Shown here: piece after piece, positions 1 to 64,000 of the stretch | Numbering within the stretch: the stretch's first letter is position 1 | Layout of the letters: every line of letters begins with the position of its first letter | Assembly: GCA_045535515.1 (NCBI GenBank) | Contig: JAZSLT010000016.1 | Coordinates: forward strand, 83,802-147,801 | DNA length: 64,000 nt | Origin: Clostridia bacterium | Lineage (GTDB): Bacteria; Bacillota; Clostridia; UMGS1883; UMGS1540 | Direction: 5' to 3' | Program-made: the position numbers and the translations under genes | The notes under the pieces: generated by a model | Seen by the model: the letters and a program-made list of their open reading frames with translations, nothing else | Told to the model about the DNA's origin: nothing | Database searches by the model: none

Positions 1-40
1 AATGTCAGTTTATGCCGGAGGAAAAAATTTTTATACGCGC

Positions 41-79
41 ACAACAAAAAGGGAGCCTGTCCTTGCCGGACAGGCTCCC
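41..79 (-). terminator. rho-independent terminator downstream of hup
   Basis: Stem GGGAGCCTGTCC / GGACAGGCTCCC at 51-79; on the minus strand it is followed by a U-run (plus-strand A-run 41-50). Confidence 0.5.
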
Positions 80-99
80 TTTCCTTGTGAAATTGTATA

Positions 100-387
100 T
101 CAGTTAACGGCATCCCGAAGTGCCTTACCGGCTTTGAAGGCCGGCAATTTCGATGCGGGAATGGTGATTTTCTTCTTGGTCTGCGGGTTGATACCTTCGC
201 GTGCGGCGCGTGTTCTGGTTTCAAAAGTACCAAAACCAACCAGCTGCACCTTGTCTTCTTTGGCGAGCGCGTCCGTAATGCAGGTGGCAAAAGCATTTAC
301 AAAGCCTTCTGCATCCTTTTTGGTCAGTCCCGCCTGTGCCGCAATCGCTGCGACAAGTTCACTCTTATTCATTTCAACAACCTCCAA
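100..387 (-). CDS. hup: HU family DNA-binding protein
   Basis: 95 aa; MNKSELVAAIA...GFGTFETRTRAAREGINPQT matches the HU/IHF signature. Confidence 0.9.
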   Translation of the reverse strand: MEVVEMNKSELVAAIAAQAGLTKKDAEGFVNAFATCITDALAKEDKVQLVGFGTFETRTRAAREGINPQTKKKITIPASKLPAFKAGKALRDAVN

Positions 388-462
388 AATGAAAATGGCG
401 TATTGCTCATATCGGGCAATACATTATCTATATTCGACATTTGTGAAAAAAACCCTTTTTTT

Positions 463-1239
463 TCAGTTATTTTCCTCTTTTTTTGACATATTCCACAAAA
501 CATCCAGCTCATTTATAGGCATAGTATCTAACGAATTCCCGTTTTTATGCGCCTTCTGCTCCATAGAAGAAAAGCGGCGGATGAATTTATCGGTAGCCTT
601 CGTCAGCGCCTCTTCGGCATCCACACCGGAAAGACGCGCCACCTCTACCGCTGTAAACAGTAAATCCCCGATTTCCTCCTCAATGTTGGTGCTTTCCGCA
701 AGGGCAGACGAAAGCTCGTCCGTCTCCTCCCGCACCTTTTCCAGCGCCGCCCCCGGATTTTCCCAGCTAAAGCCTACCTTGGCCGCCTTCCCGCCCACCT
801 TAGCCGCCCGCATGAGCGCCGGCAGATAGCGCGAAACCGATTGCATGCTTTCCGTGGTGGTGCGCTGGCTGTTTTCAACTTTCTTTATTTTTTCCCAGTT
901 TACCAGCACTTCCTCGCTGTTTTCCACATGAACATCGCCAAAAACATGGGGGTGGCGGCGAATCATTTTTTCGCAGACAGCCGTCGTTACATCGTCTATG
1001 GTAAATTCATTTTCATCCTTGCCGATTTGCGCATGAAAGACAATCTGCAAAAGGAGGTCACCCAGCTCGTCCGCCATTTTGGCGCCGCTGCCGCTGTCAA
1101 TCGCCTCCAGCGCTTCGTACGCCTCCTCTATCATATTCTTCTTAATGCTTTCGTGCGTTTGTTCCGCATCCCACGGACAGCCGCCTGGCGCGCGAAGCTT
1201 TGCAATAATGTCTACTAAATCAGAAAATGTATATGGCAT
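463..1239 (-). CDS. mazG: nucleoside triphosphate pyrophosphohydrolase MazG
   Basis: 258 aa with tandem MazG domains (EEAYEALEAID..., ELGDLLLQIVFHAQI, second EE..GDLLF); yabM-yabN-like synteny. Confidence 0.85.
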   Translation of the reverse strand: MPYTFSDLVDIIAKLRAPGGCPWDAEQTHESIKKNMIEEAYEALEAIDSGSGAKMADELGDLLLQIVFHAQIGKDENEFTIDDVTTAVCEKMIRRHPHVFGDVHVENSEEVLVNWEKIKKVENSQRTTTESMQSVSRYLPALMRAAKVGGKAAKVGFSWENPGAALEKVREETDELSSALAESTNIEEEIGDLLFTAVEVARLSGVDAEEALTKATDKFIRRFSSMEQKAHKNGNSLDTMPINELDVLWNMSKKEENN

Positions 1240-1248
1240 ATTTTTCTC

Positions 1249-2832
1249 CTATCGTAATAATTTAGTGCGTTTTAAAAGACGGATAAGCAACTCTCCCTTT
1301 GGCAGAAGCGCCAAATCCTCTTCTTTAATGGCGCGCAGGCAAAGGAGCATGGCACCATAGGTGACCGCACCGCCAAAAATGGGAAGACCTACGGACAAAA
1401 GGCGCCCGAAGGGAAGGAAAAACTGATACAAAAACAGGACAACACCGCCCATAATAAGCGTGGAAAACAGCGGACGGAGAAGCATATCCGAAAGGCTGTA
1501 CCGAACGCCCAGAACCTTTCGTATGGCGGCTAAATTCAGAAGGAGTATCAGCGCGTAGCAGACAATCGTACCGACAGGCGCGCCGCAAATGTTAATAGAA
1601 GGATTGGAAACGAGGAAATAGTTTATGATAATTTTTAGAATACCGCCCAAAACCATGTGAATAACCGGCACATACACCTTCCCGACGGCCTGCAGGATTG
1701 CGTTCGTAACCTGCACGAGCGACACGAAAACAATCGCCCAGCCTAAGATGCCCAGCATAGACGAGGCGTTGGCATTATTATAGATTAAAGATAAAATCGG
1801 CATAGCTAAAAGAGAAACGCCCGCAGAACAGGGGAGCGCAAAGAGGGTAGTAATACGAATGGCCGACTCGGCACTCGCTCTCGCCCTTTCTTTTCTGCCG
1901 CTTATAAAAGCCGCGGCAATCGCCGGCACCAGACTTATGCTGATAGCCGTTAAAAGCGTGGGGGGCATGTTGAAAATCGGGATGGCATACCCCGAATAAG
2001 AACCCCACAGGCGTACGGCCTCCGCCTGTGAAAAGCCGCCAGCTTGCAGGCTGTGCTTAATCATGGCCATATCAATCACACTTGTCAGGCTGAAAACAGA
2101 AGCACCGATGGTAATGGGAATGGCAATCGTAATCAGCCGCGCAAACAAGACGCGATGGGAGCGCGGACGGCCTTCTGTACTCCCCGCAGCAAAAAGACGC
2201 CGCTTTGTAAAGAGGAAGATAGCCAGAAGGACAAGAGAACCTAATGCCGCACCGGCAGAAACACCGGCTACGGCACCGGCCGCGCCCATTTCTACGCCAC
2301 GCGATAAAAGAAGATAGGCAAGGCCGTATCCGAATACAAGCTTGCCGAAGGCCTCCGCCACCTCCGAGGTGGCTGTGGGCACCATGTTCTGTTGTCCTTG
2401 GAAAAAGCCGCGAAAAGCGGACATGATGGCCACAAAAAGCATCGCAGGCGCGATGGCGCGGATACCGGCCGCGGCCTTCGGGTTACCAATGAGATGCGAA
2501 AGGGAATCTGCTCCGAAAAAGAGGATGCCGCCGCCTATAAGGCCGAGCAGAAAGAGAAACAGGAAGCTCACCTTTAAAATGCGGCGCGCCTCCGATTTCC
2601 GCCCCAGCGCCACACTTTCCGAAACCATTTTGGAAATGGCAACGGGAAGGCCCGCTGTAGCCAGCACGAACATCCAGGTATACATCGTATAGGCATCGGA
2701 AAAATGCCCCATGCCTTCTTCACCGATTAAATATGTAAGCGGAACCTTAAATGCAAGGCCGATAACCTTTACCAGTAGGTTTGCCGCCATTAAAACGGCC
2801 GCACCGCTGACAAAAGAGGAAGTTTTCTGCAT
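1249..2832 (-). CDS. MOP-superfamily polysaccharide biosynthesis protein / flippase (MurJ/SpoVB/YabM-like)
   Basis: 527 aa polytopic membrane protein; the position upstream of mazG matches B. subtilis yabM. Confidence 0.7.
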   Translation of the reverse strand: MQKTSSFVSGAAVLMAANLLVKVIGLAFKVPLTYLIGEEGMGHFSDAYTMYTWMFVLATAGLPVAISKMVSESVALGRKSEARRILKVSFLFLFLLGLIGGGILFFGADSLSHLIGNPKAAAGIRAIAPAMLFVAIMSAFRGFFQGQQNMVPTATSEVAEAFGKLVFGYGLAYLLLSRGVEMGAAGAVAGVSAGAALGSLVLLAIFLFTKRRLFAAGSTEGRPRSHRVLFARLITIAIPITIGASVFSLTSVIDMAMIKHSLQAGGFSQAEAVRLWGSYSGYAIPIFNMPPTLLTAISISLVPAIAAAFISGRKERARASAESAIRITTLFALPCSAGVSLLAMPILSLIYNNANASSMLGILGWAIVFVSLVQVTNAILQAVGKVYVPVIHMVLGGILKIIINYFLVSNPSINICGAPVGTIVCYALILLLNLAAIRKVLGVRYSLSDMLLRPLFSTLIMGGVVLFLYQFFLPFGRLLSVGLPIFGGAVTYGAMLLCLRAIKEEDLALLPKGELLIRLLKRTKLLR

Positions 2833-2854
2833 ATCGTTCTCCTTTTCATTTCGT

Positions 2855-3598
2855 TTATGCCTTTACTATATTCCTTATCCGGTGTAAGTATGTCAACGAT
2901 TTGGGAACAAGCTCCGCCTTGTCCGTAACAAAGCGTTCAATAAAGGGAGCCAGCTCCTCTGCCGCCTGACCGCCGGAAAAGTCCAGCGCCGTTTTCAGCC
3001 CCTTTTCCGTATAACCGCGGAGAAGCGCGAGTGCGGCAGGGGAAAGGGGAGGGAGAGGACGGCACGCCCCACACACAAGACCGCCGTCCTGCGCGGAAAA
3101 GGCGGCGGGATGAGCGGCACCACATCGCACGCAATCGGAAGTGTGCGGCATAAAGCCCGCGGCGCACATCAGGCGGATTTCATAAAGCACCTTAAGGTCG
3201 GGCGGGGCTTTGAGGTCCTGCTCCAGATAGTGGAGCGTATTTAAAAGAAGCCGAACGGCCTCTTTGGCATCGGTTCCTTCTTCAAACAAAAGTCCCGCAA
3301 GCTCGCCGAAGTAAACGGCATAGGAAAGCTTTTCCACATCCTCCCGAAGATGGTAGAAGGTGCGGATGGGGGAGGCGGCCGTAAGGCTGTACATCTCCCC
3401 GCGCGGCAGGACAATAAATTCACCATAGGACAAAAGGGTGCACCCGCTGTGCATGGGATTTTTCTGGCTACGCGCCCCACGCGCCCATATACGGATTTTG
3501 CCCAGTTCGGGCGACAGAACGGTCAGCGCAAGACTACTGTTCTTGCCGCTGGCTGTCCGTATGACTATACCCGTCGTCTTCAGCGGTTCCATGCCCAT
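2855..3598 (-). CDS. recO: DNA repair protein RecO
   Basis: 247 aa; N-terminal OB-fold-like LKTTGIVIRT...YGE; C-terminal zinc finger CVRCG...CGAC; era-recO synteny. Confidence 0.8.
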   Translation of the reverse strand: MGMEPLKTTGIVIRTASGKNSSLALTVLSPELGKIRIWARGARSQKNPMHSGCTLLSYGEFIVLPRGEMYSLTAASPIRTFYHLREDVEKLSYAVYFGELAGLLFEEGTDAKEAVRLLLNTLHYLEQDLKAPPDLKVLYEIRLMCAAGFMPHTSDCVRCGAAHPAAFSAQDGGLVCGACRPLPPLSPAALALLRGYTEKGLKTALDFSGGQAAEELAPFIERFVTDKAELVPKSLTYLHRIRNIVKA

Positions 3599-3674
3599 TC
3601 TCCGTTTCCTTGAATTTCATATACAGTTCGGGATTACCCGTCTGGCAAAACAGTTCCCAGTAAGCTAAATCCAT
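3522..3674 (-). CDS. yqzL: YqzL-family small protein (about 50 aa), overlapping the recO start
   Basis: Too short for the ORF track. Translates to MDLAYWELFCQTGNPELYMKFKETENG...; RBS GAAGGTG sits 7 nt upstream; it lies between era and recO exactly as yqzL does in Bacillus. Confidence 0.45.
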
Positions 3675-3739
3675 TTTTAACACCTTCGCTTTCTGGAAGT
3701 ATTTTGCGCAGAAAGCGATAGATTATGGCAGGTAAAAAC

Positions 3740-4633
3740 TTACTCTTTGTCACTAAAGCCGAGATTTTTCAGCATAAAGTTACTGTTTCGCCAATCGTCC
3801 TTTACTTTTACAAAAAGCTGCAGATATATTTTCTTTCCGAAAAAGGCTTCCGCCTCTTCTCGCGCCGCCGTACCCACGCGTTTGAGCATGGCACCGCCGC
3901 GTCCGATGATAATCGATTTATGGGAGGCTTTTTCACACACAATGTCCGCCGTAATGCGGCAGATTTTCGCCTCATCCTTCATTTCCATAATTTCCACAGC
4001 CGTTCCGTGCGGAATTTCCTGGTCGAGATAGGAGAGAAGCTTTTCGCGGATAAACTCCGCCATAATTTCGCGTTCCGTTTTATCGGTAATCATGTCCTCG
4101 GGATAATACATCGGCCCTTCTGTCAGAAATTTCTGTAGCTCCTCCTGCAAAATTTCCACACCGTCGCCAGTTTTGGCAGAAATGGGAACGATGGCGGAAA
4201 AATCAAATTTTTCCGAGAAGGCGGCAATCTGGGGAAGCAGTGCCTCGCGGCCCATACGGTCAATTTTATTCAGGGCCAGCACCGCCGGAATTTTTTTCGC
4301 CGTAAGCTCTGCAATAATGCGCTCCTCCGGCGCACCGAAGCCGCGGGTGGCATCGGCCATAAGAAGAGCCGCATCCACCGATTCAATGGCACCGATGGCG
4401 GCGTGGTTCATGTAATCGCCAAGGCGCGTTTTGCTCCGGTGCACACCGGGCGTGTCCACAAACACCATCTGGTAGTTTTCGTCATTTACAATACCTAAAA
4501 TTTGATTTCGCGTTGTCTGGGGTTTGGCGGTCGTAATCGCAATTTTAGCGCCCACCAGACGATTTAAAATAGTAGATTTTCCCGCATTCGGGCGGCCGAC
4601 AATCGCAATAAAACCGGATTTGAAGTTTTCCAA
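3740..4633 (-). CDS. era: GTPase Era
   Basis: G1 motif GRPNAGKST, DTPG, NKID, and a C-terminal KH domain. The likely start is TTG at 4633, with AGGAAGGG 6-7 nt upstream and just after the rodA stop; the track ORF extends in frame to 4789. Confidence 0.8.
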   Translation of the reverse strand: MENFKSGFIAIVGRPNAGKSTILNRLVGAKIAITTAKPQTTRNQILGIVNDENYQMVFVDTPGVHRSKTRLGDYMNHAAIGAIESVDAALLMADATRGFGAPEERIIAELTAKKIPAVLALNKIDRMGREALLPQIAAFSEKFDFSAIVPISAKTGDGVEILQEELQKFLTEGPMYYPEDMITDKTEREIMAEFIREKLLSYLDQEIPHGTAVEIMEMKDEAKICRITADIVCEKASHKSIIIGRGGAMLKRVGTAAREEAEAFFGKKIYLQLFVKVKDDWRNSNFMLKNLGFSDKE

Positions 4634-4653
4634 AACAGTACCCTTCCTATTCT

Positions 4654-5763
4654 TTAAAATTGTATTCGTTTCCGTCGCATATGCACACTTAGCGCAAGGG
4701 AAAGTGCGAGAAGACTGGCAACCATATTTGAGCCGCCATAGCTGACAAAGGGAAGCGGTATGCCGGTAACCGGCAAAAGGCCAAGACACATGCCGATACT
4801 CTCAAACACATGCGCCATCAGCATAAAGCCGACACCGGCCGCGAGCAGTTCGCCAAAGCCATCCCGCGCCTGGGAGGCGATGACAAAGCAGCGCACAATC
4901 AGGATGAGGAGAACGGCAAGGAGCAAAATAGAGCCCCACATACCCATTTCCTCGCCAATCACCGCAAAAATAAAGTCCGTTTGTTTTTCGGGAAGATACC
5001 CATGCTGCGTCTGGATGCCTTGCCCGATGCCGCGCCCCAAAACGCCGCCGGCCCCGATGGCAATTTTCGATTGCATCACATGATAGCCGGCTCCGAGGGG
5101 GTCCATCTCCGGATTAAAAAAGGTGAGAATACGGTTTTTCTGGAAATCCTCTAAAAGGAAGAACCAGGCGAGAGGCGCTGCGGCCGCAAACAGACCGCCG
5201 GCGGCGGCAAAGTATTTAAGGCTCAGGCCTCCTACATATAAAACGCCGAGAAAGATAAAAACAAACACAAGCGCCGTTCCCACATCCGGCTGCAGAAGAA
5301 TAAGACCAATTAAAAGACCGGCGTGCAGACACAAAAGAAGCAATACGGAGGGGCGGTTTATATCCTCGCGTACAGCGTCTACATGCTTGGCGAAGGAAAG
5401 AATAAAGCCGATTTTGGCAAGCTCCGACGGCTGAATACCAACGGGACCGAGGCGAATCCAGCCCTTTGTGCCCACTTCCTCGCCGCCTGTGCCGATAAAC
5501 AACACAACCAGAAGAAAAAGCGCACTTAAAATATAAATGTATACACTAAGCTGCCCCCAGAAATCGTAGTCCACTCGCGTTATGAGGATAAGCAAAACGG
5601 CACCCAGCAAAAACGCGCCCAGCTGCACCACAACATAACGGGAAGACCCGAGGCTCTGTGCGGAGCTTGCGATGGCAACCAGACCTATAATAAAGGCCAG
5701 CGAAGCACAGATTAAAAGCCAGGGGTCAAGCGAGGAGAAAAAACGGTTTTTCCTTTTCACCAA
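4654..5763 (-). CDS. rodA: SEDS-family peptidoglycan glycosyltransferase (RodA/FtsW)
   Basis: 369 aa polytopic protein; the C-terminal region GIPLPFVSYGGSNMVASLLALSL is typical of FtsW/RodA. Confidence 0.8.
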   Translation of the reverse strand: MVKRKNRFFSSLDPWLLICASLAFIIGLVAIASSAQSLGSSRYVVVQLGAFLLGAVLLILITRVDYDFWGQLSVYIYILSALFLLVVLFIGTGGEEVGTKGWIRLGPVGIQPSELAKIGFILSFAKHVDAVREDINRPSVLLLLCLHAGLLIGLILLQPDVGTALVFVFIFLGVLYVGGLSLKYFAAAGGLFAAAAPLAWFFLLEDFQKNRILTFFNPEMDPLGAGYHVMQSKIAIGAGGVLGRGIGQGIQTQHGYLPEKQTDFIFAVIGEEMGMWGSILLLAVLLILIVRCFVIASQARDGFGELLAAGVGFMLMAHVFESIGMCLGLLPVTGIPLPFVSYGGSNMVASLLALSLALSVHMRRKRIQF

Positions 5764-5775
5764 ACTAACACCACC

Positions 5776-6567
5776 TTATTTTACAAGAGGACAAAGGTCA
5801 GCCTCCGTAATTTCCAGAAGGTCCGCCAGCGTGGAAAGACGGAGAAGCCGGTCCTCATAAAGTGCAGGGTCGTGACAATCGGAGCCGAAAATAAATTTAC
5901 AGCCACATTCCTTAGCCGTTTCGTACACGCGGAACATTTCGCTCCGGTGCATGGCCTTTACGGGATACGAGAGGAAAGCGGAAGCGTTGATTTCCAGCGC
6001 GATGTTGTGATATACGGCATCGGAGAACAAATCCTCCAGCCGGTCATCGGAAATACGGAACAGCACCTCGTCAAAGTTATCGGGATTGCCGTAGGGATAA
6101 AAGGGATGGGCAATCGCAGTAATATATTTCGAAAGCGGATTTTCTACCAGCATGGAAAAACGCTCACACAAAACATCTGCCAGCTTTTTCACATCACGGC
6201 GGATAGCTTCGGGAATAACGGCATCGTGCTGCGAGTGGGAATGTACCGCCAGTACATAGTCAAGCTTTCCGGCGGCTTCCTCGGAAAGACCGAGAATACC
6301 GTTTTTGTCCATCTCCGCCTCACAGCCGCGGAGAACGCGGATGCCCTTCTCCTTCGGCAGCGGCTCCGACAAAATATGCGCCATATCCTGCCCTTTGTAA
6401 AAATCATTAATGGCAGGGGATACGGCGGTGTCCCAGACATGGTTTGAAAAGCCTATGGTTTTAAGGCCCTTTTCCTTTGCAATTTCAATATAAGCCTCGG
6501 GTGTGGCAAGGGGACTGCCACAGCGGGAGAGAGAAGTGTGCATGTGCAGGTCGTGTTGTATATTCAA
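5776..6567 (-). CDS. PHP-domain metal-dependent phosphoesterase
   Basis: 263 aa; N-terminal HMHTSLS... His motif and later HSH/H..D motifs typical of PHP/histidinol-phosphatase-like proteins. Confidence 0.6.
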   Translation of the reverse strand: MNIQHDLHMHTSLSRCGSPLATPEAYIEIAKEKGLKTIGFSNHVWDTAVSPAINDFYKGQDMAHILSEPLPKEKGIRVLRGCEAEMDKNGILGLSEEAAGKLDYVLAVHSHSQHDAVIPEAIRRDVKKLADVLCERFSMLVENPLSKYITAIAHPFYPYGNPDNFDEVLFRISDDRLEDLFSDAVYHNIALEINASAFLSYPVKAMHRSEMFRVYETAKECGCKFIFGSDCHDPALYEDRLLRLSTLADLLEITEADLCPLVK

Positions 6568-6579
6568 GTGGATATCCTC

Positions 6580-8022
6580 CTATTCACAAATAAATACGGC
6601 ATAGTCGGCCGTGCCTTTTACGCGGAGCACATCGCCCGCGGTTTCAAAGGTAATGCCGTCGCTCTTTTCATATACGCGGACGGAGCCGTGTACGGGAATT
6701 TCTAAAGTGTTTTCTTCGATAAAGTCTACATAAATATAAGTTTTTCCGGTATAGGAAACGGTGTAAAAGGAAGCGCGGTCGGTACTTTGCGGGAAATACT
6801 TTTTGTAGGCTATGCCGCGAACGGCGGTTAAATCACCATCCATGAAGGTGGGATAAACCTTGCGCGTTTTATAGAGATGCCCGGCCTCCGACAAATGCGA
6901 AAGACGCTTTTCGGGCGCGCCGTCAAAAACAGGCAGAAAACCTGCGGCAAAGCCTAGACGGTCATGTCCCGCGCTGTCGCGGAAATAATCCACTACGCGG
7001 TCGGGCGGAGAATCCGGCACGGCCCAGGATTCCCGATAAAGGCGCGGACTGCTTTCGGGATACGCGCCGCGCGCGAGGGAGATGGGCGTATTAAAATCAA
7101 AAGTACCATCGCAAAGCGAGAGGGGCAGGGTTTTCGGCACGCGGCGATAAATACCGCCACCAAAGGCGTCCTGCTTTTCCTGATACATAATGCCGAGCCA
7201 TCTTTCAAAGCGGATGTCCATGGTCTTTTTCACCGAAAAGTCACATAAGACGGTGCCGTCCGGCAGAAGATGGTAGTACATACGATGCACAAGCATCGTT
7301 TCGCCAAAGTCACCAAGGTCAGGCTGATGGGCAAAGCCACCTTCGGGGCGCGCCGCGGTAAGGGCGGGCGCGACGGTGGCAGGGTTTCGGAGCTCATATT
7401 CCTCCTCAATCCGCGCGCTGTCGCAACGCGCCTTTACATAAAGGGTGCTTTCCTCCCCATCGGTAATGGTAACGATGCGCTTTTTCGTAAATTTATATGC
7501 ACGCGTAAGATAAACGGTGGTCTGTTTATCGAAGGCCGGAATGGCGGCAGTATTTTCGCCGTCCGAAACATAGGCAAGCTTACCTGTAATCTGCATGACA
7601 AATTTATAATCTTCCAGGGTGCCAATATTTTCGGACACAAACATCAGATGGTCCTCCGTTTCGATGCGAAGGAGCGTAAAGGTAACACCTGCCTCGTCCT
7701 TCCATACGGAGCCGACATCGGCGACCGTTTTGCCGTGGCCGGGTGCGCGCAAAACGATGCAGCAGGGCTGACCGTGGCCGCCACCGAGCCATGTGCCGTT
7801 TATAATGCCCGGCGTAGCCTCGTCGTTTGTAATGGCAAGCGGGATGTCTAAATGAAAACAGTCCCATTTGGCCTTCTCGATAAGACCGGCCTCCATAAAA
7901 TCAACCGGGTCATTGAAGGTGCCGCCGGTTTGCGATACACCCCGGAATTTCTGTACGAGGTCATGCGTTTCAGAATAGGGCGTTTGGACCAGAAGCTGGT
8001 ATTTTGACATATAAAGAAACAT
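6580..8022 (-). CDS. hypothetical protein (about 480 aa, beta-rich, no signal peptide); the track ORF extends to 8046
   Basis: Long ORF with no family I recognise. Preferred start is the ATG at 8022, with AAGGAGA 6 nt upstream. Sits immediately downstream of the XRE-cupin regulator. Confidence 0.5.
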   Translation of the reverse strand: MFLYMSKYQLLVQTPYSETHDLVQKFRGVSQTGGTFNDPVDFMEAGLIEKAKWDCFHLDIPLAITNDEATPGIINGTWLGGGHGQPCCIVLRAPGHGKTVADVGSVWKDEAGVTFTLLRIETEDHLMFVSENIGTLEDYKFVMQITGKLAYVSDGENTAAIPAFDKQTTVYLTRAYKFTKKRIVTITDGEESTLYVKARCDSARIEEEYELRNPATVAPALTAARPEGGFAHQPDLGDFGETMLVHRMYYHLLPDGTVLCDFSVKKTMDIRFERWLGIMYQEKQDAFGGGIYRRVPKTLPLSLCDGTFDFNTPISLARGAYPESSPRLYRESWAVPDSPPDRVVDYFRDSAGHDRLGFAAGFLPVFDGAPEKRLSHLSEAGHLYKTRKVYPTFMDGDLTAVRGIAYKKYFPQSTDRASFYTVSYTGKTYIYVDFIEENTLEIPVHGSVRVYEKSDGITFETAGDVLRVKGTADYAVFICE

Positions 8023-8035
8023 ACCGGTTCTCCTT

Positions 8036-8590
8036 TTAGATAACAAGGGTTAAAAGCTTGGCAGGAGCATCGCCTATGGCAATCATGCCATGCGGATAGG
8101 AGGAATCATAGTATACGGAATCGCCGGCCTCTAAAATCTCCTCCTTGCCGCCGATGGTGATTAAAATTTTTCCTTCCAGAACATAGTCAAATTCCTGCCC
8201 CTTATGAATGTTCGTATGGGGTTTTTCCTCGCCCTCCTGCGGCGCAACCGTTACCAGAAGCGGAAGCACCTTCGGATCGGCAAAGTTATAAGCGAGATGC
8301 TGGTAATCATACTGCTTGCAGCGCTCAATGGCAAGACCGCTGCCGCCGCGCACGACCTGATATACGCGGAGCTTTGCATCCTTGCCGGACAAAAGCTCGT
8401 ATACCTGAATACCGAAGTGGTTGGCGATATCAGAAAGAAAGCTTATCGGCATATCGGAGGAGCCGCTTTCATATTCTAAATAGGTTTCGTGCGAAACCTT
8501 GAAAAGTGCGGCCATTTCCTGCGTGGTGCGCCCTTCAATTTCGCGTAATTCCCGTATCCGCAGCGCTACTTTTTTAATATCTTCATTCAT
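8036..8590 (-). CDS. XRE-family HTH transcriptional regulator with a C-terminal cupin domain
   Basis: N-terminal HTH (LRELREIEGRTTQEMAALFKVSHETYLEYESG) and C-terminal cupin (GQEFDYVLEGK...GDSVYYDSSYPHG). Start taken at MNEDIKK, with GGGAGG 7 nt upstream. Confidence 0.75.
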   Translation of the reverse strand: MNEDIKKVALRIRELREIEGRTTQEMAALFKVSHETYLEYESGSSDMPISFLSDIANHFGIQVYELLSGKDAKLRVYQVVRGGSGLAIERCKQYDYQHLAYNFADPKVLPLLVTVAPQEGEEKPHTNIHKGQEFDYVLEGKILITIGGKEEILEAGDSVYYDSSYPHGMIAIGDAPAKLLTLVI

Positions 8591-8773
8591 GGAAAAACCT
8601 CCCATACAATTTTATTCTATTAGTATATCACATTAAAGAAAAAAAAGCAATTCCCAGGCGCGTAAAAAAGGAAAAATTTTTAGAAAAAAATGTAACTCTA
8701 AGAAAAAAGAAGAAAACAGGAGAAAATTAAAGAAAAATATGGATTATATGGAAAAAACGAATATAAATGCGTG

Positions 8774-8801
8774 TTGAATTACTGTGAAAATGTGGTAAAC
8801 T
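8774..8801 (+). promoter_or_regulatory. putative sigma-A promoter for groES-groEL
   Basis: -35 TTGAAT at 8774-8779, 13-nt spacer, extended -10 TGGTAAACT at 8793-8801; lies immediately 5' of CIRCE. Confidence 0.4.
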
Positions 8802-8809
8802 TATGAATG

Positions 8810-8836
8810 TTAGCACTCGGAGAGCGAGAGTGCTAA
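8810..8836 (+). promoter_or_regulatory. CIRCE (HrcA operator) inverted repeat
   Basis: TTAGCACTC-GGAGAGCGA-GAGTGCTAA is a perfect match to the CIRCE consensus TTAGCACTC-N9-GAGTGCTAA; sits 37 nt upstream of groES. Confidence 0.9.
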
Positions 8837-10809
<1,973 letters not shown>

Positions 10810-10831
10810 ACTAAAAAACGCCATACAAAAA

Positions 10832-10858
10832 GGCACGGTTTTCAGCCGTGCCTTTTTT
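10832..10858. terminator. bidirectional rho-independent terminator between groEL and the convergent minus-strand gene
   Basis: GGCACGG-ttttcag-CCGTGCC followed by TTTTTT; the stem is extended by an outer CCATACAAAAA/TTTTTGTATGG repeat, so there is a U-run on both strands. Confidence 0.7.
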
Positions 10859-10874
10859 GTATGGCAATAAGCTT

Positions 10875-12053
10875 TTATTCTATGTCACTTCCTGTAAGCT
10901 GTCCCAAAAAGGAAATGGTGGGAATATCATGGACATTTTGTATTACGCGGATAGAAAGCTCCTTGGCGCGGTTTAAGAAGGAGGCGTCGGGCCGGTGCTG
11001 CGTCAGTACAATCATTCGCTCGGCATAAGGCCCGCCAAAGCGGTCCGCCACCACCGAAAGCTTATACAGTTCATCAGCATCCACGAACCCGTTTTTACAG
11101 GAAATGAAAATCGGCGTAATTCCTCGCATGAGGAATACATCTATCTCATTGAGAACATCCTCTTTCCAATAAGAGGCCATAAGATTGTCCCAATCCATCG
11201 TTACCCCTACTTTTCCGTCCGTAAACAGCCGGTTATCGCGACCGGGGTATACATACGCCGCATAATAGGTGTAAAGCTCCAGGGCAGTCCCTTCTTTTTC
11301 AAGTGCGTATTGCACCGCGTAGCTTTTATACGAAAAGGAAATGTGCGTGCTGTCCTCTGCGTATTCCGTTAAAGCGCCCACATCCCGAAGAGCGTGTAGG
11401 ACAAAGAAAAGCGCCTCGGCTTTCTTTTCGGAAAGCTTATTTTCTACGGTTTCCCGCGAAAGGCTGACGGAGGCATCCTCCGGACGCACAAAATGGTGCA
11501 GGGAACTGATAGCCGTATTCCACGCGCCGCAGTCCTGTTTTGCGACGGACCATACATCCAGCACATCCGCCCAGAAATCGGTGGACGGGGGCGGGGTGAA
11601 GGAGCCGGTAATACGGCCGCCGTAAAGTGTAATATTCTCCGAAACACTAAGACGGGGCGAGCGGGGGAGGGGATAGGCCATACCTTCGTCCAAGGGGGAA
11701 AGCGTATGGAAAGCTGGGTCCACCGTGTGCATCGGAATCCCGTATTTCCGGGAAAGGACACCCATGGCCACCAGCATTTCATCCTGTCCACCGGTTACAT
11801 CAAAGGCACAATCGGGATATGTCGCAAGAATACGCTCCAGCGCCTTTATAAGAGCCGGATACTTTCCGGCACAAACGACTACTTCTACCCTTGTAGGAAG
11901 ATGCTGCGACAAAATAATTTTTTCCATACGGCTTTTACACGCGTCCAGCTGCACGGCATCTGCCCCCAAAAGAACAAGCCGCTCGGGAGAAAGAAGCAGG
12001 GTGCTCAGCGCATTATGAATACTGACAGAATCCAAAAATTCAATAATAGTCAA
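10875..12053 (-). CDS. hypothetical two-domain protein: Rossmann-like N-domain (CARF-like DVTGG motif) and C-terminal PD-(D/E)xK-like region; translationally coupled to smc
   Basis: 392 aa with a TTG start at 12053 and RBS AAGGAAGG overlapping the smc stop. N-terminal beta-alpha-beta pattern RLVLLGADA / VEVVVC / CAFDVTGGQ. C-terminal EIDVFLMRGITPIFISCK. No family assigned with confidence. Confidence 0.5.
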   Translation of the reverse strand: MTIIEFLDSVSIHNALSTLLLSPERLVLLGADAVQLDACKSRMEKIILSQHLPTRVEVVVCAGKYPALIKALERILATYPDCAFDVTGGQDEMLVAMGVLSRKYGIPMHTVDPAFHTLSPLDEGMAYPLPRSPRLSVSENITLYGGRITGSFTPPPSTDFWADVLDVWSVAKQDCGAWNTAISSLHHFVRPEDASVSLSRETVENKLSEKKAEALFFVLHALRDVGALTEYAEDSTHISFSYKSYAVQYALEKEGTALELYTYYAAYVYPGRDNRLFTDGKVGVTMDWDNLMASYWKEDVLNEIDVFLMRGITPIFISCKNGFVDADELYKLSVVADRFGGPYAERMIVLTQHRPDASFLNRAKELSIRVIQNVHDIPTISFLGQLTGSDIE

Positions 12054-12065
12054 GGCTATCCTTCC

Positions 12066-15000
12066 TTACGATTGTTTCCGGATGTCCTCCAGCTGCATGG
12101 TCAGCAGCTTGGAAACACCTTTTTCCTGCATCGTTACACCATAGAGTACATCGGCGGCCTCCATCGTGCCGCGGCGGTGCGTAACAATGATGAACTGTGT
12201 ATGGGCGTAATTACGGAGATACGCCGCAAAGCGGTCAATATTGTGGTCGTCAAGAGCCGACTCAATTTCGTCTAAGATACAAAACGGCGCGGGGCGCACG
12301 CGAAGCACCGAGAACAAAATAGCAATCGCAGTCAGCGCTTTCTCACCGCCGGATAAAAGCGAAAGATTCTGCAGCTTTTTGCCGGGCGGTTGCACATCAA
12401 TTTCAATGCCGCTCTCCAGAATATTCTCGGGGTCCGTCAGCGTCAGCTTGCCGGTGCCGCCGCCAAAGAGCGTGCGGAAGGTATCCTTGAAATGCTCGGC
12501 AATTTCCGCAAAACGGGCGGAAAAGGTTTCCGTCATAACCTGTGTCATATCACGGATGATTTTTTCCAGCTCTGCCATGGCCTGTTCAAGGTCGGCAATC
12601 TGTCCGGACAAAAATTCGTGCCGCTTTTTCACTTCTTCATATTCTGCCATCGCGTCCACATTGACGCTGCCGAGATTACGGATACTGCGGCGAAGGCGCA
12701 CAGCCTCCTCCTTGGCAGGTCCCGTGGGGCCAATATCCGTCTGGAAGGCTATGGCGGCAGAATAGGTAAGCTCATACGCATCCCAAAGGTGAGAAACCGT
12801 ATCGTCCAGCGCACCTTGCGCTTTTTCAAGCCGTGCCTCGAGCCTTGCTTTTTCGCCTTGCAGGGCGGAAAGCTTTTCGTTTTGCGCCTGCAAATCCGTA
12901 CGCAGCAGCGCGGCCCGTGCATCGGCCGTACCCTTCTCGGCCGTCATGCTGGACAGATTGTCCTGAAATTCCTGTGCCTTTGTCCGGGCCGCCTCCATGT
13001 CAATAAGGCGGTTGGCGTGGCGAAGACGAAGCTCCTCTGCATTTTGCAGAGCCAGGCGCCTTTGGTGTTCCTTTTCGGCTACGGCATCGCGCACCTTCTG
13101 CACCGAGAGCATCGTCTGTTCCCGCTTTTGCGAGGCCGCTACCAAATCCTTTTCTGCGGAATTTACCGCTACCTGCAGCGCGGCGAGAGAATCGCGCTGG
13201 CGGCTTTGATTTTCCATATAGGTATGTAAAAGCGCGCGCGCCTCCCCGGTGTGTGCGCCTGCTTCATCGTGCTTTTTGCGGAGCATTTTTTCCTCATCGC
13301 GAAGACGGGCCTGCTCCTTATCAGCGTTTTCCATCTGCGCGTGTGTGCTTTCAAGGTCTGCCCGAAGCCTTGCCAGATGCTTTTCCTCGTTTTCGCGCGC
13401 GCCGGCGGCAAGCTGCAGCTGCCCTTCGCATTGCATCAGCGCCGCCTTTTGCTTTCCGTGTAAAGCGCGCAGTTCATCTGTTTTTTCTATAATTTCAGCG
13501 ATGCGGTCATTTTGTGCATCAATAGCCTCTTCCATTTTCTGCATTTTGGCGGAAAGGGTGGCACATTCTTTCCCGAGCGCCGCAATTTCCTCGCTCCGGC
13601 CCAGAAGATGCGACTGCCCTTGCCGGCTGCCGCCGGACATGGAACCGCCGCGCTGGAGAAGCTCTCCGTCCGTGGTGACAATCCTAAACTGGTGCGAAAA
13701 CTTCCGCGCCAGCGCGATGGCATGGTCAATCGTGTCCACCACCACCGTACTGCCTAAAAGCTGCAGAAGAATATCCGCGTAGTCGGCATCTGCCGAAACG
13801 AGGTCACACCCAAGACCGATAACACCTTCGGCAGACAGGACGCGCTGGGCATTAGGAAGTCGCTGTCCCCGTACCGCGGAGATAGGGAGGAAGGTCGCGC
13901 GCCCTTCATGGGTGCGTTTTAAAAAGGCGATAGCCTCTTTGGCATCCTCCTCCGTGCCGACAACAATGTTCTGTAAGGCACCGCCGAGTGCCGTTTCAAT
14001 AGCCGTTATGTAGGCGGGCTCCACGCGGATAAGCTGGGAAAGGACACCGCGGATGTCAGCAGAAAGACCGGCCGACAAAACGGCGCGGACACCCCTTGCA
14101 TAGCCTTCCATCGTTTGTTCCATTTCAGAAAGCGCATTTTTGCGCGAAAGCTTCTGGTTATACAGCCGCATACATTCGTTGTAGCTGTTTTTTTGCGCGG
14201 TCATCTTTTCCTGCACGCGCGGCTTCTCGGCCGCAAGGCTATGAAAATCTGCCGTCGTTTTCTCTATTTCGGCAGAAAGCTTTTCTTTTTCCTTCCGGAG
14301 CTTTTCTGTCTTCTCGCGGTTTTCGGCAAGATGCTGCTCGGCCCCGGCAATTTCCGCCGCCAGCTCGCTTTTCCGCGCCTGTAAATCATAGCCGGCGAGC
14401 GCCTCTATATGCCTTGCCATCTCGTCCGCCTGCGCCAGAAGCTGGGCAGCCGCGGTGGCCAGATTTTCGCAAACCTCTGTCTGTGTACGGATGGTGGCGG
14501 CGGTGTTTTCAAGCTTTTGCCGTTCCTCCTCCACCGCTTTCTCCGCCTTTTCCAGAGCGCGCTTATAGTCCTCCATTTGCGCCTCATTCGCGCGTGTATC
14601 TTCTTCCAACGCCAAAATTTCTTCTTCCAGCGCCTTTTTTTCTGTTTCATATTTTTCTGCCGTTTGCGTTTCGATTTCCATGCGCTGGAAAAGGAGTGCA
14701 TTATCGCCCTCCCAGCCTTTTATCGAAAGGTCGGTGCTGTGGAGAAGGGTGCGGATATTCTCTATTTCCGCATCGCGTTTTTTCATTTCGCCGTAGAGTG
14801 TTTCCTCCTCCAGCTTCAAAGCGTCAAGCTTCTGCGTTTCCGTCTCCAGCTCTTTTTCCACCGCCGCAAAAAGTTCGGCAGCCTCTTTTTGCGTTTTCTG
14901 TAGTTTCTCAATATCGGAAATGGAAAGGTTAATTTCCAGAACCTTCAGCTTTTCGTATAGGTCTAAATATTCCCGTGCCTTTTTGGCCTGCGCCTCCAGC

Positions 15001-15611
15001 GGTGCCAGACGGGCAGAAAGCTCGCCATGAATATCGCGCACGCGAACAAGATTCTCCTCCGTAGTGGTCAGCTTCCGTACCGCCTCGTTCTTTTTATACT
15101 TATATTTGGAAATGCCGGCCGCCTCTTCAAAGATTTGCCGCCGTTCCTCGGATTTTTGCGACAGGACGGCATCAATCTGCCCCTGGCTGATAATCGAATA
15201 GCCGTCACGCCCAAGACCGGTATCCATGAAAAGCTCGTGAATATCCTTAAGACGGCAGGGTGTTTTGTTGATAAAATACTCGCTTTCTCCGCTGCGATAT
15301 ACGCGGCGCGTAACCGTAATTTCCGTATAAGGGCTTGAAAAAAGCCCGGAAGTATTGTCGAGCGTCAGCGACACCTCGGCAAAGCTTACGGGTTTATGTT
15401 TGGCCGTACCGGCAAAAATAACATCCTCCATGCGGCTGCCGCGGAGTGATTTTATGCTTTGTTCGCCCAAAACCCAGCGGATAGCATCGGTAATGTTGCT
15501 TTTTCCGCTGCCGTTAGGACCGACAATGGCAGTGATGGCATAGTCAAAGGATACGGTCAGCTTGTCCATAAAGGACTTAAAGCCGTACATTTCGAGCTTT
15601 TTCAAATACAT
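12066..15611 (-). CDS. smc: chromosome segregation protein SMC
   Basis: 1181 aa; N-terminal Walker A FKSFMDKLTVSFDYAITAIVGPNGSGKSN, long coiled coils, a hinge, and a C-terminal LSGGEKALTAIAILF signature with Walker B ILDEIESALDD. Confidence 0.9.
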   Translation of the reverse strand: MYLKKLEMYGFKSFMDKLTVSFDYAITAIVGPNGSGKSNITDAIRWVLGEQSIKSLRGSRMEDVIFAGTAKHKPVSFAEVSLTLDNTSGLFSSPYTEITVTRRVYRSGESEYFINKTPCRLKDIHELFMDTGLGRDGYSIISQGQIDAVLSQKSEERRQIFEEAAGISKYKYKKNEAVRKLTTTEENLVRVRDIHGELSARLAPLEAQAKKAREYLDLYEKLKVLEINLSISDIEKLQKTQKEAAELFAAVEKELETETQKLDALKLEEETLYGEMKKRDAEIENIRTLLHSTDLSIKGWEGDNALLFQRMEIETQTAEKYETEKKALEEEILALEEDTRANEAQMEDYKRALEKAEKAVEEERQKLENTAATIRTQTEVCENLATAAAQLLAQADEMARHIEALAGYDLQARKSELAAEIAGAEQHLAENREKTEKLRKEKEKLSAEIEKTTADFHSLAAEKPRVQEKMTAQKNSYNECMRLYNQKLSRKNALSEMEQTMEGYARGVRAVLSAGLSADIRGVLSQLIRVEPAYITAIETALGGALQNIVVGTEEDAKEAIAFLKRTHEGRATFLPISAVRGQRLPNAQRVLSAEGVIGLGCDLVSADADYADILLQLLGSTVVVDTIDHAIALARKFSHQFRIVTTDGELLQRGGSMSGGSRQGQSHLLGRSEEIAALGKECATLSAKMQKMEEAIDAQNDRIAEIIEKTDELRALHGKQKAALMQCEGQLQLAAGARENEEKHLARLRADLESTHAQMENADKEQARLRDEEKMLRKKHDEAGAHTGEARALLHTYMENQSRQRDSLAALQVAVNSAEKDLVAASQKREQTMLSVQKVRDAVAEKEHQRRLALQNAEELRLRHANRLIDMEAARTKAQEFQDNLSSMTAEKGTADARAALLRTDLQAQNEKLSALQGEKARLEARLEKAQGALDDTVSHLWDAYELTYSAAIAFQTDIGPTGPAKEEAVRLRRSIRNLGSVNVDAMAEYEEVKKRHEFLSGQIADLEQAMAELEKIIRDMTQVMTETFSARFAEIAEHFKDTFRTLFGGGTGKLTLTDPENILESGIEIDVQPPGKKLQNLSLLSGGEKALTAIAILFSVLRVRPAPFCILDEIESALDDHNIDRFAAYLRNYAHTQFIIVTHRRGTMEAADVLYGVTMQEKGVSKLLTMQLEDIRKQS

Positions 15612-15642
15612 GCCATCACCACCTTTCTGCTTTATCGCTTGT

Positions 15643-16485
15643 TTATTTTCTTAAAAAGAGAATACCTAATGTGCCGGGACCGCAATGGCTGGATATGACA
15701 CAGCCGGCATCGGCCTCGTAAATCTTCGCGAATATACCAAGCTCCTCCAAGGTTTCCAGCGCGGCCGCGTGCACCTCGGGGTCCACCCCGGCATCCGTCA
15801 GGAATACAAAATCCGGCTGTACTTCTTTCTCGGCGAGCCGTTCCTTTATGTATTTGGAAACCACCATTTTCAGCTTGCCGCGGTATTTTTGCTCCATGCC
15901 GAGCTTTCCGTCCGAAACGGCGAGACACGGCTTTATACCAAGGAGATTTGCCCCAAGTGCTGCTACACCGCTGCAACGGCCGCCGCGGTGGATATAATCC
16001 AGCCTGTCGAGTACAAAGCTTACATCACAGCACGAAGCCATATCCGTACAGGCGGCGGCAATCTCCGCCGCTGTCGCGCCACCCTCGCGAAGAGAAATCG
16101 CGTGCAGGAGAAGGAGCGCTTCTCCGGAGGAAAGCGACATGGTGTCCACAACAAATACATTTTCCAGCTCGCTTGCCGCAAGCCTTGCGTTCTGACAGGC
16201 CGACGAAAAGCCGGAGCCGATGGAAAAATAAACAACAGCCTCTCCTTGCTCTAAAAGAGATGTAAAGAAATCCGTAAAATCAGCGGGGGGAATGGCAGAG
16301 GTTTTCGGCATCATGCCAAGCTCCTCCACCTTTTTATAAATCTCATCCCGCGTAATAGATACACCGTCCACAAACTCTGCGTCTCCGAAACTGATGTGAT
16401 AGGGGATAACGGCTACGGAATGTTTGGTGAGAACCGAGGCCGGAACATCACACGCGCTATCTACGGCGAATATAATTTTCTGCAT
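15643..16485 (-). CDS. DegV-family fatty-acid-binding protein
   Basis: MQKIIFAVDSACDVP...; start placed at the ATG at 16485, with AAAGGA 7 nt upstream; the track ORF extends further to 16545. Confidence 0.8.
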   Translation of the reverse strand: MQKIIFAVDSACDVPASVLTKHSVAVIPYHISFGDAEFVDGVSITRDEIYKKVEELGMMPKTSAIPPADFTDFFTSLLEQGEAVVYFSIGSGFSSACQNARLAASELENVFVVDTMSLSSGEALLLLHAISLREGGATAAEIAAACTDMASCCDVSFVLDRLDYIHRGGRCSGVAALGANLLGIKPCLAVSDGKLGMEQKYRGKLKMVVSKYIKERLAEKEVQPDFVFLTDAGVDPEVHAAALETLEELGIFAKIYEADAGCVISSHCGPGTLGILFLRK

Positions 16486-16501
16486 ATTCTTATCCTTTCT
16501 T

Positions 16502-17380
16502 TTATTCTTCGAGCTTGCGAAGCTCCGCAATTTCTTTTTCGCCAAGTTTATCGCTGTTATGGCGATTTCCTTTTCGGATAAACTTTACTTCCTCGCGCGA
16601 AAAATCAACGATTGCACCCTCCTCGCTGCCCTCAAGCCGCACGCGGAGCTTGCCAGAAAGGAGCGCAACAGTAATAACCGTTCCGTTGCCGCGCGGCGTT
16701 TTGACGAGTGCCCCAACCGGAGGCGTAATCTTTTGCAGCTCTTCATACGAATCCTGCTCGTATTTCAGGCAGCACATCAGCCTTCCGCAGGTGCCGGAAA
16801 TCTTTGTGGGATTTAAGGAAAGCCCCTGCTCCTTTGCCATTTTAATCGAAACCGGCTGAAAATCGCTTAAAAATGTCGAACAGCAAAGCGGGCGACCGCA
16901 AACGCAAAGTCCGCCCATGAGCTTGGCCTCATCGCGAACGCCGACCTGCCGCAGCTCTATACGGGTGCGGAATACCCCTGCGAGGTCCTTGACCAGCTCG
17001 CGGAAGTCCACACGCCCGTTGGCGGTGAAGTAAAAGAGTATTTTATTACCGTCAAAGGAGTATTCGGCGTGAATAAGCTTCATTTCCAGCTTGTGCTTTT
17101 CAATTTTTTCCAGACATATAGAAAAGGCTTCCTTTTCCTTCTTGCGGTTTGTTTCCACCTGACGCGTATCGGCGGGCGTTGCAATACGAACGACCTTTTT
17201 AAGCGGGGAAACCAGCTTGTCGTCGGGAATATCGGTGACGGGAACAGAAACCTCGCCGTATTCCAGGCCGCGTGCTGTTTCCACTACAACATGCATACCG
17301 ACCGAAAGCGGTAAATCCGCTGGGTCAAAGTGGTAAACCTTGCCGTTTTCTTTAAATCTGACACCTACTATCCGTATCAT
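16502..17380 (-). CDS. ricT: PSP1-domain protein RicT/YaaT (stage 0 sporulation protein YaaT-like)
   Basis: 292 aa; N-terminal MIRIVGVRFKENGKVYHFDP; cysteine cluster CVCGRPLCC...CGRLMCC; lies downstream of holB as in Bacillus. Confidence 0.8.
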   Translation of the reverse strand: MIRIVGVRFKENGKVYHFDPADLPLSVGMHVVVETARGLEYGEVSVPVTDIPDDKLVSPLKKVVRIATPADTRQVETNRKKEKEAFSICLEKIEKHKLEMKLIHAEYSFDGNKILFYFTANGRVDFRELVKDLAGVFRTRIELRQVGVRDEAKLMGGLCVCGRPLCCSTFLSDFQPVSIKMAKEQGLSLNPTKISGTCGRLMCCLKYEQDSYEELQKITPPVGALVKTPRGNGTVITVALLSGKLRVRLEGSEEGAIVDFSREEVKFIRKGNRHNSDKLGEKEIAELRKLEE

Positions 17381-18347
17381 GACAATACCTCCAACATTCT
17401 GATAGAAAATCTGTTATCCATAGTGTAAAGTTTGAACCCTTGCCGATGGATGCGGCAAGCGAGATGGCTGCTTCGTGGCAGCAAGCGGCCGCGCGTGGCG
17501 ACACGGAAAAGGCAAATTGCGAAATCGCTGCTTCAAAATCGCGGTTTTGGAGTGCGCCGCCATCGGAAAGCTGCACATAAATACAGTCGCGCATCCACGA
17601 GGAAAAAAGAGCAAGCATAGAGGGAAGGGCGTCTTTGTATTCCTCAAAACAGCGTAGTATGGCATAAATACCGGCCCGTGAGGCGGTAAGACGGGGAAGA
17701 AGCGAAAAAAGCGACTCGCGCATGGCAAGGTATGTCTCATCCTCGGCAAGGCTTGCAGCTGTGCCGATGCTGCCGCCGGCACTTGCCGCCAGAAAGGGCG
17801 CATCTATGGCGCGCTCGGGGAAGTTTTCCCGTATATATTCTTCCAGTTCTCCGTAGGGGCATCCCGTCATTCCCAGCACAATACCGCGCGATAAAACCGT
17901 TTTCAAAAGGGCATCGCGGCTTGTGGTGGTCAATAAAATCGTTACATAGGGGGGCGGCTCCTCAAAGGCCTTCAAAAGCGTGTTTTGCACAGCCGCAGAA
18001 AGCTTTTCCCCGTCAGGAATAATGTACACCTTGCGCTCCGCCAGAAAGGGCTTTACATACATTTCCGCCACAAGCGCGCGCGCTCTTTCTACATGAAACG
18101 GATTTTTTTCATCCGCCTCCACAAAAATCATGTCGGGATGGTTGCCGCTTTTCGTTTTTATGCAGGCGCTGCACCGGCCGCAAGGCGCATCCTCGCCTTC
18201 GCAAAGGAGCATCTCGGCCAGATGGCGGCACAAGGTCTTTTTTCCCATACCAACAGCACCCTCGAAAATATACAGATGTCCGATTGTATGCTTTCGGAGT
18301 GCTGCCTTAAAATATGCTATCTGTTTTTCCTTGCCGTACAGCTTCAA
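17352..18347 (-). CDS. holB: DNA polymerase III subunit delta-prime
   Basis: 331 aa; HLYIFEGAVGMGKKTL Walker-like motif; CGRCSAC zinc module; synteny with yaaT. Confidence 0.75.
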   Translation of the reverse strand: MKLYGKEKQIAYFKAALRKHTIGHLYIFEGAVGMGKKTLCRHLAEMLLCEGEDAPCGRCSACIKTKSGNHPDMIFVEADEKNPFHVERARALVAEMYVKPFLAERKVYIIPDGEKLSAAVQNTLLKAFEEPPPYVTILLTTTSRDALLKTVLSRGIVLGMTGCPYGELEEYIRENFPERAIDAPFLAASAGGSIGTAASLAEDETYLAMRESLFSLLPRLTASRAGIYAILRCFEEYKDALPSMLALFSSWMRDCIYVQLSDGGALQNRDFEAAISQFAFSVSPRAAACCHEAAISLAASIGKGSNFTLWITDFLSECWRYCHDTDSRCQI

Positions 18348-18670
18348 ACCTTTTCAAACCTGTCTACATCCGTAACAAATATGGTGGCACCGCCTATTTC
18401 CACCTCAACCGGCTGGGGCGTGTAAACACCCGCCATGCCCGCGGAAATCGGTGTTGTCATAATATGCTTACGGGTGTGGCACCTTTCTTTGAAAATAGAG
18501 ATGGCTTCCTCTACGCGTTCCTCCTCTGTACCGACAAGGAGGGTGATATTCCCCGCGCGGAGAAAACCGCCGGTGGTAGCGAGCTTTGTGACACTAAAGC
18601 CGGCTTCACTTAATGCGCCGAGAACTTTATTCCCGTCGTCGCTGTTAACAATCGCTAAAATAAGCTTCAT
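18344..18670 (-). CDS. darA: PII-like c-di-AMP receptor DarA/YaaQ
   Basis: 108 aa from MKLILAIVNSDDGNKVLGALSEAGFSVTKLATTGGFLRAGN; RBS GGAGAA; ATGA overlap with holB; the track ORF is over-extended to 18916. Confidence 0.7.
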   Translation of the reverse strand: MKLILAIVNSDDGNKVLGALSEAGFSVTKLATTGGFLRAGNITLLVGTEEERVEEAISIFKERCHTRKHIMTTPISAGMAGVYTPQPVEVEIGGATIFVTDVDRFEKV

Positions 18671-18821
18671 AAAACATTCTCCTTTTCCTTTTTGGATGCG
18701 TTTTCTGCGCATAATAGAGAAAATCATTTTACTTAAGATACAGTATAGCATAAAATAGGAAAAAAAGCAAAGCTTTTTTACAAGGAAGCGGCAAAAATAT
18801 TGCGAAAAAGAGGAAATAAAT

Positions 18822-18870
18822 AGAGAAAAACACCCCAAAAGAGCGAGTTTGCATCGTCTTATGGGGTGTG
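18822..18870 (-). terminator. rho-independent terminator after the dehydrogenase gene
   Basis: On the minus strand, CACACCCCA...TGGGGTGTG hairpin followed by a U-rich tract. Confidence 0.45.
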
Positions 18871-18916
18871 CGTAAAAGCTTTTGTGTGTGGGCGCGGGGC
18901 TTGTGCCTTCCGGCAA

Positions 18917-19885
18917 TCAGAAACGCCGCGCTTTTAAAAATTTTTCGTTGATAATGTGAAGAGGCGCGTCGCCGGACAAAAAGCGGAGCACATTTTCTGT
19001 CACTTCTTTATGCAAATCGTCCGTTCCTTCGCAGGAATAATAGGCAAGACGAGGCGTCATAATCACATTAGGCAGGGAAAGCAGCTTACAGGAGGCGGAT
19101 GGCGGTTCTTTCTCGAGCGCATCCAGTGCGGCACCGCCGATTTCGCCGGACAAAAGCGCGAAAATCAATTCGTTTTCGTTGACAAGGCTGCCGTGGGCGG
19201 TGTTCAGCAGTACGGCATCCTTTTTCATATATTTAAATTGCGCCATGCCCATCATGTGGCGGGTTTCCTCTCTCGCCGGCGCGTGCAGCGAAACATAGTC
19301 TGCTCTTTCCAAAAGCGCGGGGAAGTCGGCCAAAAAGGCGCCGCCGTTTTCATCTTCATTGCCAAAGGGGGCCGTTACCAGCACCTCCATTTCAAAGGCG
19401 CGGGCGCGCGCAGCCACCAGACGAGCCACATCATCATACCCGACAAGGCCGAGCGTCTTCCCACGCAAACGGCGCACATTACAGGCATATTCCGCGCCCC
19501 ATTTGCCGCTTCGCGCACAGCTGTCTGCAAGAGGGATTTGCCTTGCAGCGGCCAATAAAAGCGCCATCGTATGCTCCGCCGCATCATAAATACCATGGGA
19601 CGGCGTGTTACAAACGAAAATACCTTTTTTGCCGGCTGCTTCCAAATCCACCGTATCGCAGGCCATGCCATAGCCGACTATCAGCTTGCATTTTTCCAGC
19701 GCATCTATTACCTCTTTGGTGATGTGCGCATCGTTAAACAATAAAACATCCGCGTCGTGTACGATAGAGCGAAGCTCGCCGGCGTCTTTAAAATAGGTGA
19801 CAAGGAAGGCTGCGCCCCGGGCATGGAACGCCTTTTTTTCAAGAGAAAAATCGGCACCCGTGCGGTCCAGCATCACAATTTTCAT
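18917..19885 (-). CDS. D-isomer-specific 2-hydroxyacid dehydrogenase family protein (NAD-binding)
   Basis: 322 aa; GKTLGLVGYDDVARLVAARARAF Rossmann motif; catalytic R/E/H pattern typical of the PGDH/CtBP family. Confidence 0.75.
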   Translation of the reverse strand: MKIVMLDRTGADFSLEKKAFHARGAAFLVTYFKDAGELRSIVHDADVLLFNDAHITKEVIDALEKCKLIVGYGMACDTVDLEAAGKKGIFVCNTPSHGIYDAAEHTMALLLAAARQIPLADSCARSGKWGAEYACNVRRLRGKTLGLVGYDDVARLVAARARAFEMEVLVTAPFGNEDENGGAFLADFPALLERADYVSLHAPAREETRHMMGMAQFKYMKKDAVLLNTAHGSLVNENELIFALLSGEIGGAALDALEKEPPSASCKLLSLPNVIMTPRLAYYSCEGTDDLHKEVTENVLRFLSGDAPLHIINEKFLKARRF

Positions 19886-19927
19886 TCGTATCAGTCCTTT
19901 CGTATTTTTCAGATTATACCGAAACCT

Positions 19928-20395
19928 TTAGATGGTCTTGTGGAGCGTCGTAATCGTGCCGCCCTCCAGAATAAGAAGGCCAAAAGAGGGGGCACCGCTG
20001 GCCGGCAGAGAAATACTGCCGGGATTAAAGAGATGTACGCCGTCCACCTCACCATCAAATGCTTCATGGGTATGACCGAACAGGGCAAGGTCTGCGCCCC
20101 TGGCGGCCGCGGCCAGACGCGAAAGGTCCTCCTTTACACCGAGGGAGTGTCCGTGACAAAGAAACAGGCGCTTGCCGCCTATTTCCACGGTTTTTTCCGT
20201 GTCTTCGCCTGCACAAAAATCACAGTTTCCGCATACATAGGTGATAGGCGTATCCGGATACACAATACCTAAATCCTCCGTGTCCCGCACAGTGTCGCCG
20301 AGATGCAGAATATGGTCAACAGGGCCGGCAAGGTGCATGGCGCGGAGGCAGTTGTGCATTCTGCCGTGGCTGTCGCTGAAAACAATAATACGCAT
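19928..20395 (-). CDS. YfcE-like metallophosphoesterase (phosphodiesterase)
   Basis: 155 aa; MRIIVFSDSHG ... GDTV ... CGNCD ... GHTH motifs; the track ORF is over-extended antisense into ruvX. Confidence 0.75.
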   Translation of the reverse strand: MRIIVFSDSHGRMHNCLRAMHLAGPVDHILHLGDTVRDTEDLGIVYPDTPITYVCGNCDFCAGEDTEKTVEIGGKRLFLCHGHSLGVKEDLSRLAAAARGADLALFGHTHEAFDGEVDGVHLFNPGSISLPASGAPSFGLLILEGGTITTLHKTI

Positions 20396-20533
20396 AAAAA
20401 TTCCACCCTTCTTTCTTCCACTATATAGTAAAACAGACCATTTGTCAAGACTTTCCCATACATGGGTAGCTTTTTTGCGAAAAAGACTTGATTTTATCTC
20501 GGGATGCGTGTATAATAAGGAAGGTGATGCAGA

Positions 20534-20941
20534 TTGCGTATAATTGGTCTGGATTATGGAGACAGCCGCATCGGCGTTGCCGTGAGTGACGAACTGGGGC
20601 TTACGGCGCAGCCGGTAGGTACCTTGTCGGAAAAAACATGGACAAAACAGCTGGATAAACTGGCAGAAATTGTGCAGGAATATCGTGCGGAAGGCTTTGT
20701 TATAGGAATGCCGCGGAACATGAACGGCACTATCGGCCAAAGAGGCGAGATAACGCGAAAGTTTGCGGCTGTGCTGAAGGAAAAGCTGGGGCTGCCCGTG
20801 CAGGAATGGGATGAGCGGCTTACCTCGGTGGCGGCGCACAGAGCGCTTGCGGAAGGCCAGGTGCGCGGCGATAAGAAAAAAGGCAAGGTGGATATGCTTT
20901 CGGCAGTTTTTATTCTGCAGGGATATCTTGACAGTCTTTAA
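20534..20941 (+). CDS. ruvX: Holliday-junction resolvase-like RuvX/YqgF
   Basis: 135 aa; MRIIGLDYGDSRIGVAVSD... Confidence 0.85.
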   Translation: MRIIGLDYGDSRIGVAVSDELGLTAQPVGTLSEKTWTKQLDKLAEIVQEYRAEGFVIGMPRNMNGTIGQRGEITRKFAAVLKEKLGLPVQEWDERLTSVAAHRALAEGQVRGDKKKGKVDMLSAVFILQGYLDSL

Positions 20942-20961
20942 AATAGAAAGGAGCATATAAC

Positions 20962-21264
20962 ATGCAGGAGGAAAGAGACAATATAATCATTCTGATAGAT
21001 GATGAAGGTAAGGAAATGCCGTTTGAGGTGCTGGACATCATCGAAGAGGATGAAAAACGCTATGCCGTTGGTATTCCGGCCGAGGAAGCAGAGGACGAAT
21101 CGGAGGAGGGCACGGTGCTTATTATGCGCATTGTTCCGGCCAATGACGAGGAGGACATCTTAGAGCCTATTGAGGACCAGGCGGAGCTGGAAAAGATTTT
21201 CGAAATTTTCAAAACCCGCATGGAAGAGGAATTCGAGTTTGCGGATGAGGATACAGAGGAATAA
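20962..21264 (+). CDS. DUF1292 (YrzB-like) acidic protein
   Basis: 100 aa, strongly acidic; conserved position after ruvX in Firmicutes. Confidence 0.7.
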   Translation: MQEERDNIIILIDDEGKEMPFEVLDIIEEDEKRYAVGIPAEEAEDESEEGTVLIMRIVPANDEEDILEPIEDQAELEKIFEIFKTRMEEEFEFADEDTEE

Positions 21265-21330
21265 AGCCCCTCTGTGCCCTGCGTTGTGCGTTGTAAGCAG
21301 TATATATTTTAGCCAACACTAAAATAAAAG

Positions 21331-21505
21331 GGAGGCAAATTGTCTTCGTGGTGTGTAGGCCCCCCGCCCGAAAGGCCGGTATGAGGGTAACCCGTAAGCG
21401 GAGAATATGCCACCCACCTGCCATGCAGGTTAAAATTTTGCTGTCGGACGGCAATCGCGGGGGAATAGGAAGCAAGGTGGGGCTGCCTGAAATTCTGGCA
21501 GCCTC
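21331..21505 (+). ncRNA. candidate structured RNA / 5' leader (class unknown)
   Basis: About 175 nt of GC-rich intergenic sequence with a long-range closing helix GGAGGC(21331)/GCCTCC(21500) and several nested hairpins (GCC-CGAAA-GGC, GGG-TAA-CCC, CCTGC-CAT-GCAGG, GCTGCC-N9-GGCAGC). It ends 40 nt before the downstream start codon. Confidence 0.3.
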
Positions 21506-21544
21506 CTTTCGTGTGAGCAAACCAAATGTGAATAAGGAGTAGTC

Positions 21545-22864
21545 ATGAGAACGAATATGAATCCCGGCAAGGCGGATTTGCCGATTAAAAAATACATAGC
21601 GGCAGCCTCGGTGCTACTTTTGTTTCTCACCTTGTACATGCCTTCTCTCGGACTTATGTTTGCTTGTGGCAATCTGGTGTTTTTTGCCGTATGGTACCTT
21701 TGCAAGCATGAAAAACCGGGAGAAAGACTGACAAAAAGAATTATATGGGGCTCCATTTTAGGAAACATCTGGATTTTAGTGTATCTCTCCTTTCAGAATT
21801 TCAGCGTTTCCCCGTCCTTTTCGGGCGATTTTCAGATGACAGTTTTGTGCGAGGGCCTTCTTCGCGAGAACATCCCCGCCTTTTTCCGTGAGTTTTATTA
21901 CGGCGCGCTCCTAGGGGAGGAGTCGATACTGCCGGCCCTGTTTATCGCGCCGCCTCTGGGACTTTTCGGGAATAGCTATGTGGCCTATGTACTCCTGATA
22001 TTTAACCTGTTTGTTGTTCCCTTTCTGGCGCTTATGGCGATGTCGGTACATAAAATCCAGCCGAAATGCGAATGGCTGGTGTTTGCCTTTGTTCCGTTTT
22101 TAACCCCTGTCCTTTGCGGCAGCCTGGACGGCGCCGGTCTTTTAGGGATAGGTCTTTGGATTTACTTGGTGCAGGATAGGGCTTTTCGGAAATGGTCCCT
22201 CCCGAAGGGTATTGTGCTGGGCCTTATCACAGGCGGCATGCTGCTTATGCGAAGCTGGTGTGTGTTTTTTGTGGTGGGCACGGTGGCGTCGCTGCTCTTA
22301 TCCGGTGCCATCCGAAAGTGCTACGATAAAACCTTTGACCTCCGGATACAGGCAAAGAATATGGGACTTATCGGCGGCACGGCACTTTTAGTCGTTCTGC
22401 TTATATTCCGGGCGCTTTTCGGCGAGGTCGTTCACGCGCAAATAGCGGGCGGATACGGGTTTGGCACATTCTGGCCGAACATCCGGAGCGTTTTCACCTA
22501 CTATGGTTTTTTGCCGCTTTTTTGCTTTGCGCTCGGGCTTGGCGGCTTATTCCGGAAAAGATACCGGCAATTCACACTCTTTTTGCTTTTGCAATTTCTA
22601 TTTACCTTCCTTTTATTCGGAAGTGTACACACGATAGACTATTCGCATCATTATATGCTGGCGGCGGCGTTGTTCCTGCTTGGCTGTATTGGCATTGAAG
22701 CTCTGCCGAAGCGGAACAAAGAAGCCTTCCTCGCATATGCGGTGATAGTTTGCCTGAGCTTCGTGTATGCGTATGCGCCCATCCCCGGCGCACCGCTGGA
22801 CGGCGTATTGGGAAACCGCCTGGCACCGGACAGACAGGTGACGGTGGTGAATATACAAAATTAA
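21545..22864 (+). CDS. polytopic membrane protein of unknown function
   Basis: 439 aa with at least 10 hydrophobic segments; RBS AAGGAG. Confidence 0.5.
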   Translation: MRTNMNPGKADLPIKKYIAAASVLLLFLTLYMPSLGLMFACGNLVFFAVWYLCKHEKPGERLTKRIIWGSILGNIWILVYLSFQNFSVSPSFSGDFQMTVLCEGLLRENIPAFFREFYYGALLGEESILPALFIAPPLGLFGNSYVAYVLLIFNLFVVPFLALMAMSVHKIQPKCEWLVFAFVPFLTPVLCGSLDGAGLLGIGLWIYLVQDRAFRKWSLPKGIVLGLITGGMLLMRSWCVFFVVGTVASLLLSGAIRKCYDKTFDLRIQAKNMGLIGGTALLVVLLIFRALFGEVVHAQIAGGYGFGTFWPNIRSVFTYYGFLPLFCFALGLGGLFRKRYRQFTLFLLLQFLFTFLLFGSVHTIDYSHHYMLAAALFLLGCIGIEALPKRNKEAFLAYAVIVCLSFVYAYAPIPGAPLDGVLGNRLAPDRQVTVVNIQN

Positions 22865-22874
22865 ATAAAGTGGT

Positions 22875-22903
22875 TGTCAAACGGAGCCGGATATGCTATA
22901 CTG
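22875..22903 (+). promoter_or_regulatory. putative sigma-A promoter for the SLH protein gene
   Basis: TTGTCA, 17-nt spacer, TATACT. Confidence 0.35.
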
Positions 22904-22952
22904 TATACGGGTATCCATGAAGATTACCAAGCAAAAGAGGAGGAATTTTTCT

Positions 22953-24368
22953 ATGTATAGAAAAGTATTGGCGTTGGCTTTGGCCGGCGTTCTGGCCTTT
23001 TCCGTACCGGCCATGGCGGCACCCAGCAGCTGGGCTGAGGCGGAAGTGAAAACGGCCATTACTGTCGGGATAGTTCCCAAAAACATACAGGAAGAGTATC
23101 AGAGTGCCATCACGCGTGCAGAGTTTTGCGAGATGGCCATGCAGTTTTGGACAAGGCTGACGGGTAAGGAAATGCCCTCTGCCACCGCCACCTTTACAGA
23201 CACCGATAACCCCAGCGTTGCCGCGGCGCAGAGCCTTGGCATCGTGCAGGGCGAGAGCGAAACACAGTTTTCGCCCGACAAGCCGGTAACGAGGCAGGAA
23301 ATTTGTGTCATGCTCCGGAATGCGCTTGTCAGCGCCTGCCCGAATGTGGCACTCCCCGAAGTGTATGTAAACACTTTCCCGGATGCTTCCTCTGTAGCCG
23401 ATTGGGCCATGGAGGCGGTACAGGGGATGAACCTCTTTGCCGTTATGCTCGGCGATGAGAACGGCAATATCCGTCCTCTCGGCAATACGACAAGGGAAGA
23501 GGCAATTCTATTGACCTATCGTCTTTTCGCCACGCAGGCGATGACGCAGCAGGAATATGTAGAAAAGTTTTTAATGCCGGTCAGCGGCAACACACATGAT
23601 AATATGCTCAGCGGCGCCTATGCAGTAGGTGTTGGCGGCGGACCGGTCTATTATGGCGGCGAGTCGGGTATATTCGCTGTCGGAAGCGACAAGCCGGTCG
23701 TGGCAAAGCCTGTGAAAAGCTTTCTGGCATACGCCGAAACGATTTATTATATTGACAATGCCGGTGCCATATATGCGGTAAAGCTCGCAACAGGCGAGGA
23801 AACAAAGGTTTCCGACGGGCCGGCTGACCAGATAGCCATTTATAACGGTGCCATGTATTACCGGAATGCCGGCAGTCCTGCCTTCAGAATGCCGATAGAT
23901 ACTATGGAGGCCGCACCCTTTACCCCCGGCCCTGCTGAATTGCCGCTGGTTTACGGTAACCACATCTACTATTCGGATAATCAGGCTATTTTCGTACACA
24001 ATGCCGATGGAACCTTTACCACCTTGTTCTCCGGCATAAACCGAAACCTCTGCGTGCGGGATAATATGTTTTATTTCCTTAATCAAAACGGTCTTATTTG
24101 CACAGCAGACCTCACCGGCGCCAATTACGGCGTTGTTTCCCGCCTGCCGGTGAAAAGCTATTGCTTCACGCGTGACTGCATTATTGCCATAGGGCAGGAG
24201 GACGGCGCAGTGTATAAGATAGACTATAAGGGCCGTTATGCAATTAAAATGTATGCAGACACATACGAGAGCATCAACACATATGATGATTATGTATACG
24301 CGCGAGATGCCGGGGGCGGCATTTACAAGTTTTCCAACAACGCGACAGAAAAAGCAAAGATAAATTAG
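22953..24368 (+). CDS. S-layer-homology (SLH) domain surface protein with a C-terminal beta-propeller-like repeat region
   Basis: Signal peptide MYRKVLALALAGVLAFSVPAMAA; three SLH-like repeats (ITRAEF..M, VTRQEICVML, TTREEAILL); Y-rich repeated C-terminal region; RBS AGAGGAGG. Confidence 0.7.
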   Translation: MYRKVLALALAGVLAFSVPAMAAPSSWAEAEVKTAITVGIVPKNIQEEYQSAITRAEFCEMAMQFWTRLTGKEMPSATATFTDTDNPSVAAAQSLGIVQGESETQFSPDKPVTRQEICVMLRNALVSACPNVALPEVYVNTFPDASSVADWAMEAVQGMNLFAVMLGDENGNIRPLGNTTREEAILLTYRLFATQAMTQQEYVEKFLMPVSGNTHDNMLSGAYAVGVGGGPVYYGGESGIFAVGSDKPVVAKPVKSFLAYAETIYYIDNAGAIYAVKLATGEETKVSDGPADQIAIYNGAMYYRNAGSPAFRMPIDTMEAAPFTPGPAELPLVYGNHIYYSDNQAIFVHNADGTFTTLFSGINRNLCVRDNMFYFLNQNGLICTADLTGANYGVVSRLPVKSYCFTRDCIIAIGQEDGAVYKIDYKGRYAIKMYADTYESINTYDDYVYARDAGGGIYKFSNNATEKAKIN

Positions 24369-24379
24369 GAGGTAGGACA

Positions 24380-25378
24380 ATGAAAACATACAAAATTGCC
24401 GTTGTAGGCGCAACCGGAATGGTAGGAAGAACCTTTTTGAAGGTGCTGGAGGAATATAAACTGCCGGCGGAAAGCTACACATTATTTTCCTCGGCAAGGT
24501 CTGCCGGTAGCAAAATTCAGTTTATGGGAGAAGAACACACCGTTCGTGAGCTGACGGAAACTTCCTTCGATGAGGGCTTTGATATTGCACTCTTTTCTGC
24601 CGGTGGCAGCACCAGCGAGAAGTTTGCCCCCATCGCGGCGAAAAAGGGATGCCTGGTTATCGACAATTCCAGCGCATGGCGTATGGACCCCGAGGTACCG
24701 CTTGTTGTGCCGGAGGTAAATCCGGAGGATATAAAGAAACATAAGGGCATTATTGCAAACCCGAACTGCTCTACCATTCAGGCTATGGTCGCTATAAAGC
24801 CGCTTTATGACGCGTATGGCATTAAAAGAATTGTATATTCGACTTATCAGGCTGTTTCGGGCGCAGGCCGCGCAGGCTGGGAAGACCTGGAAAATGGCAT
24901 GAAGGGCGAAGCACCCAAAAAATTCCCCTATCCTATTGCCGGCAACTGTTTGCCCCATATTGATGTATTTTTAGAAAACGGCTATACAAAAGAAGAAATG
25001 AAGATGATTCTGGAAACCAGAAAAATTCTGGGCGACGATTCTCTTCGCATTACCGCCACAACCGTTCGTGTGCCGGTATTCAACAGCCACAGCGAATCCA
25101 TTAACATTGAGCTGGAAAAACCCTTTGTGATGGAAGAGCTCGTGGAAGTTCTGAAAAAGGCACCGGGTATTGTGGTACAGGATGACACGGCAAACAATGT
25201 GTATCCTATGCCGATAAATGCCACCGGACACGACGAAACCTTTGTAGGCCGCATTCGTCGCGATGAAAGCGTGGAAAGCGGTGTAAACCTCTGGGTAGTA
25301 GCCGATAACATCCGCAAGGGTGCAGCATCCAATGCCGTGCAGATTGCAAAGAAGTTTATAGAGTTCGATAACGAGTAA
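24380..25378 (+). CDS. asd: aspartate-semialdehyde dehydrogenase
   Basis: 332 aa; IAVVGATGMVG ... NPNCSTI active-site Cys motif. Confidence 0.9.
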   Translation: MKTYKIAVVGATGMVGRTFLKVLEEYKLPAESYTLFSSARSAGSKIQFMGEEHTVRELTETSFDEGFDIALFSAGGSTSEKFAPIAAKKGCLVIDNSSAWRMDPEVPLVVPEVNPEDIKKHKGIIANPNCSTIQAMVAIKPLYDAYGIKRIVYSTYQAVSGAGRAGWEDLENGMKGEAPKKFPYPIAGNCLPHIDVFLENGYTKEEMKMILETRKILGDDSLRITATTVRVPVFNSHSESINIELEKPFVMEELVEVLKKAPGIVVQDDTANNVYPMPINATGHDETFVGRIRRDESVESGVNLWVVADNIRKGAASNAVQIAKKFIEFDNE

Positions 25379-25401
25379 GCACAGAAAGCGAGGCGCAGGG
25401 A

Positions 25402-26295
25402 ATGAAGAAATTGCCTTTTACAGGTAGTGGTGTTGCCATTGTAACACCGTTTAAGAACGGAAGTATTGATTTTGACAAGATGGGCGAGCTTGTCGAAATG
25501 CATATTGCAAACCAGACGGATGCCATTATTGTTTGCGGCACCACGGGTGAGTCTGCCACCATGCCGGATGCCGAGCATATCTCGGTGGTTGAGTATTGCG
25601 TGCAGAAGGCGGCCGGCCGTATTCCGATTGTAGCCGGTGCCGGCTCCAATGACACGAGCCACGGGGTACAGCTTTCAGCTATGATGCAGAAGGTAGGCGC
25701 CGATGCACTCCTTTCCGTCACCCCTTATTATAACAAGGCCACCCAGAAAGGCCTTATCCGCCACTATACGGAAATTGCCAAAGCGGTAGACATACCGATT
25801 ATTCTTTACAATGTGCCGTCCCGTACAGGCGTGAACATTGACCCCCACACGCTTTTGGAGCTTTCGGAGATAGACAACATCGTGGGCGTAAAGGAAGCAG
25901 GCGGCAACATTTCGCAGGTTGCGAAAATTGCCTCCTTGTGCGGCGATAAAATGGCCATTTATTCCGGCGATGATGACATGATTGTTCCGGTGATGTCCCT
26001 CGGCGGCGTAGGCGTCATCTCGGTTGTGGCGAACATTCTGCCCAAGGAAACGCATGAAATTACGGCGCGCTGCTTTGCCGGCGATTACAAGGGCGCAAGG
26101 GAATTGCAACTGAAGCTTTATAACCTCATTAAGGCACTCTTTATTGAGGTAAACCCCATTCCGGTCAAGACGGCGATGAATTTGCTCGGCTACGATGTGG
26201 GTGAGCTGCGTATGCCGCTTTGCGAAATGGAAGAGAAAAATCTGGCGGTTCTCCGTGCCGAAATGGAAAAGCTGGGCATGGAAATCAAAGCATAA
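25402..26295 (+). CDS. dapA: 4-hydroxy-tetrahydrodipicolinate synthase
   Basis: 297 aa; GTTGE..T, ...YNVPSRTG motifs of the DapA family. Confidence 0.9.
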   Translation: MKKLPFTGSGVAIVTPFKNGSIDFDKMGELVEMHIANQTDAIIVCGTTGESATMPDAEHISVVEYCVQKAAGRIPIVAGAGSNDTSHGVQLSAMMQKVGADALLSVTPYYNKATQKGLIRHYTEIAKAVDIPIILYNVPSRTGVNIDPHTLLELSEIDNIVGVKEAGGNISQVAKIASLCGDKMAIYSGDDDMIVPVMSLGGVGVISVVANILPKETHEITARCFAGDYKGARELQLKLYNLIKALFIEVNPIPVKTAMNLLGYDVGELRMPLCEMEEKNLAVLRAEMEKLGMEIKA

Positions 26296-26310
26296 AGGAA
26301 TGTGGTGCCA

Positions 26311-27072
26311 ATGATAAAGGTAATTATAAACGGCGCAAACGGAAAAATGGGAAAAACCGTAGCCGCGATGCTCGCGGATATGCCTGATTTTTCTGTTGTG
26401 GCCGGCGTAGATGTATATACGGCGCAGTACGCGGATTTCCCCATCGTGGAAAATCCGCGCCTTCTGCCTGCGGGCGGGGATGTCATTATTGATTTTTCCA
26501 ACCCTGCGGCACTTCTGGAACTGTTACCTTACGCTATGGAAAAGAAAATTCCCGTGGTCGTTTGCACGACAGGTCTCGGGAATGAGCACAAAAGCCTCCT
26601 CGAGGCGGCGGCGAAGGAAGTCCCCATATTTTTCTCCGCCAATATGTCGCTCGGCATAAGCCTTCTTACGGAGCTTGTGAAAACGGCCGTTTCTGTTTTG
26701 GGGAATGGCTTTGACATTGAGATTATCGAAAAGCATCATAACCGGAAGCTGGATGCGCCCAGCGGAACGGCCATGGCGATAGCCGATGCCGTAGCCGAGG
26801 CGGCGACCGAGCGGAAGGAATTTGTGTATGACCGCCATAGTGTGCGCCGTCCGCGCGGCAAGCAGGAGGTCGGGATTCATGCGGTGCGCGGTGGTACCAT
26901 CGTGGGCGAGCATACGGTTCTCTTTGCCGGACAGGACGAGGTAATTGAAATAAAACACAGCGCAGGCAGCCGCGATATTTTTGCCGTGGGTGCCATCCGG
27001 GCGGCGGCATTTTTAAAGGACAAGCCTGCCGGGATGTACGCCATGCCGGACCTTGTGGCGGCTTCCTTGTAA
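26311..27072 (+). CDS. dapB: 4-hydroxy-tetrahydrodipicolinate reductase
   Basis: MIKVIINGANGKMG ... EIIEKHHNRKLDAPSGTA; alternatively the GTG at 26302. Confidence 0.85.
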   Translation: MIKVIINGANGKMGKTVAAMLADMPDFSVVAGVDVYTAQYADFPIVENPRLLPAGGDVIIDFSNPAALLELLPYAMEKKIPVVVCTTGLGNEHKSLLEAAAKEVPIFFSANMSLGISLLTELVKTAVSVLGNGFDIEIIEKHHNRKLDAPSGTAMAIADAVAEAATERKEFVYDRHSVRRPRGKQEVGIHAVRGGTIVGEHTVLFAGQDEVIEIKHSAGSRDIFAVGAIRAAAFLKDKPAGMYAMPDLVAASL

Positions 27073-27163
27073 AAATAGGGTACATAAATAAAAAAGTTCT
27101 TGCAAATTTTGGGAAAATAAGGTACAATAGTAGTATAAAAACGGAAAGGAATGGAAACATAGG

Positions 27164-27721
27164 ATGATTAGTGCAGGAGATTTCAGAAACGGAATTACCT
27201 TTGAAATGGAAGGTAATGTATACCAGATTGTTGAATTTCAGCATGTAAAGCCCGGCAAAGGCGCAGCGTTCGTCAGAACCAAGCTGAAGAATGTTATCGG
27301 TGGCGGCGTGGTAGAAAAAACCTTCCGTCCCACAGATAAGATGCCCAAGGCGCATATTGAACGCAAGGATATGGAATACTTGTATAATGACGGCGAGCTG
27401 TATTACTTCATGGACCAGGAAACATACGAGCAGATGCCGCTCAATGCAGACCAGCTTGGCGATGCGCTTCGTTTTGTAAAGGAAAATATGCTGGTTAAGG
27501 TTCTGTCCTACAAGGGCAATGTATTCGGCGTAGAACCGCCGAACTTTGTAGAGCTGCAGGTTGCCGAAACAGAACCGGGCGTAAAGGGCGATACGGCAAC
27601 GGGTGCACAGAAGCCGGCTATCCTGGAAACAGGCGCGCAGATAAATGTTCCGCTCTTTATTGACGAGGGTGATATGATTCGTGTGGACACGCGTACCGGC
27701 GAATATATGGAGCGTGCATAA
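27164..27721 (+). CDS. efp: elongation factor P
   Basis: 185 aa; [14 protein letters not shown]...[15 protein letters not shown]. Confidence 0.9.
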
Positions 27722-27747
27722 ATAATAAAGTAAGAGGAGGATTTGTT

Positions 27748-28170
27748 ATGGCATTGGAAGAAAAGGTAGCCTACCTGCAAGGCCTTTGCGAGGGCATGGA
27801 TATCGATACAGAGAAGGGCGAGGGCAAGCTCCTTGCAAAAATTATCGAAGTGCTTGGCGAAATTGCCGAGGAAATCGCTTGCGTGGAAGAGGATTACGAC
27901 GAACTGCAGGCACAGGTGGACGAGATTGACGAAGACCTTGGGTATGTAGAAGAAGATTTGTATGGCGACGATGAGGATGATTGCGATTGCGATTGCGGTT
28001 GCTGCAATTTCGATTGCGAAAACATCCAGTGCCCTGCTTGCGGCGAGGAAATCTTCCTCGACAGCGAACTTTTGGACATGGAAGAGGATGTTATTACTTG
28101 TCCCGCTTGCGGTCAGGAAATTGAGCTTGAATGTGACTGCTTTGACGACGACTTTGAGGACGAAGAATAA
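27748..28170 (+). CDS. acidic zinc-ribbon protein (conserved clostridial family that follows efp)
   Basis: 140 aa, very acidic; DCDCDCGCCNFDC plus CPACG...CPACG zinc-ribbon pairs. Confidence 0.6.
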   Translation: MALEEKVAYLQGLCEGMDIDTEKGEGKLLAKIIEVLGEIAEEIACVEEDYDELQAQVDEIDEDLGYVEEDLYGDDEDDCDCDCGCCNFDCENIQCPACGEEIFLDSELLDMEEDVITCPACGQEIELECDCFDDDFEDEE

Positions 28171-28180
28171 AGAAGAGAAA

Positions 28181-28205
28181 GGCACGCTGCGGCGTGCCTT
28201 TTTTA
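28181..28205 (+). terminator. rho-independent terminator
   Basis: GGCACGC-tgcg-GCGTGCC followed by TTTTTT. Confidence 0.7.
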
Positions 28206-28585
28206 TGTCCCGAAAGAAACCGGCGCCGATTTTGCCCGGGGCGGAAGGGGGCAGGAGGCGTTTGGTTAATTTTACCAAAAAACAAAAAACCCCCGAAAAT
28301 TCGCGATTATTTAAAAGCTCTCCTTTGGCGCTTGTTCATCTTGCTGCAGCTTCTGCAAAAAAATACAATAATTTTTGGGAAAACTCTTGCAATATATAGC
28401 GATATGTGCTATACTTATAATGCATTTTGTGGTGAATGTGCATAAGCCGGCAACCAAAATGAGGCAGTATATGTATTTTTTTTGCAGGCTTTTGTGCAAA
28501 ACACACAAGAAAAGTGGTATTCGTCATGTCCGGGGCAATACCGGGTACATAAAAATAGCGGACAGAAAGGGTTAGGATACATAAA

Positions 28586-29464
28586 ATGACCAAAAAACAC
28601 ATGCGCTGGGGATGGCTGTTTGTGTCACCGTATTTGTTCCATTTGGTGGCGCTGACATTTCTGCCGCTTATCATCTCCTTATACTTTTCTTTTGTGCGCT
28701 ATGACCTTATGAGTCCGCCGAGATGGGTAGGCTTACAGAATTTCGCGATTACCCTTGCGGATGAGAACACCTGGTATGCTTTCCGAAATGTAACGGTTTA
28801 TGCCGTGCTTCTGGAAGCCATTAAGATATCCGCCGGCTGTATTATGGGCGTACTTCTGAATCAGAAGGTAAAGGGTCTCAGCCTTTTCCGTAATCTGTAT
28901 CAGCTCCCCGGTCTTACACCGAATACGGCTATTGCCCTTATTTGGGCGCGTATGTTTAACCCCAACGGCGGTGTTCTGAATATTATTCTGGGATTTGTCG
29001 GGCTCGGCCCGTTCTCGTTCAACTACAGCTCCTTCTGGTTTGAGGTTATCTTCTCCGTTGTTATTATGACGGCGTGGCAGTCCGTTGGCAGTACGGCCAT
29101 TTACATCATCGCAGCGTTGCAGGGCGTTAGTGCCGATGTTATGGAGGCGGCGGATATTGACGGTGCAAACTCCTTCCATAAGTTCTTCCGCATCACCCTT
29201 CCGCTCATTACGCCTACGATTTTCTTCCTGATGATTATTGGTTTCTCCGGCTCTTTACAGACCTTCGAAACCTTCTACATTTTGGGTGAAGCTACCGGTG
29301 CTAATACAGAGGTTATAAACTCCATGGTGTATAGCTTGATGTGGGGCAATACCGCACAGGTTGGCCGCGCATCTGCGCTTGGCTGGGTTGCCTTCGTATA
29401 CATTGGTATAATAACCTTCCTCCAAAAGAAATTTGAGAAAAAGTGGGTGCACTACGATGCCTAA
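28586..29464 (+). CDS. sugar ABC transporter permease (MalF/UgpA-like)
   Basis: 292 aa, 6 TM; EAA-like motif EAADIDGANSFHKFFRITLP. Confidence 0.8.
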   Translation: MTKKHMRWGWLFVSPYLFHLVALTFLPLIISLYFSFVRYDLMSPPRWVGLQNFAITLADENTWYAFRNVTVYAVLLEAIKISAGCIMGVLLNQKVKGLSLFRNLYQLPGLTPNTAIALIWARMFNPNGGVLNIILGFVGLGPFSFNYSSFWFEVIFSVVIMTAWQSVGSTAIYIIAALQGVSADVMEAADIDGANSFHKFFRITLPLITPTIFFLMIIGFSGSLQTFETFYILGEATGANTEVINSMVYSLMWGNTAQVGRASALGWVAFVYIGIITFLQKKFEKKWVHYDA

Positions 29465-30350
29465 TAATAATGTTGCTATGAATACAGCTCCGGCTGCAAA
29501 GAAAATTAAAAAACCTAATTTTTTCACCAAAAGAAGAGACTATAATATCTGGGGTTACTTTGTTCTGATACTTGGCGCCGCTGTTATGGTGTTCCCCTTC
29601 CTGTTCGCCGTTTCCGGCTCCTTGGTAGAGAACCCGATGGATGTTTACAAGTTCCAGTTCTTCAAGGACTTTCATTGGCAGAACTATGTGCGCGTTTTGA
29701 CAGAGGTTAATTTGCTTCGTTATATCGGCAATACCCTTGTTATTATTGCGCACTACATGGTGGGCTTCATTTTGTCAAACTCCTTCATTGGATTTGGGTT
29801 TGCTATTTACAGATTTAAGGGAAGTGAAGCGTTGTTCTTCATCATCCTTGCCACCATGTTCGTACCGAGCACGGTTATGCAGGTGCCGACCTTCCTTATC
29901 TTCAGTGAACTCGGCGTAATTGATACTTATGTTCCGCTTATTTTCGGCTCCTTCTTCGGTGCACCGATGCGTCTGTTCCTGATGCGTCAGTGCTTCAAGG
30001 GATTGCCGGGCGGCTTATATGAGGCAGCCTTAATTGACGGCGCGAACCCGCTGTACATTTACGCAAGAATTTACATGCCGCTGGCACGCCCCATGCTTGC
30101 TACTTTGGCTCTGCAGGCATTCCAGGGCGGCTGGAACGAGCTGTTCGGTCCCCTTATTTACATCACCAGTCAGGAAAAGCGAACCCTCTCTCTAGCGCTG
30201 GCAAACCTCAACACCTCGCTTGGCGCAAAGGGTGACGCGCAGCTTCTTTTAGCGGCCGCTGTTATCGCTATGACGCCGTCCATCATCGTGTACGCCTTGG
30301 TACAGAAGCAGTTTATTGCCGGTATGGCCTCGGCTGCCATTAAGGGCTGA
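29457..30350 (+). CDS. sugar ABC transporter permease (MalG/UgpE-like)
   Basis: EAA motif EAALIDGANPLYIYARIYMP; start uncertain (track 29433; ATG at 29457 or 29478). Confidence 0.75.
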   Translation: MPNNNVAMNTAPAAKKIKKPNFFTKRRDYNIWGYFVLILGAAVMVFPFLFAVSGSLVENPMDVYKFQFFKDFHWQNYVRVLTEVNLLRYIGNTLVIIAHYMVGFILSNSFIGFGFAIYRFKGSEALFFIILATMFVPSTVMQVPTFLIFSELGVIDTYVPLIFGSFFGAPMRLFLMRQCFKGLPGGLYEAALIDGANPLYIYARIYMPLARPMLATLALQAFQGGWNELFGPLIYITSQEKRTLSLALANLNTSLGAKGDAQLLLAAAVIAMTPSIIVYALVQKQFIAGMASAAIKG

Positions 30351-30373
30351 TTGCTATTTTTAAGAAAAAGGAT

Positions 30374-30413
30374 AAGCCGTTACATCTTTGTAACGGCTTA
30401 TTTTACTCTTTTT
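30374..30413 (+). terminator. rho-independent terminator
   Basis: AAGCCGTTAC-atcttt-GTAACGGCTT followed by a U-rich tract. Confidence 0.6.
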
Positions 30414-30490
30414 CCAAAGGGCGGAAAGCGAAGAAATTTTCTATAAGCTTTTGACAATATAAATGCGGATACAGAAAGGAAATAAAATAT

Positions 30491-32746
30491 ATGGTTATGT
30501 GTTCTCGTTGCAAAAAGAATGTTGCGGTCATGTTTGTAACGAAAATTGAAAACGGAGAAAAGAAAACGGAGGGTCTTTGCCTTTCCTGTGCGCAGCAGTT
30601 GGGACTTGATATGGGCCAGCTTGCCGGCAATATGGGTCTTGAACCGGAGCTTTTTGAAAACTTAAGCGAGCAGGTTATGCAAATGATGGAAAGAGAAGGG
30701 GACGAGGAAGGCGGACAGCTTTTTCAGGACCTTTTCGGCATCCTGGAGGGGCCTGCGAGTGAGAAGGATACGCCCGATGCGGAAACGGAAAAACCCAAAG
30801 ACAAAAACGGCAAAAAGGAAAGCAAGAAAAAGAAGAGAATGCTGGACTCTTTTGGGACAAATCTGACGCTCCGCGCCCGCGAGGGGCAGGTGGACCGCGT
30901 GATTGGCCGCGAGGAGGAAATTACCCGCTGCATGGAGATTTTAAACCGCCGCACGAAAAACAATCCTTGCCTGATTGGCGAACCGGGCGTCGGCAAAACG
31001 GCGATTGCCGAAGGCCTTGCCACGAGAATTGTGGAGGGCAAGGTGCCGGCAAAGCTTCTGGATAAAGAAATTTTCCTTCTGGACTTCACGGCGATTGTGG
31101 CCGGCACGCAATTTCGTGGGCAGTTTGAGGCGCGGCTGAAAAGCATTATTGAAGAGACCAAAAAGCTCGGCAATGTGATTTTGGTGATTGACGAGCTGCA
31201 CAATATCGTCGGTGCCGGCGATGCCGAGGGCGCGATGAGTGCGGCCAACATTTTAAAGCCGGCGCTGGCACGCGGCGAAATTCAGGTTATCGGTGCGACC
31301 ACAACGGCGGAGTACCGAAAGCACATTGAAAAGGATTCGGCGCTGGAGAGGCGCTTCCAGCCTATTTTGGTGGAAGAGCCGGGCATAGAAGAAACGATTT
31401 CCATTATTACGGGGATTAAGGATTATTATGAGGAATATCATAAGGTGAAAATCGGCGCCGAGGTTATCCGCGCCGCCGCGGAAATGAGCGAGCGGTATAT
31501 TACGGACCGCTTTTTGCCCGATAAAGCCATTGATGTACTGGATGAGGCGGCATCCCGCGCCAATCTCCGGAATGTTTATATCGCGCAGCTTGCCCGCCTT
31601 CGTAAGGAATTGGAAGAGGTGCGCGCCACAAAGGAAACGGCCATCGGCACAGATTCCATGGAATCCTACCAGATTGCAGCCGACCTGAAAACAAAAGAAT
31701 GCCGTCTGGAGGAAAAAATACGCGAGACGGAGACCGAGATGCAGGAGGTGCGCCTTACCGTAGAGGATGTGGCGCGCGTAATTGCGAGATGGACGAAAAT
31801 TCCGGTAGGACAGATTACGAAGGAAGAAACTACGCGCCTTTTAGAGCTGGAGAGCACCCTCCGAAAAAGAGTGAAGGGACAGGACGAGGCGATTTCGGCG
31901 GTGGCCGGTGCGATGCGCCGCGGCCGGGCCGGACTCTCCAAGGTCAGAAGGCCGGTATCCTTTATTTTCACAGGCTCCACGGGCATCGGCAAAACGGAGC
32001 TGGCCCGCGCGCTGAGCGAGGCTATGTTTGATACGGAGGATGCCTTAATACGCGTTGATATGTCGGAATACATGGAAAAGCATGCGGTGTCGAAGCTCAT
32101 CGGCTCGCCGCCCGGCTATGTCGGCTACGAGGATGCCGGTCAGCTTACCGAGAAAATCCGCCGTCGTCCGTACAGCGTTATTTTGCTTGACGAGGTGGAG
32201 AAGGCACACACCGATGTACTCCATACATTTTTGCAAATTCTGGACGATGGGCATATCACCGATAGCCACGGCAAAAAGGTCAGCTTTGCAAACACCGTGA
32301 TTATTATGACCTCCAATGCCGGCTCTGATTATAAGGGGACGGCGCCCGGCTACACCACCTCGGCGGTGCAGGCAGGGCAGGATAAGGCGATGAAGGCGCT
32401 TCGGTCCTTCTTTCGTCCGGAATTTTTAAACCGCATCGACGAAATTATTTTCTTTAAGCCTTTGGAAAAGCCGGTCCTCATGGAAATCCTCGATAAAATG
32501 CTGGCAGAGTTTGCTGAAATTCTGGAGAAAAGGGGCATTTCCTTCTCTATTACCGAGGAGGCCAAGGCACTTCTTCTGGAGAAAGGCTTTGATGCGAAAA
32601 ACGGGGCCAGACCCTTGCGCCGCGCCATCGCGAGACATATTGAGGATAAAGCGGCCTATATGCTGATAGCCGGAGAAATAGGAGAGGGCGACACCTTCTC
32701 GGTGCGCGCGGAAGGGGAAGAACTCGTCTGCGAGCGGACAAAATAA
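30491..32746 (+). CDS. clpE: ClpE-type AAA+ Clp ATPase (N-terminal zinc finger, two AAA+ modules)
   Basis: 751 aa; N-terminal CSRCKK...CLSCAQQ; GEPGVGKT Walker A in both nucleotide-binding domains; sensor/ClpB-D2 signature. Confidence 0.8.
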   Translation: MVMCSRCKKNVAVMFVTKIENGEKKTEGLCLSCAQQLGLDMGQLAGNMGLEPELFENLSEQVMQMMEREGDEEGGQLFQDLFGILEGPASEKDTPDAETEKPKDKNGKKESKKKKRMLDSFGTNLTLRAREGQVDRVIGREEEITRCMEILNRRTKNNPCLIGEPGVGKTAIAEGLATRIVEGKVPAKLLDKEIFLLDFTAIVAGTQFRGQFEARLKSIIEETKKLGNVILVIDELHNIVGAGDAEGAMSAANILKPALARGEIQVIGATTTAEYRKHIEKDSALERRFQPILVEEPGIEETISIITGIKDYYEEYHKVKIGAEVIRAAAEMSERYITDRFLPDKAIDVLDEAASRANLRNVYIAQLARLRKELEEVRATKETAIGTDSMESYQIAADLKTKECRLEEKIRETETEMQEVRLTVEDVARVIARWTKIPVGQITKEETTRLLELESTLRKRVKGQDEAISAVAGAMRRGRAGLSKVRRPVSFIFTGSTGIGKTELARALSEAMFDTEDALIRVDMSEYMEKHAVSKLIGSPPGYVGYEDAGQLTEKIRRRPYSVILLDEVEKAHTDVLHTFLQILDDGHITDSHGKKVSFANTVIIMTSNAGSDYKGTAPGYTTSAVQAGQDKAMKALRSFFRPEFLNRIDEIIFFKPLEKPVLMEILDKMLAEFAEILEKRGISFSITEEAKALLLEKGFDAKNGARPLRRAIARHIEDKAAYMLIAGEIGEGDTFSVRAEGEELVCERTK

Positions 32747-32834
32747 AATTATTTTAGGGAAACCGAGAAAAATACTTGCCAAATATACAAAAATATGATA
32801 CAGTATACACAGTATATAAAGGAGGTGTGTTTCT

Positions 32835-33005
32835 ATGGCATATATTATCACAGAAGATTGCATCAGCTGTGGCGCTTGTGAAGCAGAATGCCCTGTTTCC
32901 TGCATTTCGGCAGGTGACGCTGCATTCGTAATTGATGAAGATGCTTGCATCGAGTGCGGAAATTGCGCAAATGTTTGTCCGGTAGCCGCTCCGCAGCAGA
33001 AGTAA
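32835..33005 (+). CDS. 2x[4Fe-4S] ferredoxin (56 aa; below the ORF-track size cutoff)
   Basis: MAYIITEDCISCGACEAECPVSCIS...ACIECGNCANVCPVAAP gives two CxxCxxCxxxCP motifs; RBS AAGGAGG; TTGCCA-17-TACAGT promoter upstream. Confidence 0.7.
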   Translation: MAYIITEDCISCGACEAECPVSCISAGDAAFVIDEDACIECGNCANVCPVAAPQQK

Positions 33006-33064
33006 AAAAGGGTGAAGTATCGGGGTCGCCCTTGTGGCGGCCCCGAAAGCTTATCAAAAGAAAC

Positions 33065-33793
33065 ATGAACGAATTTGAAAGAAAAGATGACCTGCAACTT
33101 TGCGGTCTATATATATGGCAAGACAGGCGCGAATTCTGTTTTGGTGTAGATGCGGTCCTTCTTTCTGCCTTTGCTTCTGTCAAAAAGGGGGAGCGCGTTT
33201 TAGACCTTTGCACCGGAAACGGCATTATCCCTATTTTATTGGCCGGAAAAACGGAGGCCGGGGAAATTTGCGGTTTGGAAATCAATCCGCGTCAGGTAAG
33301 TCTTGCCCGAAAAAGTGTACAGGAAAACGGGCTCGGGCATGTGGAAATTCTGGAAGGCGATATAAAAGAGGCGGCCACGATTTTCGCAGGAAAAAGGTTT
33401 GATGCAGTAACTTGCAATCCGCCCTATATCGAAAACGGAAGAATACAAAATGAAAGCCGCGGCAAAGCGATTGCGCGGCATGAGATTTTGTGTACGCTGG
33501 CGGATGTAGTGAAAAGTGCGGCATCCGTTTTGCGCTTTGGCGGGCGGTTTTTTATGGTACACCGGCCGGACAGGCTGACGGATATTCTGGAAACGATGCG
33601 GCGGTATCGTCTGGAGCCGGCGCGCCTTCGTATGGTGCATACGAAGGAGGATGGCGCCGCGCAGCTTGTACTGGTGGAAGGAATACGGGGTGGCGGTACT
33701 TTTTTGCGTGTGATGCCGCCGCTTATTTTATATGGGAAAGACGGGCAGTATACAGAGGATGCCCTTCTGTGCTACGGGAGGCGTACAAAATGA
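33065..33793 (+). CDS. SAM-dependent methyltransferase (tRNA1(Val) m6A37 TrmN6/YfiC-like)
   Basis: VLDLCTGNGIIPILLA SAM motif I; NPPY motif at TCNPPYIE. Confidence 0.7.
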   Translation: MNEFERKDDLQLCGLYIWQDRREFCFGVDAVLLSAFASVKKGERVLDLCTGNGIIPILLAGKTEAGEICGLEINPRQVSLARKSVQENGLGHVEILEGDIKEAATIFAGKRFDAVTCNPPYIENGRIQNESRGKAIARHEILCTLADVVKSAASVLRFGGRFFMVHRPDRLTDILETMRRYRLEPARLRMVHTKEDGAAQLVLVEGIRGGGTFLRVMPPLILYGKDGQYTEDALLCYGRRTK

Positions 33794-34614
33794 GTGGTAC
33801 ACTTTATGTTTGTGCAACACCTATCGGAAATCTGGATGATGTTTCCGCGCGGCTATTTAAAACGCTTTCGATGGTGGACATCGTGGCGGCGGAGGATACG
33901 CGCCACACGGGAAAACTTTTGGAGCATCTCGGGATATCCAAGCCTTGTATCAGCTATTATACGCACAATCAGCGCGGACATGGCGAAACGATTATAAAAG
34001 AGCTTCTTTCGGGCAAAAATGTGGCGCTTGTCAGTGATGCCGGAACGCCGGCTATCAGCGACCCCGGTGAGGAGCTTGTTAAAATGTGCGCGGCGGAGAA
34101 TATTCCGACGGTACCTGTCCCCGGTGCCTGTGCGGCCATAAGCGCCCTGTCCGTTTCCGGCCTTGCCACCGGCCGGTTTGTGTTTGAAGGCTTCTTGCCC
34201 ATGCAGAAAAAGAACAGGCTGGAAAGGCTCGGCGAGCTGAAAACGGAAAAGCGGACAGTCATATTTTATGAGGCACCGCATAAGCTTTTAAAGACGCTGG
34301 AGGATTTCTGCGAGGCGTTCGGCCGGGAGAGAAGAATTACGCTTTGCCGGGAAATGACGAAGCTCTTTGAAGAAACGATAAGAACGACCGTGGGGGAGGC
34401 GGCCGCAAAATATGCGGCGGAGCCGCCACGGGGCGAGTTTGTCCTTATTCTGGAAGGCGCCGCGGAGGAAGCGGTATCTTGGGAGGACCTTTCGGTAGCG
34501 GAGCATGTGGCCCTGTACGAAAAAGGGGGCCTTTCCCGTATGGAGGCCGTGAAAAAGGTAGCGACAGACCGTAAGGTGCCGAAAAGAGAAATTTATGATT
34601 TGGTCATGCGATGA
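33790..34614 (+). CDS. rsmI: 16S rRNA (cytidine1402-2'-O)-methyltransferase
   Basis: MSGTLYVCATPIGNLDD...; ATGA overlap with the upstream gene. Confidence 0.85.
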   Translation: MSGTLYVCATPIGNLDDVSARLFKTLSMVDIVAAEDTRHTGKLLEHLGISKPCISYYTHNQRGHGETIIKELLSGKNVALVSDAGTPAISDPGEELVKMCAAENIPTVPVPGACAAISALSVSGLATGRFVFEGFLPMQKKNRLERLGELKTEKRTVIFYEAPHKLLKTLEDFCEAFGRERRITLCREMTKLFEETIRTTVGEAAAKYAAEPPRGEFVLILEGAAEEAVSWEDLSVAEHVALYEKGGLSRMEAVKKVATDRKVPKREIYDLVMR

Positions 34615-34627
34615 AAGGAATTTTGCC

Positions 34628-35665
34628 ATGCGTATTGCCATTATGTTCGGTGGAAAAAGCGGAGAATATGAGGTTTCCTGCCTTTCGGCGGCGTCGGTGC
34701 TTGCCAATATCAACACGGAGAAATATGAAATTGTCAAAATCGGCGTAACGCGCGAGGGTGCGTGGTTTAAAACGGACGCGAGTGCGGAGGAAATCCGAAA
34801 CAGAAAGTGGGAAACCATGCCCAAAGCCAAAGCTGTTTTATCGCCCGACACGCGCGATAGGGGCTTTTGGATATGGGAGGGGGAGAAGGTTTCTCTCCTG
34901 CCTGTAGATGTCATTTTTCCCGTTATGCACGGCGATTTTTGTGAGGACGGCTGCCTACAGGGACTTTTTGAGCTCGCCGGTATCCCGTATGTGGGGTGCG
35001 GCGTTTGTGCGTCCGCTATCGGCATGGATAAGGAGATGGCAAAGGCCGTATTTTCTCTGGCCGGTCTTCCGGTGGCAGAGGGGATTACGATAGAGAAAAA
35101 GGAAAGGGAAGCGGCACAGGAGAAGGTGCAAAAGAAGCTTTCCTATCCGGTCTTTGTAAAGCCGGCAAATGCCGGCTCGTCCCTCGGCGCATCTAAGGTA
35201 GGGACGGAGGGCGCGTTGCAGTCCGCTCTGGATAACGCCTTTTTGTACGATGACAAGGTGCTGGTGGAAGAATATATCGATGCGCGCGAAATCGAGTGCG
35301 CTGTTTTGGGAAATGAAGAGGCGGCGGCCTCTGTTTTGGGCGAAATTATACCCGAGGCGGAGTTTTACGATTACGATGCCAAATACATAGACGGCACTTC
35401 CAGACTCTTGGTACCGGCACCGCTCCCCGAGGAGGAAGCGAATTTACTGCGCGACTATGCCGTGCGCGCCTTCCGCGCTATTGGCGGCCGCGGTCTTTCG
35501 CGTGTGGACTTTTTTAAGGATAAGAAAACAGGGCGTGTCGTTATCAACGAGATAAACACACTTCCCGGATTTACGGAAATCAGCATGTATCCGAAGCTCT
35601 GGCAGGCAACAGGAAAAAGCTACGGCGAGCTTTTGGATAAATTGATAGAACTTGCAACCTTGTAA
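34628..35665 (+). CDS. ddl: D-alanine--D-alanine ligase
   Basis: MRIAIMFGGKSGEYEVS...; ATP-grasp motifs. Confidence 0.85.
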   Translation: MRIAIMFGGKSGEYEVSCLSAASVLANINTEKYEIVKIGVTREGAWFKTDASAEEIRNRKWETMPKAKAVLSPDTRDRGFWIWEGEKVSLLPVDVIFPVMHGDFCEDGCLQGLFELAGIPYVGCGVCASAIGMDKEMAKAVFSLAGLPVAEGITIEKKEREAAQEKVQKKLSYPVFVKPANAGSSLGASKVGTEGALQSALDNAFLYDDKVLVEEYIDAREIECAVLGNEEAAASVLGEIIPEAEFYDYDAKYIDGTSRLLVPAPLPEEEANLLRDYAVRAFRAIGGRGLSRVDFFKDKKTGRVVINEINTLPGFTEISMYPKLWQATGKSYGELLDKLIELATL

Positions 35666-35735
35666 GAAGTTAACTTTGCTTTTTGCGTGAAAAGGTGGTA
35701 TACTAAGCGTAAATACGATTATAGGAGCAACAGAC

Positions 35736-36161
35736 ATGAATAAGGAAGTTATTATTTCCATTGAAGGGCAGGAGCTGTTCCCCGAGGGGGGCGAGGAAAA
35801 TGTAACGGAGCTTGTCACAGAGGGAAAGTATTACCAAAAAGGGGACAAGCACTATATTTCCTATAAGGAAACAGAGGTGACCGGCTTTGATGCGACCACC
35901 ACTCTCCTGAAAATAGAAAACGACCGTGTGGCACTGACGCGATACGGGCAGGTGAATACCCACATGGTTTTTGCAAGAGGCGAAAAGCATACGGGGTATT
36001 ATGACACGCCCTACGGCAGCTTTACGGTGGGAATTGTATCGAATGATGTGAAGGTAAATTTTGAGAAGAAAAGCGGGAAAATTGACATTCACTATCTTCT
36101 TGAGATTGATAATAATACGAAGGCAGAGCACACTCTTTCCCTGCATGTGCGGGAAGCTTAG
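35736..36161 (+). CDS. DUF1934 (YwiB-like) protein
   Basis: 141 aa; conserved position immediately upstream of argS, as for B. subtilis ywiB. Confidence 0.7.
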   Translation: MNKEVIISIEGQELFPEGGEENVTELVTEGKYYQKGDKHYISYKETEVTGFDATTTLLKIENDRVALTRYGQVNTHMVFARGEKHTGYYDTPYGSFTVGIVSNDVKVNFEKKSGKIDIHYLLEIDNNTKAEHTLSLHVREA

Positions 36162-36179
36162 GAAATGGAGGATAAGAAA

Positions 36180-37847
36180 ATGTATACAGCAGAAAGAGTT
36201 TTACATACGGTAGAAAGCATGGTGAGAGAGGCCATAGGGCGCGCATTTCCCGAGGTGGACATGCCTGCCTTTTTGGTGGAAGCACCAAAGGCCGATGCGC
36301 ATGGTGACTTTTCGACCAATGCGGCCATGCTTTTAACAAAGCCGCTTCGCCGTTCTCCGCGCGATATTGCCGCGGCGATTATCGAAAATATGCCGGAAAA
36401 CGAGCTGGTGTGCCGCACGGAGGTAGCAGGCCCCGGCTTTATCAACTTTTATTTAAAGCCGGACTGGATTTACGGCACCTTGCAGGACATTGAAGAGAAG
36501 GGCGAGGACTACGGCCGTGTACCCGATGGGAACGGGAAAAAGGTCATGGTAGAGTTTGTAAGCGCCAACCCCACAGGCCCTATGCACATGGGCAACGCCC
36601 GCGGCGGTGCGATTGGCGACTGTCTGGCCGCCCTTTTGGATATGGCAGGCTGGGCGGTCAGCCGTGAGTTTTACTTAAATGATGCCGGTGCCCAGATTGA
36701 AAAGTTCGGCATGAGCCTGGAGGCAAGATTTTTGCAGATTCTGACGGGAACGGAGGATTTCCCCGAGGACGGCTATCAGGGTGCCGATATTACGGAGCTT
36801 GCGCAGGCGTACATAGACGAAAACGGGGAGGCTCTTTTAGAGCGTGAAAGCGCCGAGCGCCGCCGTGCCTTAGTAGAATATGCCCTGCCGAAGAATATCG
36901 AAAAGATGCAGGCAGATTTGGCGAAGTATCGCATTTCGTACGACACCTGGTATCGGGAAAGCGAGCTTTACAAAAGCGGCGAGGTGGAGGAAACGATACA
37001 GCTTTTATCCGAGCGCGGTCTGACCTATACAAAGGAAGATGCCGTCTGGTTTAAAAGCACAGAGTTTGGCGCGGAAAAGGACGATGTTTTAGTGCGCGCA
37101 AACGGTATTCCCACTTACTTTGCAGCCGATATTGCCTACCACAGAAATAAGCTGGCAACGAGAAATTTCGATATGGCCATTAACATCTGGGGTGCAGACC
37201 ATCATGGCCATATTGCCCGCATGAAGGGCGCGATGGAGGCGCTTGGCATAGATGCGGAAAGACTCCATGTTATCACCATGCAGCTTGTCCGTCTTGTGGA
37301 AAATGGCGAGGTTGTCCGTATGAGCAAGCGCACAGGACGCATGATTACGCTTTCCGACCTTCTGGATGAAATCGGCATAGATGCGGCGCGGTTCTTCTTT
37401 AATCTGCGCCAGGCCGGCAGCCATTTTGAGTTTGATTTGGGACTGGCGGTGGAGCAATCCAACGATAATCCCGTGTTTTATGTGCAGTATGCATACGCGC
37501 GTATCTGCAGCATTATCCGCCTTTTGGCGGAAGAAGGAACGGCCGTGCGGCCGTATAGCGAGCTTGTGCCTTCCCGCCTTGTGGACGAGCATGAGCGCGC
37601 GCTCATTAAAAAGCTGGCGGACTTTCCGGAGGAGATACGCGTGGCGGCGGCGGCGCTGGAGCCGTCCAGAATTACGCGTTACGCCATGGATACGGCGGCG
37701 CTGTTTCACAGCTTCTATAACGCCTGCCATGTCCGTACAGAGGATGCCGAGCTTACGGCGGCGCGCCTTTCTCTGGTGGCGGCCACCCGTACGGTGCTTG
37801 GTAACGCCCTTCGCATGCTGAGCGTTTCGGCGCCGGAAAAAATGTAA
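36180..37847 (+). CDS. argS: arginine--tRNA ligase
   Basis: HIGH-like SANPTGPMHMGN, KMSKR-like RMSKRTG; an alternative upstream ATG at 36165. Confidence 0.9.
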   Translation: MYTAERVLHTVESMVREAIGRAFPEVDMPAFLVEAPKADAHGDFSTNAAMLLTKPLRRSPRDIAAAIIENMPENELVCRTEVAGPGFINFYLKPDWIYGTLQDIEEKGEDYGRVPDGNGKKVMVEFVSANPTGPMHMGNARGGAIGDCLAALLDMAGWAVSREFYLNDAGAQIEKFGMSLEARFLQILTGTEDFPEDGYQGADITELAQAYIDENGEALLERESAERRRALVEYALPKNIEKMQADLAKYRISYDTWYRESELYKSGEVEETIQLLSERGLTYTKEDAVWFKSTEFGAEKDDVLVRANGIPTYFAADIAYHRNKLATRNFDMAINIWGADHHGHIARMKGAMEALGIDAERLHVITMQLVRLVENGEVVRMSKRTGRMITLSDLLDEIGIDAARFFFNLRQAGSHFEFDLGLAVEQSNDNPVFYVQYAYARICSIIRLLAEEGTAVRPYSELVPSRLVDEHERALIKKLADFPEEIRVAAAALEPSRITRYAMDTAALFHSFYNACHVRTEDAELTAARLSLVAATRTVLGNALRMLSVSAPEKM

Positions 37848-37865
37848 GAAAGAAAGGGATTTACC

Positions 37866-39278
37866 TTGAAAAACATAAAAAGGCTCTTTGTCCTGCTTTT
37901 ATCCTTCGTCTGTCTCTTTACTCTCCCTGTCGGGGCTATTGAGCTGGACGGCAGGATGCAATATGTCTTTATCCATGACCTTGTCGATTTCATCGAGGAA
38001 AACGCAAAATTCCCCGAGGACAAGAATGTTTTGCTGGACAATGCGCTTTATGCACGCCTTACAAACCCCGAGGCTGGCTTTAACGGTATGGTGGAGGCTG
38101 TGATGGCGTCTTTGGACGAGCACAGCGGCTACATGACGGAGGAGACCTATAATGCCTTTATAGAAGACAGTGTATCCGGCGCTTTTAGCGGTATCGGCGT
38201 TACCTTGTCGAATACGAAAAAGGGGCTTGTGGTAATTTCCGCGTTTCCCGGCTCGCCGGCGGACAAGGCCGGTATCGAGACGGGTGACATTCTCATTGCG
38301 GTTGACGGCGAGGATATCCGCGGCATGGAGTTTCAGGCGGCACGCGGGAAAATCACGGGACCGGAAGGAACAACCGTGCAAATTACGGTACAACGAGGGG
38401 AGAAAATACTTACCCTTACCGTAATGCGTGCCGTGGTGGAAATGACAACGGTGGCCTACGAAATCATAGAGGGAATAGGCCATCTTGTTATAGCGAGTTT
38501 TAATGAAACAACGGCAGAAGATGTAGCGGCGGCACTCGCCCACTTCGAAAAAGAAGGCGTGCGCGATGTCATTTTGGACCTTCGCGATAATCCCGGCGGC
38601 GAGATGCACGCGGCGCTGGATATTTGTCGGCAGCTTACGCCGCGCGGCGTGATTCTGCGCGTAGAATACGCAAAGGAAAATCAGCTTTATTATAACGAAA
38701 CCGATAACAGCGGCCGATTTAATCTGGCGGTGCTCGTCAACGAAGGGAGCGCTTCTGCTGCCGAAATTCTGGCCGGGGCCATACAGGATACGAATTCGGG
38801 CGTTCTCATCGGCACCCCGACCTTCGGAAAGGGAACGGTGCAGACGCTTTTGCCCGTGATTAGCGGCGGTGGCATCCGCCTGACGATTGCCGAATACAAA
38901 ACGGCCGGTGGAAGGGCCGTGCATCATGTGGGTCTTATGCCCGACCGGTATGTAAAAAACACAGAAAAGGTTGTTGACACCTCTTATATGGTGTCGCTCG
39001 AAATGGAAACGGCATGGAAGGCGGGCGATACGGGACAGGGCGTTTTAGCTGTAGAAGAGCGCCTGGCGTTTTGGAACTATATGGAGGAGGCCGATACCGT
39101 TGCCGATGCAGAAACGGAGGCCGCGCTTCGCCTGTTTCAGGCACAAAACGGTCTGGAGGTTACGGGCGTTGCCGATTTATATACACAAATCCGCTTAAAC
39201 GATGCGGACTATGATTTGCCGGTGGAGCAGGATGACCAGCTCCGTGCGGCTATGGAGTATTTACATGAAAAAGCTTAA
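37866..39278 (+). CDS. ctp: S41 carboxyl-terminal processing peptidase with a C-terminal peptidoglycan-binding domain
   Basis: TTG start with a signal peptide; PDZ (GDILIAVDG); S41 core (GASASAAEILAGA...GKGTVQT); PG_binding_1-like LRLFQAQNGLEVTG. Confidence 0.8.
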   Translation: MKNIKRLFVLLLSFVCLFTLPVGAIELDGRMQYVFIHDLVDFIEENAKFPEDKNVLLDNALYARLTNPEAGFNGMVEAVMASLDEHSGYMTEETYNAFIEDSVSGAFSGIGVTLSNTKKGLVVISAFPGSPADKAGIETGDILIAVDGEDIRGMEFQAARGKITGPEGTTVQITVQRGEKILTLTVMRAVVEMTTVAYEIIEGIGHLVIASFNETTAEDVAAALAHFEKEGVRDVILDLRDNPGGEMHAALDICRQLTPRGVILRVEYAKENQLYYNETDNSGRFNLAVLVNEGSASAAEILAGAIQDTNSGVLIGTPTFGKGTVQTLLPVISGGGIRLTIAEYKTAGGRAVHHVGLMPDRYVKNTEKVVDTSYMVSLEMETAWKAGDTGQGVLAVEERLAFWNYMEEADTVADAETEAALRLFQAQNGLEVTGVADLYTQIRLNDADYDLPVEQDDQLRAAMEYLHEKA

Positions 39279-40308
39279 GGTGGGGAACATTCCCCTTGGC
39301 GGTCAAAGCCCCGTCACCGTGCAGACGATGACGACGACGGACACGCGGGATGAAAAGAAAACAGTAGAACAAATCCGCCTTTTAGAAAGGGCGGGGGCCG
39401 ATATCGTGCGTCTGGCTGTCCCGGACATGGAGGCGGCCGAGAGCTTTGCCCGCATAAAGCGGCAGGTACAGGTGCCGCTGGTGTGCGACATTCATTTTGA
39501 TTACCGGATTGCCCTTGCCTGTATTTCGGGCGGCGCGGACAAAATACGCATAAACCCCGGTAACATCGGCAGCGAGGAGCGGGTGCGAAAGGTGGCAAAT
39601 GCCGCGAAGGGTGCCGGTATTCCCATTCGTATCGGGGTAAATGGCGGCTCGCTGGAAAAGGAAATGTACGAAAAATACGGAAACACCCCCCGCGCGATGG
39701 TGGAGAGCGCCAAGTACCACGCCTCTCTGCTTGAAAAGGAAGGGTTTTCCGATATCGTGATAAGCCTCAAGGCCTCCGATGTGCAAAAAACGGTGGAGGC
39801 ATACAGACTGATGGCAAGAGAGGGCGATTACCCTTTGCATATTGGGGTAACGGAGGCCGGCACGGCCTATCAGGGCCTCATAAAATCGGCGGCCGGCATC
39901 GGAAGCCTGCTTCTTGACGGTATTGGCGATACGATTCGCGTATCCCTTTCGGCACCGCCCGAGGAGGAGGTGCGTGCCGGCATTGCGCTTTTGCGTGCTG
40001 TTGGGAAAAGGGAGGGCGCGGCGCTTATTTCCTGTCCCACCTGCGGCCGGTGCAAAATTGATTTAATGCCGATAGCGAGAAAAATGGAGGATTACCTCGC
40101 CACCATAAAAGAGCCTATTCGTGTGGCCGTTATGGGTTGTGCGGTCAATGGCCCCGGCGAAGCGCGGGAGGCGCATGTCGGCGTGGCCGGTGGTGACGGA
40201 AAGGCCGTACTTTTCCGCCACGGCGAAATTGTGGAAAGTATACCGGAGGAAAACATCCTGCCGCGACTTATAAGCGAAGTGGAAAGGATTTTAAAAGAGT
40301 GGAAGTAG
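39265..40308 (+). CDS. ispG: 4-hydroxy-3-methylbut-2-enyl diphosphate synthase (flavodoxin)
   Basis: MKKLKVGNIPLGGQSPVTVQTMT...; 4Fe-4S cysteines CPTCGRC...C; overlaps the ctp end. Confidence 0.85.
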   Translation: MKKLKVGNIPLGGQSPVTVQTMTTTDTRDEKKTVEQIRLLERAGADIVRLAVPDMEAAESFARIKRQVQVPLVCDIHFDYRIALACISGGADKIRINPGNIGSEERVRKVANAAKGAGIPIRIGVNGGSLEKEMYEKYGNTPRAMVESAKYHASLLEKEGFSDIVISLKASDVQKTVEAYRLMAREGDYPLHIGVTEAGTAYQGLIKSAAGIGSLLLDGIGDTIRVSLSAPPEEEVRAGIALLRAVGKREGAALISCPTCGRCKIDLMPIARKMEDYLATIKEPIRVAVMGCAVNGPGEAREAHVGVAGGDGKAVLFRHGEIVESIPEENILPRLISEVERILKEWK

Positions 40309-43300
40309 GAAACACCAAAGCAATACAGGAAGTTTTCAGCGGCGCACCGATACCAAAGGGGGCCGCTGCTTTTCGTGTGGTTTCGCTTCGTGTAAATCAA
40401 AGGGAACGGACGATGCAAATTCACTTTCTGCTCCCCGAAATTCCTGACTTTACGGAAATACAAAAGCTGACGAAAGCCCTTATGGCGCACTATGCCTTGG
40501 GAAATGTGGAAAGTGAGTTTTCCTTTGCCGCCTTAACAGCGGAAGAGGGAATAACCGACCGTATCGGCGCGTTTATGACGGGGTATCTCGCCGAGAAAAA
40601 GCCGGTGCTTGCGTATGTTTTAAAGGACAGTACATGGCAGGAAAAGGATGGAGAGCTTATCGTCTGCCTGCATCACGGCGGCGGAGAAATCGTAAAAGAC
40701 CAGGCGGTGGGGCAGGAAATCGGCCGCACCTATTTTGCTTGGACAGGGCGGACGGTGCAGGTGCGCTTTACGGAGGACATGGAAGAGGTGGACCTTTCGG
40801 CAAAGCCGCTTCCCATACCGGCGCGTCCGGCATCTCCCGAAAAAAAGGAAAGCACGCCTTCGGGCAGCCTCGTTTTGGGCAAGAGCATCGACACAGAAAG
40901 AATGGATATTTCGGAAATCAACGAAGGCAGCGGCCGCTGTACGGTGTGCGGCGAGGTGTTCGCGGCCGAGGGGCGCGACATCAAGGAAAAGAAGCTTTTT
41001 ACCTTTAATATAACAGACCGGACCGATTCCATCACCTGTAAGCTGTTTCTCACGGCTGATAAATATGCCGAGGTCAGCGAAAAGGTAAAGAACGGCTCCT
41101 ATGTGGTCGTGCGCGGCAGCGCCGTTTTCGACTCCTTTGCGGGCGAGGTGGTTTTGCGCGTGCAGGATATTGAAATGGCGGAAAAACGCGAGAAGACGGA
41201 CGATGCCGCAGAAAAACGCGTAGAGCTGCATGTACATACACAGATGTCCAGCATGGACGGCGTTTCGAGCGCGACAGCGCTTGTCAAAAGAGCCATCCGC
41301 TACGGGCATCCGGCGATTGCCATTACCGACCATGGTGTGGTGCAGTCCTTTCCCGAAGCCTACAAGGCGGCGAAGGGGTCAGATATTAAGGTTATATTGG
41401 GCGTGGAGGCCTATTATGTAAATGATTTGGGCGCTTCTCTCTATAAAGGGAAATCGTGGCCGATAGATGGCGAAATGGTGGCATTTGACATTGAAACCAC
41501 GGGCCTTAGTCCCAAAACGGAGCGCATCACAGAAATCGGGGCCGTTAAAATCCGCGACGGGGTGATTACGGACACATTTTCCACCTTTGTAAACCCCGGA
41601 AAATCCATTCCGGCAAGAATTATTGAGATTACAGGCATTACCGATGCCATGGTGGCCGACGCGCCACGCGAGGAAGAGGCTGTTCGTGCTTTCCTGGATT
41701 TTTGCGGTGATGCGCCGATTATCGCGCACAATGCCTCCTTTGATACAAGCTTTATAAGGGAGGCCTGCCTTCGGATGGGCGTGCCTTATGCGCCCTCCGT
41801 TTTGGATACATTGGTTTTCTGCCGCGCTATGGTTATCAGTAAGCGGCAGCATTCTCTTGACAAAATGGCCAAATATTTCGGCATTGAAAACCCGTCCCAT
41901 CACCGCGCCGTAAACGATGCACAGGTTTGCGCGCAGATATGGGCGCAGCTTGCAAAGCAGCTTAAAGAAATAGGCGTTTCGGATATTGCCGATATTGATA
42001 AGAAGATGGCAGGAAATGTGGACATGAAGGCCCTGCCGTCCCACCACATGATTTTGCTGGCGAAAAACCGCGAAGGCCTGTTCAATCTGTATACGCTTAT
42101 CACAAAATCGCACATGGATTATTTCCATAAAACACCGCGCATTCCCAAAAGCGAGCTGGTACGCCATCGCGAGGGGCTTCTTGTAGGCTCCGCTTGCGAG
42201 GCGGGCGAGCTGTTTCGGGCGATGGTGGCAGGCGAGAACGAGAATACACTTTTAAAAATAGCGGATTTTTATGATTATCTCGAAATTCAGCCTATCGGCA
42301 ACAACCGGTTTATGCTCGCAAACGGCACCGCTTCGGATGAGGAACAACTGCGGGACTATAACCGGAGGATTATTGCACTTGGCGAAAAGCTCGGAAAGCC
42401 GGTTGTGGCAACAGGAGATGTACACTTTTTAAATCGTGAGGACGAGGTGTACCGCCGTATTCTCATGGCCGGAAAAGGCTTTGATGATGCGGATAATCAG
42501 GCACCCTTGTATTTCCGCACCACGAACGAAATGCTGGAGGAGTTCGGGTATTTGGGGGACGAGATGGCAAGGCGCGTCGTTATTGAAAATCCGCGGGCGA
42601 TTGCGGATAGGATTGAAAATGTGCCGCCCGTTCCGAAAGAAAAATGTCCGCCGGAAATTCCCGGCTCAGATACGGATATTATGCAGATGAGCCGCGAAAA
42701 GGCTGAGCGGATTTATGGTTCGCCGCTCCCCCCGATTGTGCAAAAGCGCATGGACAGGGAGCTGGACAGTATTATCACAAACGGCTTTGCCGTTATGTAT
42801 CTGATTGCCCATAAGCTTGTGAAAAAGTCCAACGAGGACGGGTATCTCGTCGGCTCGCGTGGTTCGGTTGGCTCCTCGTTTGTGGCCTTTTTGTCGGATA
42901 TCACCGAGGTAAATGCCCTGCCGCCGCATTATGTGTGCCAAAAGTGTAAATACAGCGAATTTGTAGAAAATATGGCAGGCTCCGGCTGTGACCTGCCGGA
43001 CAAGAGCTGCCCGAAGTGCGGCGCGCCCCTATATAAGGACGGTCACGATATTCCCTTTGAAACTTTCCTTGGCTTTGACGGCGATAAGGCGCCCGATATT
43101 GACCTTAACTTCTCGGGCGACTATCAGGGACACGCCCATAAGTACACCGAAGTATTATTCGGGGCCGAAAATGTATTCAAGGCCGGCACGATTGGTACGC
43201 TGGCGGAAAAAACGGCATACGGTTATGTGCGCAAATACTTTGAGGAGCGCGGCAAGAGCCTGAGAAAGGCCGAGCTTGACAGGCTCACGATAGGCTGTAC

Positions 43301-44513
43301 CGGCGTAAAACGAACAACGGGTCAGCATCCGGGCGGCATTGTCGTTTTGCCAAAGGGGCGCGATATCAATGAATTTTGCCCTGTCCAGCATCCGGCGGAT
43401 AAAAGCGAAAGCGATGTAAAAACAACGCATTTTGATTATCATTCCATTGACGAAAACCTCCTAAAGCTTGATATCCTCGGACACGACGACCCGACGGTTA
43501 TTCGTATGCTGGAGGATTTGACGGGCATTGATGCCAAAAGCATTCCGCTGGACGATAAGGAAACGATGAGCCTTTTTACCGGCAAGGAAGCCTTAAGGCT
43601 GCAAAGCGACATTAAAAGTACAGTAGGTACGCTGGCTATTCCGGAATTCGGCACAGGGTTTGTGCGGCAGATGCTCCTGGACACAAAGCCCAAAACCTTC
43701 TCCGATTTAATCCGCATAAGCGGACTTTCCCACGGCACCGATGTATGGCTCGGTAATGCGCAGGATATTGTAAGAAGCGGCACGGCGAAGCTTTCGGGCT
43801 GTATCTGTACGCGCGATGACATTATGCTGTACCTGATTACAAAAGGGGTGGCTCCCAAGCTTTCCTTTACCATTATGGAGTCGGTCCGAAAAGGGAAGGG
43901 TTTAAAGCCGGAATGGGAAGAGGAAATGCGGGCGCACGAGGTACCTGCATGGTATATCGATTCCTGTAAAAAGATTAAATATATGTTCCCGAAGGCGCAC
44001 GCGGCGGCCTATGTTACGATGGCGTTTCGTATTGCGTATTGCAAGGTGCATTATCCGCTGGCCTTTTACATGGCGTATTACAGTGTCCGCGCCGATGACT
44101 TTGACTATGCGCTCATGGCAAGCGGTCACGCCGTTGTCCGGGAAAAGATGGCAGAGCTTTCGGCCCTTGAAAACAAAACGCAGAAGGACAAGAATGTTTT
44201 GTCCATTTTAGAGGTGTGCGACGAAATGTATGCGCGCGGCTTCTCCTTCTGCCCGATTGACCTGTACGCCTCCGACGCGGAAAAATTCCGTGAGGTAGAC
44301 GGCAAAATCCTGCCGCCGCTGATCAGTATGCAGGGGCTCGGCTCGGCCGCGGCGCATAATATTGCCAAGGCCAGAGAGGACGGCCCGTTCCTTTCGGTGG
44401 ATGACCTTGTCCAGCGTAGCGGTGCCAACAAATCCGTAATTGAAATTATGACAAAAAGCGGCGTTTTAGCCGATTTGCCCGAGATTAGCCAGACGACCTT
44501 GTTTGGCCTATAG
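40299..44513 (+). CDS. polC: DNA polymerase III PolC-type
   Basis: 1404 aa with a GTG start; OB domain, PHP domain (HVHTQMS), DEDDh exonuclease domain (FDIETTG), polymerase core; N-terminus aligns with Bacillus PolC. Confidence 0.9.
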   Translation: MEVGNTKAIQEVFSGAPIPKGAAAFRVVSLRVNQRERTMQIHFLLPEIPDFTEIQKLTKALMAHYALGNVESEFSFAALTAEEGITDRIGAFMTGYLAEKKPVLAYVLKDSTWQEKDGELIVCLHHGGGEIVKDQAVGQEIGRTYFAWTGRTVQVRFTEDMEEVDLSAKPLPIPARPASPEKKESTPSGSLVLGKSIDTERMDISEINEGSGRCTVCGEVFAAEGRDIKEKKLFTFNITDRTDSITCKLFLTADKYAEVSEKVKNGSYVVVRGSAVFDSFAGEVVLRVQDIEMAEKREKTDDAAEKRVELHVHTQMSSMDGVSSATALVKRAIRYGHPAIAITDHGVVQSFPEAYKAAKGSDIKVILGVEAYYVNDLGASLYKGKSWPIDGEMVAFDIETTGLSPKTERITEIGAVKIRDGVITDTFSTFVNPGKSIPARIIEITGITDAMVADAPREEEAVRAFLDFCGDAPIIAHNASFDTSFIREACLRMGVPYAPSVLDTLVFCRAMVISKRQHSLDKMAKYFGIENPSHHRAVNDAQVCAQIWAQLAKQLKEIGVSDIADIDKKMAGNVDMKALPSHHMILLAKNREGLFNLYTLITKSHMDYFHKTPRIPKSELVRHREGLLVGSACEAGELFRAMVAGENENTLLKIADFYDYLEIQPIGNNRFMLANGTASDEEQLRDYNRRIIALGEKLGKPVVATGDVHFLNREDEVYRRILMAGKGFDDADNQAPLYFRTTNEMLEEFGYLGDEMARRVVIENPRAIADRIENVPPVPKEKCPPEIPGSDTDIMQMSREKAERIYGSPLPPIVQKRMDRELDSIITNGFAVMYLIAHKLVKKSNEDGYLVGSRGSVGSSFVAFLSDITEVNALPPHYVCQKCKYSEFVENMAGSGCDLPDKSCPKCGAPLYKDGHDIPFETFLGFDGDKAPDIDLNFSGDYQGHAHKYTEVLFGAENVFKAGTIGTLAEKTAYGYVRKYFEERGKSLRKAELDRLTIGCTGVKRTTGQHPGGIVVLPKGRDINEFCPVQHPADKSESDVKTTHFDYHSIDENLLKLDILGHDDPTVIRMLEDLTGIDAKSIPLDDKETMSLFTGKEALRLQSDIKSTVGTLAIPEFGTGFVRQMLLDTKPKTFSDLIRISGLSHGTDVWLGNAQDIVRSGTAKLSGCICTRDDIMLYLITKGVAPKLSFTIMESVRKGKGLKPEWEEEMRAHEVPAWYIDSCKKIKYMFPKAHAAAYVTMAFRIAYCKVHYPLAFYMAYYSVRADDFDYALMASGHAVVREKMAELSALENKTQKDKNVLSILEVCDEMYARGFSFCPIDLYASDAEKFREVDGKILPPLISMQGLGSAAAHNIAKAREDGPFLSVDDLVQRSGANKSVIEIMTKSGVLADLPEISQTTLFGL

Positions 44514-44540
44514 AAAAACGAAAAAAGGAGGGGATAGGAG

Positions 44541-45125
44541 ATGACCAAGAAAAACGGCAGAAATACGAAGGGAAAAATCATCGTGGCCGCCTGGAAACTT
44601 TTTTATGAGCAAGGTTATGAAAACACAACCATTGAGGAAATCATTGAAGAGTCCGGCACCTCCAAAGGCTCCTTCTACCATTATTTTGCCGGAAAGGATG
44701 CCCTTTTAAGCTCGCTCTCGTATATGTTTGATGAAAAATACGAGGAGCTGATGGGGGAAATGGCGCCGGATATGCACAGCTTTGATAAGCTGATGTATTT
44801 AAACCGCGAGCTTTTTCTGCTGGTGGAAAACAGTATTTCCATAGAACTGCTGGCAAAGCTGTATTCCTCCCAGCTCACCACAAAGGGGGAAAAGCATCTT
44901 CTGGACCATAACCGCGTCTACTACAAGGTTTTGCGCGCGATTTTCGCGGAAGGGCAGAAGAAGGGGGAAATTACCGAAGAGCTTTCCACGGGCGAGCTTG
45001 TTAAGGTATACGCCCTTTGCGAACGCGCTCTTTTATACGATTGGTGCCTCGCAAACGGGGATTATTCCCTGACGCGCTATGCGGAAAGAATGTTCCCCTT
45101 GTTTCTGGAAAAATTTAAGATTTAA
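44541..45125 (+). CDS. TetR/AcrR family transcriptional regulator
   Basis: N-terminal HTH GYENTTIEEIIEESGTSKGSFYHYF. Confidence 0.8.
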   Translation: MTKKNGRNTKGKIIVAAWKLFYEQGYENTTIEEIIEESGTSKGSFYHYFAGKDALLSSLSYMFDEKYEELMGEMAPDMHSFDKLMYLNRELFLLVENSISIELLAKLYSSQLTTKGEKHLLDHNRVYYKVLRAIFAEGQKKGEITEELSTGELVKVYALCERALLYDWCLANGDYSLTRYAERMFPLFLEKFKI

Positions 45126-45217
45126 ATAAATTTTATTTTTAGCACATTTTTTGGTACAGGAAAGCGTACGGTCGAAATATGGCTAAAAAACAATAAAAAT
45201 GAAGAATTTTATAAAAC

Positions 45218-45243
45218 AAAGTACATATTTTGGTATGTACTTT
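45218..45243 (+). promoter_or_regulatory. palindromic operator overlapping the symporter promoter
   Basis: AAAGTACATA-TTTTGG-TATGTACTTT is a perfect 10-bp inverted repeat; a TATAAT -10 element and AAAGGAG RBS follow. Confidence 0.4.
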
Positions 45244-45321
45244 GTTCTGTATTGCATTCTATTAAAAAGTATGCTATAATCATTTGCGAAAATGAAAATT
45301 TTGGAAAGGAGAATATTCTTT

Positions 45322-46857
45322 ATGGATATTTTAGCATTTTCACTTTATTTTATAGCAATGATTGCTATAGGCCTTTTCTTTTTTGTTAAGTCAAGGGCTG
45401 TAACAGAAAAGGATTACTTTCTGGGCGGCCGCGCGATGGGCCCGTGGGTAACGGCCATGAGCGCCCAGGCTTCGGATATGAGCGCATGGCTTTTGATGGG
45501 CCTTCCCGGCAGCATCTTGGCGTTCGGGTTTGGACAGGCCTGGATTGGTATCGGTCTTGCCATCGGTACGGCGGCAAACTGGATTTTGATTGCCAAAAGA
45601 CTTCGCAAGTTCTCAAGAGCAGCTGGTGACTCCATTACACTTCCGCAGTATCTTTCCAACAGATTTGCGACAAAAAGCCATACGGTAAGCATTATCTGCG
45701 CCGTTGTGTTCCTTGTATGCTTTACGATTTATGTGGCATCTGCCTTCGTTGCCGGTGCAGATGTATTCACAACGCTGGTTCCCCAGCTTTCGAGAACAAC
45801 GGCCATGATTATCTTTGCGGCGATTGTTCTGATATACACATTCCTCGGCGGCTTCAGCGCCGTTTGCTGGACGGACTTTTTCCAGGGCCTTTTAATGCTG
45901 GCCGCGCTTTTGATTGTTCCTATCGTTGTAGGTTTTACAAAAAATCTGGATGTTACGGCACTTTCCACGGTTTATACGGGACCGAGCGGCGAAGAGTTTA
46001 AGTTCGTTGCAAGCTTCATGAATGCAAGCTGGAAGGATATCCTTTCCGGTCTTGGCTGGGGCCTCGGCTATTTCGGTATGCCGCATATCATTGTACGATT
46101 TATGGCGATTAAAAAGCCTTCCATGGTTAAGAAATCTGCCACCGTTGCGATTATCTGGGTTGTACTTTCTCTGGGTGCCGCCATCGTCATTGCCTACCTT
46201 GGCAGAATGTTCGTGTATGCAAACGGAACGGACCTTTCGGCAGAGCTTTTAAGTCAGGGCAAGCAGTCGCTTATATTCGTAGAGCTTGCGCGTGATGTTT
46301 TCCCTGCATTCATAGCAGGCCTGTTGCTTGCAGCTATTATTGCGGCCAGCATGTCCACGGCAGATTCGCAGCTTTTAGTTGCGGCATCCTCTTTTTCAAG
46401 CGACCTTTATAAGCCGATTGTCAGAAAAAATGCGTCTAACAAGGAAATGCTCTGGGTAAGCCGCGCTATTGTACTGGTCATTGCCGTTATTGCCTTCTTT
46501 ATTGCAAGCAGTAAGGGTAAGGCGGCACAGGCCATTATGGATTTGGTTTCCAACGCCTGGGGTATTTTCGGTGCAGCCTTCGGCCCTGCCGTATTGCTTT
46601 CGCTGTTCTGGAAGCGCTTTACCTATAAGGGTGCAGTTGCCGGTATTATAGTCGGTGCTTTAGTGGATATGCTCTGGCTGTGGCTTCCGGTTGCAGGTGG
46701 CATGGCGCTGACAGCTTTAACGGGTATATATGAAATTATCCCCGGCTTCGTGCTTGGCGGTCTGGCGGCCATTATCGTTACGCTTTTGGACAAAGCGCCT
46801 TCCGAAGAGGTTTTGGCGATTTATGAGAAAGCAACCGATAGCAGTATAGACGACTAA
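45322..46857 (+). CDS. sodium:solute symporter (SSS family, PutP-like)
   Basis: 13 TM; SSS-family sequence pattern; start MDILAFSLYF with RBS AAAGGAGAA. Confidence 0.8.
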   Translation: MDILAFSLYFIAMIAIGLFFFVKSRAVTEKDYFLGGRAMGPWVTAMSAQASDMSAWLLMGLPGSILAFGFGQAWIGIGLAIGTAANWILIAKRLRKFSRAAGDSITLPQYLSNRFATKSHTVSIICAVVFLVCFTIYVASAFVAGADVFTTLVPQLSRTTAMIIFAAIVLIYTFLGGFSAVCWTDFFQGLLMLAALLIVPIVVGFTKNLDVTALSTVYTGPSGEEFKFVASFMNASWKDILSGLGWGLGYFGMPHIIVRFMAIKKPSMVKKSATVAIIWVVLSLGAAIVIAYLGRMFVYANGTDLSAELLSQGKQSLIFVELARDVFPAFIAGLLLAAIIAASMSTADSQLLVAASSFSSDLYKPIVRKNASNKEMLWVSRAIVLVIAVIAFFIASSKGKAAQAIMDLVSNAWGIFGAAFGPAVLLSLFWKRFTYKGAVAGIIVGALVDMLWLWLPVAGGMALTALTGIYEIIPGFVLGGLAAIIVTLLDKAPSEEVLAIYEKATDSSIDD

Positions 46858-46894
46858 GGGTTTGCCTTTCGGGGCGTAAGAACCATAGAAAAAG

Positions 46895-46927
46895 GACTGA
46901 CTCCGTTTTTGGCGGAGTCAGTTTTTT
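46895..46927. terminator. bidirectional terminator between the symporter and convergent gpsA
   Basis: CTGACTCCG-ttttt-GGCGGAGTCAG with U/A runs on both sides. Confidence 0.7.
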
Positions 46928-46977
46928 ATACAAAAAAGCTCTCGCATTTTTGCGAGAGCTTTCTATGACGGGGACAT

Positions 46978-47973
46978 TTAAATCCATTCTGCTTCCGTTT
47001 TCTTTTCTCTTTGCATAAGGGCGAGTGCCTCCTCCCTCGGGGAGACATCTTCAAACAGGACGCGGTAGGCGGCGGAAACGATGGGCATTTCCACATTATA
47101 CTCCTTTGCCAGATGGTAGGCCGCCTCTGCGGCAAACACGCCTTCTACCACCATGTGTACCTTGTCAAGCGCTTCTTTTACCGGCGTGCCTTCGCCAATT
47201 AACATACCGGCTCTTCGGTTTCGGCTGTGCTGGCTGGTACAGGTTACAATCAGGTCACCGATGCCGGAAAGACCGGCAAAGGTGGCAGGGTTTGCCCCCA
47301 TGGCCACGCCCAGACGCGACATTTCGGCAAGACCGCGCGTCATAAGCGCCGCCTTTGTATTATCGCCATACCCAAGCCCGTCCATAATGCCGGCGCAAAG
47401 GGCGATAACATTTTTCAGCGCACCGCCAAGCTCGGCGCCGATAACATCGTTTGTGGTATATACGCGAAAAGCCGGGCACATAAAGACATCCTGTACAATC
47501 TCTGCCGCCTCCATATTTTCCGAGGCCGCCACAACCGTGGTGGGAATTCCCTTGCCAACCTCCTCGGCGTGCGAGGGACCGGTCAGCACGACAACGGGAT
47601 TTTCCGGACAAAAACGGGAGATGATAGTGCTGAAACGCTCCTTTGAGCGTGCGTCGAGCCCCTTCGTAAGCGTAACGATAATCGTATCCGGTAAAACATG
47701 GGGGGACAGGCTTTCCACCGTTTTCCCTAAAGCCGCAGAGGGCGTTGCCATAACGAGGATTTCAGCATCTGCCGCCTTCTCAAGGTCTGCCGTATATACA
47801 ATCCCATCGGGCAGCATAACGCCCGGCAGAAATTCCCGGTTTTCCTTATTCTTTGCAATCGCGTCGCTTTCCTCCTGCTTCCACGACCAAAGGGTAACGG
47901 CGTGGCCGCCACGGCACAGGAGCGCGCTTATGGCAGTACCCCAACCGCCGGAACCAATAACAGAAATTTTCAT
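46978..47973 (-). CDS. gpsA: NAD(P)H-dependent glycerol-3-phosphate dehydrogenase
   Basis: MKISVIGSGGWGTAIS... Confidence 0.9.
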   Translation of the reverse strand: MKISVIGSGGWGTAISALLCRGGHAVTLWSWKQEESDAIAKNKENREFLPGVMLPDGIVYTADLEKAADAEILVMATPSAALGKTVESLSPHVLPDTIIVTLTKGLDARSKERFSTIISRFCPENPVVVLTGPSHAEEVGKGIPTTVVAASENMEAAEIVQDVFMCPAFRVYTTNDVIGAELGGALKNVIALCAGIMDGLGYGDNTKAALMTRGLAEMSRLGVAMGANPATFAGLSGIGDLIVTCTSQHSRNRRAGMLIGEGTPVKEALDKVHMVVEGVFAAEAAYHLAKEYNVEMPIVSAAYRVLFEDVSPREEALALMQREKKTEAEWI

Positions 47974-48557
47974 TTTCCCAGCTTCCTTTCTGTACCTTGC
48001 GCAAGGCGTTTAATATTCCCGGCGTGCCGGAGTATCGCCAGAAGAGAGGTGGCCACCGCGAAAATGCGAAGCCACATATCCGGCTCGCGGATAAGAACCA
48101 AAACAGCAAAAATCACACACCCCGTAATGGAGCCGAGCGAAACATAGCGCGTGGCGGCAATAATAATAACGGCGAGGAGGAAGGCGTAAAGCGCCTCGGT
48201 GGGGGCAACTGTCAGCATAACGGCCAAAGAGGTAACGATGCCTTTGCCACCGCGAAAACCAAAATAAAGGGGGAAATTATGTCCCATAACGGCAAGAAAG
48301 CCGCCGAGGTAACTGCCATATTCACCGCCGAGCTTACGGCAGATGAGTACCGCCGCAACACCCTTTAAAATATCCATCACAAAAACGAGGGCGGCCGCAC
48401 CTTTGCCGAAGGTGCGGAGAATGTTGGTGGCACCGGCGTTGCCGCTGCCAACGGTACGGATATCTTTTCCCTTTGCGCGGGAGATAATAACCGCAGAATT
48501 GATGCTTCCCAGAAGATACCCGATAAGGGCACAGGCTATGTATAAGAGAATGCGCAT
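47970..48557 (-). CDS. plsY: glycerol-3-phosphate acyltransferase PlsY
   Basis: MRILLYIACALIGYLLGSIN...GSGNAGATN; ATGA overlap with gpsA; the track ORF is over-extended. Confidence 0.85.
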   Translation of the reverse strand: MRILLYIACALIGYLLGSINSAVIISRAKGKDIRTVGSGNAGATNILRTFGKGAAALVFVMDILKGVAAVLICRKLGGEYGSYLGGFLAVMGHNFPLYFGFRGGKGIVTSLAVMLTVAPTEALYAFLLAVIIIAATRYVSLGSITGCVIFAVLVLIREPDMWLRIFAVATSLLAILRHAGNIKRLAQGTERKLGK

Positions 48558-48573
48558 AGGTTCACTTTCCTTT

Positions 48574-49902
48574 CTAATCCCGATTTTCCTGCCGCTCCCG
48601 AATAATAAAGCGAAGCGGCGTGCCGGTAAGCCCGAAGGTTTCCCGTATTCTGTTTTCCAGATAGCGCACATAGGAGAAGTGCGCCAGCTCCTTGTCATTT
48701 ACAAATAAAATGAAGGTCGGGGGATTGGTGCTGGCTTGTGTAATATAATAAATTTTCAGGCGCTTTCCTTTATCGGAGGGAGGCTGTACCTTTTCCGTAG
48801 CATCCGTCAGAATATCATTCAATACACCGGTGGAAATACGCATGGAGTTTTGCTGATATACACTTTTCAGAAGCGGAAACAGCTTGTCCACACGCTGGCC
48901 GGTTTTGGCGGAAATGAAAAGGTTTGGCGCATAGGTCATAAAGCTCAAGGTGTCATAAACCGAGTTCTGAAAGACCTGCATCGTCTTGGTTTCCTTCTCA
49001 ATCAAATCCCACTTATTAATCAGAATGACGGAGGCCTTTCCGGCTTCGTGCACATACCCTGCGATTTTGGCATCCTGTTCGCTGATGCCGGCCGAGGCAT
49101 CGACCACAATAACGGCCACATCGCAGCGCTCCACCGCCGCCAGCGCGCGCATAACGCTGTAGCGTTCAATCGTATCGTCTACGCGGCTTTGCCGGCGCAT
49201 ACCGGCCGTGTCAATCAGCGTAAATTTCTGTCCGTCAATTTCCACATCGCTGTCAATAGCGTCGCGCGTGGTGCCGGGGATGTTGCTGACAATCATGCGG
49301 TTTTCCCCTAAAATATGATTTACAAGAGAGCTTTTACCCGCATTCGGCTTTCCTACAATGGCTACCCGAATCGTGTCACCCTCGTCCTCTGTGGCATTTT
49401 CATCGGGAAAGAGGGAAATGGCCTGTTCTATCACATCGCCAACCCCCATGCCGTGGAGGGAGGAAACAGGATACGGCTCGCCAAGACCGAGAGAGTAAAA
49501 TTCATATACCCCGAGAGGCACCTCTCCCGGTGCATCGCATTTATTCACCACTAAAAGGACGGGCTTGCCGGATTTTTGCAAGAGGGTGGCAATTTCCATA
49601 TCGTTCGCCGTAACGCCCTCCTTGAGATTGGTGATAAATAATATCACATCGGCGGTGTCCATAGCAAGCTGTACCTGCATACGCATTTCCTGCAGAATAA
49701 TGTCCTTTCCGGCCGGTTCAATACCGCCGGTATCCACAACAGAAAAGCTGCGGCCAAACCATTCGGCATCGGCATAAATATGGTCATGGGTGATACCGGG
49801 CGTATCCTCTACAATGGACAGCCTTCTGCCGATAAGCTTATTAAAGAGTGTAGATTTTCCTACATTAGGGCGGCCAATCACCGCCAGAATCGGTTTTGTC
49901 AT
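48574..49902 (-). CDS. der: ribosome-biogenesis GTPase Der (EngA)
   Basis: Two GTPase domains (GRPNVGKST; GKPNAGKSS) and a KH-like C-terminus. Confidence 0.9.
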   Translation of the reverse strand: MTKPILAVIGRPNVGKSTLFNKLIGRRLSIVEDTPGITHDHIYADAEWFGRSFSVVDTGGIEPAGKDIILQEMRMQVQLAMDTADVILFITNLKEGVTANDMEIATLLQKSGKPVLLVVNKCDAPGEVPLGVYEFYSLGLGEPYPVSSLHGMGVGDVIEQAISLFPDENATEDEGDTIRVAIVGKPNAGKSSLVNHILGENRMIVSNIPGTTRDAIDSDVEIDGQKFTLIDTAGMRRQSRVDDTIERYSVMRALAAVERCDVAVIVVDASAGISEQDAKIAGYVHEAGKASVILINKWDLIEKETKTMQVFQNSVYDTLSFMTYAPNLFISAKTGQRVDKLFPLLKSVYQQNSMRISTGVLNDILTDATEKVQPPSDKGKRLKIYYITQASTNPPTFILFVNDKELAHFSYVRYLENRIRETFGLTGTPLRFIIRERQENRD

Positions 49903-51209
49903 ACTGGTTCGTCCTTTCTGATTTTATCCCATAAGGCAAAGCCGTCGCATCCTACAGGGAAAATCGGGATTCCGAGTTTTTCGGAGAGCATACCGACTGT
50001 CATGTCATCTAAAAACACATCGGTACCGCTTCGTAGCATAGTCGATGGAATAAGGGCCGCCTCGCCCAAATCCCGGCCGGCAAGCTGGGAGGCGATATCC
50101 TGTCCGGTCAATAGACCCGCCACCGTAATTTTCTCTCCGAAAAAGTGATTGATAACAGGGTGTACCTCTATCTGAAGCTGCGGAAACCTGGCCATGGCAA
50201 GACCGGCAAGCTTTTGAAGAAGGGCACCGGCGGCCATGCCGGTAATCAGCGAAATATGCCTTTTTTCGGCGTGCGGCGAGGCCGTCATGGCCTCCAAAAA
50301 TTCATCCTCCAGACTTCGCAGAAGGCCCACACCGTTTTCTATCTGCGCATAGCCTTCATAGCTTTCCGCCGGCGGAATAGGCGCCTCGGCGAGAAGGTAA
50401 AACTCATCGGCCGCGTAAATAAAACGGGTGCCGATTTCCTTTTGCAGTTTCTCCTGCCAGGCAGACACTTGCCCAAGAAGCGCCGCGGCACCTTCCTTTG
50501 TAAAGGAGGAAAGCGAAGGCAGGCCGTCGCGATACCGCGTGATGCCTACCGGCACCACCGAAACACTCGTCATATAGGGCGCAAAAGCCGCCAGGTCCGA
50601 AATCGTTTTGTCAAGCGCCGCCCCGTCATTTACACCCGGCACCAGCACAATCTGGCCGTTCATGTGAATACCGGCCTCATACAGTGTTTTCAGGTGGCGA
50701 AGGGCTTTGCCGGCGTGGCGGTTTTTAAGCATCGTGCAACGAAGCGCGGGGTCTGTGGTGTGTACGGAAATATTGATGGGCGCGAGGCGCATCCGGATAA
50801 CCTTCTCGATGTCGGCATCCTTCACATTGGTAAGGGTTATGTAGTTTCCTGTCAGGAAGGAAAGCCTGGCATCGTCATCCTTAAAATACAGCGTTTCGCG
50901 CATGCCGGGCGGAAGCTGGTCAATAAAACAAAAAATACATTTATTCCGGCACCGCTTGGCCTGCCCGAACAAGGCACCCTGAAACTGAATACCGAGGTCC
51001 GGACTTTCCGGCTCTTCGATAGTAATAATTTCGCGGCTCCCATCCGTTTTCAAAACGGAGAGGGTAACCGTATCGGCACAGGCAAAAAACCGAAAATCCA
51101 GCTCATCCTCCGGCGTGTGGCCGTTTACCTTTTCTATGATATCGCCTTTTTCAATCCCTGCAGCCTCGGCATCGGATGCAGGGAGAACGGTATGTACGAC
51201 TGCTTTCAT
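49899..51209 (-). CDS. DUF512 family protein (PDZ plus radical-SAM-like core)
   Basis: [28 protein letters not shown] domain; CIFCFIDQ cysteine motif; conserved upstream of der in Clostridia; RBS GAAGGAG. Confidence 0.7.
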
Positions 51210-51658
51210 CTGCCCTGCTCCTTCATCGCTCTGTCCATATTCCGCGCCGCATCGCGCCTGGCGGCCGTCTCGCGCTTGTCGTAAAGCTTTTTGCCCTTGC
51301 AAAGACCAAGCGAAAGCTTTACATTCGAGCCGCGCCAGTGCAGGTCAAGCGGAATCAGCGAATATCCCTGCTGCATGACCGAGGCGTGCAGACGGCGGAT
51401 TTCGTTTTTGTGCAAAAGGAGCTTTCGGTCGCGCAGGGGGTCTTTATTAAAGATATTGCCCTGCTCGTAGGGACTGATGTGCATCCCCAGCACAAAGATT
51501 TCGCCATCGCGCACCGTCGCATAGGAGTCCTTCAGCGACACATTGCCGCCACGGATGGATTTAACCTCCGTGCCGGACAGAGAAATACCGGCCTCCCATG
51601 TTTCCTCTACAAAATAATCATGTCTTGCTTTTTTATTCTGTGCGATTATTTTTTCCAT
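51206..51658 (-). CDS. smpB: SsrA-binding protein
   Basis: [16 protein letters not shown]... Confidence 0.9.
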
Positions 51659-53330
51659 CCGCCAAAGCCTCCTTTAATACAAAATCCATACGGGAAAGCA
51701 TGCTGTCTACCTTCACAAGCTCCACCCGGACCGTTTGCCCGAGGCGATACGCCTGTCCGCTATGCTTTCCGGTGAGAGAAAGCGTCTTTTCATCAAAAAT
51801 ATAATAGTCGTCCCCCATGTCGCGTACATGCACAAGCCCTTCCGCGAGATTCGGAAGCTCCACAAAAAGCCCAAAATCGGTAACAGAGGAAACCACAGCC
51901 GTAAATTCCTGTCCTACATAAGGCTCCATTACGCGGCACATAAGGAAGCGCACAGCCTCGCGCTCCGCCTCCACCGCCGCCTCCTCACGCTCGGAGGAAA
52001 AAAGGGCGGCGCGGCGCGTGAAACCGGCCAGCTTATCGGTATCCTCCCCGTGCAAAACGGTCTTTACAATCCGGTGACATACCAAATCCGGATAGCGACG
52101 GATGGGGGAGGTGAAATGACAATAGTAATCAAGCGCCAGCCCGAAATGTCCCATATTTTCATGGCTGTATCGCGCCTTCATCATGGCGCGGAGCAAAAGC
52201 GTACTTACAACATGCTCTCTCTCACTTCCCATTTCCCCTTCCAGTAGCGCCGCAAGCTTTTTGCCGGAAAACTTGCCGGGAATGGTCAGGGAAAGCGTAG
52301 AAAGAGACATAGAAAGCTGGGTGCGTTTTTCCTTATCCGGTGCCTCATGCACACGGTAGATAAACGGGGCGCCGAGATGGGAGATGTATTCGGCAATGGT
52401 GCGGTTACAAAGCACCATTGCATTTTCAATCATTCTGCCGGCCCGTCCGTCCTCCCGCTTTTTTATATCGGTTGCACGGCCGTGCGCGTCAAACACAATT
52501 TCCGGCTCGGGAATATTAAAATCAATACTGCCCTTTTCCTTCTGCCTGAGGGAAAGGCGCGTGCAAAGCGCGTCTAACAAAACGAGAGACGGGAACACTT
52601 TTGCGTGCTTTTCATCCGCATATCCGCGTGCCAAAGCGGCGGAAACCTCGCTGTACACAAGGCGGAAGTCAGAACGGATAACGGCCTCATGCACCGAAAA
52701 GGAAAGAAGGTGACCGTCCTTGCCCAGCTCCATAATCGTCGTTAAGGTAAGCCTGTCAACACCCGGGTTTAGGCTGCATATCCCGTGCGAAAGCGCGAGG
52801 GGCAGCATGGGAACGGCGCGGCCCGGCAGATAGCAGCTTGTGCCGCGGGCAAAGGCCTCACGGTCAAGCGCGCTGCCTCTTTTTACATAATGCGAAACAT
52901 CCGCAATATGCACATACAGGCGATAGCCGGCCTCTGTTTCTTCAATGGAAATCGCATCGTCAAAATCCTTAGCATCTTCGTTATCTATCGTAAAGGTTAA
53001 AAGGGAACGCAAATCGAGGCGGCCACGCGTGCTTTGTACACTTGTGGGGACCTTGTCGGCCTCTCTTTCTGCCTCTTCGGGAAAGCGGGGCGGAAAGGAA
53101 TGGGCCGCGAGTATGCCGGAAAGCACCGCTTCATCGGAAACCTCTTTTTTCGCAGCATACCGGCCGCGATGGAAGGAGAGGCGACCATGGCGTACAAGCT
53201 CCTCCAAAATGTTTACTAAAGCCCCGAAGTCCTCCGGCGGCACCGCAAGCATGGCGGCAATCTCCGAGAGGGAGAGGGGAACGGTAGCCTGATGCTGCAA
53301 AAATGCGTAAACCTTTTCCTGTCTGTTCAA
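51633..53330 (-). CDS. rnr: ribonuclease R
   Basis: RNB catalytic domain (DFDDAISIE...), C-terminal S1 domain; TTG start with AGGAGG 6 nt upstream; secG-rnr-smpB synteny. Confidence 0.8.
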
Positions 53331-53433
53331 AGGAAACCTCCTGAAATTACAGAGGCTGCCGCAGAGGGCGCAGAATGGAATAGCACTCTGCCTTTTCATG
53401 CGACAGCCCGAGTCTTCTTTGTTTGCGAAGCAC

Positions 53434-53670
53434 TTATTTGAATGCGACTGCAAGCACAACAGAGAGAATGATGAACAATACAGCCAGAATTACAGTCCAC
53501 TTTTCCAAAATACCGTTTAAGGTCTTGCCTCTGTTCTTGCCAAAAAAGTTATCGGCATTGCCACCGGCAATCGTACCGGAAAGACCTGCATCCTTACCAT
53601 CCTGCAGAAGAACAACGGCAGAAAGAAGAACCGTAACGACTATATGTATAATCGTAAACGCCATTTTCAT
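53434..53670 (-). CDS. secG: preprotein translocase subunit SecG
   Basis: MKMAFTIIHIVVTVLLSAVVLLQDGKDAGLSG...; two TM segments. Confidence 0.75.
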   Translation of the reverse strand: MKMAFTIIHIVVTVLLSAVVLLQDGKDAGLSGTIAGGNADNFFGKNRGKTLNGILEKWTVILAVLFIILSVVLAVAFK

Positions 53671-53814
53671 AGCTACACCCCCCAAATTAATTTCATATTC
53701 TGTAGTGTACCACATATTTGTATATTTTACAAGGTTTTTTCAAAAATTTATCACAAAAAAGACTTTTTATTTTTCAAATGGGCGTGGGAAAACAGAACCG
53801 AGCGGAAGACAGCG

Positions 53815-56800
53815 GTGGCGGGACTGCGTTCCAAACAGAAACAGGACCTTGCAAAGCGGGCGGCGATGCAGTCGATTACGAAAGCAGGCGTGGCGAATGC
53901 AATGCCTTCCTCTGACGGCATACAGGAGGCATCGGGTTTTGTTGGAGAATACACCGGGAAAAGCTACACCAAAAAAGAAGCGGAACTATTAGCATTGATA
54001 TCAGACGAAGGTATTGCAAACGCCGGAGAAGCAAGACCTGGGACAATATCGCAAAGCATTTTGGGCGTAAGCAGTGATGTGTGGCAAGCGTTCAAAGATG
54101 CAGGCTTTGTCGGCGACGATAACTTTGCTATGGACTTTATTATAATGGACGAAAGAGAACGCCGGCATAAAGAACGAAATAATGTGAAAAGCACGCCGGG
54201 TATAACTTTGCCGACTGCTGAAACGGCCGGGCAGGGGATAATGCTGCCCACGGCAAAAGACACTATGGGGTGGGTAGGCGGAACAGAATACGGTGGCATA
54301 ACGGGGGAGGCTGCCTCTTTCCGAATTGGGCGTACTGTGGAAAACAAACCGTTTGTAGAGATTGAGGAAGATATTTTAGACGGTATACCTGAAGAAGAAT
54401 GGACAAAAAAGGTTAATGAAAACTTAAGAAATAAGTTTCCTAATGGGATTGCTATAGGTAAAGATACAATAAAAATCAACCAGAAGAGCAGGCGGGAAAT
54501 GACATTTTCTGCGTACATGCAATGGCTTAGAAAAAACGAACCCCAGGCGTTTTCGGACAAGCTAAGAGCAACGAACAATGCCGATGAATTAGTTTTAGCC
54601 GCCGAAAATTGGGTAAACGAAGGCGCAAAACACGGCAGAAAAGACACGATTTCCAGCTTCGCACGAGGAAATGTATTGATGAAGGTCGGCGGCAACAACT
54701 ATTCGGCGGATGTGGTTGTCGGCATAAAAAATACTGGGGAAGCGCTCTTGTACGATGTTATAAATTTGCAACCGACAACCATAACAGAAAATGAGACGAA
54801 TGCATTGAATACCGAGTACCCGTCACCGGGAGTCGATAGAAACAATGCATCCGTCTCTAATGACAGTATATCACAATCCGCCCCGAATAGTCAAGAAAAT
54901 ACTGCCGGAAATATTTTTGACGGTCATGTCCTTCCCACTGCGAAAGAGCAAATGGAGCAGGCGAAGAGAGAAAAAAGGGCGGCAAAGGCAAAAACGGAGG
55001 TGGAGCGGACAGGTATTCTTCTGGGCGTTCCGGACAAGATTATTCAGGCGGCAAAGCGGATTTCAAAGGTGCTCGGCATAGAGGTATGCTTTTATCGAAA
55101 TACTGGCGGGAAGGTGAAAAACGATAAGGGCTATTATAACCGCGACGGCAGGAAGATTTATCTGAATGCCGAAATTACGGACCCTGTTGCGTTTATCTTG
55201 GGACATGAAATGATACATCACATCCAGCTGACAAAGAGCTATCTGAAATTTGCGGACACAATACTCAAGAAAATACTGCAGGATGGCGGGGACCTGGATG
55301 CAATGCGGCAGGAGCTGAAGGAACGCTACGCCGAAAACGGTGTAAAGCTTGATACTATGGCCGAGGTAGACCAGGATGTAATTGCAGAGTATGCGCAGGA
55401 GCATCTTTTTACGGACGAGGCAAGTATTATTTCTGTTGTAAACGCCGATAAAGAAGGCGGAAGTATAATAGCACGCTTTTTGGATACTGTACTGGCAAAG
55501 TTTGGGGATAAAGACGCACAGGAGCGGGCATTCGTGCAAAGGGCGCGCTCTCTGTATGCTAAGGCACTTCGGGAAAGCAATAGAGAAGGGCAGGCGAACA
55601 CCTATAAAAGCGAGACCGTGCTGGCCGGAGGTGGAGAAGCCACAAAACAGGCAGAGGGACATGTTCTGCCTACTACGAAAGATATGATGGCGCAAGGGGA
55701 CAGAACGAATACACGCGCCACGGCGTTGGATACCATGGAGGACGCGGAATACGATGCAAGAATGGAAGTTCTCGAGGCGGAGAGAAGCATGGCGGGCGAA
55801 AGCATGCTTTATGATGACGGGAGGCAGTTTGCTATCGGTGGGAAAAAAGGGATTGAAAAACACAATGCGAAAGGATATAATAATATAAATAAAAAAGAGG
55901 AAGGAGAAAGATATGCCGATACTGGAAAATATGACAGTGTCAGAGAGACACAATTACGAACGAATGAAGAAACGGGGATATACGGACGAAGAAATCAAAA
56001 AGACGCTACTGGAAATCCGAGCGATACCAAAGGAAACCAAGGAACGCCTTTGCCGCTTGATAGGAGAGAAAATGACGGTGACATCCCAAAACGAGGAATA
56101 ATAAGGAGCGTTTTTCATGGGACGCCATATCGATTTAAAACCTTCTTTAAAAGCTATATTGATATAGGAATTCATTTTGGGACCAAAGCGCAGGCGGAGG
56201 CGAGGCTTTCGAACGAGAATGGACATGTCGACGAATTTGACTTAAGATTAGACAATCCACTTGTTATAAAGGATATTTTTGGAGAGAAAATGGCAGAACA
56301 ATACGCCGCGGCAGTTTTGAGAGATTCAAAGCTTTCAGAAGACGAGAAAAAGGTTTTTGAAAAAGAGTTTCGCGACTTTTTGAATACTGACATTAAAGTG
56401 ATGGCGGCCGATTCTCTTGAGAAAAAAATACTTGAAGGCAGACACAGGATAAACACAGAAATTCGGGCAAACGGTATTTATGTCACCTTGGCCTTGGTTG
56501 ATGACAACTCTAACATTAATGAAATTCCGATGGCGGAACTTATTGATAAAAACAAGTTGGTTGAAATTTTAGGATTTGAGGATACAGTCCGAGCGCTTAA
56601 AGAGGGAAACTTGCCCGAAACGGCGAGAGAAAAATTAAATCCATACATTCTTGAAGCAATACTTCCGTTTGAAAAACAGTACTTGCAACTCCGCAAAATC
56701 GAGGGCATATTACAATCCTTCGGCTATGATGGCTTTGCCTATAAAAACAAAAACGAAGGAGAGGGATGGTCGTACGCTGTTTTTGACGACAGCCAAATCA

Positions 56801-58074
56801 TCAGAAAGACGGACAAAAAGGATGATGGCGTAACGGGGCGCCAATACGCCATCGCCAAAGAACCAGAAGACAGAAGAATAGACGAGCTTCCGAAAAAAGC
56901 ACAGACGGCACTTCGACAGACCGAAAGCAGGCTATCGGAACGCATTGGAGAAATTCTCGGCGTACCGAGGCGCGCGCAAAGAGATTTTCTTCAGGGCATC
57001 ATCCGGGATATATCGGAAGATTGCCTGCAAAGCGGCATGATAGACCGAACGAAAGCGGACGCGCTTTTTGAGGAAGCGTACAAGCAGGGCGTTGTGGTGG
57101 ATGCAGAATACTTTGAGCGTTACAAGCACATTCGAGACCACCTGCGAAACACACAGCTTACCATATCCGAGGAGGACAGGTCAAGTATAGCTGACTTTGA
57201 CGCGTTCCGGAAAAGTGCTTTCGGGAAGCTTCGTATCGTAAACGAGGGCGGACTGCCGGTGGATGTTGCATACGAAGAACTTGAAGACATGGCGCCGGAA
57301 TTATTTCCGGAAGACATTACCCATCCTGCTGACCAGCTGCAGCATATGTTTGAGATAGCGGACGGTATACGAAAAACAGAGCAGACGCTGAATGAAGCCT
57401 ACGGGGAAGAGGCCGAAACCTTCAAGGCCGCGGCAAAAGACGAATTTCATGCGGCGCTCAATTCTGCAGCGGTGGATTTCAAACGAGTCAAGCGTTATGC
57501 TGAAAGCCGAAGCAGACTTTTCGAAGAACAGGAAGCAGAGAAAAAGGGAAGTATACAAAGTCGAGAGGAACTGGACGAGGCGTATAAAAACTTAAAAACA
57601 GCCCGGCGAAACTTGGAAAAGGTAAAGCGAAGCGTGCTACTGACAGAACAGGACGAGATGCGCGTGGGGCAGCTCTTGCGGGGAGAAATAAGCCCTGTGA
57701 TGTTAAACCCGGAACAAGACAATGTAAAAGACATTATAGCGGTGTATCGCGCAAAGCAGGAATACGAAAATTACGCAAGGCGCATCCGTGATTGGAATGC
57801 AAAACGGAAGGAAGGGCTGCGCGCGCAGGCCCGGGAATACTTAGCCAATATCCAGAAATGGAAGGATAAGGTGCACTTTGGCGGTCTTCGCTATTCGCGG
57901 GAGACGATGGAGCGAAACTTCCGGGACATTATGGGCGAGGATGCAGAGGGTCTTATTGCGGAATATCTTACTCCCGTACATAAGGCGCAGGCGGATATTA
58001 TCTATCGTTTTATTACAAAAAACAGAAACGCCATTGCTTTTCCTGCGAAAATAATGTATACTATTATGCGTTGA
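53815..58074 (+). CDS. giant multidomain protein (about 1,420 aa; polyvalent-protein-like): repeated LPT[AT] motifs, zincin HExxH module, possible ART-like segment, C-terminal alpha-helical/coiled-coil region
   Basis: Single uninterrupted ORF (track 53644-58074). The 5' part of the track ORF is AT-rich promoter-like sequence, so the start is probably GTG 53815 (GGAAGA 5 nt upstream) or ATG 53866. Motifs seen: ITLPTAE, IMLPTAKDTM, HVLPTAKEQM, HVLPTTKDMM, and HEMIHH. GC is lower than in the flanks. Confidence 0.6.
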   Translation: MAGLRSKQKQDLAKRAAMQSITKAGVANAMPSSDGIQEASGFVGEYTGKSYTKKEAELLALISDEGIANAGEARPGTISQSILGVSSDVWQAFKDAGFVGDDNFAMDFIIMDERERRHKERNNVKSTPGITLPTAETAGQGIMLPTAKDTMGWVGGTEYGGITGEAASFRIGRTVENKPFVEIEEDILDGIPEEEWTKKVNENLRNKFPNGIAIGKDTIKINQKSRREMTFSAYMQWLRKNEPQAFSDKLRATNNADELVLAAENWVNEGAKHGRKDTISSFARGNVLMKVGGNNYSADVVVGIKNTGEALLYDVINLQPTTITENETNALNTEYPSPGVDRNNASVSNDSISQSAPNSQENTAGNIFDGHVLPTAKEQMEQAKREKRAAKAKTEVERTGILLGVPDKIIQAAKRISKVLGIEVCFYRNTGGKVKNDKGYYNRDGRKIYLNAEITDPVAFILGHEMIHHIQLTKSYLKFADTILKKILQDGGDLDAMRQELKERYAENGVKLDTMAEVDQDVIAEYAQEHLFTDEASIISVVNADKEGGSIIARFLDTVLAKFGDKDAQERAFVQRARSLYAKALRESNREGQANTYKSETVLAGGGEATKQAEGHVLPTTKDMMAQGDRTNTRATALDTMEDAEYDARMEVLEAERSMAGESMLYDDGRQFAIGGKKGIEKHNAKGYNNINKKEEGERYADTGKYDSVRETQLRTNEETGIYGRRNQKDATGNPSDTKGNQGTPLPLDRRENDGDIPKRGIIRSVFHGTPYRFKTFFKSYIDIGIHFGTKAQAEARLSNENGHVDEFDLRLDNPLVIKDIFGEKMAEQYAAAVLRDSKLSEDEKKVFEKEFRDFLNTDIKVMAADSLEKKILEGRHRINTEIRANGIYVTLALVDDNSNINEIPMAELIDKNKLVEILGFEDTVRALKEGNLPETAREKLNPYILEAILPFEKQYLQLRKIEGILQSFGYDGFAYKNKNEGEGWSYAVFDDSQIIRKTDKKDDGVTGRQYAIAKEPEDRRIDELPKKAQTALRQTESRLSERIGEILGVPRRAQRDFLQGIIRDISEDCLQSGMIDRTKADALFEEAYKQGVVVDAEYFERYKHIRDHLRNTQLTISEEDRSSIADFDAFRKSAFGKLRIVNEGGLPVDVAYEELEDMAPELFPEDITHPADQLQHMFEIADGIRKTEQTLNEAYGEEAETFKAAAKDEFHAALNSAAVDFKRVKRYAESRSRLFEEQEAEKKGSIQSREELDEAYKNLKTARRNLEKVKRSVLLTEQDEMRVGQLLRGEISPVMLNPEQDNVKDIIAVYRAKQEYENYARRIRDWNAKRKEGLRAQAREYLANIQKWKDKVHFGGLRYSRETMERNFRDIMGEDAEGLIAEYLTPVHKAQADIIYRFITKNRNAIAFPAKIMYTIMR

Positions 58075-58098
58075 GGTTTTGGAAGGAAGGGATACGAA

Positions 58099-58740
58099 GT
58101 GACAACGATGCTTCTGGTGCGTCATGGCGAAAGCGTAGCCAACCGCGAAGGCTTTTTCGGCGGTCAGCTGGATATAGACCTTGTGGAAAATGGCGTTTTG
58201 CAGGCAAGAAAAGCGGCCGAGTACATAAGCACCCATTACGCGCCCCGAGCAGTATATGCAAGCGATTTGAAAAGGGCATGGCAAACCGGAGCGATTATTG
58301 CAGACCGGATAGGAAAACCCCTGACGGCCCAAAAAAGCCTTCGGGAGATTTATGCAGGCCAGTGGGAGGGTATGTCGTTTTCGGAAATTCCGCAAAAATT
58401 TCCGCTGGCGTACAAAATATGGCGCGAGGACTTAGGACACGCCCGTTGCCCCGGCGGCGAGAGCGTGTCGGAGCTTGGGGAAAGAGTGCTGAAAGCGCTG
58501 ACCGATATTGCAGAGGAAAACGAAGGCAAAACGGTTGTGGTGGCCACCCATGCGCTTCCCATACGCGCTATGGAGAGCATAGTAGACAGCGGATTTGCAG
58601 AGAATATAAAAGCGTATCCGGCCGTTTCCAACGCCTCGGTTTCGGAGCTTACCTACGAAAACGGCACATGGTGCATCGTGCAAATGGGAATCGATTTTTA
58701 TATGGGCGACCTTTGCACGCTGCTGCCGGACAGAATATAA
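58099..58740 (+). CDS. histidine phosphatase family protein (phosphoglycerate-mutase-like / CobC-like)
   Basis: GTG start; LLVRHGES catalytic RHG motif; ATHALPIRAM second His motif. Confidence 0.75.
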   Translation: MTTMLLVRHGESVANREGFFGGQLDIDLVENGVLQARKAAEYISTHYAPRAVYASDLKRAWQTGAIIADRIGKPLTAQKSLREIYAGQWEGMSFSEIPQKFPLAYKIWREDLGHARCPGGESVSELGERVLKALTDIAEENEGKTVVVATHALPIRAMESIVDSGFAENIKAYPAVSNASVSELTYENGTWCIVQMGIDFYMGDLCTLLPDRI

Positions 58741-58757
58741 AGAATGTGGAGGACATT

Positions 58758-60194
58758 ATGAATAAAATACTGGCAGAGCCACGGGCGGTTTTTGAAAAGC
58801 TGGAAGAAATCTGCGCCATTCCGCACGGCTCGGGCGATATGCAGAAAATCAGCGATTTTTGCGTAGCCTTTGCAAAGAAGAACGGACTTCGGTATATACA
58901 GGACGAGGCCTTGAATGTGGTTATTTATAAAGAGGGTACCTGTCATCTGAAGAACGCCGCCCCCATTATATTGCAGGGGCATCTGGACATGGTTTGCCAG
59001 AAGGAAGAGGGGAGCGCGGTCAATTTTGCAAAGGACGGTATCCTTCCCTTTATCGAAGGGGACTTTGTACGGGCAAAGGGGACAACCCTCGGAGCCGACA
59101 ACGGAATTGCGGTGGCGATGATTATGGCCATTTTAGAAAGGGAGGACATAGCACATCCGCCGATTGAAGCCGTGTTTACCACCGATGAGGAAATCGGTAT
59201 GGTTGGTGCCGGTCGGCTCGATATGTCCGTTTTGTCGTCAAAAAGAATGATAAACCTTGATGCGGAGGAGGATGACACCTTGACCGTATCGTGCGCCGGC
59301 GGATGCGATGTGCACCTTTGCCTTCCGATAAGTCGGGAAAAGAAGGAAGGTACGAGAGTGACCCTTCGTGTGCGCGGCCTCTTAGGCGGCCACTCGGGCG
59401 TGGAGATTGATAAGGGAAGAGTGAACGCCAATGTTCTTTTGGGAAGGCTTTTGACGCATGCCCGAAAAGAGGAGGCCGACATTCTTTCTGTAAATGGCGG
59501 CAGTAAGGGAAATGCCATTCCCGGAAGCGGTACGGCCAGCCTCTTGGTTCGGGACTGGGAAGCCTTTTCCGGCTTTATGAAGCCTTATATTGAGGTCGTA
59601 CAAAACGAAATCCGCGACAGGGAAACGGAAGTATGCATCACGCTGGAAAAAGAGGACGAGGGAAGCTTTCTTATCATGGAAAAATCCGGCACGGACAAGT
59701 TTATCCATTTGCTGCTGGCAGTACCGGACGGCGTAATAGATTGGAGCCGGACTATCCCCGGTCTTGTGGAAACCTCCTTAAATCTCGGCATACTGGAAAC
59801 GAAAGAGGACGGCGTGCATTTTCACTACGCGCTCCGAAGTAATAAGCGCACGGCGCTTTCTGCGCTGAAGGAAAAAATCGCCGCAATCGCCGGATATGTT
59901 TCCGTTTCGTATAATACGGGAGGAGAATATAGCCCTTGGGAGTACAGGGAAAACTCTGCTCTTCGCACTTTGTATGCCGAAACCTACCGCGAAATGCAAG
60001 GCGAGGCGCTCCGGATTGCCGCCATTCATGCAGGACTCGAATGTGCCGTGTTCGCGGCCGCAATCGATGGCCTTGATTGTATTGCCATAGGCCCCACCAT
60101 GACAGGGGTGCACACGCCGGACGAGGCGCTTAGGATTTCCTCGGTGCAGAAGGTGTACGCGCTTTTGTGCGAAACCCTTAAAAAATGTGAGTAA
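58758..60194 (+). CDS. pepD: aminoacyl-histidine dipeptidase (PepD, M20C)
   Basis: MNKILAEP...; HLDMVCQKE, DNGIAVAMIMA, TTDEEIGMVGA M20 motifs; RBS GGAGG. Confidence 0.8.
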   Translation: MNKILAEPRAVFEKLEEICAIPHGSGDMQKISDFCVAFAKKNGLRYIQDEALNVVIYKEGTCHLKNAAPIILQGHLDMVCQKEEGSAVNFAKDGILPFIEGDFVRAKGTTLGADNGIAVAMIMAILEREDIAHPPIEAVFTTDEEIGMVGAGRLDMSVLSSKRMINLDAEEDDTLTVSCAGGCDVHLCLPISREKKEGTRVTLRVRGLLGGHSGVEIDKGRVNANVLLGRLLTHARKEEADILSVNGGSKGNAIPGSGTASLLVRDWEAFSGFMKPYIEVVQNEIRDRETEVCITLEKEDEGSFLIMEKSGTDKFIHLLLAVPDGVIDWSRTIPGLVETSLNLGILETKEDGVHFHYALRSNKRTALSALKEKIAAIAGYVSVSYNTGGEYSPWEYRENSALRTLYAETYREMQGEALRIAAIHAGLECAVFAAAIDGLDCIAIGPTMTGVHTPDEALRISSVQKVYALLCETLKKCE

Positions 60195-60266
60195 AAGCAC
60201 TTGCTTTTTTTCTTTCTTATGGTATACTATAAAAAAATGTCGCAAAGCGACGGAACGGAGAAGAAA

Positions 60267-62171
60267 ATGGAAAAGAAACCGTTTACGCCGTATATTCCGG
60301 CCGAAAAAATCACACCGGAAACTACGGTAACCTCTATCATCATGGGTATTATTCTGGCGGTTGTATTCGGTGCCGCGAACGCCTACTTAGGCCTTCGCGT
60401 GGGGATGACCGTTTCCGCATCCATACCGGCGGCCGTTATCGCGATGGGTGTTATCCGTGTTCTGATGCGGAAGAACTCTATTTTGGAGAGCAATCTGGTG
60501 CAGACCATCGGCTCCGCCGGTGAATCCCTTGCGGCCGGTGCTATCTTTACGCTGCCGGCGCTCTTTTTGTGGGCGGCCGAGGGCAAGACTGCGAACCCCG
60601 GGATTTTGGAAATCACCATTATCGCCCTTATCGGTGGTCTTTTAGGCGTATTTTTCATGGTACCCCTCAGAAACGCCCTCATCGTAAAAGAACATGGCAT
60701 CCTGCCGTACCCCGAAGGGACGGCGTGTGCCGAGGTGCTTTTGGCCGGCGAAAAAGGCGGCGCGAACGCCTCCACCGTATTTGCCGGTATGGGCTTTGCC
60801 GCTCTTTTCAAGTTTATTATTGACGGTCTTCGTCTCGTAGCCGGTGAAATTTCCGTTACCATAAAAGGCTTTGCCGGCACAATCGGAACACAGATTTATC
60901 CGGCCGTTATGAGCGTTGGCTATATCTGCGGCGCGAAGATTTCTTCGTATATGTTCGCCGGCGGCCTTTTCAGCTGGCTGGTGCTTATCCCGATGATTGT
61001 GTTGTTTGGCGAAAACATCATTCTGTATCCCGGCACAACCACCATCGGGGAGATGTACGCTGCAGGCGGAGCCGGTACTATCTGGGGAACTTATATACGG
61101 TATATCGGCGCCGGTGCCCTGGCGGCCGGTGGTATTATCAGCCTTATAAAATCCCTGCCGCTGATTATCAAAACCTTTGCCGGCGCTATCCAGAGCGTGG
61201 CGGGCGGACGGGAAAAGACAACGGCGCGCACCGAAACGGATATCAGCCTTAAGGTGGTGCTTGGTGCCATTATTCTCCTTACCCTTTTGGTGTGGCTGGT
61301 GCCGGCAATCCCCGTAAATCCCTTGGGTGCCTGTGTGGTTGTGGTTTTTGGTTTCTTTTTTGCCACCGTATCCTCGCGTATGGTCGGTCTTGTAGGCAGC
61401 AGCAATAACCCTGTATCCGGCATGGCGATTGCCACGCTCCTGATTGCCACCCTTCTTCTGAAGTTTACAGGCAGTACAGGCATAGCCGGCATGACAAGCG
61501 CGATTGCCATCGGCTCCATTATCTGTATTGTTTCGGCTATTGCCGGTGATACCTCGCAGGACCTTAAAACGGGCTACCTTTTAGGCGCTACGCCGAAAAA
61601 GCAGCAGATAGGGGAAATCCTCGGCGTTATCGCCGCGGCGCTTGCTATTGGCGGCACCTTGTATCTTCTCGATAGTGCTTGGGGCTTTGGAACAGACGAA
61701 CTGGCGGCACCGCAGGCGATGCTGATGAAACTGATTATCGAAGGCGTTATGGAAGGAAACCTCCCGTGGACGCTGGTGCTGATTGGCGTATGTATTGCCA
61801 TCGCCGTAGAAGTGGTCGGTATTCCGGTTCTGCCCTTTGCGATTGGTGTGTATCTGCCTGTACAGCTCAACGCCTGCATTATGGTAGGAGGACTTGTGCG
61901 TCTCGGCATAGAGAAATCAAAGAAGAGCGCAGAAGAAAAGGAAAAAGCATTAAACCGCGGAACGCTCTTTTGTTCCGGTATGATTGCCGGTGAAGGCCTT
62001 GTGGGTATTGCGCTGGCGCTCCTTGCCGTAGTCGGCGTAGATAAAATGCTCGATTTATCGGCGAAGTTGGCTATTCCGACGGCAGTATCCGAAATTGGCG
62101 GTCTTCTCCTGTTTGCCGTTATTATTCTGACCGTTTTGAAATTCTCCCTGCAAAAGAAAAGAGAGAAATAA
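60267..62171 (+). CDS. OPT-family oligopeptide transporter
   Basis: At least 14 TM helices; the N-terminal region has typical OPT-family features; start uncertain (60201, 60237 or 60267). Confidence 0.75.
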   Translation: MEKKPFTPYIPAEKITPETTVTSIIMGIILAVVFGAANAYLGLRVGMTVSASIPAAVIAMGVIRVLMRKNSILESNLVQTIGSAGESLAAGAIFTLPALFLWAAEGKTANPGILEITIIALIGGLLGVFFMVPLRNALIVKEHGILPYPEGTACAEVLLAGEKGGANASTVFAGMGFAALFKFIIDGLRLVAGEISVTIKGFAGTIGTQIYPAVMSVGYICGAKISSYMFAGGLFSWLVLIPMIVLFGENIILYPGTTTIGEMYAAGGAGTIWGTYIRYIGAGALAAGGIISLIKSLPLIIKTFAGAIQSVAGGREKTTARTETDISLKVVLGAIILLTLLVWLVPAIPVNPLGACVVVVFGFFFATVSSRMVGLVGSSNNPVSGMAIATLLIATLLLKFTGSTGIAGMTSAIAIGSIICIVSAIAGDTSQDLKTGYLLGATPKKQQIGEILGVIAAALAIGGTLYLLDSAWGFGTDELAAPQAMLMKLIIEGVMEGNLPWTLVLIGVCIAIAVEVVGIPVLPFAIGVYLPVQLNACIMVGGLVRLGIEKSKKSAEEKEKALNRGTLFCSGMIAGEGLVGIALALLAVVGVDKMLDLSAKLAIPTAVSEIGGLLLFAVIILTVLKFSLQKKREK

Positions 62172-62506
62172 TGAAAAAAGCAGAAAATTATCTGGAAAGA
62201 AAACCGATGCCCGCAAAAACGATTTCCTGGAAGGTAGAGGAAGAAAAGGTCACCATATCAGTAGAAAATCGCGGCATGTGGAACAGAATTTTGCAAAAAC
62301 TCCTCGCGAGGCCGAAGATAAGCTACATTCATCTGGATACATTCGGCAGCTTCGTTTTCCGGGAGATGGACGGCGAGAAAACGATTTTAGAGATTGGAGA
62401 AAGGGTGGAAGCCGTTTTCGGGGAAGAGGCCAATCCGCTGTATGAAAGACTGGCCACCTTTTGCGCAAGACTGGAAAGCTATGGGTTTATTTCTTTCACC
62501 GACTAA
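62171..62506 (+). CDS. PqqD-family (RRE-like) small protein
   Basis: 111 aa; ...FVFREMDGEKTILEIGERVEAVFG...YERLATFCARLESYGFISF matches the PqqD pattern; its start overlaps the OPT stop (TAATG). Confidence 0.6.
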   Translation: MKKAENYLERKPMPAKTISWKVEEEKVTISVENRGMWNRILQKLLARPKISYIHLDTFGSFVFREMDGEKTILEIGERVEAVFGEEANPLYERLATFCARLESYGFISFTD

Positions 62507-62519
62507 TAAGAATTTCGGA

Positions 62520-62556
62520 GTCTGTAAAGGGAAACTTTACAGACCCTTTCTTTTTT
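62520..62556 (+). terminator. rho-independent terminator
   Basis: GTCTGTAAAG-ggaa-ACTTTACAGAC followed by CCTTTCTTTTTT. Confidence 0.65.
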
Positions 62557-62557
62557 G

Positions 62558-62583
62558 ACCCTATAACTTTATTTTCTGTGGAA
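62558..62583 (+). repeat. left 26-bp terminal inverted repeat
   Basis: See the cassette entry. Confidence 0.6.
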
Positions 62584-62704
62584 CGGACTTTTCGCCCTAA
62601 TCTCAAAGAGATTTTGAAGTTATATGTAATTAATTACAAAAAGTTGATTGTGTTGACTAAAACCATTAAAAATGATAATATAAATTGCAAGAAAGCACTA
62701 TCAA

Positions 62705-62735
62705 GAGCCTCCCTTGTGTAAAGGGAGGTGGGCTC
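62705..62735 (+). repeat. hairpin (CCTCCCTT-GTGTA-AAGGGAGG); inverted copy of the terminator hairpin at 63130-63158
   Basis: The two 19-mers CTCCCTTGTGTAAAGGGAG and CTCCCTTTACACAAGGGAG are exact reverse complements and flank the DUF559 CDS. Confidence 0.5.
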
Positions 62736-62758
62736 TAAAGCAACTCGGAGGGATTGTA

Positions 62759-63127
62759 ATGGATTATAAACACAATAAAGGAATTGTACCACTTGCAAAA
62801 GCACTACGAAAAAATATGACAAAAGAAGAAAAGCACCTTTGGTATGACTACTTAAGACAATACCCTATTAGGTTTATAAGACAGAAAGTTATAGGAAAAT
62901 ATATTGTTGATTTTTACTGTGCCAAAGCAAAGCTTGTTATCGAATTAGATGGCTCACAACATTATGATAATAAAGAAATGGAAAAGGATGCTTTGAGAAC
63001 AGAGTTTTTAGAACAATATGGATTAAAAGTTATAAGAATATCAAATCTTGATATAAGTAAAAACTTCGAGGGAGTATGTATATTTATTGATAATGAAGTC
63101 AAGCAATCCCTCAGTCAACTTCGTTGA
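62759..63127 (+). CDS. DUF559 endonuclease-domain protein (Vsr/REase-like fold)
   Basis: 122 aa from MDYKHNKG...; YIVDFYCAKAKLVIELDGSQH is characteristic of DUF559; RBS GGAGGG; low GC. Confidence 0.65.
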   Translation: MDYKHNKGIVPLAKALRKNMTKEEKHLWYDYLRQYPIRFIRQKVIGKYIVDFYCAKAKLVIELDGSQHYDNKEMEKDALRTEFLEQYGLKVIRISNLDISKNFEGVCIFIDNEVKQSLSQLR

Positions 63128-63129
63128 CA

Positions 63130-63158
63130 GCTCCCTTTACACAAGGGAGCCTTTTTTA
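63130..63158 (+). terminator. rho-independent terminator (inverted copy of the 62705 hairpin)
   Basis: GCTCCCTT-TACAC-AAGGGAGC followed by CTTTTTT. Confidence 0.65.
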
Positions 63159-63434
63159 TAAGTGTCATTTATAAGTGTCGGAAAATTGCGGAAGATTCTC
63201 CAACCGCACTTTTTTATTGATTTTACCCCCTAAAAAGCATAGTTTTTTAGAAAAATTAATAAGCAAATATATAAAAGTGTTGTTTTTTTCCTTCTTCGGG
63301 GATATCCACCAGAAGGAGATAACCCGAGCAGGGCACTTTGCTGCAAATGCAGTAAACCCATTGACGGAACACAAGATAAATGTTATACTATATATAGAAA
63401 ATATTTCAAATATTATATAAAGTGGAGTAAATAT

Positions 63435-63839
63435 ATGAAGATAGAATATAAAAATATTCATAATTTTAATTGTAGTGAATTGGAGAGATTATTTCTCTCT
63501 GTTGAGTGGTCTTCAGGTCATTTCCCCGAAAAACTTGTTGTTGCAATGAAAAACTTTAATACAGTTTATTCTGCTTGGGACGGGGATAAATTAGTGGGAA
63601 TGATATGTGTTATGGATGACGGGATAATGAATGCTTATGTTCATTATCTACTTGTTGACCCTGAATATCATAAGAAAACTATTGGCAGAACATTGGTTGA
63701 TATGGTAAAGCAAAAGTATAAAGAATATATGCGTATCATAGTGATTGCTTATGATAGTGAGCAACATTTCTATAATGCTTGTGGATTTGAAAAAAGTAAT
63801 CAATCTTCACCAATGTTTATAACAACCTTGTGGACATAA
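63435..63839 (+). CDS. GNAT-family N-acetyltransferase
   Basis: 134 aa; acetyl-CoA motif VDPEYHKKTIGRTLV; low GC. Confidence 0.7.
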   Translation: MKIEYKNIHNFNCSELERLFLSVEWSSGHFPEKLVVAMKNFNTVYSAWDGDKLVGMICVMDDGIMNAYVHYLLVDPEYHKKTIGRTLVDMVKQKYKEYMRIIVIAYDSEQHFYNACGFEKSNQSSPMFITTLWT

Positions 63840-63857
63840 CCCTATAAGTTATTGTAA

Positions 63858-63890
63858 AAGGATAAAGTTAAGTGCTTTATCCTTTTTTAT
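63858..63890 (+). terminator. rho-independent terminator
   Basis: AAGGATAAAG-ttaagtg-CTTTATCCTT followed by TTTT. Confidence 0.65.
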
Positions 63891-63942
63891 TTTGCAGAAT
63901 ACAAAAGTGCTATTTTTATGCGAAATCTCAACAAAAAAATTA

Positions 63943-63968
63943 TTCCACAGAAAATAAAGTTATAGGGT
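63943..63968 (-). repeat. right 26-bp terminal inverted repeat
   Basis: Exact reverse complement of 62558-62583. Confidence 0.6.
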
Positions 63969-64000
63969 TTTGACAGGGAAATTGACGAGACGGGATTTTT

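What the first reader, a model, noticed from the sequence alone, without database searches (positions are those of the whole stretch)
10875..12053. Rossmann-like (possibly CARF) plus PD-(D/E)xK-like protein translationally coupled to housekeeping smc
A 392-aa protein with no obvious family starts at TTG 13 nt after the smc stop. Its RBS (AAGGAAGG) lies within the end of smc. It occupies the position where ftsY normally follows smc in Firmicutes. The N-terminal ~120 aa form a Rossmann-like beta-alpha-beta repeat ending in DVTGGQ, which resembles the [DN]x[ST]xGG[TQ]K ligand-binding motif of CARF domains; the Lys is replaced by Asp. The C-terminus contains EIDVFLMRG-ITPIFISCK. The D-(13)-S-x-K spacing resembles the D-(14)-E-x-K nuclease motif of Card1/Can-type REase domains. 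Such a protein would be a nucleotide-sensing nuclease; this one may be degenerate. Its coupling to SMC suggests a link to chromosome or foreign-DNA surveillance. The closest analogies are Wadjet and Lamassu, where SMC-family ATPases partner with nucleases. Here the SMC is the canonical 1,181-aa condensin, so the association is unusual.
Basis: inference. Interest (0 to 1): 0.6.

Follow-up and report, generated by a model that had tools for sequence, protein, structure and literature searches.

The report
Orphan Can2-type CARF nuclease after smc
The gene after smc encodes a relative of the signal-activated CRISPR helper nucleases Can2 and Card1 whose sensor pocket has lost the residues that bind the usual signal, and its link to smc is a feature of this lineage, not of the family.

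Summary
The ORF is real: 10875-12053, minus strand, 392 aa, TTG start 12 nt after the smc stop. Its conserved N-terminus MTIIEF confirms the start.

It is not degenerate. S-C-K is fixed in 259 of 261 relatives. Ser at that position occurs in active TbrCan2. A Glu on the next helix covaries with it.

The CARF pocket is unusual. The T-K of the NxTGGTK motif and the four cA4-contact residues are missing, and acidic residues replace them across the family.

The SMC idea is not supported as a family property. smc adjacency is confined to one vertically inherited branch: 9 of 128 dereplicated groups overall, 0 of 80 metagenome loci.

Seven groups lie inside type III-B Cmr loci. Five of these have CorA and two also have a DEDD exonuclease, the published signature of SAM-AMP signalling.

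Best reading: an orphan, ligand-gated nuclease of CRISPR-ancillary ancestry, fixed as the last gene of the darA-holB-ricT-degV-smc operon. The ligand is unknown; SAM-AMP is a speculative candidate.

The parts
10875..12053 (-). Gene for a 392-aa Can2/Card1/VC1899-family protein (CARF + insertion domain + PD-(D/E)xK nuclease)
   Evidence: ORF. PADLOC CARF4--CARF_PDDEXK E 1.8e-25 over residues 2-382. Family profile against PDB: VC1899 2e-11 and Can2 6.5e-11, both full length. AF2 pLDDT 92.6. Foldseek: 1xmx E 4e-22, 7bdv 1e-18.
11679..12053 (-). CARF domain, about residues 1-125. Family-invariant residues are T2, E5, F6, D8, N14, P23, G30, C82, D85, G88, G89, G98. The motif is D85-V-T-G-G-Q-D91.
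   Evidence: Secondary structure E2-6, H11-21, E25-30, H33-49, E55-60, H65-78, E82-85, H91-104, E108-112. Conservation. No K/R at the GGTK Lys position in any of 252 relatives with the motif; acidic residue after GG in 233 of 262.
10929..11303 (-). PD-(D/E)xK nuclease domain, about residues 251-375. Proposed site residues: E259, E303-x-D305, S318-C-K320, E328, K331.
   Evidence: All are invariant in both subclades. Pfam PF09002 matches residues 296-372. By alignment they correspond to Can2 E276/D278 and TsuCan2 E302/K304.
12060..12067 (-). Shine-Dalgarno AAGGAAGG, overlapping the smc stop codon (12066-12068) and 6 nt upstream of the TTG
   Evidence: Read directly from the sequence.
10813..10865 (-). 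Intrinsic terminator immediately after the gene: hairpin plus U6. The same palindrome can serve convergent groEL.
   Evidence: RNA fold -30.7 kcal/mol, z -7.0, 0 of 200 shuffles fold as well.
12066..15611 (-). Canonical smc (1181 aa), the upstream gene in the same operon. It is context, not a demonstrated partner.
   Evidence: ORF. Orthologues in relatives carry SMC_N and SMC_hinge domains and are 44-78% identical.
15643..18916 (-). Upstream operon genes degV, PSP1/ricT-like, holB and the c-di-AMP receptor gene (darA-like), conserved with smc-carf in relatives
   Evidence: Pfam annotations of the syntenic loci L081-L083. CdAMP_rec in the window at 18344-18916.

Best explanation
The gene encodes an orphan member of a distinct subfamily of the Can2/Card1 (Crf4/CARF4, DUF1887) effectors. 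By analogy with solved relatives, it would be a homodimer in which a small molecule bound between the two CARF domains switches on a metal-dependent PD-(D/E)xK nuclease that cuts DNA and/or RNA. Shown: the fold, the family membership by profile and by structure, and invariance of the site residues E259, E303, D305, S318, K320, E328 and K331. Also shown: family-wide loss of the cA4-contact residues, and placement of several relatives inside type III-B Cmr/CorA(/DEDD) CRISPR loci. Also shown: in this lineage the gene has been inherited vertically as the terminal, translationally coupled gene of the darA-holB-ricT-degV-smc operon, ending at a strong terminator. Inferred: the nuclease is active, with Ser318 giving outer-sphere metal contact as in TbrCan2 and Glu328 on the second core helix possibly supplying the displaced acid as in Cfr10I. 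Inferred: the activator is not cA4 but a less anionic ligand. Inferred: smc coupling only provides constitutive expression and does not mark a functional SMC partnership.
For: Family and fold. Site conservation: S-C-K in 259 of 261 relatives; every family-wide conserved residue is shared by the smc-linked and the main subclade; the nuclease domain is the most conserved part (62% and 52% mean pairwise identity). Ser is compatible with activity: PMC10783487 gives the Can2 motif as E-ExD-(E/S)CK and shows Ser356 of active TbrCan2 at this position. Covariation: members with E-C-K have T/A/V/I at the helix position (0 of 34 have E), while the S-C-K clade has E there; the Cfr10I precedent for PD-XXK-E is in PMC3424549. 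Pocket: by profile alignment, S19/T42/K99/Y118 of Can2 (PMC7969007) correspond to D8/A31/D91/T109. CRISPR link: L021, L065, L067, L109, the L139 group, L107 and L159 carry cas6-cmr1-cas10-cmr3-6, CorA, a DEDD exonuclease or CRISPR arrays directly abutting the gene. These copies are only 34-47% identical to each other, and their nearest relatives are not CRISPR-linked. Vertical inheritance with smc: CARF identity tracks SMC identity across 9 loci, and the downstream genes differ. Operon end.
Against: No type III CRISPR genes, corA or any signal synthase lie in the 64 kb window, and the rest of the genome could not be searched. The CRISPR-linked relatives are only about 30-33% identical to the window protein, and none belongs to its own subclade. 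Only 7 of 128 dereplicated groups are CRISPR-adjacent. The nearest solved structure, VC1899, is an orphan that showed no cA4 regulation and only weak RNase activity in vitro (PMC7969007). No coordinates of the model were available, so I could not check whether E328 reaches the metal site. Long-term retention in a housekeeping operon is unusual for a defence effector.
Confidence: 0.55

Rival explanations
1. SMC-associated housekeeping factor. In this lineage the protein has been recruited to chromosome maintenance, for example processing DNA structures met by condensin, and works with SMC.
For: smc-carf coupling is conserved in 7 genomes whose SMC proteins are 56-78% identical to the window's, with overlapping stop and start codons in some, while the downstream genes differ. 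A neighbouring branch has the reverse order, carf-smc-ftsY (L012, L030, L031). CARF divergence tracks SMC divergence.
Against: The smc-linked copies form part of one branch of the tree, interleaved with non-smc lineages. This fits inheritance of a chromosomal neighbourhood (ecf-truA-DUF5711-cvpA ... carf-smc) better than repeated selection for linkage. 0 of 80 metagenome loci and about 93% of dereplicated groups lack smc. The smc-linked subclade keeps exactly the same conserved residues, CARF pocket included, as the CRISPR-linked members, so there is no sign of a new function. PADLOC gave only CARF-family hits for this protein, none to Wadjet or Lamassu components.
Confidence: 0.12
2. Catalytically inert pseudo-nuclease. 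A ligand or nucleic-acid binding protein (sponge or regulator) that retains the fold but does not cleave.
For: The canonical Glu of ExK is replaced by Ser. The closest structure, VC1899, was essentially inactive in vitro (PMC7969007). The pocket lacks all cA4 contacts.
Against: The remaining catalytic residues (E259, E303, D305, K320, K331) are invariant, and the nuclease domain is the best conserved part. Ser at this position is found in active TbrCan2 (PMC10783487). E328 covaries with the Ser.
Confidence: 0.15
3. Signal-degrading enzyme. The PD-(D/E)xK or CARF domain hydrolyses the second messenger (SAM-AMP or cOA) rather than nucleic acid, acting as an off-switch like NrN, DEDD or ring nucleases.
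For: In L021 and L067 the gene directly follows corA, the position usually held by NrN, DEDD or the lyase (PMC10600005, PMC12255297). No such enzyme was detected nearby by Pfam.
Against: L139-type loci have both this gene and a DEDD exonuclease after corA. L065 has this gene as the only ancillary gene, with no CorA, which suits an effector better. Can2-family CARF domains are reported to lack ring-nuclease activity (PMC12825302).
Confidence: 0.08

Closest known systems
VC1899 of Vibrio cholerae (PDB 1xmx), the orphan DUF1887 protein
   Same: It is the best structural match (Foldseek E 4e-22, TM 0.74/0.76) and the best profile match (2e-11). It has the same three-part architecture. It is not encoded in a CRISPR locus. 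Its CARF pocket is lined by acidic and hydrophobic residues in place of the cA4 contacts: Asp9 corresponds to D8 here (PMC7969007).
   Different: VC1899 keeps E-C-K and has Thr at the helix position, whereas this clade has S-C-K plus Glu. Sequence identity is only about 17%. VC1899 has SCGL where this clade keeps TGG.
Can2 (SthCan2 7bdv, TsuCan2, TbrCan2 8q3y) and Card1 (6wxw): cA4-activated type III CRISPR ancillary nucleases, the Crf4/CARF4 clade
   Same: Full-length homology and fold. The REase motif E-ExD-(E/S)CK is shared. TbrCan2 carries Ser at the same position and is active (PMC10783487). Some relatives of the window protein sit in type III-B loci.
   Different: NxTGGTK is said to be conserved in all seven Can2 clades (PMC10783487). 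Here the T-K is absent across the family and usually acidic. None of S19, T42, K99 or Y118 is kept. The window copy has no CRISPR genes within 64 kb. Pfam PF09002 scores below its cut-off.
Cfr10I/Bse634I/NgoMIV-type PD-XXK-E restriction endonucleases
   Same: Ser replaces the acidic residue of (D/E)xK, and a Glu sits on the second core helix (PMC3424549). That is the same pattern as S318-C-K320 ... E328 here.
   Different: There is no detectable homology beyond the shared fold. The role of E328 is inferred from covariation only, not from coordinates.
   Same: Only that an SMC-family ATPase gene and a nuclease gene are adjacent.
   Different: Here the SMC is the canonical condensin in a housekeeping operon. 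The nuclease is a CARF-PD-(D/E)xK protein, not JetD or LmuA. PADLOC returned no Wadjet or Lamassu model for it. The linkage is restricted to one lineage.

Membership tests
Can2/Card1 (Crf4/CARF4-PD-(D/E)xK; DUF1887, PF09002) | Architecture: N-terminal CARF, insertion domain, C-terminal PD-(D/E)xK nuclease | tested here: met
   The PADLOC CARF4--CARF_PDDEXK model matches residues 2-382 at E 1.8e-25. AF2 model pLDDT 92.6. Foldseek top 22 hits are all VC1899, Can2, Cdn1, Card1 or Can1.
Can2/Card1 (Crf4/CARF4-PD-(D/E)xK; DUF1887, PF09002) | REase motif E-ExD-(E/S)CK (PMC10783487) | tested here: met
   E259, E303-I-D305 and S318-C-K320 are invariant in the clade.
Can2/Card1 (Crf4/CARF4-PD-(D/E)xK; DUF1887, PF09002) | CARF motif NxTGGTK, conserved in all seven Can2 clades (PMC10783487) | tested here: not met
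   The window has D-V-T-G-G-Q-D. None of 252 relatives has K/R at the Lys position, and 233 of 262 have an acidic residue after GG.
Can2/Card1 (Crf4/CARF4-PD-(D/E)xK; DUF1887, PF09002) | cA4-contact residues shared by Can1 and Can2 (S19, T42, K99, Y118; PMC7969007) | tested here: not met
   The profile alignment to 7bdv places D8, A31, D91 and T109 at these positions. This rests on sequence alignment only, not on a structural superposition.
Can2/Card1 (Crf4/CARF4-PD-(D/E)xK; DUF1887, PF09002) | Encoded in or next to a type III CRISPR-Cas locus | tested here: not met
   No cas genes, corA or CRISPR array in the window. The feature is met for 7 of 128 dereplicated groups of relatives. The rest of this genome could not be searched.
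Can2/Card1 (Crf4/CARF4-PD-(D/E)xK; DUF1887, PF09002) | Pfam PF09002 gathering threshold | tested here: not met
   22.9 bits against a cut-off of 26.4. Many close homologues do carry a precomputed PF09002 hit.
Can2/Card1 (Crf4/CARF4-PD-(D/E)xK; DUF1887, PF09002) | cOA-activated DNase/RNase activity | not testable with these tools
   Needs biochemistry.
VC1899-like orphan DUF1887 proteins | Can2 fold, non-CRISPR context, acidic/hydrophobic CARF pocket without cA4 contacts | tested here: met
   Best structural and profile match. Housekeeping context. D8 corresponds to Asp9 of VC1899.
Wadjet / Lamassu (SMC-family ATPase with dedicated nuclease) | Dedicated non-housekeeping SMC-like ATPase (JetC/LmuB) with kleisin-like or other partners, plus a JetD or LmuA nuclease | tested here: not met
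   The SMC is the 1181-aa canonical protein with a hinge, in a holB-ricT-degV operon with orthologues across relatives. PADLOC hits for the nuclease are CARF families only. The smc protein itself was not scanned against PADLOC.

The most novel reading that the evidence does not exclude
The S-C-K clade with the acidic pocket may be a CARF sensor family for a non-cOA, partly cationic Cas10 product such as SAM-AMP. The argument: its members sit in CorA(+DEDD) type III-B loci, effectors in one locus usually share one activator, and its pocket has swapped the phosphate-binding T-K, Ser and Thr for Asp and Glu. The same charge logic explains D70/E151 in SAM-binding Cas10. If so, the copy fixed behind smc would be a constitutively expressed, stand-alone SAM-AMP-gated (or related ligand-gated) nuclease. 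It would be the first soluble nuclease effector of that pathway.
Probability: 0.18. Interest if true: 0.8.

Novelty: new variant of a known kind. Interest (0 to 1): 0.48.

Why it matters
Can2/Card1 nucleases are understood as cA4-gated effectors that carry a conserved NxTGGTK pocket. This is a large subfamily, with 824 cluster representatives at E<=1e-30. It keeps the nuclease site under strict constraint but has rebuilt the sensor pocket with acidic residues. It recurs next to CorA/DEDD type III-B systems. [quoted passage not shown]

If the ligand is SAM-AMP or another non-cOA molecule, the known chemistry sensed by CARF domains would widen, and the SAM-AMP pathway would gain a second, soluble effector. 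The window copy also shows that such an effector can lose its CRISPR context and persist for a long time as the last gene of an essential-gene operon. That matters for annotating 'orphan' CARF proteins.

If the ligand turns out to be an ordinary cOA, the finding is a routine divergent Can2.

Tried and rejected
- **Wadjet/Lamassu-like SMC-nuclease system.** Rejected: PADLOC gave only CARF hits, the SMC is canonical, and the linkage is lineage-restricted.
- **Degenerate or dying gene.** Rejected because the site residues are invariant in 259 of 261 relatives and because of the TbrCan2 Ser precedent.
- **Mobile-element origin.** tblastn against PLSDB plasmids and INPHARED phages, and a scan of IMG/VR, found nothing.
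- **The RyR / cl2 / AAA-M41 neighbour cluster as a partner in this genome.** No homologue in the window except an ordinary ClpA/B-like AAA protein at 30491-32746.
- **Identifying the source genome.** The look-up of encoding contigs had no record for P0001, and the listing of cluster members gave no name or accession.
- **Collecting full-length E-C-K family members with a profile of PDB fragments.** Only 49 short fragments came back. They were enough for the motif tally but are biased toward Vibrio-type sequences.
- **Testing Cas10 of the linked loci for the SAM-specific D70/E151.** Conserved acidic residues exist (D67, D74, D151, E154; GGDD intact). Without the B. fragilis sequence the correspondence could not be established, so this is inconclusive.
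- **Literature searches.** A search on orphan CARF proteins was mostly noise, and a search on RyR-domain defence systems found nothing relevant.
- **c-di-AMP as ligand, suggested by darA in the operon.** Set aside because, from prior knowledge, darA-holB-ricT is a widespread Firmicute arrangement unrelated to this gene.
Full report
**1.

- The ORF listing gives a 392-aa ORF at 10875..12053 on the minus strand with a TTG start, directly after a 1181-aa ORF at 12066..15611.
- Read on the minus strand, the junction is ...CAA TCG TAA GGAAGG ATAGCC TTG ACT ATT ATT GAA. There are 12 nt between the stop and the start.
- The AAGGAAGG Shine-Dalgarno (12060-12067) overlaps the smc stop by 2 nt and lies 6 nt before the TTG.
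- The TTG is the true start. The N-terminus MTIIEF[FY]D is the most conserved stretch of the family.
- Directly after the stop codon there is a strong hairpin followed by U6 (-30.7 kcal/mol, z -7.0), which faces convergent groES-groEL.
- No sigma-70-like site stands out inside the 3' end of smc on that strand.
- The gene is therefore the last, coupled gene of the smc transcription unit.

**2. What the protein is.**

- Pfam finds only Card1_endonuc (PF09002) at residues 296-372. The score is 22.9 bits, below the 26.4 cut-off.
- PADLOC's CARF4--CARF_PDDEXK models match the full length at E 1.8e-25.
- A profile of 37 homologues matches VC1899 (1xmx, 2e-11) and Can2 (7bdv, 6.5e-11) end to end, and Card1 over the nuclease domain.
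- The AlphaFold2 model is confident (pLDDT 92.6, pTM 0.90).
- Its best Foldseek matches in the PDB are VC1899 (E 4e-22, TM 0.74/0.76), SthCan2, Cdn1, Card1, other Can2 proteins and Can1.
This is a CARF-plus-PD-(D/E)xK protein of the Can2/Card1 (Crf4) family.

**3. The nuclease site is a conserved variant, not a decayed one.**

- Across 262 relatives the motif after NE-x-D is S-C-K in 259 of the 261 where it could be located.
- Residues conserved in both the smc-linked subclade and the main clade include E259, D279, N302, E303, D305, S318, C319, K320, G322, E328, L329, Y330 and K331.
- The nuclease domain is the best conserved part of the protein.
- By alignment, E303/D305 correspond to the Can2 catalytic E276/D278. 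S318/K320 correspond to TsuCan2 E302/K304.
- Jungfer et al. (PMC10783487) already write the Can2 motif as E-ExD-(E/S)CK. They show that in active, cA4-dependent TbrCan2 the equivalent residue is Ser356, which makes an outer-sphere contact to Mn2+.
- I also found a clean covariation. Members with E-C-K carry T/A/V/I two residues before the conserved Tyr of the following helix (0 of 34 have Glu). The S-C-K clade has Glu there (E328).
- This is the PD-XXK-E arrangement described for Cfr10I, where the Glu moves from strand 3 to the second core helix (PMC3424549).
- Whether E328 really reaches the metal site could not be checked, because model coordinates are not exposed.

**4. The CARF pocket is the unusual part.**

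- Jungfer et al. state that NxTGGTK is conserved in all seven Can2 clades, and that its T-G-G-T-K residues grip the ribose-phosphates of cA4.
- Here the motif is D-V-T-G-G-Q-D. None of 252 relatives has Lys or Arg at the Lys position, and 233 of 262 have Asp or Glu after GG.
- Zhu et al. (PMC7969007) list S19, T42, K99 and Y118 as the cA4 contacts shared by Can1 and Can2.
- In the profile alignment these positions are D8, A31, D91 and T109. D8 and E5 are nearly invariant.
- This resembles orphan VC1899 (Asp9, Asp34 and others), which is not regulated by cA4.
- The pocket residues T2, E5, D8, N14, D85, G88 and G89 are conserved in every subclade, including the window's. The groove is therefore under selection, but for something other than cA4.

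**5. Genomic context of the family.**

I collected 80 loci from species-representative genomes, 3 loci of the closest relatives and 80 metagenome loci.

*smc linkage*
- Adjacency to smc occurs in the window, L001-L003 and L081-L083. The order there is c-di-AMP receptor gene, holB, PSP1, degV, smc, carf, with different genes downstream.
- In L003 and L082 the start and stop codons overlap.
- The reverse order, carf-smc-ftsY, occurs in L012, L030 and L031.
- In a neighbour-joining tree the smc-linked copies fall in one branch, which they share with copies that follow cvpA and three loci without either context.
- L030 and L031 carry ecfA-ecfT-truA-DUF5711-cvpA a few genes upstream, which suggests one ancestral chromosomal neighbourhood.
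- CARF identity tracks SMC identity (55/78, 53/72, 51/70, 43/58, 44/56, 36/49, 31/44 %). This indicates vertical co-inheritance.
- None of the 80 metagenome loci has smc.
- After dereplication at 85% identity there are 128 groups, and 9 of them are smc-adjacent.

*Type III-B CRISPR linkage*
- Seven groups abut type III-B CRISPR-Cas genes.
- L021 reads cas6-cmr1-cas10-cmr3-6-corA-carf-cas6'-array.
- L065 reads cas6...cmr6-carf-array.
- L067 reads array-corA-carf, followed by a protein with only a CARF2 domain.
- L109 reads carf-cas6-corA-cmr genes.
- The L139 and L107 groups read carf-cas6-cmr1-6-corA-DEDD.
- L159 has cas6 next to the gene.
- Sources for these layouts.
- The CRISPR-linked copies are only 34-47% identical to each other, and their nearest relatives are not CRISPR-linked. 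The association therefore recurs across the main clade.
- In L117, L131 and L133 only stubs of cas6 and the DEDD gene remain beside the gene. This shows how orphan copies arise.

*Other contexts*
- The commonest neighbours overall form an uncharacterised set: a membrane protein of about 844 aa with a RyR-like C-terminus, a 98-aa RyR-domain protein, and a protein of about 1150 aa with AAA_2, AAA and Peptidase_M41 domains. This set is absent from the window.
- The family was not found on plasmids, phages or IMG/VR contigs.

**6. Interpretation.**

- The family is a large subfamily of Can2-type effectors (824 50%-identity cluster representatives at E<=1e-30) with a re-engineered sensor.
- CorA next to NrN, DEDD or a lyase is the published signature of SAM-AMP signalling (PMC10600005, PMC12255297, PMC12669027).
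- Effectors in one type III locus usually share one activator (PMC11229360).
- Chi et al. explained the conserved acidic D70/E151 of SAM-binding Cas10 by the change from a negative triphosphate to the positive methionine moiety.
- The same logic would fit a CARF groove that replaced Ser, Thr and Lys with Asp and Glu. SAM-AMP is therefore an attractive candidate ligand.
- This remains speculative. L065 has no CorA. L067 carries a neighbour with only a CARF2 domain, which hints at cOA signalling. The link from CRISPR-linked relatives to the window protein rests on about 30% identity plus shared invariant residues.
- I found no paper in the library describing a SAM-AMP-sensing CARF nuclease.

**7. 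The window copy specifically.**

- No cas, corA or array lies within 64 kb, and the rest of the genome could not be searched.
- The most economical reading is an orphan effector of CRISPR-ancillary ancestry. It became fixed at the 3' end of an essential-gene operon, which gives constitutive expression. It still keeps both its sensor groove and its nuclease site under purifying selection.
- The alternative, that the protein has been recruited to work with SMC, is not excluded. It has no positive support beyond synteny.
- The Wadjet/Lamassu analogy fails the membership tests.

**8. Verdict.**

- The domain interpretation is supported.
- The 'degenerate' and 'SMC surveillance' interpretations are not supported.
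- Novelty: a new variant of a known kind.
- Interest is moderate. It would rise considerably if the acidic-pocket clade proves to sense SAM-AMP or another non-cOA signal.

Noticed in passing
L075:18309-20843, L016:6053-6349, L078:6159-9626, L018:2374-2853, L019:7101-7925 (also L092-L099, L122, L130, L137): The commonest neighbours of this family outside the window form a recurring, shuffled gene set. It comprises a membrane protein of about 844 aa with a RyR-like C-terminus and no Pfam hit, a 98-aa RyR-domain protein (PF02026), and a soluble protein of about 1150 aa with AAA_2, AAA and Peptidase_M41 domains. A YbjN-like protein and a sigma-70 region 2-like protein often accompany them. I found no description of this set as a system. 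In the L139 and L107 groups it lies beside the Cmr-CorA locus too.
   Followed up: partly
L117:11336-11903, L131:9262-9832, L133:6305-6568: In these metagenome loci the family gene is followed by only about 260 nt of cas6, and in L117 and L131 by a 62-aa piece of the DEDD gene. Near-identical loci (L139, L134, L126) hold the full cas6-cmr1-6-corA-DEDD block. This looks like deletion of the CRISPR module that leaves the CARF nuclease as an orphan.
   Followed up: partly
window 53644-58074 (+) and window 6580-8046 (-): Two long ORFs (1476 aa and 488 aa) have no Pfam match at E<=1e-5. The 488-aa one is syntenic in L081, between an HTH/cupin regulator and a PHP-domain protein.
   Followed up: no
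window 10813-10865: A strong palindromic terminator (-30.7 kcal/mol) with A and T runs on both sides sits between convergent groEL and the CARF-nuclease gene. It probably terminates both.
   Followed up: yes
P0201 (833 aa; found): One family member is fused to about 410 aa of C-terminal TPR-like repeats. This is the only domain fusion seen among the top 150 representatives.
   Followed up: no
L067:8185-8823; L065:12133-15873; L139:8432-9823; L067:11376-12614: Several notable genes lie next to CRISPR-linked copies. One is a 212-aa protein with only a CARF2 domain (PADLOC E 1.8e-54). Another is a 1246-aa Tubulin_2-domain protein. TraG/VirD4-type coupling proteins are also present, which suggests these loci lie on integrative conjugative elements.
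   Followed up: no
L021:3689-5164, L065:2138-3673, L109:9559-11208, L139:13363-14889: The Cas10/Cmr2 proteins of the linked loci are short (491-549 aa, no HD domain detected by Pfam in L065), with an intact GGDD motif. They share invariant acidic residues (D67, D74, D151, E154 in L139 numbering). These might correspond to the SAM-specific D70/E151 of B. fragilis Cas10, but I could not verify this.
   Followed up: partly
window 18344-18916 (-): The c-di-AMP receptor ORF is listed as 190 aa, with the CdAMP_rec domain only at residues 83-190. Relatives call a 108-aa protein. The true start is probably internal, which leaves an intergenic gap after the upstream 2-hydroxyacid dehydrogenase gene.
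   Followed up: no

Follow-up and report, generated by a model that had tools for sequence, protein, structure and literature searches.

According to Iyer et al. (2017, PMC5512222), polyvalent proteins are multi-module polypeptides whose modules include LPD3, a zincin-like metallopeptidase (MPTase) and the ADP-ribosyltransferase ART-PolyVal. About 40% of them sit in conjugative elements, and it is phage capsids or mobile-element type IV secretion that deliver the family, not the host cell. The same paper proposes that the MPTase processes the polyprotein, and it describes a third context class, polyvalent proteins without a mobile-element context, which are read as host-retained remnants and for which exaptation by the host has been proposed. 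Podovirus-like ejection proteins (T7 gp14-16, the N4 gp50 virion RNA polymerase and DEV gp72) are likewise giant and have hydrophobic segments, and N4-like virion proteins carry MPTase and ART modules as well. Phage T4 Alt and phage P1 DarB/DdrB would offer a functional analogy in which an ART or another enzyme travels in the phage head and enters the cell along with the DNA; P1 DdrB is proteolytically processed and bears an MPTase.

We analysed a 64,000-nt stretch of clostridial DNA (the window) that carries one gene of this kind. It shares with polyvalent proteins the multi-module polypeptide and the phage provenance of its relatives, and with their third context class the solitary chromosomal setting. 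It differs in being an internal fragment truncated at both ends and in bearing a long helical C-terminal domain for which neither Pfam nor PHROG has a model; term searches of PMC5512222 turned up neither an LPTAK linker motif nor clustered breakpoints, both described below. Its full-length relatives resemble the podovirus-like ejection proteins in size, in their hydrophobic segments and in being encoded directly after a phrog_511 gene, where the virion module ends. That link is one of synteny, no sequence similarity and no significant structural similarity having been found (DEV gp72 was matched at a Foldseek E of 1.9), and the window copy lacks the hydrophobic parts. The tie to T4 Alt and P1 DarB/DdrB is the ART-PolyVal family assignment, and there is no virion at the window locus.

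The locus and its foreign composition

Positions 53644 to 58074 of the + strand form one uninterrupted open frame. A public protein model, P0001, is 100% identical to its translation and implies a GTG start (Table 1), six bases downstream of a GGAAG; position 53671, where the earlier note had begun the gene, is the base directly after the secG ATG. By Pfam, the genes on the left are der, DUF512, smpB, rnr and secG, and those on the right are His_Phos_1, an M20 peptidase, OPT and a PqqD-like gene, so the description of a lone giant ORF between secG and a phosphatase/pepD/OPT operon was correct. The remaining large window genes that were checked are also housekeeping genes (PolC, SMC, Clp ATPase, ArgRS and others). 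No other protein of the related phages L009, L044 and L045 has a match anywhere in the window, in agreement with the earlier statement that phage and conjugation neighbours are missing. At the giant-ORF locus we found no tRNA or tmRNA gene and no integrase, att site or att repeat, and nothing there answers to an intact prophage or ICE.

The giant gene is foreign to its surroundings. Its GC content is 0.466 and its GC3 0.476, where the window's housekeeping genes show 0.52-0.54 and 0.57-0.62, respectively. In codon usage it lies at a distance of 0.121, and housekeeping genes of comparable length lie at 0.04-0.07. Compared with 598 equally long windows, it has the 15th lowest GC. The lower GC reported earlier is thus real, and codon usage deviates too. 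In three related genomes (L013, L014 and L024), whose secG genes are 81-87% identical to that of the window, secG is adjoined by an EF-G-like GTPase gene and argCJBD and the polyvalent gene is absent, so that synteny breaks at secG. Since the gene is missing from the secG junction in these relatives and is foreign in composition, the argument against horizontal acquisition fails, and acquisition, as first suggested, stands.

Table 1. Positions of the features of the locus in the window.
Feature	Position	Strand	Basis
secG, native left neighbour	53434..53670	-	Pfam SecG, E 3.8e-21
Native secG promoter/leader; left junction at ~53776-53787	53671..53787		Aligns upstream of secG in L013, L014 and L024 to ~53775
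Phage-derived DNA, internal polyvalent-gene fragment	53788..57994	+	blastn vs L001, BLASTP vs P0002, GC/GC3
Giant ORF P0001	53815..58074	+	Public-database model, GTG start, 1,419 aa
Tandem LPTAE/LPTAK junction motifs (ITLPTAETAGQGIMLPTAKDTM)	54208..54261	+	Conserved in P0002 and P0016
LPD3 module, aa 166-358	54310..54888	+	Pfam LPD3, E 8.4e-5, 23.2 bits vs cut-off 27
Zincin-like metallopeptidase module, aa 373-600, starting at the LPTAKEQM junction	54931..55614	+	phrog_87, DUF6782
Fourth LPT motif (LPTTKDMM) and K/N/E-rich low-complexity linker, aa 618-760	55666..56094	+	Sequence
ART-PolyVal ADP-ribosyltransferase module with ~90-aa insert	56065..56844	+	Pfam PF18760, E 7.5e-3, 17.5 bits vs cut-off 31.2
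First half of conserved helical C-terminal domain, aa 1005-1393, cut mid-domain	56827..57993	+	AF2, profile search
Non-homologous tail (codons 1394-1419 and stop 58072-58074) and phosphatase leader	57995..58098	+	TATACT at 58057-58062
Histidine-phosphatase gene, right neighbour; then pepD-like, OPT and pqqD-like genes	58099..58740	+	Pfam

Modules of the encoded protein

P0001 has 148 homologues, mostly of 2,000-2,400 aa, and its full-length relatives measure 2,000-4,000 aa. Like other polyvalent proteins it combines at least two unrelated domains in one ORF, here LPD3, a zincin-like module, ART-PolyVal and the helical domain. The Pfam matches of the window copy fall below the cut-offs, whereas close homologues exceed them for ART-PolyVal, LPD3, LPD23 and DUF6782; the homologous blocks of P0003, P0006 and P0015 pass, and precomputed Pfam matches on many homologues agree. 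Together with a PHROG metalloprotease match, this upholds the polyvalent architecture recognized in the earlier note. The LPD3 block is the most widely shared part (present in 114 of 120 homologues, where identity reaches 61%), and its equivalent in P0003 exceeds the Pfam cut-off.

The next module matches the phrog_87 metalloprotease family (E 1.5e-5) and the Pfam metallopeptidase DUF6782 (E 6e-4, 19.5 bits against a cut-off of 27). It contains HEMIH at nt 55204-55218, and the HExxH residues (H97, E98, H101) are invariant in all 17 aligned homologues; a downstream glutamate in AEY is kept in most aligned rows and is K or D in some. An AF2 model (pLDDT 85.5) places a helix and three strands before the HExxH helix, with more helices after it (H40-53, E56-60, E72-75, E80-84, H90-104 with the motif, and H148-163), and its pLDDT is low at the end, in the K/N/E-rich linker. 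The predicted topology, an HExxH helix after a three-stranded sheet and a glutamate on a later helix, fits a zincin-like fold. Fold searches with the model gave no significant match to known zincins and so did not confirm the fold; for the zincin proposed at first reading, the motif and the model's topology speak in favour.

The ART-PolyVal module scores below its cut-off because a ~90-aa insert splits the domain. P0003 and P0006 exceed that cut-off (42.7 and 45.4 bits), and in alignment with them the window copy keeps VxH.TP, DIGxHFGT and YDGxxYxNxxEGxGxS...F.D.QII, including the invariant H. What follows had been described as a 600-aa helical C-terminal half; the helical domain measures only ~390 aa, and the residues preceding it belong to the ART domain and its helical insert. 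The AF2 model of the helical domain is all-helical (pLDDT 79), and this domain has no match in PDB, Pfam or PHROG. A profile of it matches 1,485 clusters and 186 IMG/VR stretches, and the domain runs unbroken past the breakpoint of the window copy in the best 150 of these clusters and in 80 viral loci.

Four LPT motifs, starting at nt 54208, 54244, 54931 and 55666, lie in frame, and three have the form G-x-[VM]-LPT[AT]K[DE]-x-M, just as first noted. The tandem pair lies in a region 91% identical in nucleotides to L048. Among 120 homologues we counted 78 LPT motifs against 28 expected from composition, placed at junctions between modules. The linker stretch that contains the fourth motif has a dN/dS of 0.84 versus P0002. 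The earlier idea that the zincin domain processes its own polypeptide coincides with the proposal in PMC5512222; the LPTAK motifs are candidate sites for such cuts.

Truncation at both ends and similar copies elsewhere

The window gene corresponds to the inner part of a giant phage polyvalent gene whose two ends have been lost. In blastn against L001, which carries the gene of P0002, 53788-53926, 54865-55572 and 55740-57994 match at 71-79%, and in BLASTP P0001 and P0002 are 72% identical across aa 346-1393. About 120 N-terminal and 600 C-terminal residues of P0002 have no counterpart in the window copy, and P0002 and P0003 themselves lack ~430 further N-terminal residues present in P0115, P0020 and P0009; missing from the window copy are a hydrophobic N-terminal part and, hydrophobic as well, a C-terminal part of at least 600 residues. 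On the left, the AT-rich region that had been taken for the gene's own promoter is, from 53671 to 53775, the secG promoter conserved in the three related genomes, and no consensus + strand promoter was found in 53671-53787. On the right, homology to P0002 and P0003 ends after CAGGCGG. The last 26 codons are flanking DNA, so the tail does overrun the phosphatase promoter region as had been observed, and no terminator was found between the giant ORF and the next gene.

The full-length relatives lie in ~40-kb temperate phages, adjoining an internal-virion-protein gene and often near a contig end; they thus have the phage neighbourhood typical of polyvalent genes that the window copy lacks. Genes for a tail fibre, an internal virion protein (phrog_511), an M15 lysin and an integrase are present in L009, L010, L044 and L045. 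In L044 the polyvalent gene is the final phage gene before the host cotJ genes, and of 75 viral contigs ~49 stop no more than 6.8 kb from the end of the polyvalent gene. A search for the donor phage of the window fragment did not find one.

Lone truncated copies between housekeeping genes also occur in L001, L002, L006, L011, L012 and L046, each at a different host locus, and the nearest relatives of the window copy are likewise solitary and truncated. Further fragments in L047 (starting at the contig end) and L048 (a 2.8-kb contig) are each only partly bounded; among them are additional internal deletions and a split into two ORFs. The 3' end of a tRNA gene abuts the copy in L001 and L046 (tRNA-Met) and in L012 (tRNA-Leu). 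In this the three resemble cryptic-prophage remnants at tRNA genes, and the foreign composition and the absence from relatives fit that comparison too. In contrast to such remnants, no tRNA gene, integrase gene or att repeat accompanies the window copy, and a single gene fragment survives, from the same gene every time.

Origin and fate of the fragment

We consider it probable that the window gene is a stranded internal fragment of a polyvalent gene, left by a temperate phage that had at one time inserted beside secG. In the parent phage, the full-length gene would have stood at the far end of the virion block, after the internal-virion-protein gene and often last before host DNA. Judging from the family and from synteny, its product would be carried inside the capsid and leave it together with the DNA to enter the cell; there the zincin-like peptidase may cut the polyprotein at inter-module junctions, with the G-x-V-LPTAK-E/D-x-M linkers as candidate sites, after which the ADP-ribosyltransferase and LPD modules would act on host targets. 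Deletions or illegitimate joining would then have left the equivalent of codons ~120-1452 of the closest relative, its 5' end fused to the secG promoter region and its 3' end ~100 nt upstream of the phosphatase gene. With fusion at both ends, the frame stays open only up to the first chance stop codon.

Several observations count against such a relic. Neither a stop nor a frameshift interrupts the 4.2-kb frame, the HExxH and ART catalytic motifs appear intact from sequence, and dN/dS lies at 0.07-0.15 versus P0002 and P0003, the window branch giving no hint of relaxation, a value to be read with dS near saturation and with that branch also covering time in the phage. The want of an att site, integrase or tRNA at the locus and of a matching donor phage also weighs against it. 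In addition, the 5' ends of the remnants cluster within ~140 codons, the 3' ends of four truncated copies fall within 9 nt, and all remnants seen derive from the same gene and have always lost the hydrophobic N-terminus and the C-terminus. Random decay predicts neither clustered ends nor a single surviving gene. The intact frame and motifs, the low dN/dS and the recurrent loss of the same parts, with the GGAAG before the GTG, the occurrence of solitary copies in at least seven genomes, the identity of P0003 in 15 contigs from several metagenomes (JGI, ENA and NCBI data) and the published suggestion of exaptation cited above, favour instead a host gene, with selection maintaining the fragments as multi-enzyme proteins of the cytoplasm that might, for instance, counter incoming phages or plasmids. 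We regard this as unlikely, although it is the most probable of the alternatives. The differing loci and the absence from three relatives point to turnover, not conservation; the break lies mid-way through a conserved domain, the window gene has no promoter of its own, the L047 and L048 copies are visibly decaying, there is no NCBIfam match, P0001 and P0002 match no PADLOC family at E <= 0.01, and the low dN/dS may be inherited from the phage phase.

An autonomous effector, secreted or injected by this bacterium and self-processing, was the earlier reading, and the multidomain architecture with peptidase, ART and repeated linker motifs speaks for it. It is now very improbable: P0001 lacks the two ends of the parent protein and has no signal peptide or hydrophobic segment (maximum Kyte-Doolittle over 19 residues, 0.96), no secretion, conjugation or virion genes were found in the window, and the family relies for delivery on phage capsids or mobile-element type IV secretion, not on the host cell. 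To the same slight degree we credit a remnant of an ICE or plasmid, which would suit the family's share in conjugative elements and the presence of LPD3, peptidase and ART in both element types; every full-length relative with a context lies in a phage module (tail fibre, internal virion protein, lysin, integrase), the C-terminal domain occurs in the IMG/VR stretches, and T4SS or relaxase genes were seen in none of the loci examined. Least probable of all is an assembly chimera with phage reads between two chromosomal pieces, which the apparent source in a metagenome-assembled genome and the synteny break would allow, but the sequence runs on without interruption across the two junctions, where no repeat could have led to a mis-join, a fragment internal to its gene at both ends is not what a chimera favours, and solitary loci recur independently, P0003 across three data sources.

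The stranded fragment of a temperate-phage gene is thus the reading we retain. With neither a virion nor the latter half of the C-terminal domain, and without the hydrophobic parts at its N- and C-terminal ends, the product could not be delivered, and the window gene is most likely a young, non-functional relic. Leftovers of this kind are known, and the gene does not represent a new secretion or effector system.

The open frame beside secG and its modules

The public model of the giant gene's product, P0001 (1,419 aa; NCBI, 154-kb contig), is 100% identical to the window frame and starts at a GTG at 53815, with GGAAG six bases 5′ of it. The start previously placed at 53671 is merely the first base past secG, since secG fills the DNA up to 53670. 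The lone giant multidomain ORF beside secG described in the earlier note, with its low GC, LPT motifs and HExxH, is confirmed. Its GC (0.466) and GC3 (0.476) are indeed lower than those of the window's housekeeping genes (0.52-0.54 and 0.57-0.62), and in the codon-usage check its distance from the housekeeping pool is two to three times that of the comparably long genes for PolC, SMC and the Clp ATPase.

One flank comprises der, DUF512, smpB, rnr and secG, and the other His_Phos_1, an M20 peptidase, OPT and a PqqD-like gene; the remaining large genes checked in the window are housekeeping, including a 1,404-aa ORF (40299-44513) that was considered as a further giant candidate and is PolC. A GC-skew switch near 53.6 kb was considered as a replication origin and rejected, as the skew tracks gene orientation throughout the window. 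No tRNA or tmRNA was found in the window, nor any match to the other proteins of three related phages. Separately, a very low-GC segment (62500-64000; GC 0.30-0.33, GC3 0.25-0.27) extends beyond the window's end and constitutes another foreign insert, with no relation to that of the giant gene.

Pfam gives three sub-threshold, mutually consistent matches on the window protein, to LPD3, the DUF6782 metallopeptidase and ART-PolyVal, and PHROGs a metalloprotease match; NCBIfam and PADLOC have no match to it. Searching 5.8 billion proteins yielded 148 homologues, most of them 2,000-2,400 aa long, with precomputed LPD3, ART-PolyVal, LPD23, LPD38, MuF_C and PBECR domains, and the homologues P0003, P0006 and P0015 lie above the Pfam cut-offs for ART-PolyVal, LPD3, LPD23 and DUF6782. 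The polyvalent-like architecture was correctly recognised in the earlier note, the Pfam and PHROG matches agreeing with the above-cut-off homologues, and on sequence grounds the product is a member of the polyvalent-protein family set out by Iyer et al. 2017 (PMC5512222).

The HExxH of the zincin module is unchanged in 17 homologues, most of which also keep the glutamate of a downstream AEY motif. In the AF2 model of the module (pLDDT 85.5) a helix and three strands precede the HExxH-bearing helix and more helices follow, the topology given for MPTases in PMC5512222. With this model Foldseek, the structural check proposed earlier, found nothing better than E 0.06, a match to a Mycobacterium tuberculosis regulator, and the profiles of the zincin module and the C-terminal domain reached only E 0.08-0.7 against PDB sequences. 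The ART module aligns to the ART domains of P0003 and P0006, which score above threshold, and retains their invariant positions; it carries a ~90-aa insert common to P0002, the closest relative. LPT occurs 78 times in 120 homologues vs 28 expected, and in the closest homologues G-x-[VIM]-LPTAK-[ED]-x-M recurs at module junctions.

The C-terminal domain has no counterpart in PDB, Pfam or PHROG, and Foldseek with its model found nothing under E 0.19. The region turns up in 1,485 clusters (50% identity) as well as 186 IMG/VR stretches. A profile that extends across the break of the window copy matches unbroken in the best 150 of the 1,485 clusters (proteins of roughly 900-3,900 aa) and in 80 viral loci; thus, the window copy is cut mid-way through a conserved domain. 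Within these 150 best clusters and 80 viral loci, proteins with the region are mostly 2,000-4,000 aa, the shortest complete ones being ~860-1,300 aa. In L001 (the P0002 locus; 13877-14839), and in its equivalents in the phage loci L044 and L045 and in L049-L128, the region matches no Pfam or PHROG model and has the motifs VSEAHAVQLLGEA.DNI, RNGYEPV.YR.GYFPHF and LPTTINGLTHTFKP.

Features of the giant gene, its surroundings and related loci (a slash marks the loss of homology)
Feature	Locus	Position	Strand	Remarks
secG	window	53434-53670	-	opposite strand
Long open frame	window	53644-58074	+	
LPT motifs (four)	window	54208, 54244, 54931, 55666	+	
HEMIH	window	55204	+	
Zincin module	P0001	aa 373-600		
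ART module	P0001	aa 751-1005		
C-terminal domain	P0001	aa 1005-1393		all-helical (AF2 model)
DUF559 endonuclease-like gene	window	62714-63127		in low-GC segment
GNAT acetyltransferase gene	window	63435-63839		in low-GC segment
Break	window	57985-57995		...CAGGCGG/AT
Break	L002	14216-14226		...CAGGCGG/AG
Break	L047	about 2400		...GCAGG/AG
Break	L048	about 2290		...AAGGCAG/AA
GTPase/arg region beside secG	L013	5417-9790		
GTPase/arg region beside secG	L014	6279-9036		
GTPase/arg region beside secG	L024	3156-5912		
Solitary copy P0002	L001			MiaB-like gene / dprA; ORF reads into tRNA-Met
Solitary copy P0003	L002			Gate / Se_S_carrier; found in 15 contigs
Solitary copy P0006	L006			between housekeeping genes
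Solitary copy P0004	L011			3′ truncated at q1362
Solitary copy P0016	L012			5′ truncated; tRNA-Leu 320 nt downstream
Solitary copy P0021	L046			tRNA-Met 19 nt downstream
Solitary copy P0128	L047			upstream of dprA, locus as in L001; left side past contig end
Solitary copy P0126	L048			2.8-kb contig; huge internal deletion; ORF reads into sigma-factor gene

Phage relatives, truncation and the secG locus

The full-length relatives P0029, P0017 and P0020 (2,240-2,442 aa) are encoded in temperate phages, in the order tail fibre (Gp58/Peptidase_S74), small gene, phrog_511 gene, ~440-aa gene and giant gene, with lysis genes and an integrase nearby. The phrog_511 protein ('internal virion protein', ~530 aa) is matched at E 1e-53 to 1e-77, and from this synteny and the family model the giant protein is probably capsid-internal and ejected. 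At the phage locus L044 the giant gene is the last of the phage genes and host cotJ genes follow. There (17330-18230) a 66-aa ORF, a 35-aa Mn_catalase (CotJC-like) stub and cotJA/cotJB come after the polyvalent gene, and cotJC, a spore-coat gene, may be where this prophage inserted. About 49 of 75 IMG/VR contigs terminate at most 6.8 kb from the giant gene's stop codon. Scanning IMG/VR with the single window protein gave no confirmed relative, matches appearing only with the C-terminal profile, and tblastn against GenBank phages found two weak, unannotated faecal contigs, with no donor phage among them.

DNA homology to the P0002 gene (2,051 aa, 72% identity) is confined to 53788-57994. On the 5′ side P0002 is ~120 residues longer, with a glycine-rich hydrophobic segment, and both P0002 and P0003 are without ~430 N-terminal residues found in the relatives P0115, P0020 and P0009; on the 3′ side P0002 runs on for 600 residues beyond the break. 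The relatives have a hydrophobic segment near each end and P0001 has none. The final 26 codons (57995-58074) have no homologue and include the TATACT of the phosphatase upstream region, which bears out the earlier observation that the last codons overrun the phosphatase leader. At the other end, 53671-53775 aligns to the secG upstream region of three related genomes, −35 and −10 elements included; because this stretch is native and phage homology begins only at 53788, the AT-rich sequence previously taken for the giant gene's own promoter is that of secG. A consensus scan found no + strand promoter 5′ of the giant gene, and no terminator was found between it and the phosphatase gene.

Three related genomes (L013, L014 and L024) keep the order secG-rnr-smpB-DUF512-der, with RNase R 66-75% and Der 88-93% identical. 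The proposed check for presence or absence at secG found the polyvalent gene missing there in all three, and thus it is an acquisition, at a synteny breakpoint. Beside secG these genomes have an EF-G/TetM-like GTPase gene and argC/J/B/D, without the phosphatase operon; the 850-aa GTPase and argC/J/B/D are absent from the window, where synteny breaks at 53671. The L013 assembly also carries P0002, at another locus. A metagenome scan with PepD for the native region 5′ of the phosphatase gene gave best matches of 57% identity, without a phosphatase gene. The pepD-like/OPT/PqqD-like trio (58737-62506) is kept in the metagenome contigs L029 and L030 (OPT 82% identical), and since no histidine-phosphatase gene precedes the trio in these contigs, the position of that gene is variable too. 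The window copy is a doubly truncated, horizontally acquired phage remnant, in place of the novel host effector suggested earlier.

Solitary copies and a common break position

The closest homologues are also solitary and truncated (see table), six of them between housekeeping genes at differing loci, with those of L047 and L048 only partly bounded. In 8/8 genomes seen the surviving gene is the polyvalent gene, and the hydrophobic N-terminus is lost in all copies. The tRNA-adjacent junctions and the gene's place at a prophage edge are consistent with integrated prophages having decayed. P0128 (L047) has an internal AEY..AEY deletion and is split into two ORFs. L047 (1-2550) and L001 (10001-16366) hold polyvalent fragments at one host locus, with dprA-DUF2232-gdpP-rplI-dnaB downstream. 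The fragment in L047 is nearer to the window copy (84% nt) than to L001 (75%), differs from L001 in module order and is without the tRNA-Met. Context-free copies make up roughly the remaining quarter of the Iyer et al. set, and that paper reads them as remnants which the host has retained and may use in defence (PMC5512222).

Four truncated copies (window, L002, L047 and L048) lose homology within 9 nt, at a position that reads ...CATAAGGCGCAGGCGG. In each case a different host gene follows ~100-150 nt after the break, and the 5′ ends vary. A homologue search with the 161 aa ahead of the break returned nothing. A mobile-element end or target duplication after a common break was rejected, as the window's tail does not align with that of L002. 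P0001 is nearer to intact P0002 than to P0003 in its C-terminal region, and so the shared break is not simply inherited. Two close intact relatives have a (GCG)3-4 run exactly at the break position (L001 GCGCAGGCGGCGGCGACGCGG, L006 GCGGCGGCGGC), and our favoured guess is that this GC-rich trinucleotide run is a candidate hot spot for illegitimate recombination, the alternatives being a phage DNA end or a candidate att site within the gene. Five copies have their 5′ ends within ~140 codons, around hydrophobic segments, a clustering that could reflect selection against membrane-active parts.

Relic or host gene

We consider it likely that the window gene is a relic. Exaptation by the host would accord with the intact 4.2-kb frame, the unbroken catalytic motifs and a dN/dS of 0.10-0.14 pairwise and 0.07 on the window's branch, but dS is ~1, near saturation, and the branches span the phage phase too. 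Moreover, the fragment has no promoter and only one half of a conserved domain, copies are not kept at orthologous loci, those of L047 and L048 are decaying and PADLOC gives no match, and on balance exaptation seems unlikely to us. The K/N/E-rich linker (55750-56050; aa 646-745) has, against P0002, a dN/dS of 0.84 with a dS of 0.28 vs ~1.1-1.5 elsewhere, which may reflect recent recombination or relaxed constraint.

The constant survivor, the lost hydrophobic N-terminus and the four clustered breaks could also mean that a specific process creates or keeps the solitary copies and that they are not random debris, a reading that we think improbable. On it, hosts may have repeatedly domesticated the enzymatic core as a weapon against mobile elements, or a defined DNA end or recombination site in the gene (a (GCG)n fragile site, an att site or the end of a phage genome could serve) may channel phage-DNA capture in Clostridial chromosomes.

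Polyvalent proteins and their context-free copies are already known, and to these the window gene, a relic on our preferred reading, adds a doubly truncated phage remnant. It should be annotated as a truncated phage polyvalent-protein remnant and not as a host effector or core-genome 'hypothetical protein', and it marks a synteny breakpoint and past phage integration next to secG. Fragments of one giant phage gene recur, solitary, in related gut or rumen Clostridia, and together with the undescribed C-terminal domain they indicate a little-studied class of phage ejection/polyvalent proteins. If functional, the solitary copies would serve as a test case for the capture of counter-defence enzymes from phages by their hosts.

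Follow-up and report, generated by a model that had tools for sequence, protein, structure and literature searches.

A probable transposase-less derivative of a passenger-carrying IS1595-family transposon, with a nested DUF559 gene, in uncultured gut Clostridia

The segment at positions 62560-63966 of the window, i.e. of the whole 64-kb stretch of DNA analysed here, is very probably a transposase-less, non-autonomous derivative of a passenger-carrying IS1595-family transposon of uncultured gut Clostridia. ISfinder usage would class such an element as a mobile insertion cassette derived from a "transporter IS". Its insertion, which produced an 8-bp target duplication, took place directly after the terminator of the OPT/PqqD operon, at a site 7 bp short of the -35 hexamer that belongs to the following host promoter (Table 1). 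Its parent would have been composed of a left terminal repeat, a left arm with a promoter, a gene for a transposase of about 546 aa, a conserved spacer containing a promoter of its own, at least one variable passenger, with a separate terminator for each, and a right terminal repeat. In the lineage of the window a nested unit appears to have taken the place of the transposase gene and its leader, the exchange running precisely from leader to terminator; this unit consists of a DUF559 nuclease-fold gene bracketed by two inverted, structured hairpin repeats. Insertion probably took place by DDE-type cut- or copy-and-paste transposition, with catalysis presumably provided in trans by a transposase which an autonomous relative encodes and which binds the ends common to both. 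GNAT would be cargo, transcribed from the element's own conserved promoter, and DUF559 would be under the promoter used by the transposase gene in autonomous copies.

Table 1. Features of the cassette and the adjoining host DNA (positions of the window; motif copies scored with covariance model R1)
Feature	Position	Strand	Remarks
Host PqqD-like ORF	62171-62506		PF05402 match
Intrinsic terminator of host OPT/PqqD-like operon	62520-62551	+	Stem 62520-62544 and T-run; host DNA left of the insertion
Target-site duplication, left copy, 8 bp	62552-62559	none	TTTTTGAC; 7/8 match to right copy
Left terminal inverted repeat	62560-62603	+	24 nt perfect (62560-62583), ~44 nt imperfect; 9-element alignment
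Conserved left arm with promoter	62604-62702	+	TTGACT 62653, TAATAT 62681
Hairpin motif, subtype 1	62703-62758	+	Hairpin 1, hairpin 2, then GGAGGGATTG; R1 59 bits, E 9e-22
DUF559 gene, 122 aa, Vsr-like PD-(D/E)xK nuclease-fold protein	62759-63127	+	PF04480, PDB 3hrl
Hairpin motif, subtype 2, inverted	63102-63155	-	R1 71 bits, E 9e-27
Conserved transposon spacer	63156-63403	+	Three AAGTGTYGG repeats, terminator-like hairpin, GGATATCC palindrome, passenger promoter (TTGACG 63361, TATACT 63389)
GNAT acetyltransferase, 134 aa, passenger in variable cargo slot	63435-63839	+	PF13673, PF13508, PF00583
Cargo-specific intrinsic terminator	63856-63886	+	Each relative has its own terminator there
Conserved right end including right terminal inverted repeat	63912-63966	-	24 nt perfect (63943-63966), ~44 nt imperfect
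Target-site duplication, right copy	63967-63974	none	GTTTTGAC; 7/8 match to left copy
Host -35-like hexamer TTGACG	63982-63987	+	15 nt past right terminus

Limits of the cassette, its relatives and their transposase

The first-pass annotation had described a segment of sharply lower GC between perfect 26-bp inverted repeats, and both observations were borne out. The 26-nt repeat (62558-62583 and 63943-63968) was found in two copies only in the 64 kb, with up to three mismatches allowed and a chance expectation of 0, and the GC content falls from about 0.50 to about 0.30 at approximately position 62550 (about 30% GC in the cassette vs. about 50% in the host region). The 26-mer is nevertheless not the end of the element. 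The true termini, set by comparison with relatives, are 62560 and 63966, giving a cassette of 1407 bp, and the outer AC and GT of the 26-mer are part of the 8-bp target duplication; the 26-mer consists of 24 nt of terminal repeat and 2 nt of target duplication. The cassette ends read CCTATAAC...GTTATAGG. The extent of the terminal repeats was read from the aligned ends of nine complete elements. The terminal repeat to be expected in an autonomous copy is CCTATAACTNNATTTTCTGTG, and the left and right ends differ consistently beyond 24 nt. A third, partial copy of the terminal repeat was considered at 63839-63850 and rejected as weak, as it is cargo-specific and an equal 10-mer occurs by coincidence in the DUF559 coding sequence of all copies.

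The position immediately after the OPT/PqqD terminator was also annotated correctly, the left duplication beginning at 62552, directly after the stem and T-run of that terminator. The only ORFs of the cassette are DUF559 and GNAT; as the first-pass annotation had stated, no transposase, integrase or recombinase gene was found in or beside the segment, and a tblastn search with the family transposase detected no homologue in the 64-kb window. Promoter-like sites are predicted at 62653-62681 and 63361-63389, the latter inside the spacer, and together with the predicted terminator at 63856-63886 it would supply the GNAT gene with the signals of its own that had been claimed for it. Exact-sequence look-ups of the PqqD-like, GNAT and DUF559 proteins of the window returned no database record.

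Twelve complete elements with both ends were found at unrelated loci in other Clostridia. The target-site duplications sought on the earlier suggestion match at all eight positions in L003, L005, L009, L011, L014, L019, L021, L246 and L247 and at seven of eight in the window and L010; L001 has none. In the case of L247, an out-of-sample prediction, both ends and a perfect duplication were found as expected. Across relatives the cargo varies, in contrast to a conserved left arm, spacer and right end: the left arm is 88-90% identical in L001, L005, L010, L011 and L246, the spacer 76-86% identical in L001, L010, L012, L014 and L019, and the right-end 24-25-mer identical in 13 species genomes (MAGs) as well as in L014, L019, L246 and L247. 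The cargo slot holds a different gene in every relative, the kinds seen in the family being acetyltransferases, small membrane proteins, an amidase and an oxidoreductase. Six copies of the DUF559 type and two of the deletion type (L003 and L009, simple forms in which the transposase slot is deleted) lie at different loci with fresh duplications.

According to the first-pass annotation, repeats present only once in a genome would make mobility less likely. This turned out to be a misleading test. No other terminal-repeat copies exist within the window, and a genome scan found a single exact copy of the right-end 25-mer in each of the 13 species genomes, always adjoining different host genes; mobility is shown although the repeats are single-copy per genome, because insertion sites and duplications differ across species. 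The proposed search for further copies and empty sites was successful in its first part, with copies in related genomes. In its second part, the joined flanks expected without the cassette, ...CCCTTTC(T/G)TTTTGACAGGGAAATTGACG, i.e. ...CAGACCCTTTC(T/G)TTTTGACAGGGAAATTGACG, were represented by CCCTTTCNTTTTGACAGGGAAATTGACG, which had no match in metagenome contigs, and no insertion-free strain was seen. Neither the terminal repeat in viral contigs nor the cassette DNA in plasmids gave a match. Miniature inverted-repeat elements (MITEs) are small (tens to a few hundred bp), non-coding and present in multiple copies. The likening of the cassette to a MITE is thus abandoned, with 1407 bp, two expressed-looking genes and one copy per window and per genome, and the other possibility raised at the outset, a non-autonomous IS-derived element, is supported by the same ends at unrelated loci, the 8-bp duplications and autonomous relatives with an IS1595-family transposase.

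Those autonomous relatives answer the question of an IS family with matching ends: intact IS1595-type transposase ORFs lie between the shared ends in L019 (546 aa) and L021 (552 aa), and in L014 two in-frame TGA codons interrupt the homologous ORF. Assignment to a family became possible only once the full-length protein had been rebuilt from L014. With both stops repaired, the L014 protein just passes the cutoff of NF033547 (IS1595; 75.9 bits vs. 75, E 4e-21) and scores 28.5 bits vs. a cutoff of 28 with NF050000 (Zn domain); the Pfam IS1595 models were below threshold on it. P0009 has a precomputed match to PF12762, and the ORF fragment of L012 has no Pfam match. Annotated IS1595 transposases are about 25% identical (E 2e-17, tblastn). 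All 19 transposase homologues share invariant C68, C71, C91 and C94 (a CxxC...CxxC Zn ribbon) and conserved catalytic D176, D266, D/N and K+7 (a D-D-D/N-K signature). Recoding or an alternative genetic code for the TGA codons of L014 was rejected; they are better explained by decay, since L012 has Arg at one of the sites, the L019 and L020 copies are intact and the L018 copy contains a frameshift.

Members of the IS1595 family usually have 8-bp duplications and an N-terminal Zn finger (PMC8101967). The Zn domain, the DDE domain, the 8-bp duplication and the terminal repeats of about 44 nt place the parent transposon in this family, in which it represents a previously undescribed cargo-shuttling IS1595-like clade of uncultured gut Clostridia. 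In the autonomous copies the region upstream of the transposase is homologous to the left arm of the cassette, and the spacer begins directly 3' of the transposase stop codon. The spacer was also considered as a structured RNA; it has no Rfam match, and its features are better accounted for by a terminator, short repeats and a promoter.

The DUF559 unit and its hairpin repeat

The slot held by the transposase gene in autonomous relatives is occupied in the cassette by the DUF559 gene. Its product matches PF04480 with E 9e-31 (profile positions 6-105 of 109) and, as the sole structure detected, PDB 3hrl with E 9e-11. DUF559 is a very large and widespread family for which we know of no function. 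The gene is indeed bracketed by hairpins, as annotated at the outset, one of them within the motif that forms its 5' UTR and contains its ribosome-binding site (62703-62758) and the other being its terminator. The two hairpins (62708-62728 and 63130-63150) had been described as exact reverse complements of each other; a common 19-nt core, CTCCCTTGTGTAAAGGGAG, is present in inverted orientation, but the closing pairs differ, C-G in one and G-C in the other. The supposed 19-nt hairpins are parts of a 57-nt two-hairpin motif (54-56 nt in the window copies), the second stem of which covaries in the family alignment (A1). The copy at 63102-63155 overlaps the last DUF559 codons (QSLSQLR and stop) and acts on the + strand as the predicted DUF559 terminator (63130-63150). 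Rfam contained no relevant match for the cassette or for 15 loci with well-formed motif copies.

In the incomplete genome sequences covered, the window contains only the two flanking copies of the motif, and some contigs have three to seven. The motif occurs widely in gut metagenomes and in phages, for the most part as inverted doublets, and it is independently mobile; DUF559 may mobilise it. A stronger claim would be that the DUF559 unit is an active selfish element, with a nuclease that recognises or cleaves the flanking motif and then drives homing or transposition of the unit or of the doublets; the outer 26-mers would be incidental. This is consistent with L241 and L244 (DUF559 72% identical), where similarity is confined to 62693-63154, i.e. 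to the motif-DUF559-motif unit, with no transposon ends, and with L055 (62% identical), which shares the architecture of the unit. Doublets are mostly convergent (47 with gaps of at most 100 nt vs. 5 divergent), single motif copies are present or absent, with a 5-bp duplication, in near-identical phages, and the Vsr/DUF559 clade includes a homing endonuclease (PMC3424549). As an account of the cassette we nevertheless consider it unlikely. The outer terminal repeats, the 8-bp duplications and the variable cargo are left unexplained by it, whereas an IS1595-type transposon accounts for all three. Moreover, DUF559 is missing from the fetched locus for 228 of the 240 motif copies with an exact core, among them every one of the 105 found in 90 viral contigs, identical copies of the DUF559 proteins P0210 and P0223 turned up at only one locus each across samples, and no nuclease activity or cleavage site is known. 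The selfish-unit idea is compatible with an IS1595-derived cassette as far as the nested unit is concerned, and fails for the cassette as a whole. What survives of the first-pass suggestion of a selfish gene with palindromic hairpins is that the motif-DUF559-motif unit forms a separate module nested in the transposon, occurs outside it as well and is flanked by an independently mobile motif; the nuclease may have a part in that mobility.

Insertion next to sigma-70 promoters

Exact spacing of 8+7 nt to a sigma-70 -35 hexamer was found at 13 of 19 independent insertion sites. Two of the elements, L021 and L247, have the promoter beyond the opposite (left) end; L247 lacks the -35 that had been predicted past its right end and has only a weak promoter at equal spacing past the left one. 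In the window, the hexamer at 63982-63987 would serve a downstream gene beyond the window.

The right copy of the repeat is directly upstream of a promoter in most genomes, as would be expected if the inverted repeat served the host in gene regulation, for instance as a duplicated operator or an UP-like element of the downstream promoter. This appears very improbable, since the downstream genes are unrelated, the block always occurs with the left arm and spacer at variable distance and with duplications matching the far left flank, and the promoter is off the other end in L021 and L247; the right repeat as a conserved host promoter-upstream block was rejected once left ends and duplications had been found. 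We give hardly any credence to an invertible DNA switch, in which a site-specific invertase would flip the 1.36-kb segment between perfect inverted repeats adjoining a promoter, because no recombinase lies in or beside the segment, the internal order relative to the distinguishable ends is the same in 12/12 complete relatives, the ends differ consistently past 24 nt, and the 8-bp direct duplications are not a product of inversion.

Integron cassettes consist of a promoterless ORF and one attC, are captured by an integrase and leave no target duplication. The earlier suggestion of an integron or CALIN passenger, captured by site-specific recombination at attC, would be in keeping with the small, variable single-gene cargo and the lack of an own mobility gene. 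Judged by architecture, it is just as implausible as inversion: in place of a single 3' attC, the cassette is bounded by terminal inverted repeats of 44 nt and flanked by 8-bp duplications, the cargo has its own promoter, no integrase or attI was found in the window region or in relatives, and the autonomous relatives have a DDE transposase.

Beyond the IS1595-derived origin of the cassette, we tentatively propose, as a possibility that may well prove wrong, that DUF559 is the nuclease partner of the two-hairpin repeat, a PD-(D/E)xK counterpart of RAYT-REPIN, and at the same time that the transposon clade targets sigma-70 promoters. The unit in the window would be one such DUF559-repeat partner pair that took over the transposase slot. 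Target choice might be made by reading sigma-70 promoters, with insertion 8+7 bp from the -35 hexamer, perhaps via a clade-specific C-terminal extension of the transposase or via contact with promoter-bound RNA polymerase. A literature search, of incomplete coverage, brought up no paper that connects DUF559 with repeats and no description of ISs that target sites close to -35 hexamers.

The cassette itself represents a known idea, the movement of cargo by IS ends in elements that have no transposase of their own. Through this clade, single genes, each under its own promoter, are placed at a precise point upstream of host promoters, which is relevant to the spread and expression of accessory genes in the gut microbiome and makes the clade a possible source of a promoter-targeting insertion tool. 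For DUF559, the gain is a concrete, bench-testable candidate nucleic-acid partner, a mobile hairpin repeat with covariation, abundant both in gut bacteria and in the phages that infect them and absent from Rfam.

Comparison with known systems

MIC231 of Bacillus cereus is derived from IS231 (IS4 family). The cassette differs from it in that its parent is of IS1595 type and already carries a passenger, and in that a second, nested unit occupies the place of the transposase gene, L003 and L009 being simple deletions. Mobile insertion cassettes (MICs) are defined, in the work cited in PMC3129680, by IS-type ends around non-transposition genes and no transposase. The present cassette likewise has IS-type ends and a target duplication around non-transposition genes, no transposase and a known cognate autonomous element; since that element has matching ends, mobilisation in trans is expected. 

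Typical IS1595 transposases have about 300 aa, whereas the transposase of this clade has about 546 aa, with extensions of about 65 aa at the N-terminus and about 115-250 aa at the C-terminus. It is only about 25% identical to annotated members and its third catalytic residue is D or N; the termini of the clade read CC...GG, insertion is at a fixed distance from -35 hexamers, and the window copy, having no transposase, is no autonomous IS. The Zn-binding N-terminus, the DDE-type core, the 8-bp duplications, the terminal inverted repeats and the internal passengers are shared with the IS1595-family "transporter IS" with passenger genes (Siguier, Gagnevin and Chandler 2009, as cited in PMC3129680).

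The nested unit resembles REPIN-RAYT systems (PMC3116915, PMC3337134) in having a small single gene between inverted copies of a palindromic repeat, an arrangement seen in the window, L055, L241 and the transposon-borne copies, and in the dispersal of the repeat mainly as inverted doublets with a short spacer and hairpins conserved with covariation. Unlike RAYT, DUF559 has a PD-(D/E)xK (Vsr-like) fold and not that of an HUH (Y1) tyrosine transposase; the repeats of the DUF559 unit are abundant in phage contigs, and its two ends are distinct subtypes. REPIN repeats number tens to hundreds in a genome with the associated gene, to be set against the two copies in the window and the three to seven in some contigs. 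The homing endonuclease I-Bth0305I (PDB 3r3p), placed in the VSR/DUF559/DUF2726 clade (PMC3424549), has no sequence-level match to the DUF559 protein found here, which has no intron or intein context, but it belongs to the same structural clade and provides a precedent for a selfish free-standing nuclease gene.

Ends and target duplications of the cassette

The segment at 62560-63966 is a mobile insertion cassette. It derives from an undescribed clade of IS1595-like transposons that carry cargo and lie close to promoters, and a unit of a DUF559 gene and hairpin repeats is nested inside it. The main features read from the sequence in the first-pass annotation were recovered: ACCCTATAACTTTATTTTCTGTGGAA and its exact reverse complement delimit the segment, the GC fraction, about 0.50 before the left repeat, drops there to about 0.30, the position directly follows a host operon terminator, the two ORFs encode DUF559 and GNAT proteins, and the hairpins around the former have a 19-nt core in common, one copy being inverted relative to the other. 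With up to three mismatches allowed, the window holds only these two copies of the 26-mer, where chance predicts none.

Features of the cassette and its surroundings in the window
Feature	Position	Strand	Remarks
Terminator of upstream host genes	62520-62544		OPT transporter and PqqD-like protein
Left 26-bp repeat	62558-62583		ACCCTATAACTTTATTTTCTGTGGAA
Left arm	62560-62618		found in every copy
TT in left terminal repeat	62569-62570		CG in every other left end
Left-arm promoter	62653-62681
Motif subtype 1	62703-62758	+	ends in DUF559 ribosome-binding site
DUF559 gene	62759-63127		PF04480, E 9e-31; module in some copies only
Motif subtype 2	63102-63155	- (inverted)	other strand encodes last DUF559 codons; DUF559 terminator
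Spacer	63160-63403		found in every copy
GNAT acetyltransferase gene	63435-63839		second of two cassette ORFs; middle gene different in each copy
Partial terminus copy	63839-63850		ACCCTATAAGTT
Right 26-bp repeat	63943-63968		right end conserved
-35-like hexamer TTGACG	63982-63987		-10 would fall past window edge

When the inner 25-mer was sought as an exact match in 185,579 species genomes, 13 loci were found, all from uncultured Clostridia, with one copy in each of the 13 species genomes, the hosts being MAGs. The block matching the right repeat of the window reaches about 55 nt at all 13 loci, and the host gene beside it differs each time (e.g. rpsF, lepA, secDF or a ZTP riboswitch). Compared with these loci by BLAST, the cassette proved to belong to a family built of conserved parts around a changing middle gene.

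Alignment of element ends placed the true termini at CCTATAAC...GTTATAGG, with imperfect terminal repeats of 44 nt; outside them, 8 bp of the flank is directly duplicated. The duplication is perfect in nine relatives (L003, L005, L009, L011, L014, L019, L021, L246 and L247), 7/8 in the window (TTTTTGAC/GTTTTGAC) and L010, and absent from L001. The 26-bp repeat initially taken as the element boundary thus stands for 24 nt; its outer 2 bases belong to the target duplication and are complementary by chance. The repeat is perfect over 24 nt in the window because TT replaces CG in the left end; conversion of one end, or assembly of the element from two ends of the right type, could explain this. 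A search of metagenome contigs found no empty site for the window's insertion. Three other readings are rejected: an invertible switch, a host regulatory repeat and an integron cassette, the last of which had been raised at first as a possibility. None of them explains why duplications flank the element, why its two ends can be told apart, why the flanks are unrelated and why autonomous relatives exist.

Transposase-bearing relatives and internal organisation

In the related locus L012, the position of the DUF559 gene is occupied by a long ORF cut at the contig end. Relatives of this ORF lie in L014/L015, a 3.9-kb element with a perfect duplication, as three ORFs in one frame with two TGA codons between them (5383-5385 and 5983-5985 in L014); the gene is otherwise 96-99% conserved, and the second TGA site reads Arg in L012. 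The corresponding ORF of L018 is frameshifted, and the autonomous copies appear to be decaying. With its stops repaired, the 544-aa L014 protein scores just above the NCBIfam cutoffs for the IS1595 transposase (NF033547, 75.9 vs. 75 bits) and the IS1/IS1595 zinc domain (NF050000, 28.5 vs. 28 bits). A database search returned about 100 homologues, many of them intact (539-586 aa). The same ends enclose an intact 546-aa transposase gene, followed by the spacer and a 160-aa passenger, in L019 (perfect duplication), and a 552-aa gene, 60% identical, in the 6-kb element L021 with four passengers. Conserved in these transposases are the four cysteines of the zinc ribbon, two aspartates, and a D/N followed seven residues later by a lysine; identity to annotated IS1595 transposases is about 25%.

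Neither a transposase homologue nor a further copy of the ends occurs within the 64-kb window, and the cassette is therefore a non-autonomous derivative, as the first-pass annotation had suggested. Its mobilisation would be in trans, judging from the common ends and from the fresh duplications that mark different insertion sites.

The left arm is homologous for about 130 nt, promoter included, between the transposase and DUF559 lineages; L003 and L009 keep a transposase-type left arm and have lost the gene. In autonomous copies the spacer directly follows the transposase stop codon. It carries a terminator-like hairpin, three AAGTGTYGG repeats, a GGATATCC palindrome and a passenger-facing promoter, TTGAC(G/T)-17-TATA(C/A)T, conserved in the window, L012, L014 and L019, and has no match in Rfam. 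Each passenger comes with its own terminator. The AAGTGTYGG copies and the GGATATCC-centred palindrome (63155-63300 in the window) lie upstream of the passenger promoter and are conserved across elements; two of the three copies in the window sit in a tandem TTTATAAGTGTC repeat.

L014 has about a dozen TTTTATAA(A) boxes, spaced about 20 nt apart, on the stretch from its left terminal repeat to the promoter of the transposase gene (4580-4850). This array, also present in the left arms of L019, L021, L003 and L009 and absent from the DUF559 lineage, may be bound by the transposase or by a host factor. ACCCTATAAGTT, which occurs with the window's cargo alone, repeats part of the left terminus in direct orientation, its first base being the final base of the GNAT stop codon; an equally good 10-mer match lies within the DUF559 coding sequence of all copies. 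The ACCCTATAAGTT copy may be due to chance or be a relic of cargo capture.

The DUF559 unit and its hairpin motif

The 19-nt hairpin core is not specific to the cassette and was found at no fewer than 120 metagenome-contig loci and on 90 viral contigs; among the matches listed, only 12 of 240 cases had a DUF559 gene. The core forms hairpin 1 of a 57-nt motif, followed by a hairpin 2 of variable sequence and (C/T)GGAGGGATTG. Compensatory changes affect all seven pairs of hairpin 2, a covariation that none of 500 shuffles matched and that collapsed in slid controls. Rfam contains no such family. A covariance model detected only the two flanking copies in the window, and the motif abounds in contigs of gut metagenomes and of phages (L023-L232).

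Across 1.7 Mb of fetched loci the motif occurs mostly as convergent doublets of subtypes 1 and 2 (47 convergent with gaps of up to 100 nt vs. 5 divergent), and a small class with a gap of about 345 nt holds DUF559. Some phage contigs that are otherwise nearly identical differ in whether a single copy of the motif is present; one such copy is a 60-nt insertion flanked by duplicated GAGCC, so the motif is a recently mobile or recombinogenic repeat.

In L241/L244 a DUF559 gene 72% identical to that of the window lies in a different context, and the similarity ends exactly at the outer edges of the motifs, which defines motif-DUF559-motif as a discrete unit. In one lineage of the transposon, the transposase gene together with its leader has given way to this unit. 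The DUF559 fold family includes Vsr and a homing endonuclease (PMC3424549); given this fold and the association with the motif, we hypothesize that DUF559 acts on the motif.

In L233 (3344-3640; also L235 and L237) an addA-like helicase gene is followed by a DUF559 gene with 74% identity to that of the window; after the latter come three more same-strand motif copies in tandem, and no upstream copy is detectable. A protein search returned many DUF559 homologues (72-93% identical) on contigs of only about 500-700 nt, typical of repeated units that break assemblies.

Promoter spacing and relation to known elements

The loci had been gathered by terminal repeat alone, so that their flanks are unbiased. 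The flanks concerned are those of the window (63967-63987), L003-L014, L019, L021 and L246. In 13 of 19 independent insertions a -35-like hexamer (at least 4/6 match to TTGACA; nine perfect) lies exactly 15 nt from a terminus, i.e. the 8-bp duplication plus 7 nt. It lies at 16 nt in two others and at 13 nt in one, and is weak or unclear in three; no enrichment was seen at other offsets, and a -10 box usually follows after 17 nt. The promoter is beyond the right end in the close family and beyond the left end in L021. In the out-of-sample locus L247 the expected ends and a perfect duplication were present; the promoter at this spacing, beyond its left end, was no more than weak. The family thus keeps a fixed spacing to sigma-70 promoters when it inserts, a rule that is strong but, given L021 and L247, neither absolute nor strictly oriented. 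In L010 the targeted promoter is followed directly by a ZTP riboswitch (524-604), and in L003 a lysine riboswitch lies near the element (2357-2536). We found no report of IS targeting near -35 hexamers in a literature search of incomplete coverage.

The 8-bp duplications, N-terminal zinc finger and C-terminal DDE domain published for the IS1595 family (PMC8101967) agree with the features of this transposon family. Passenger-carrying “transporter IS” and transposase-less “mobile insertion cassettes” are both recognised categories (PMC3129680).
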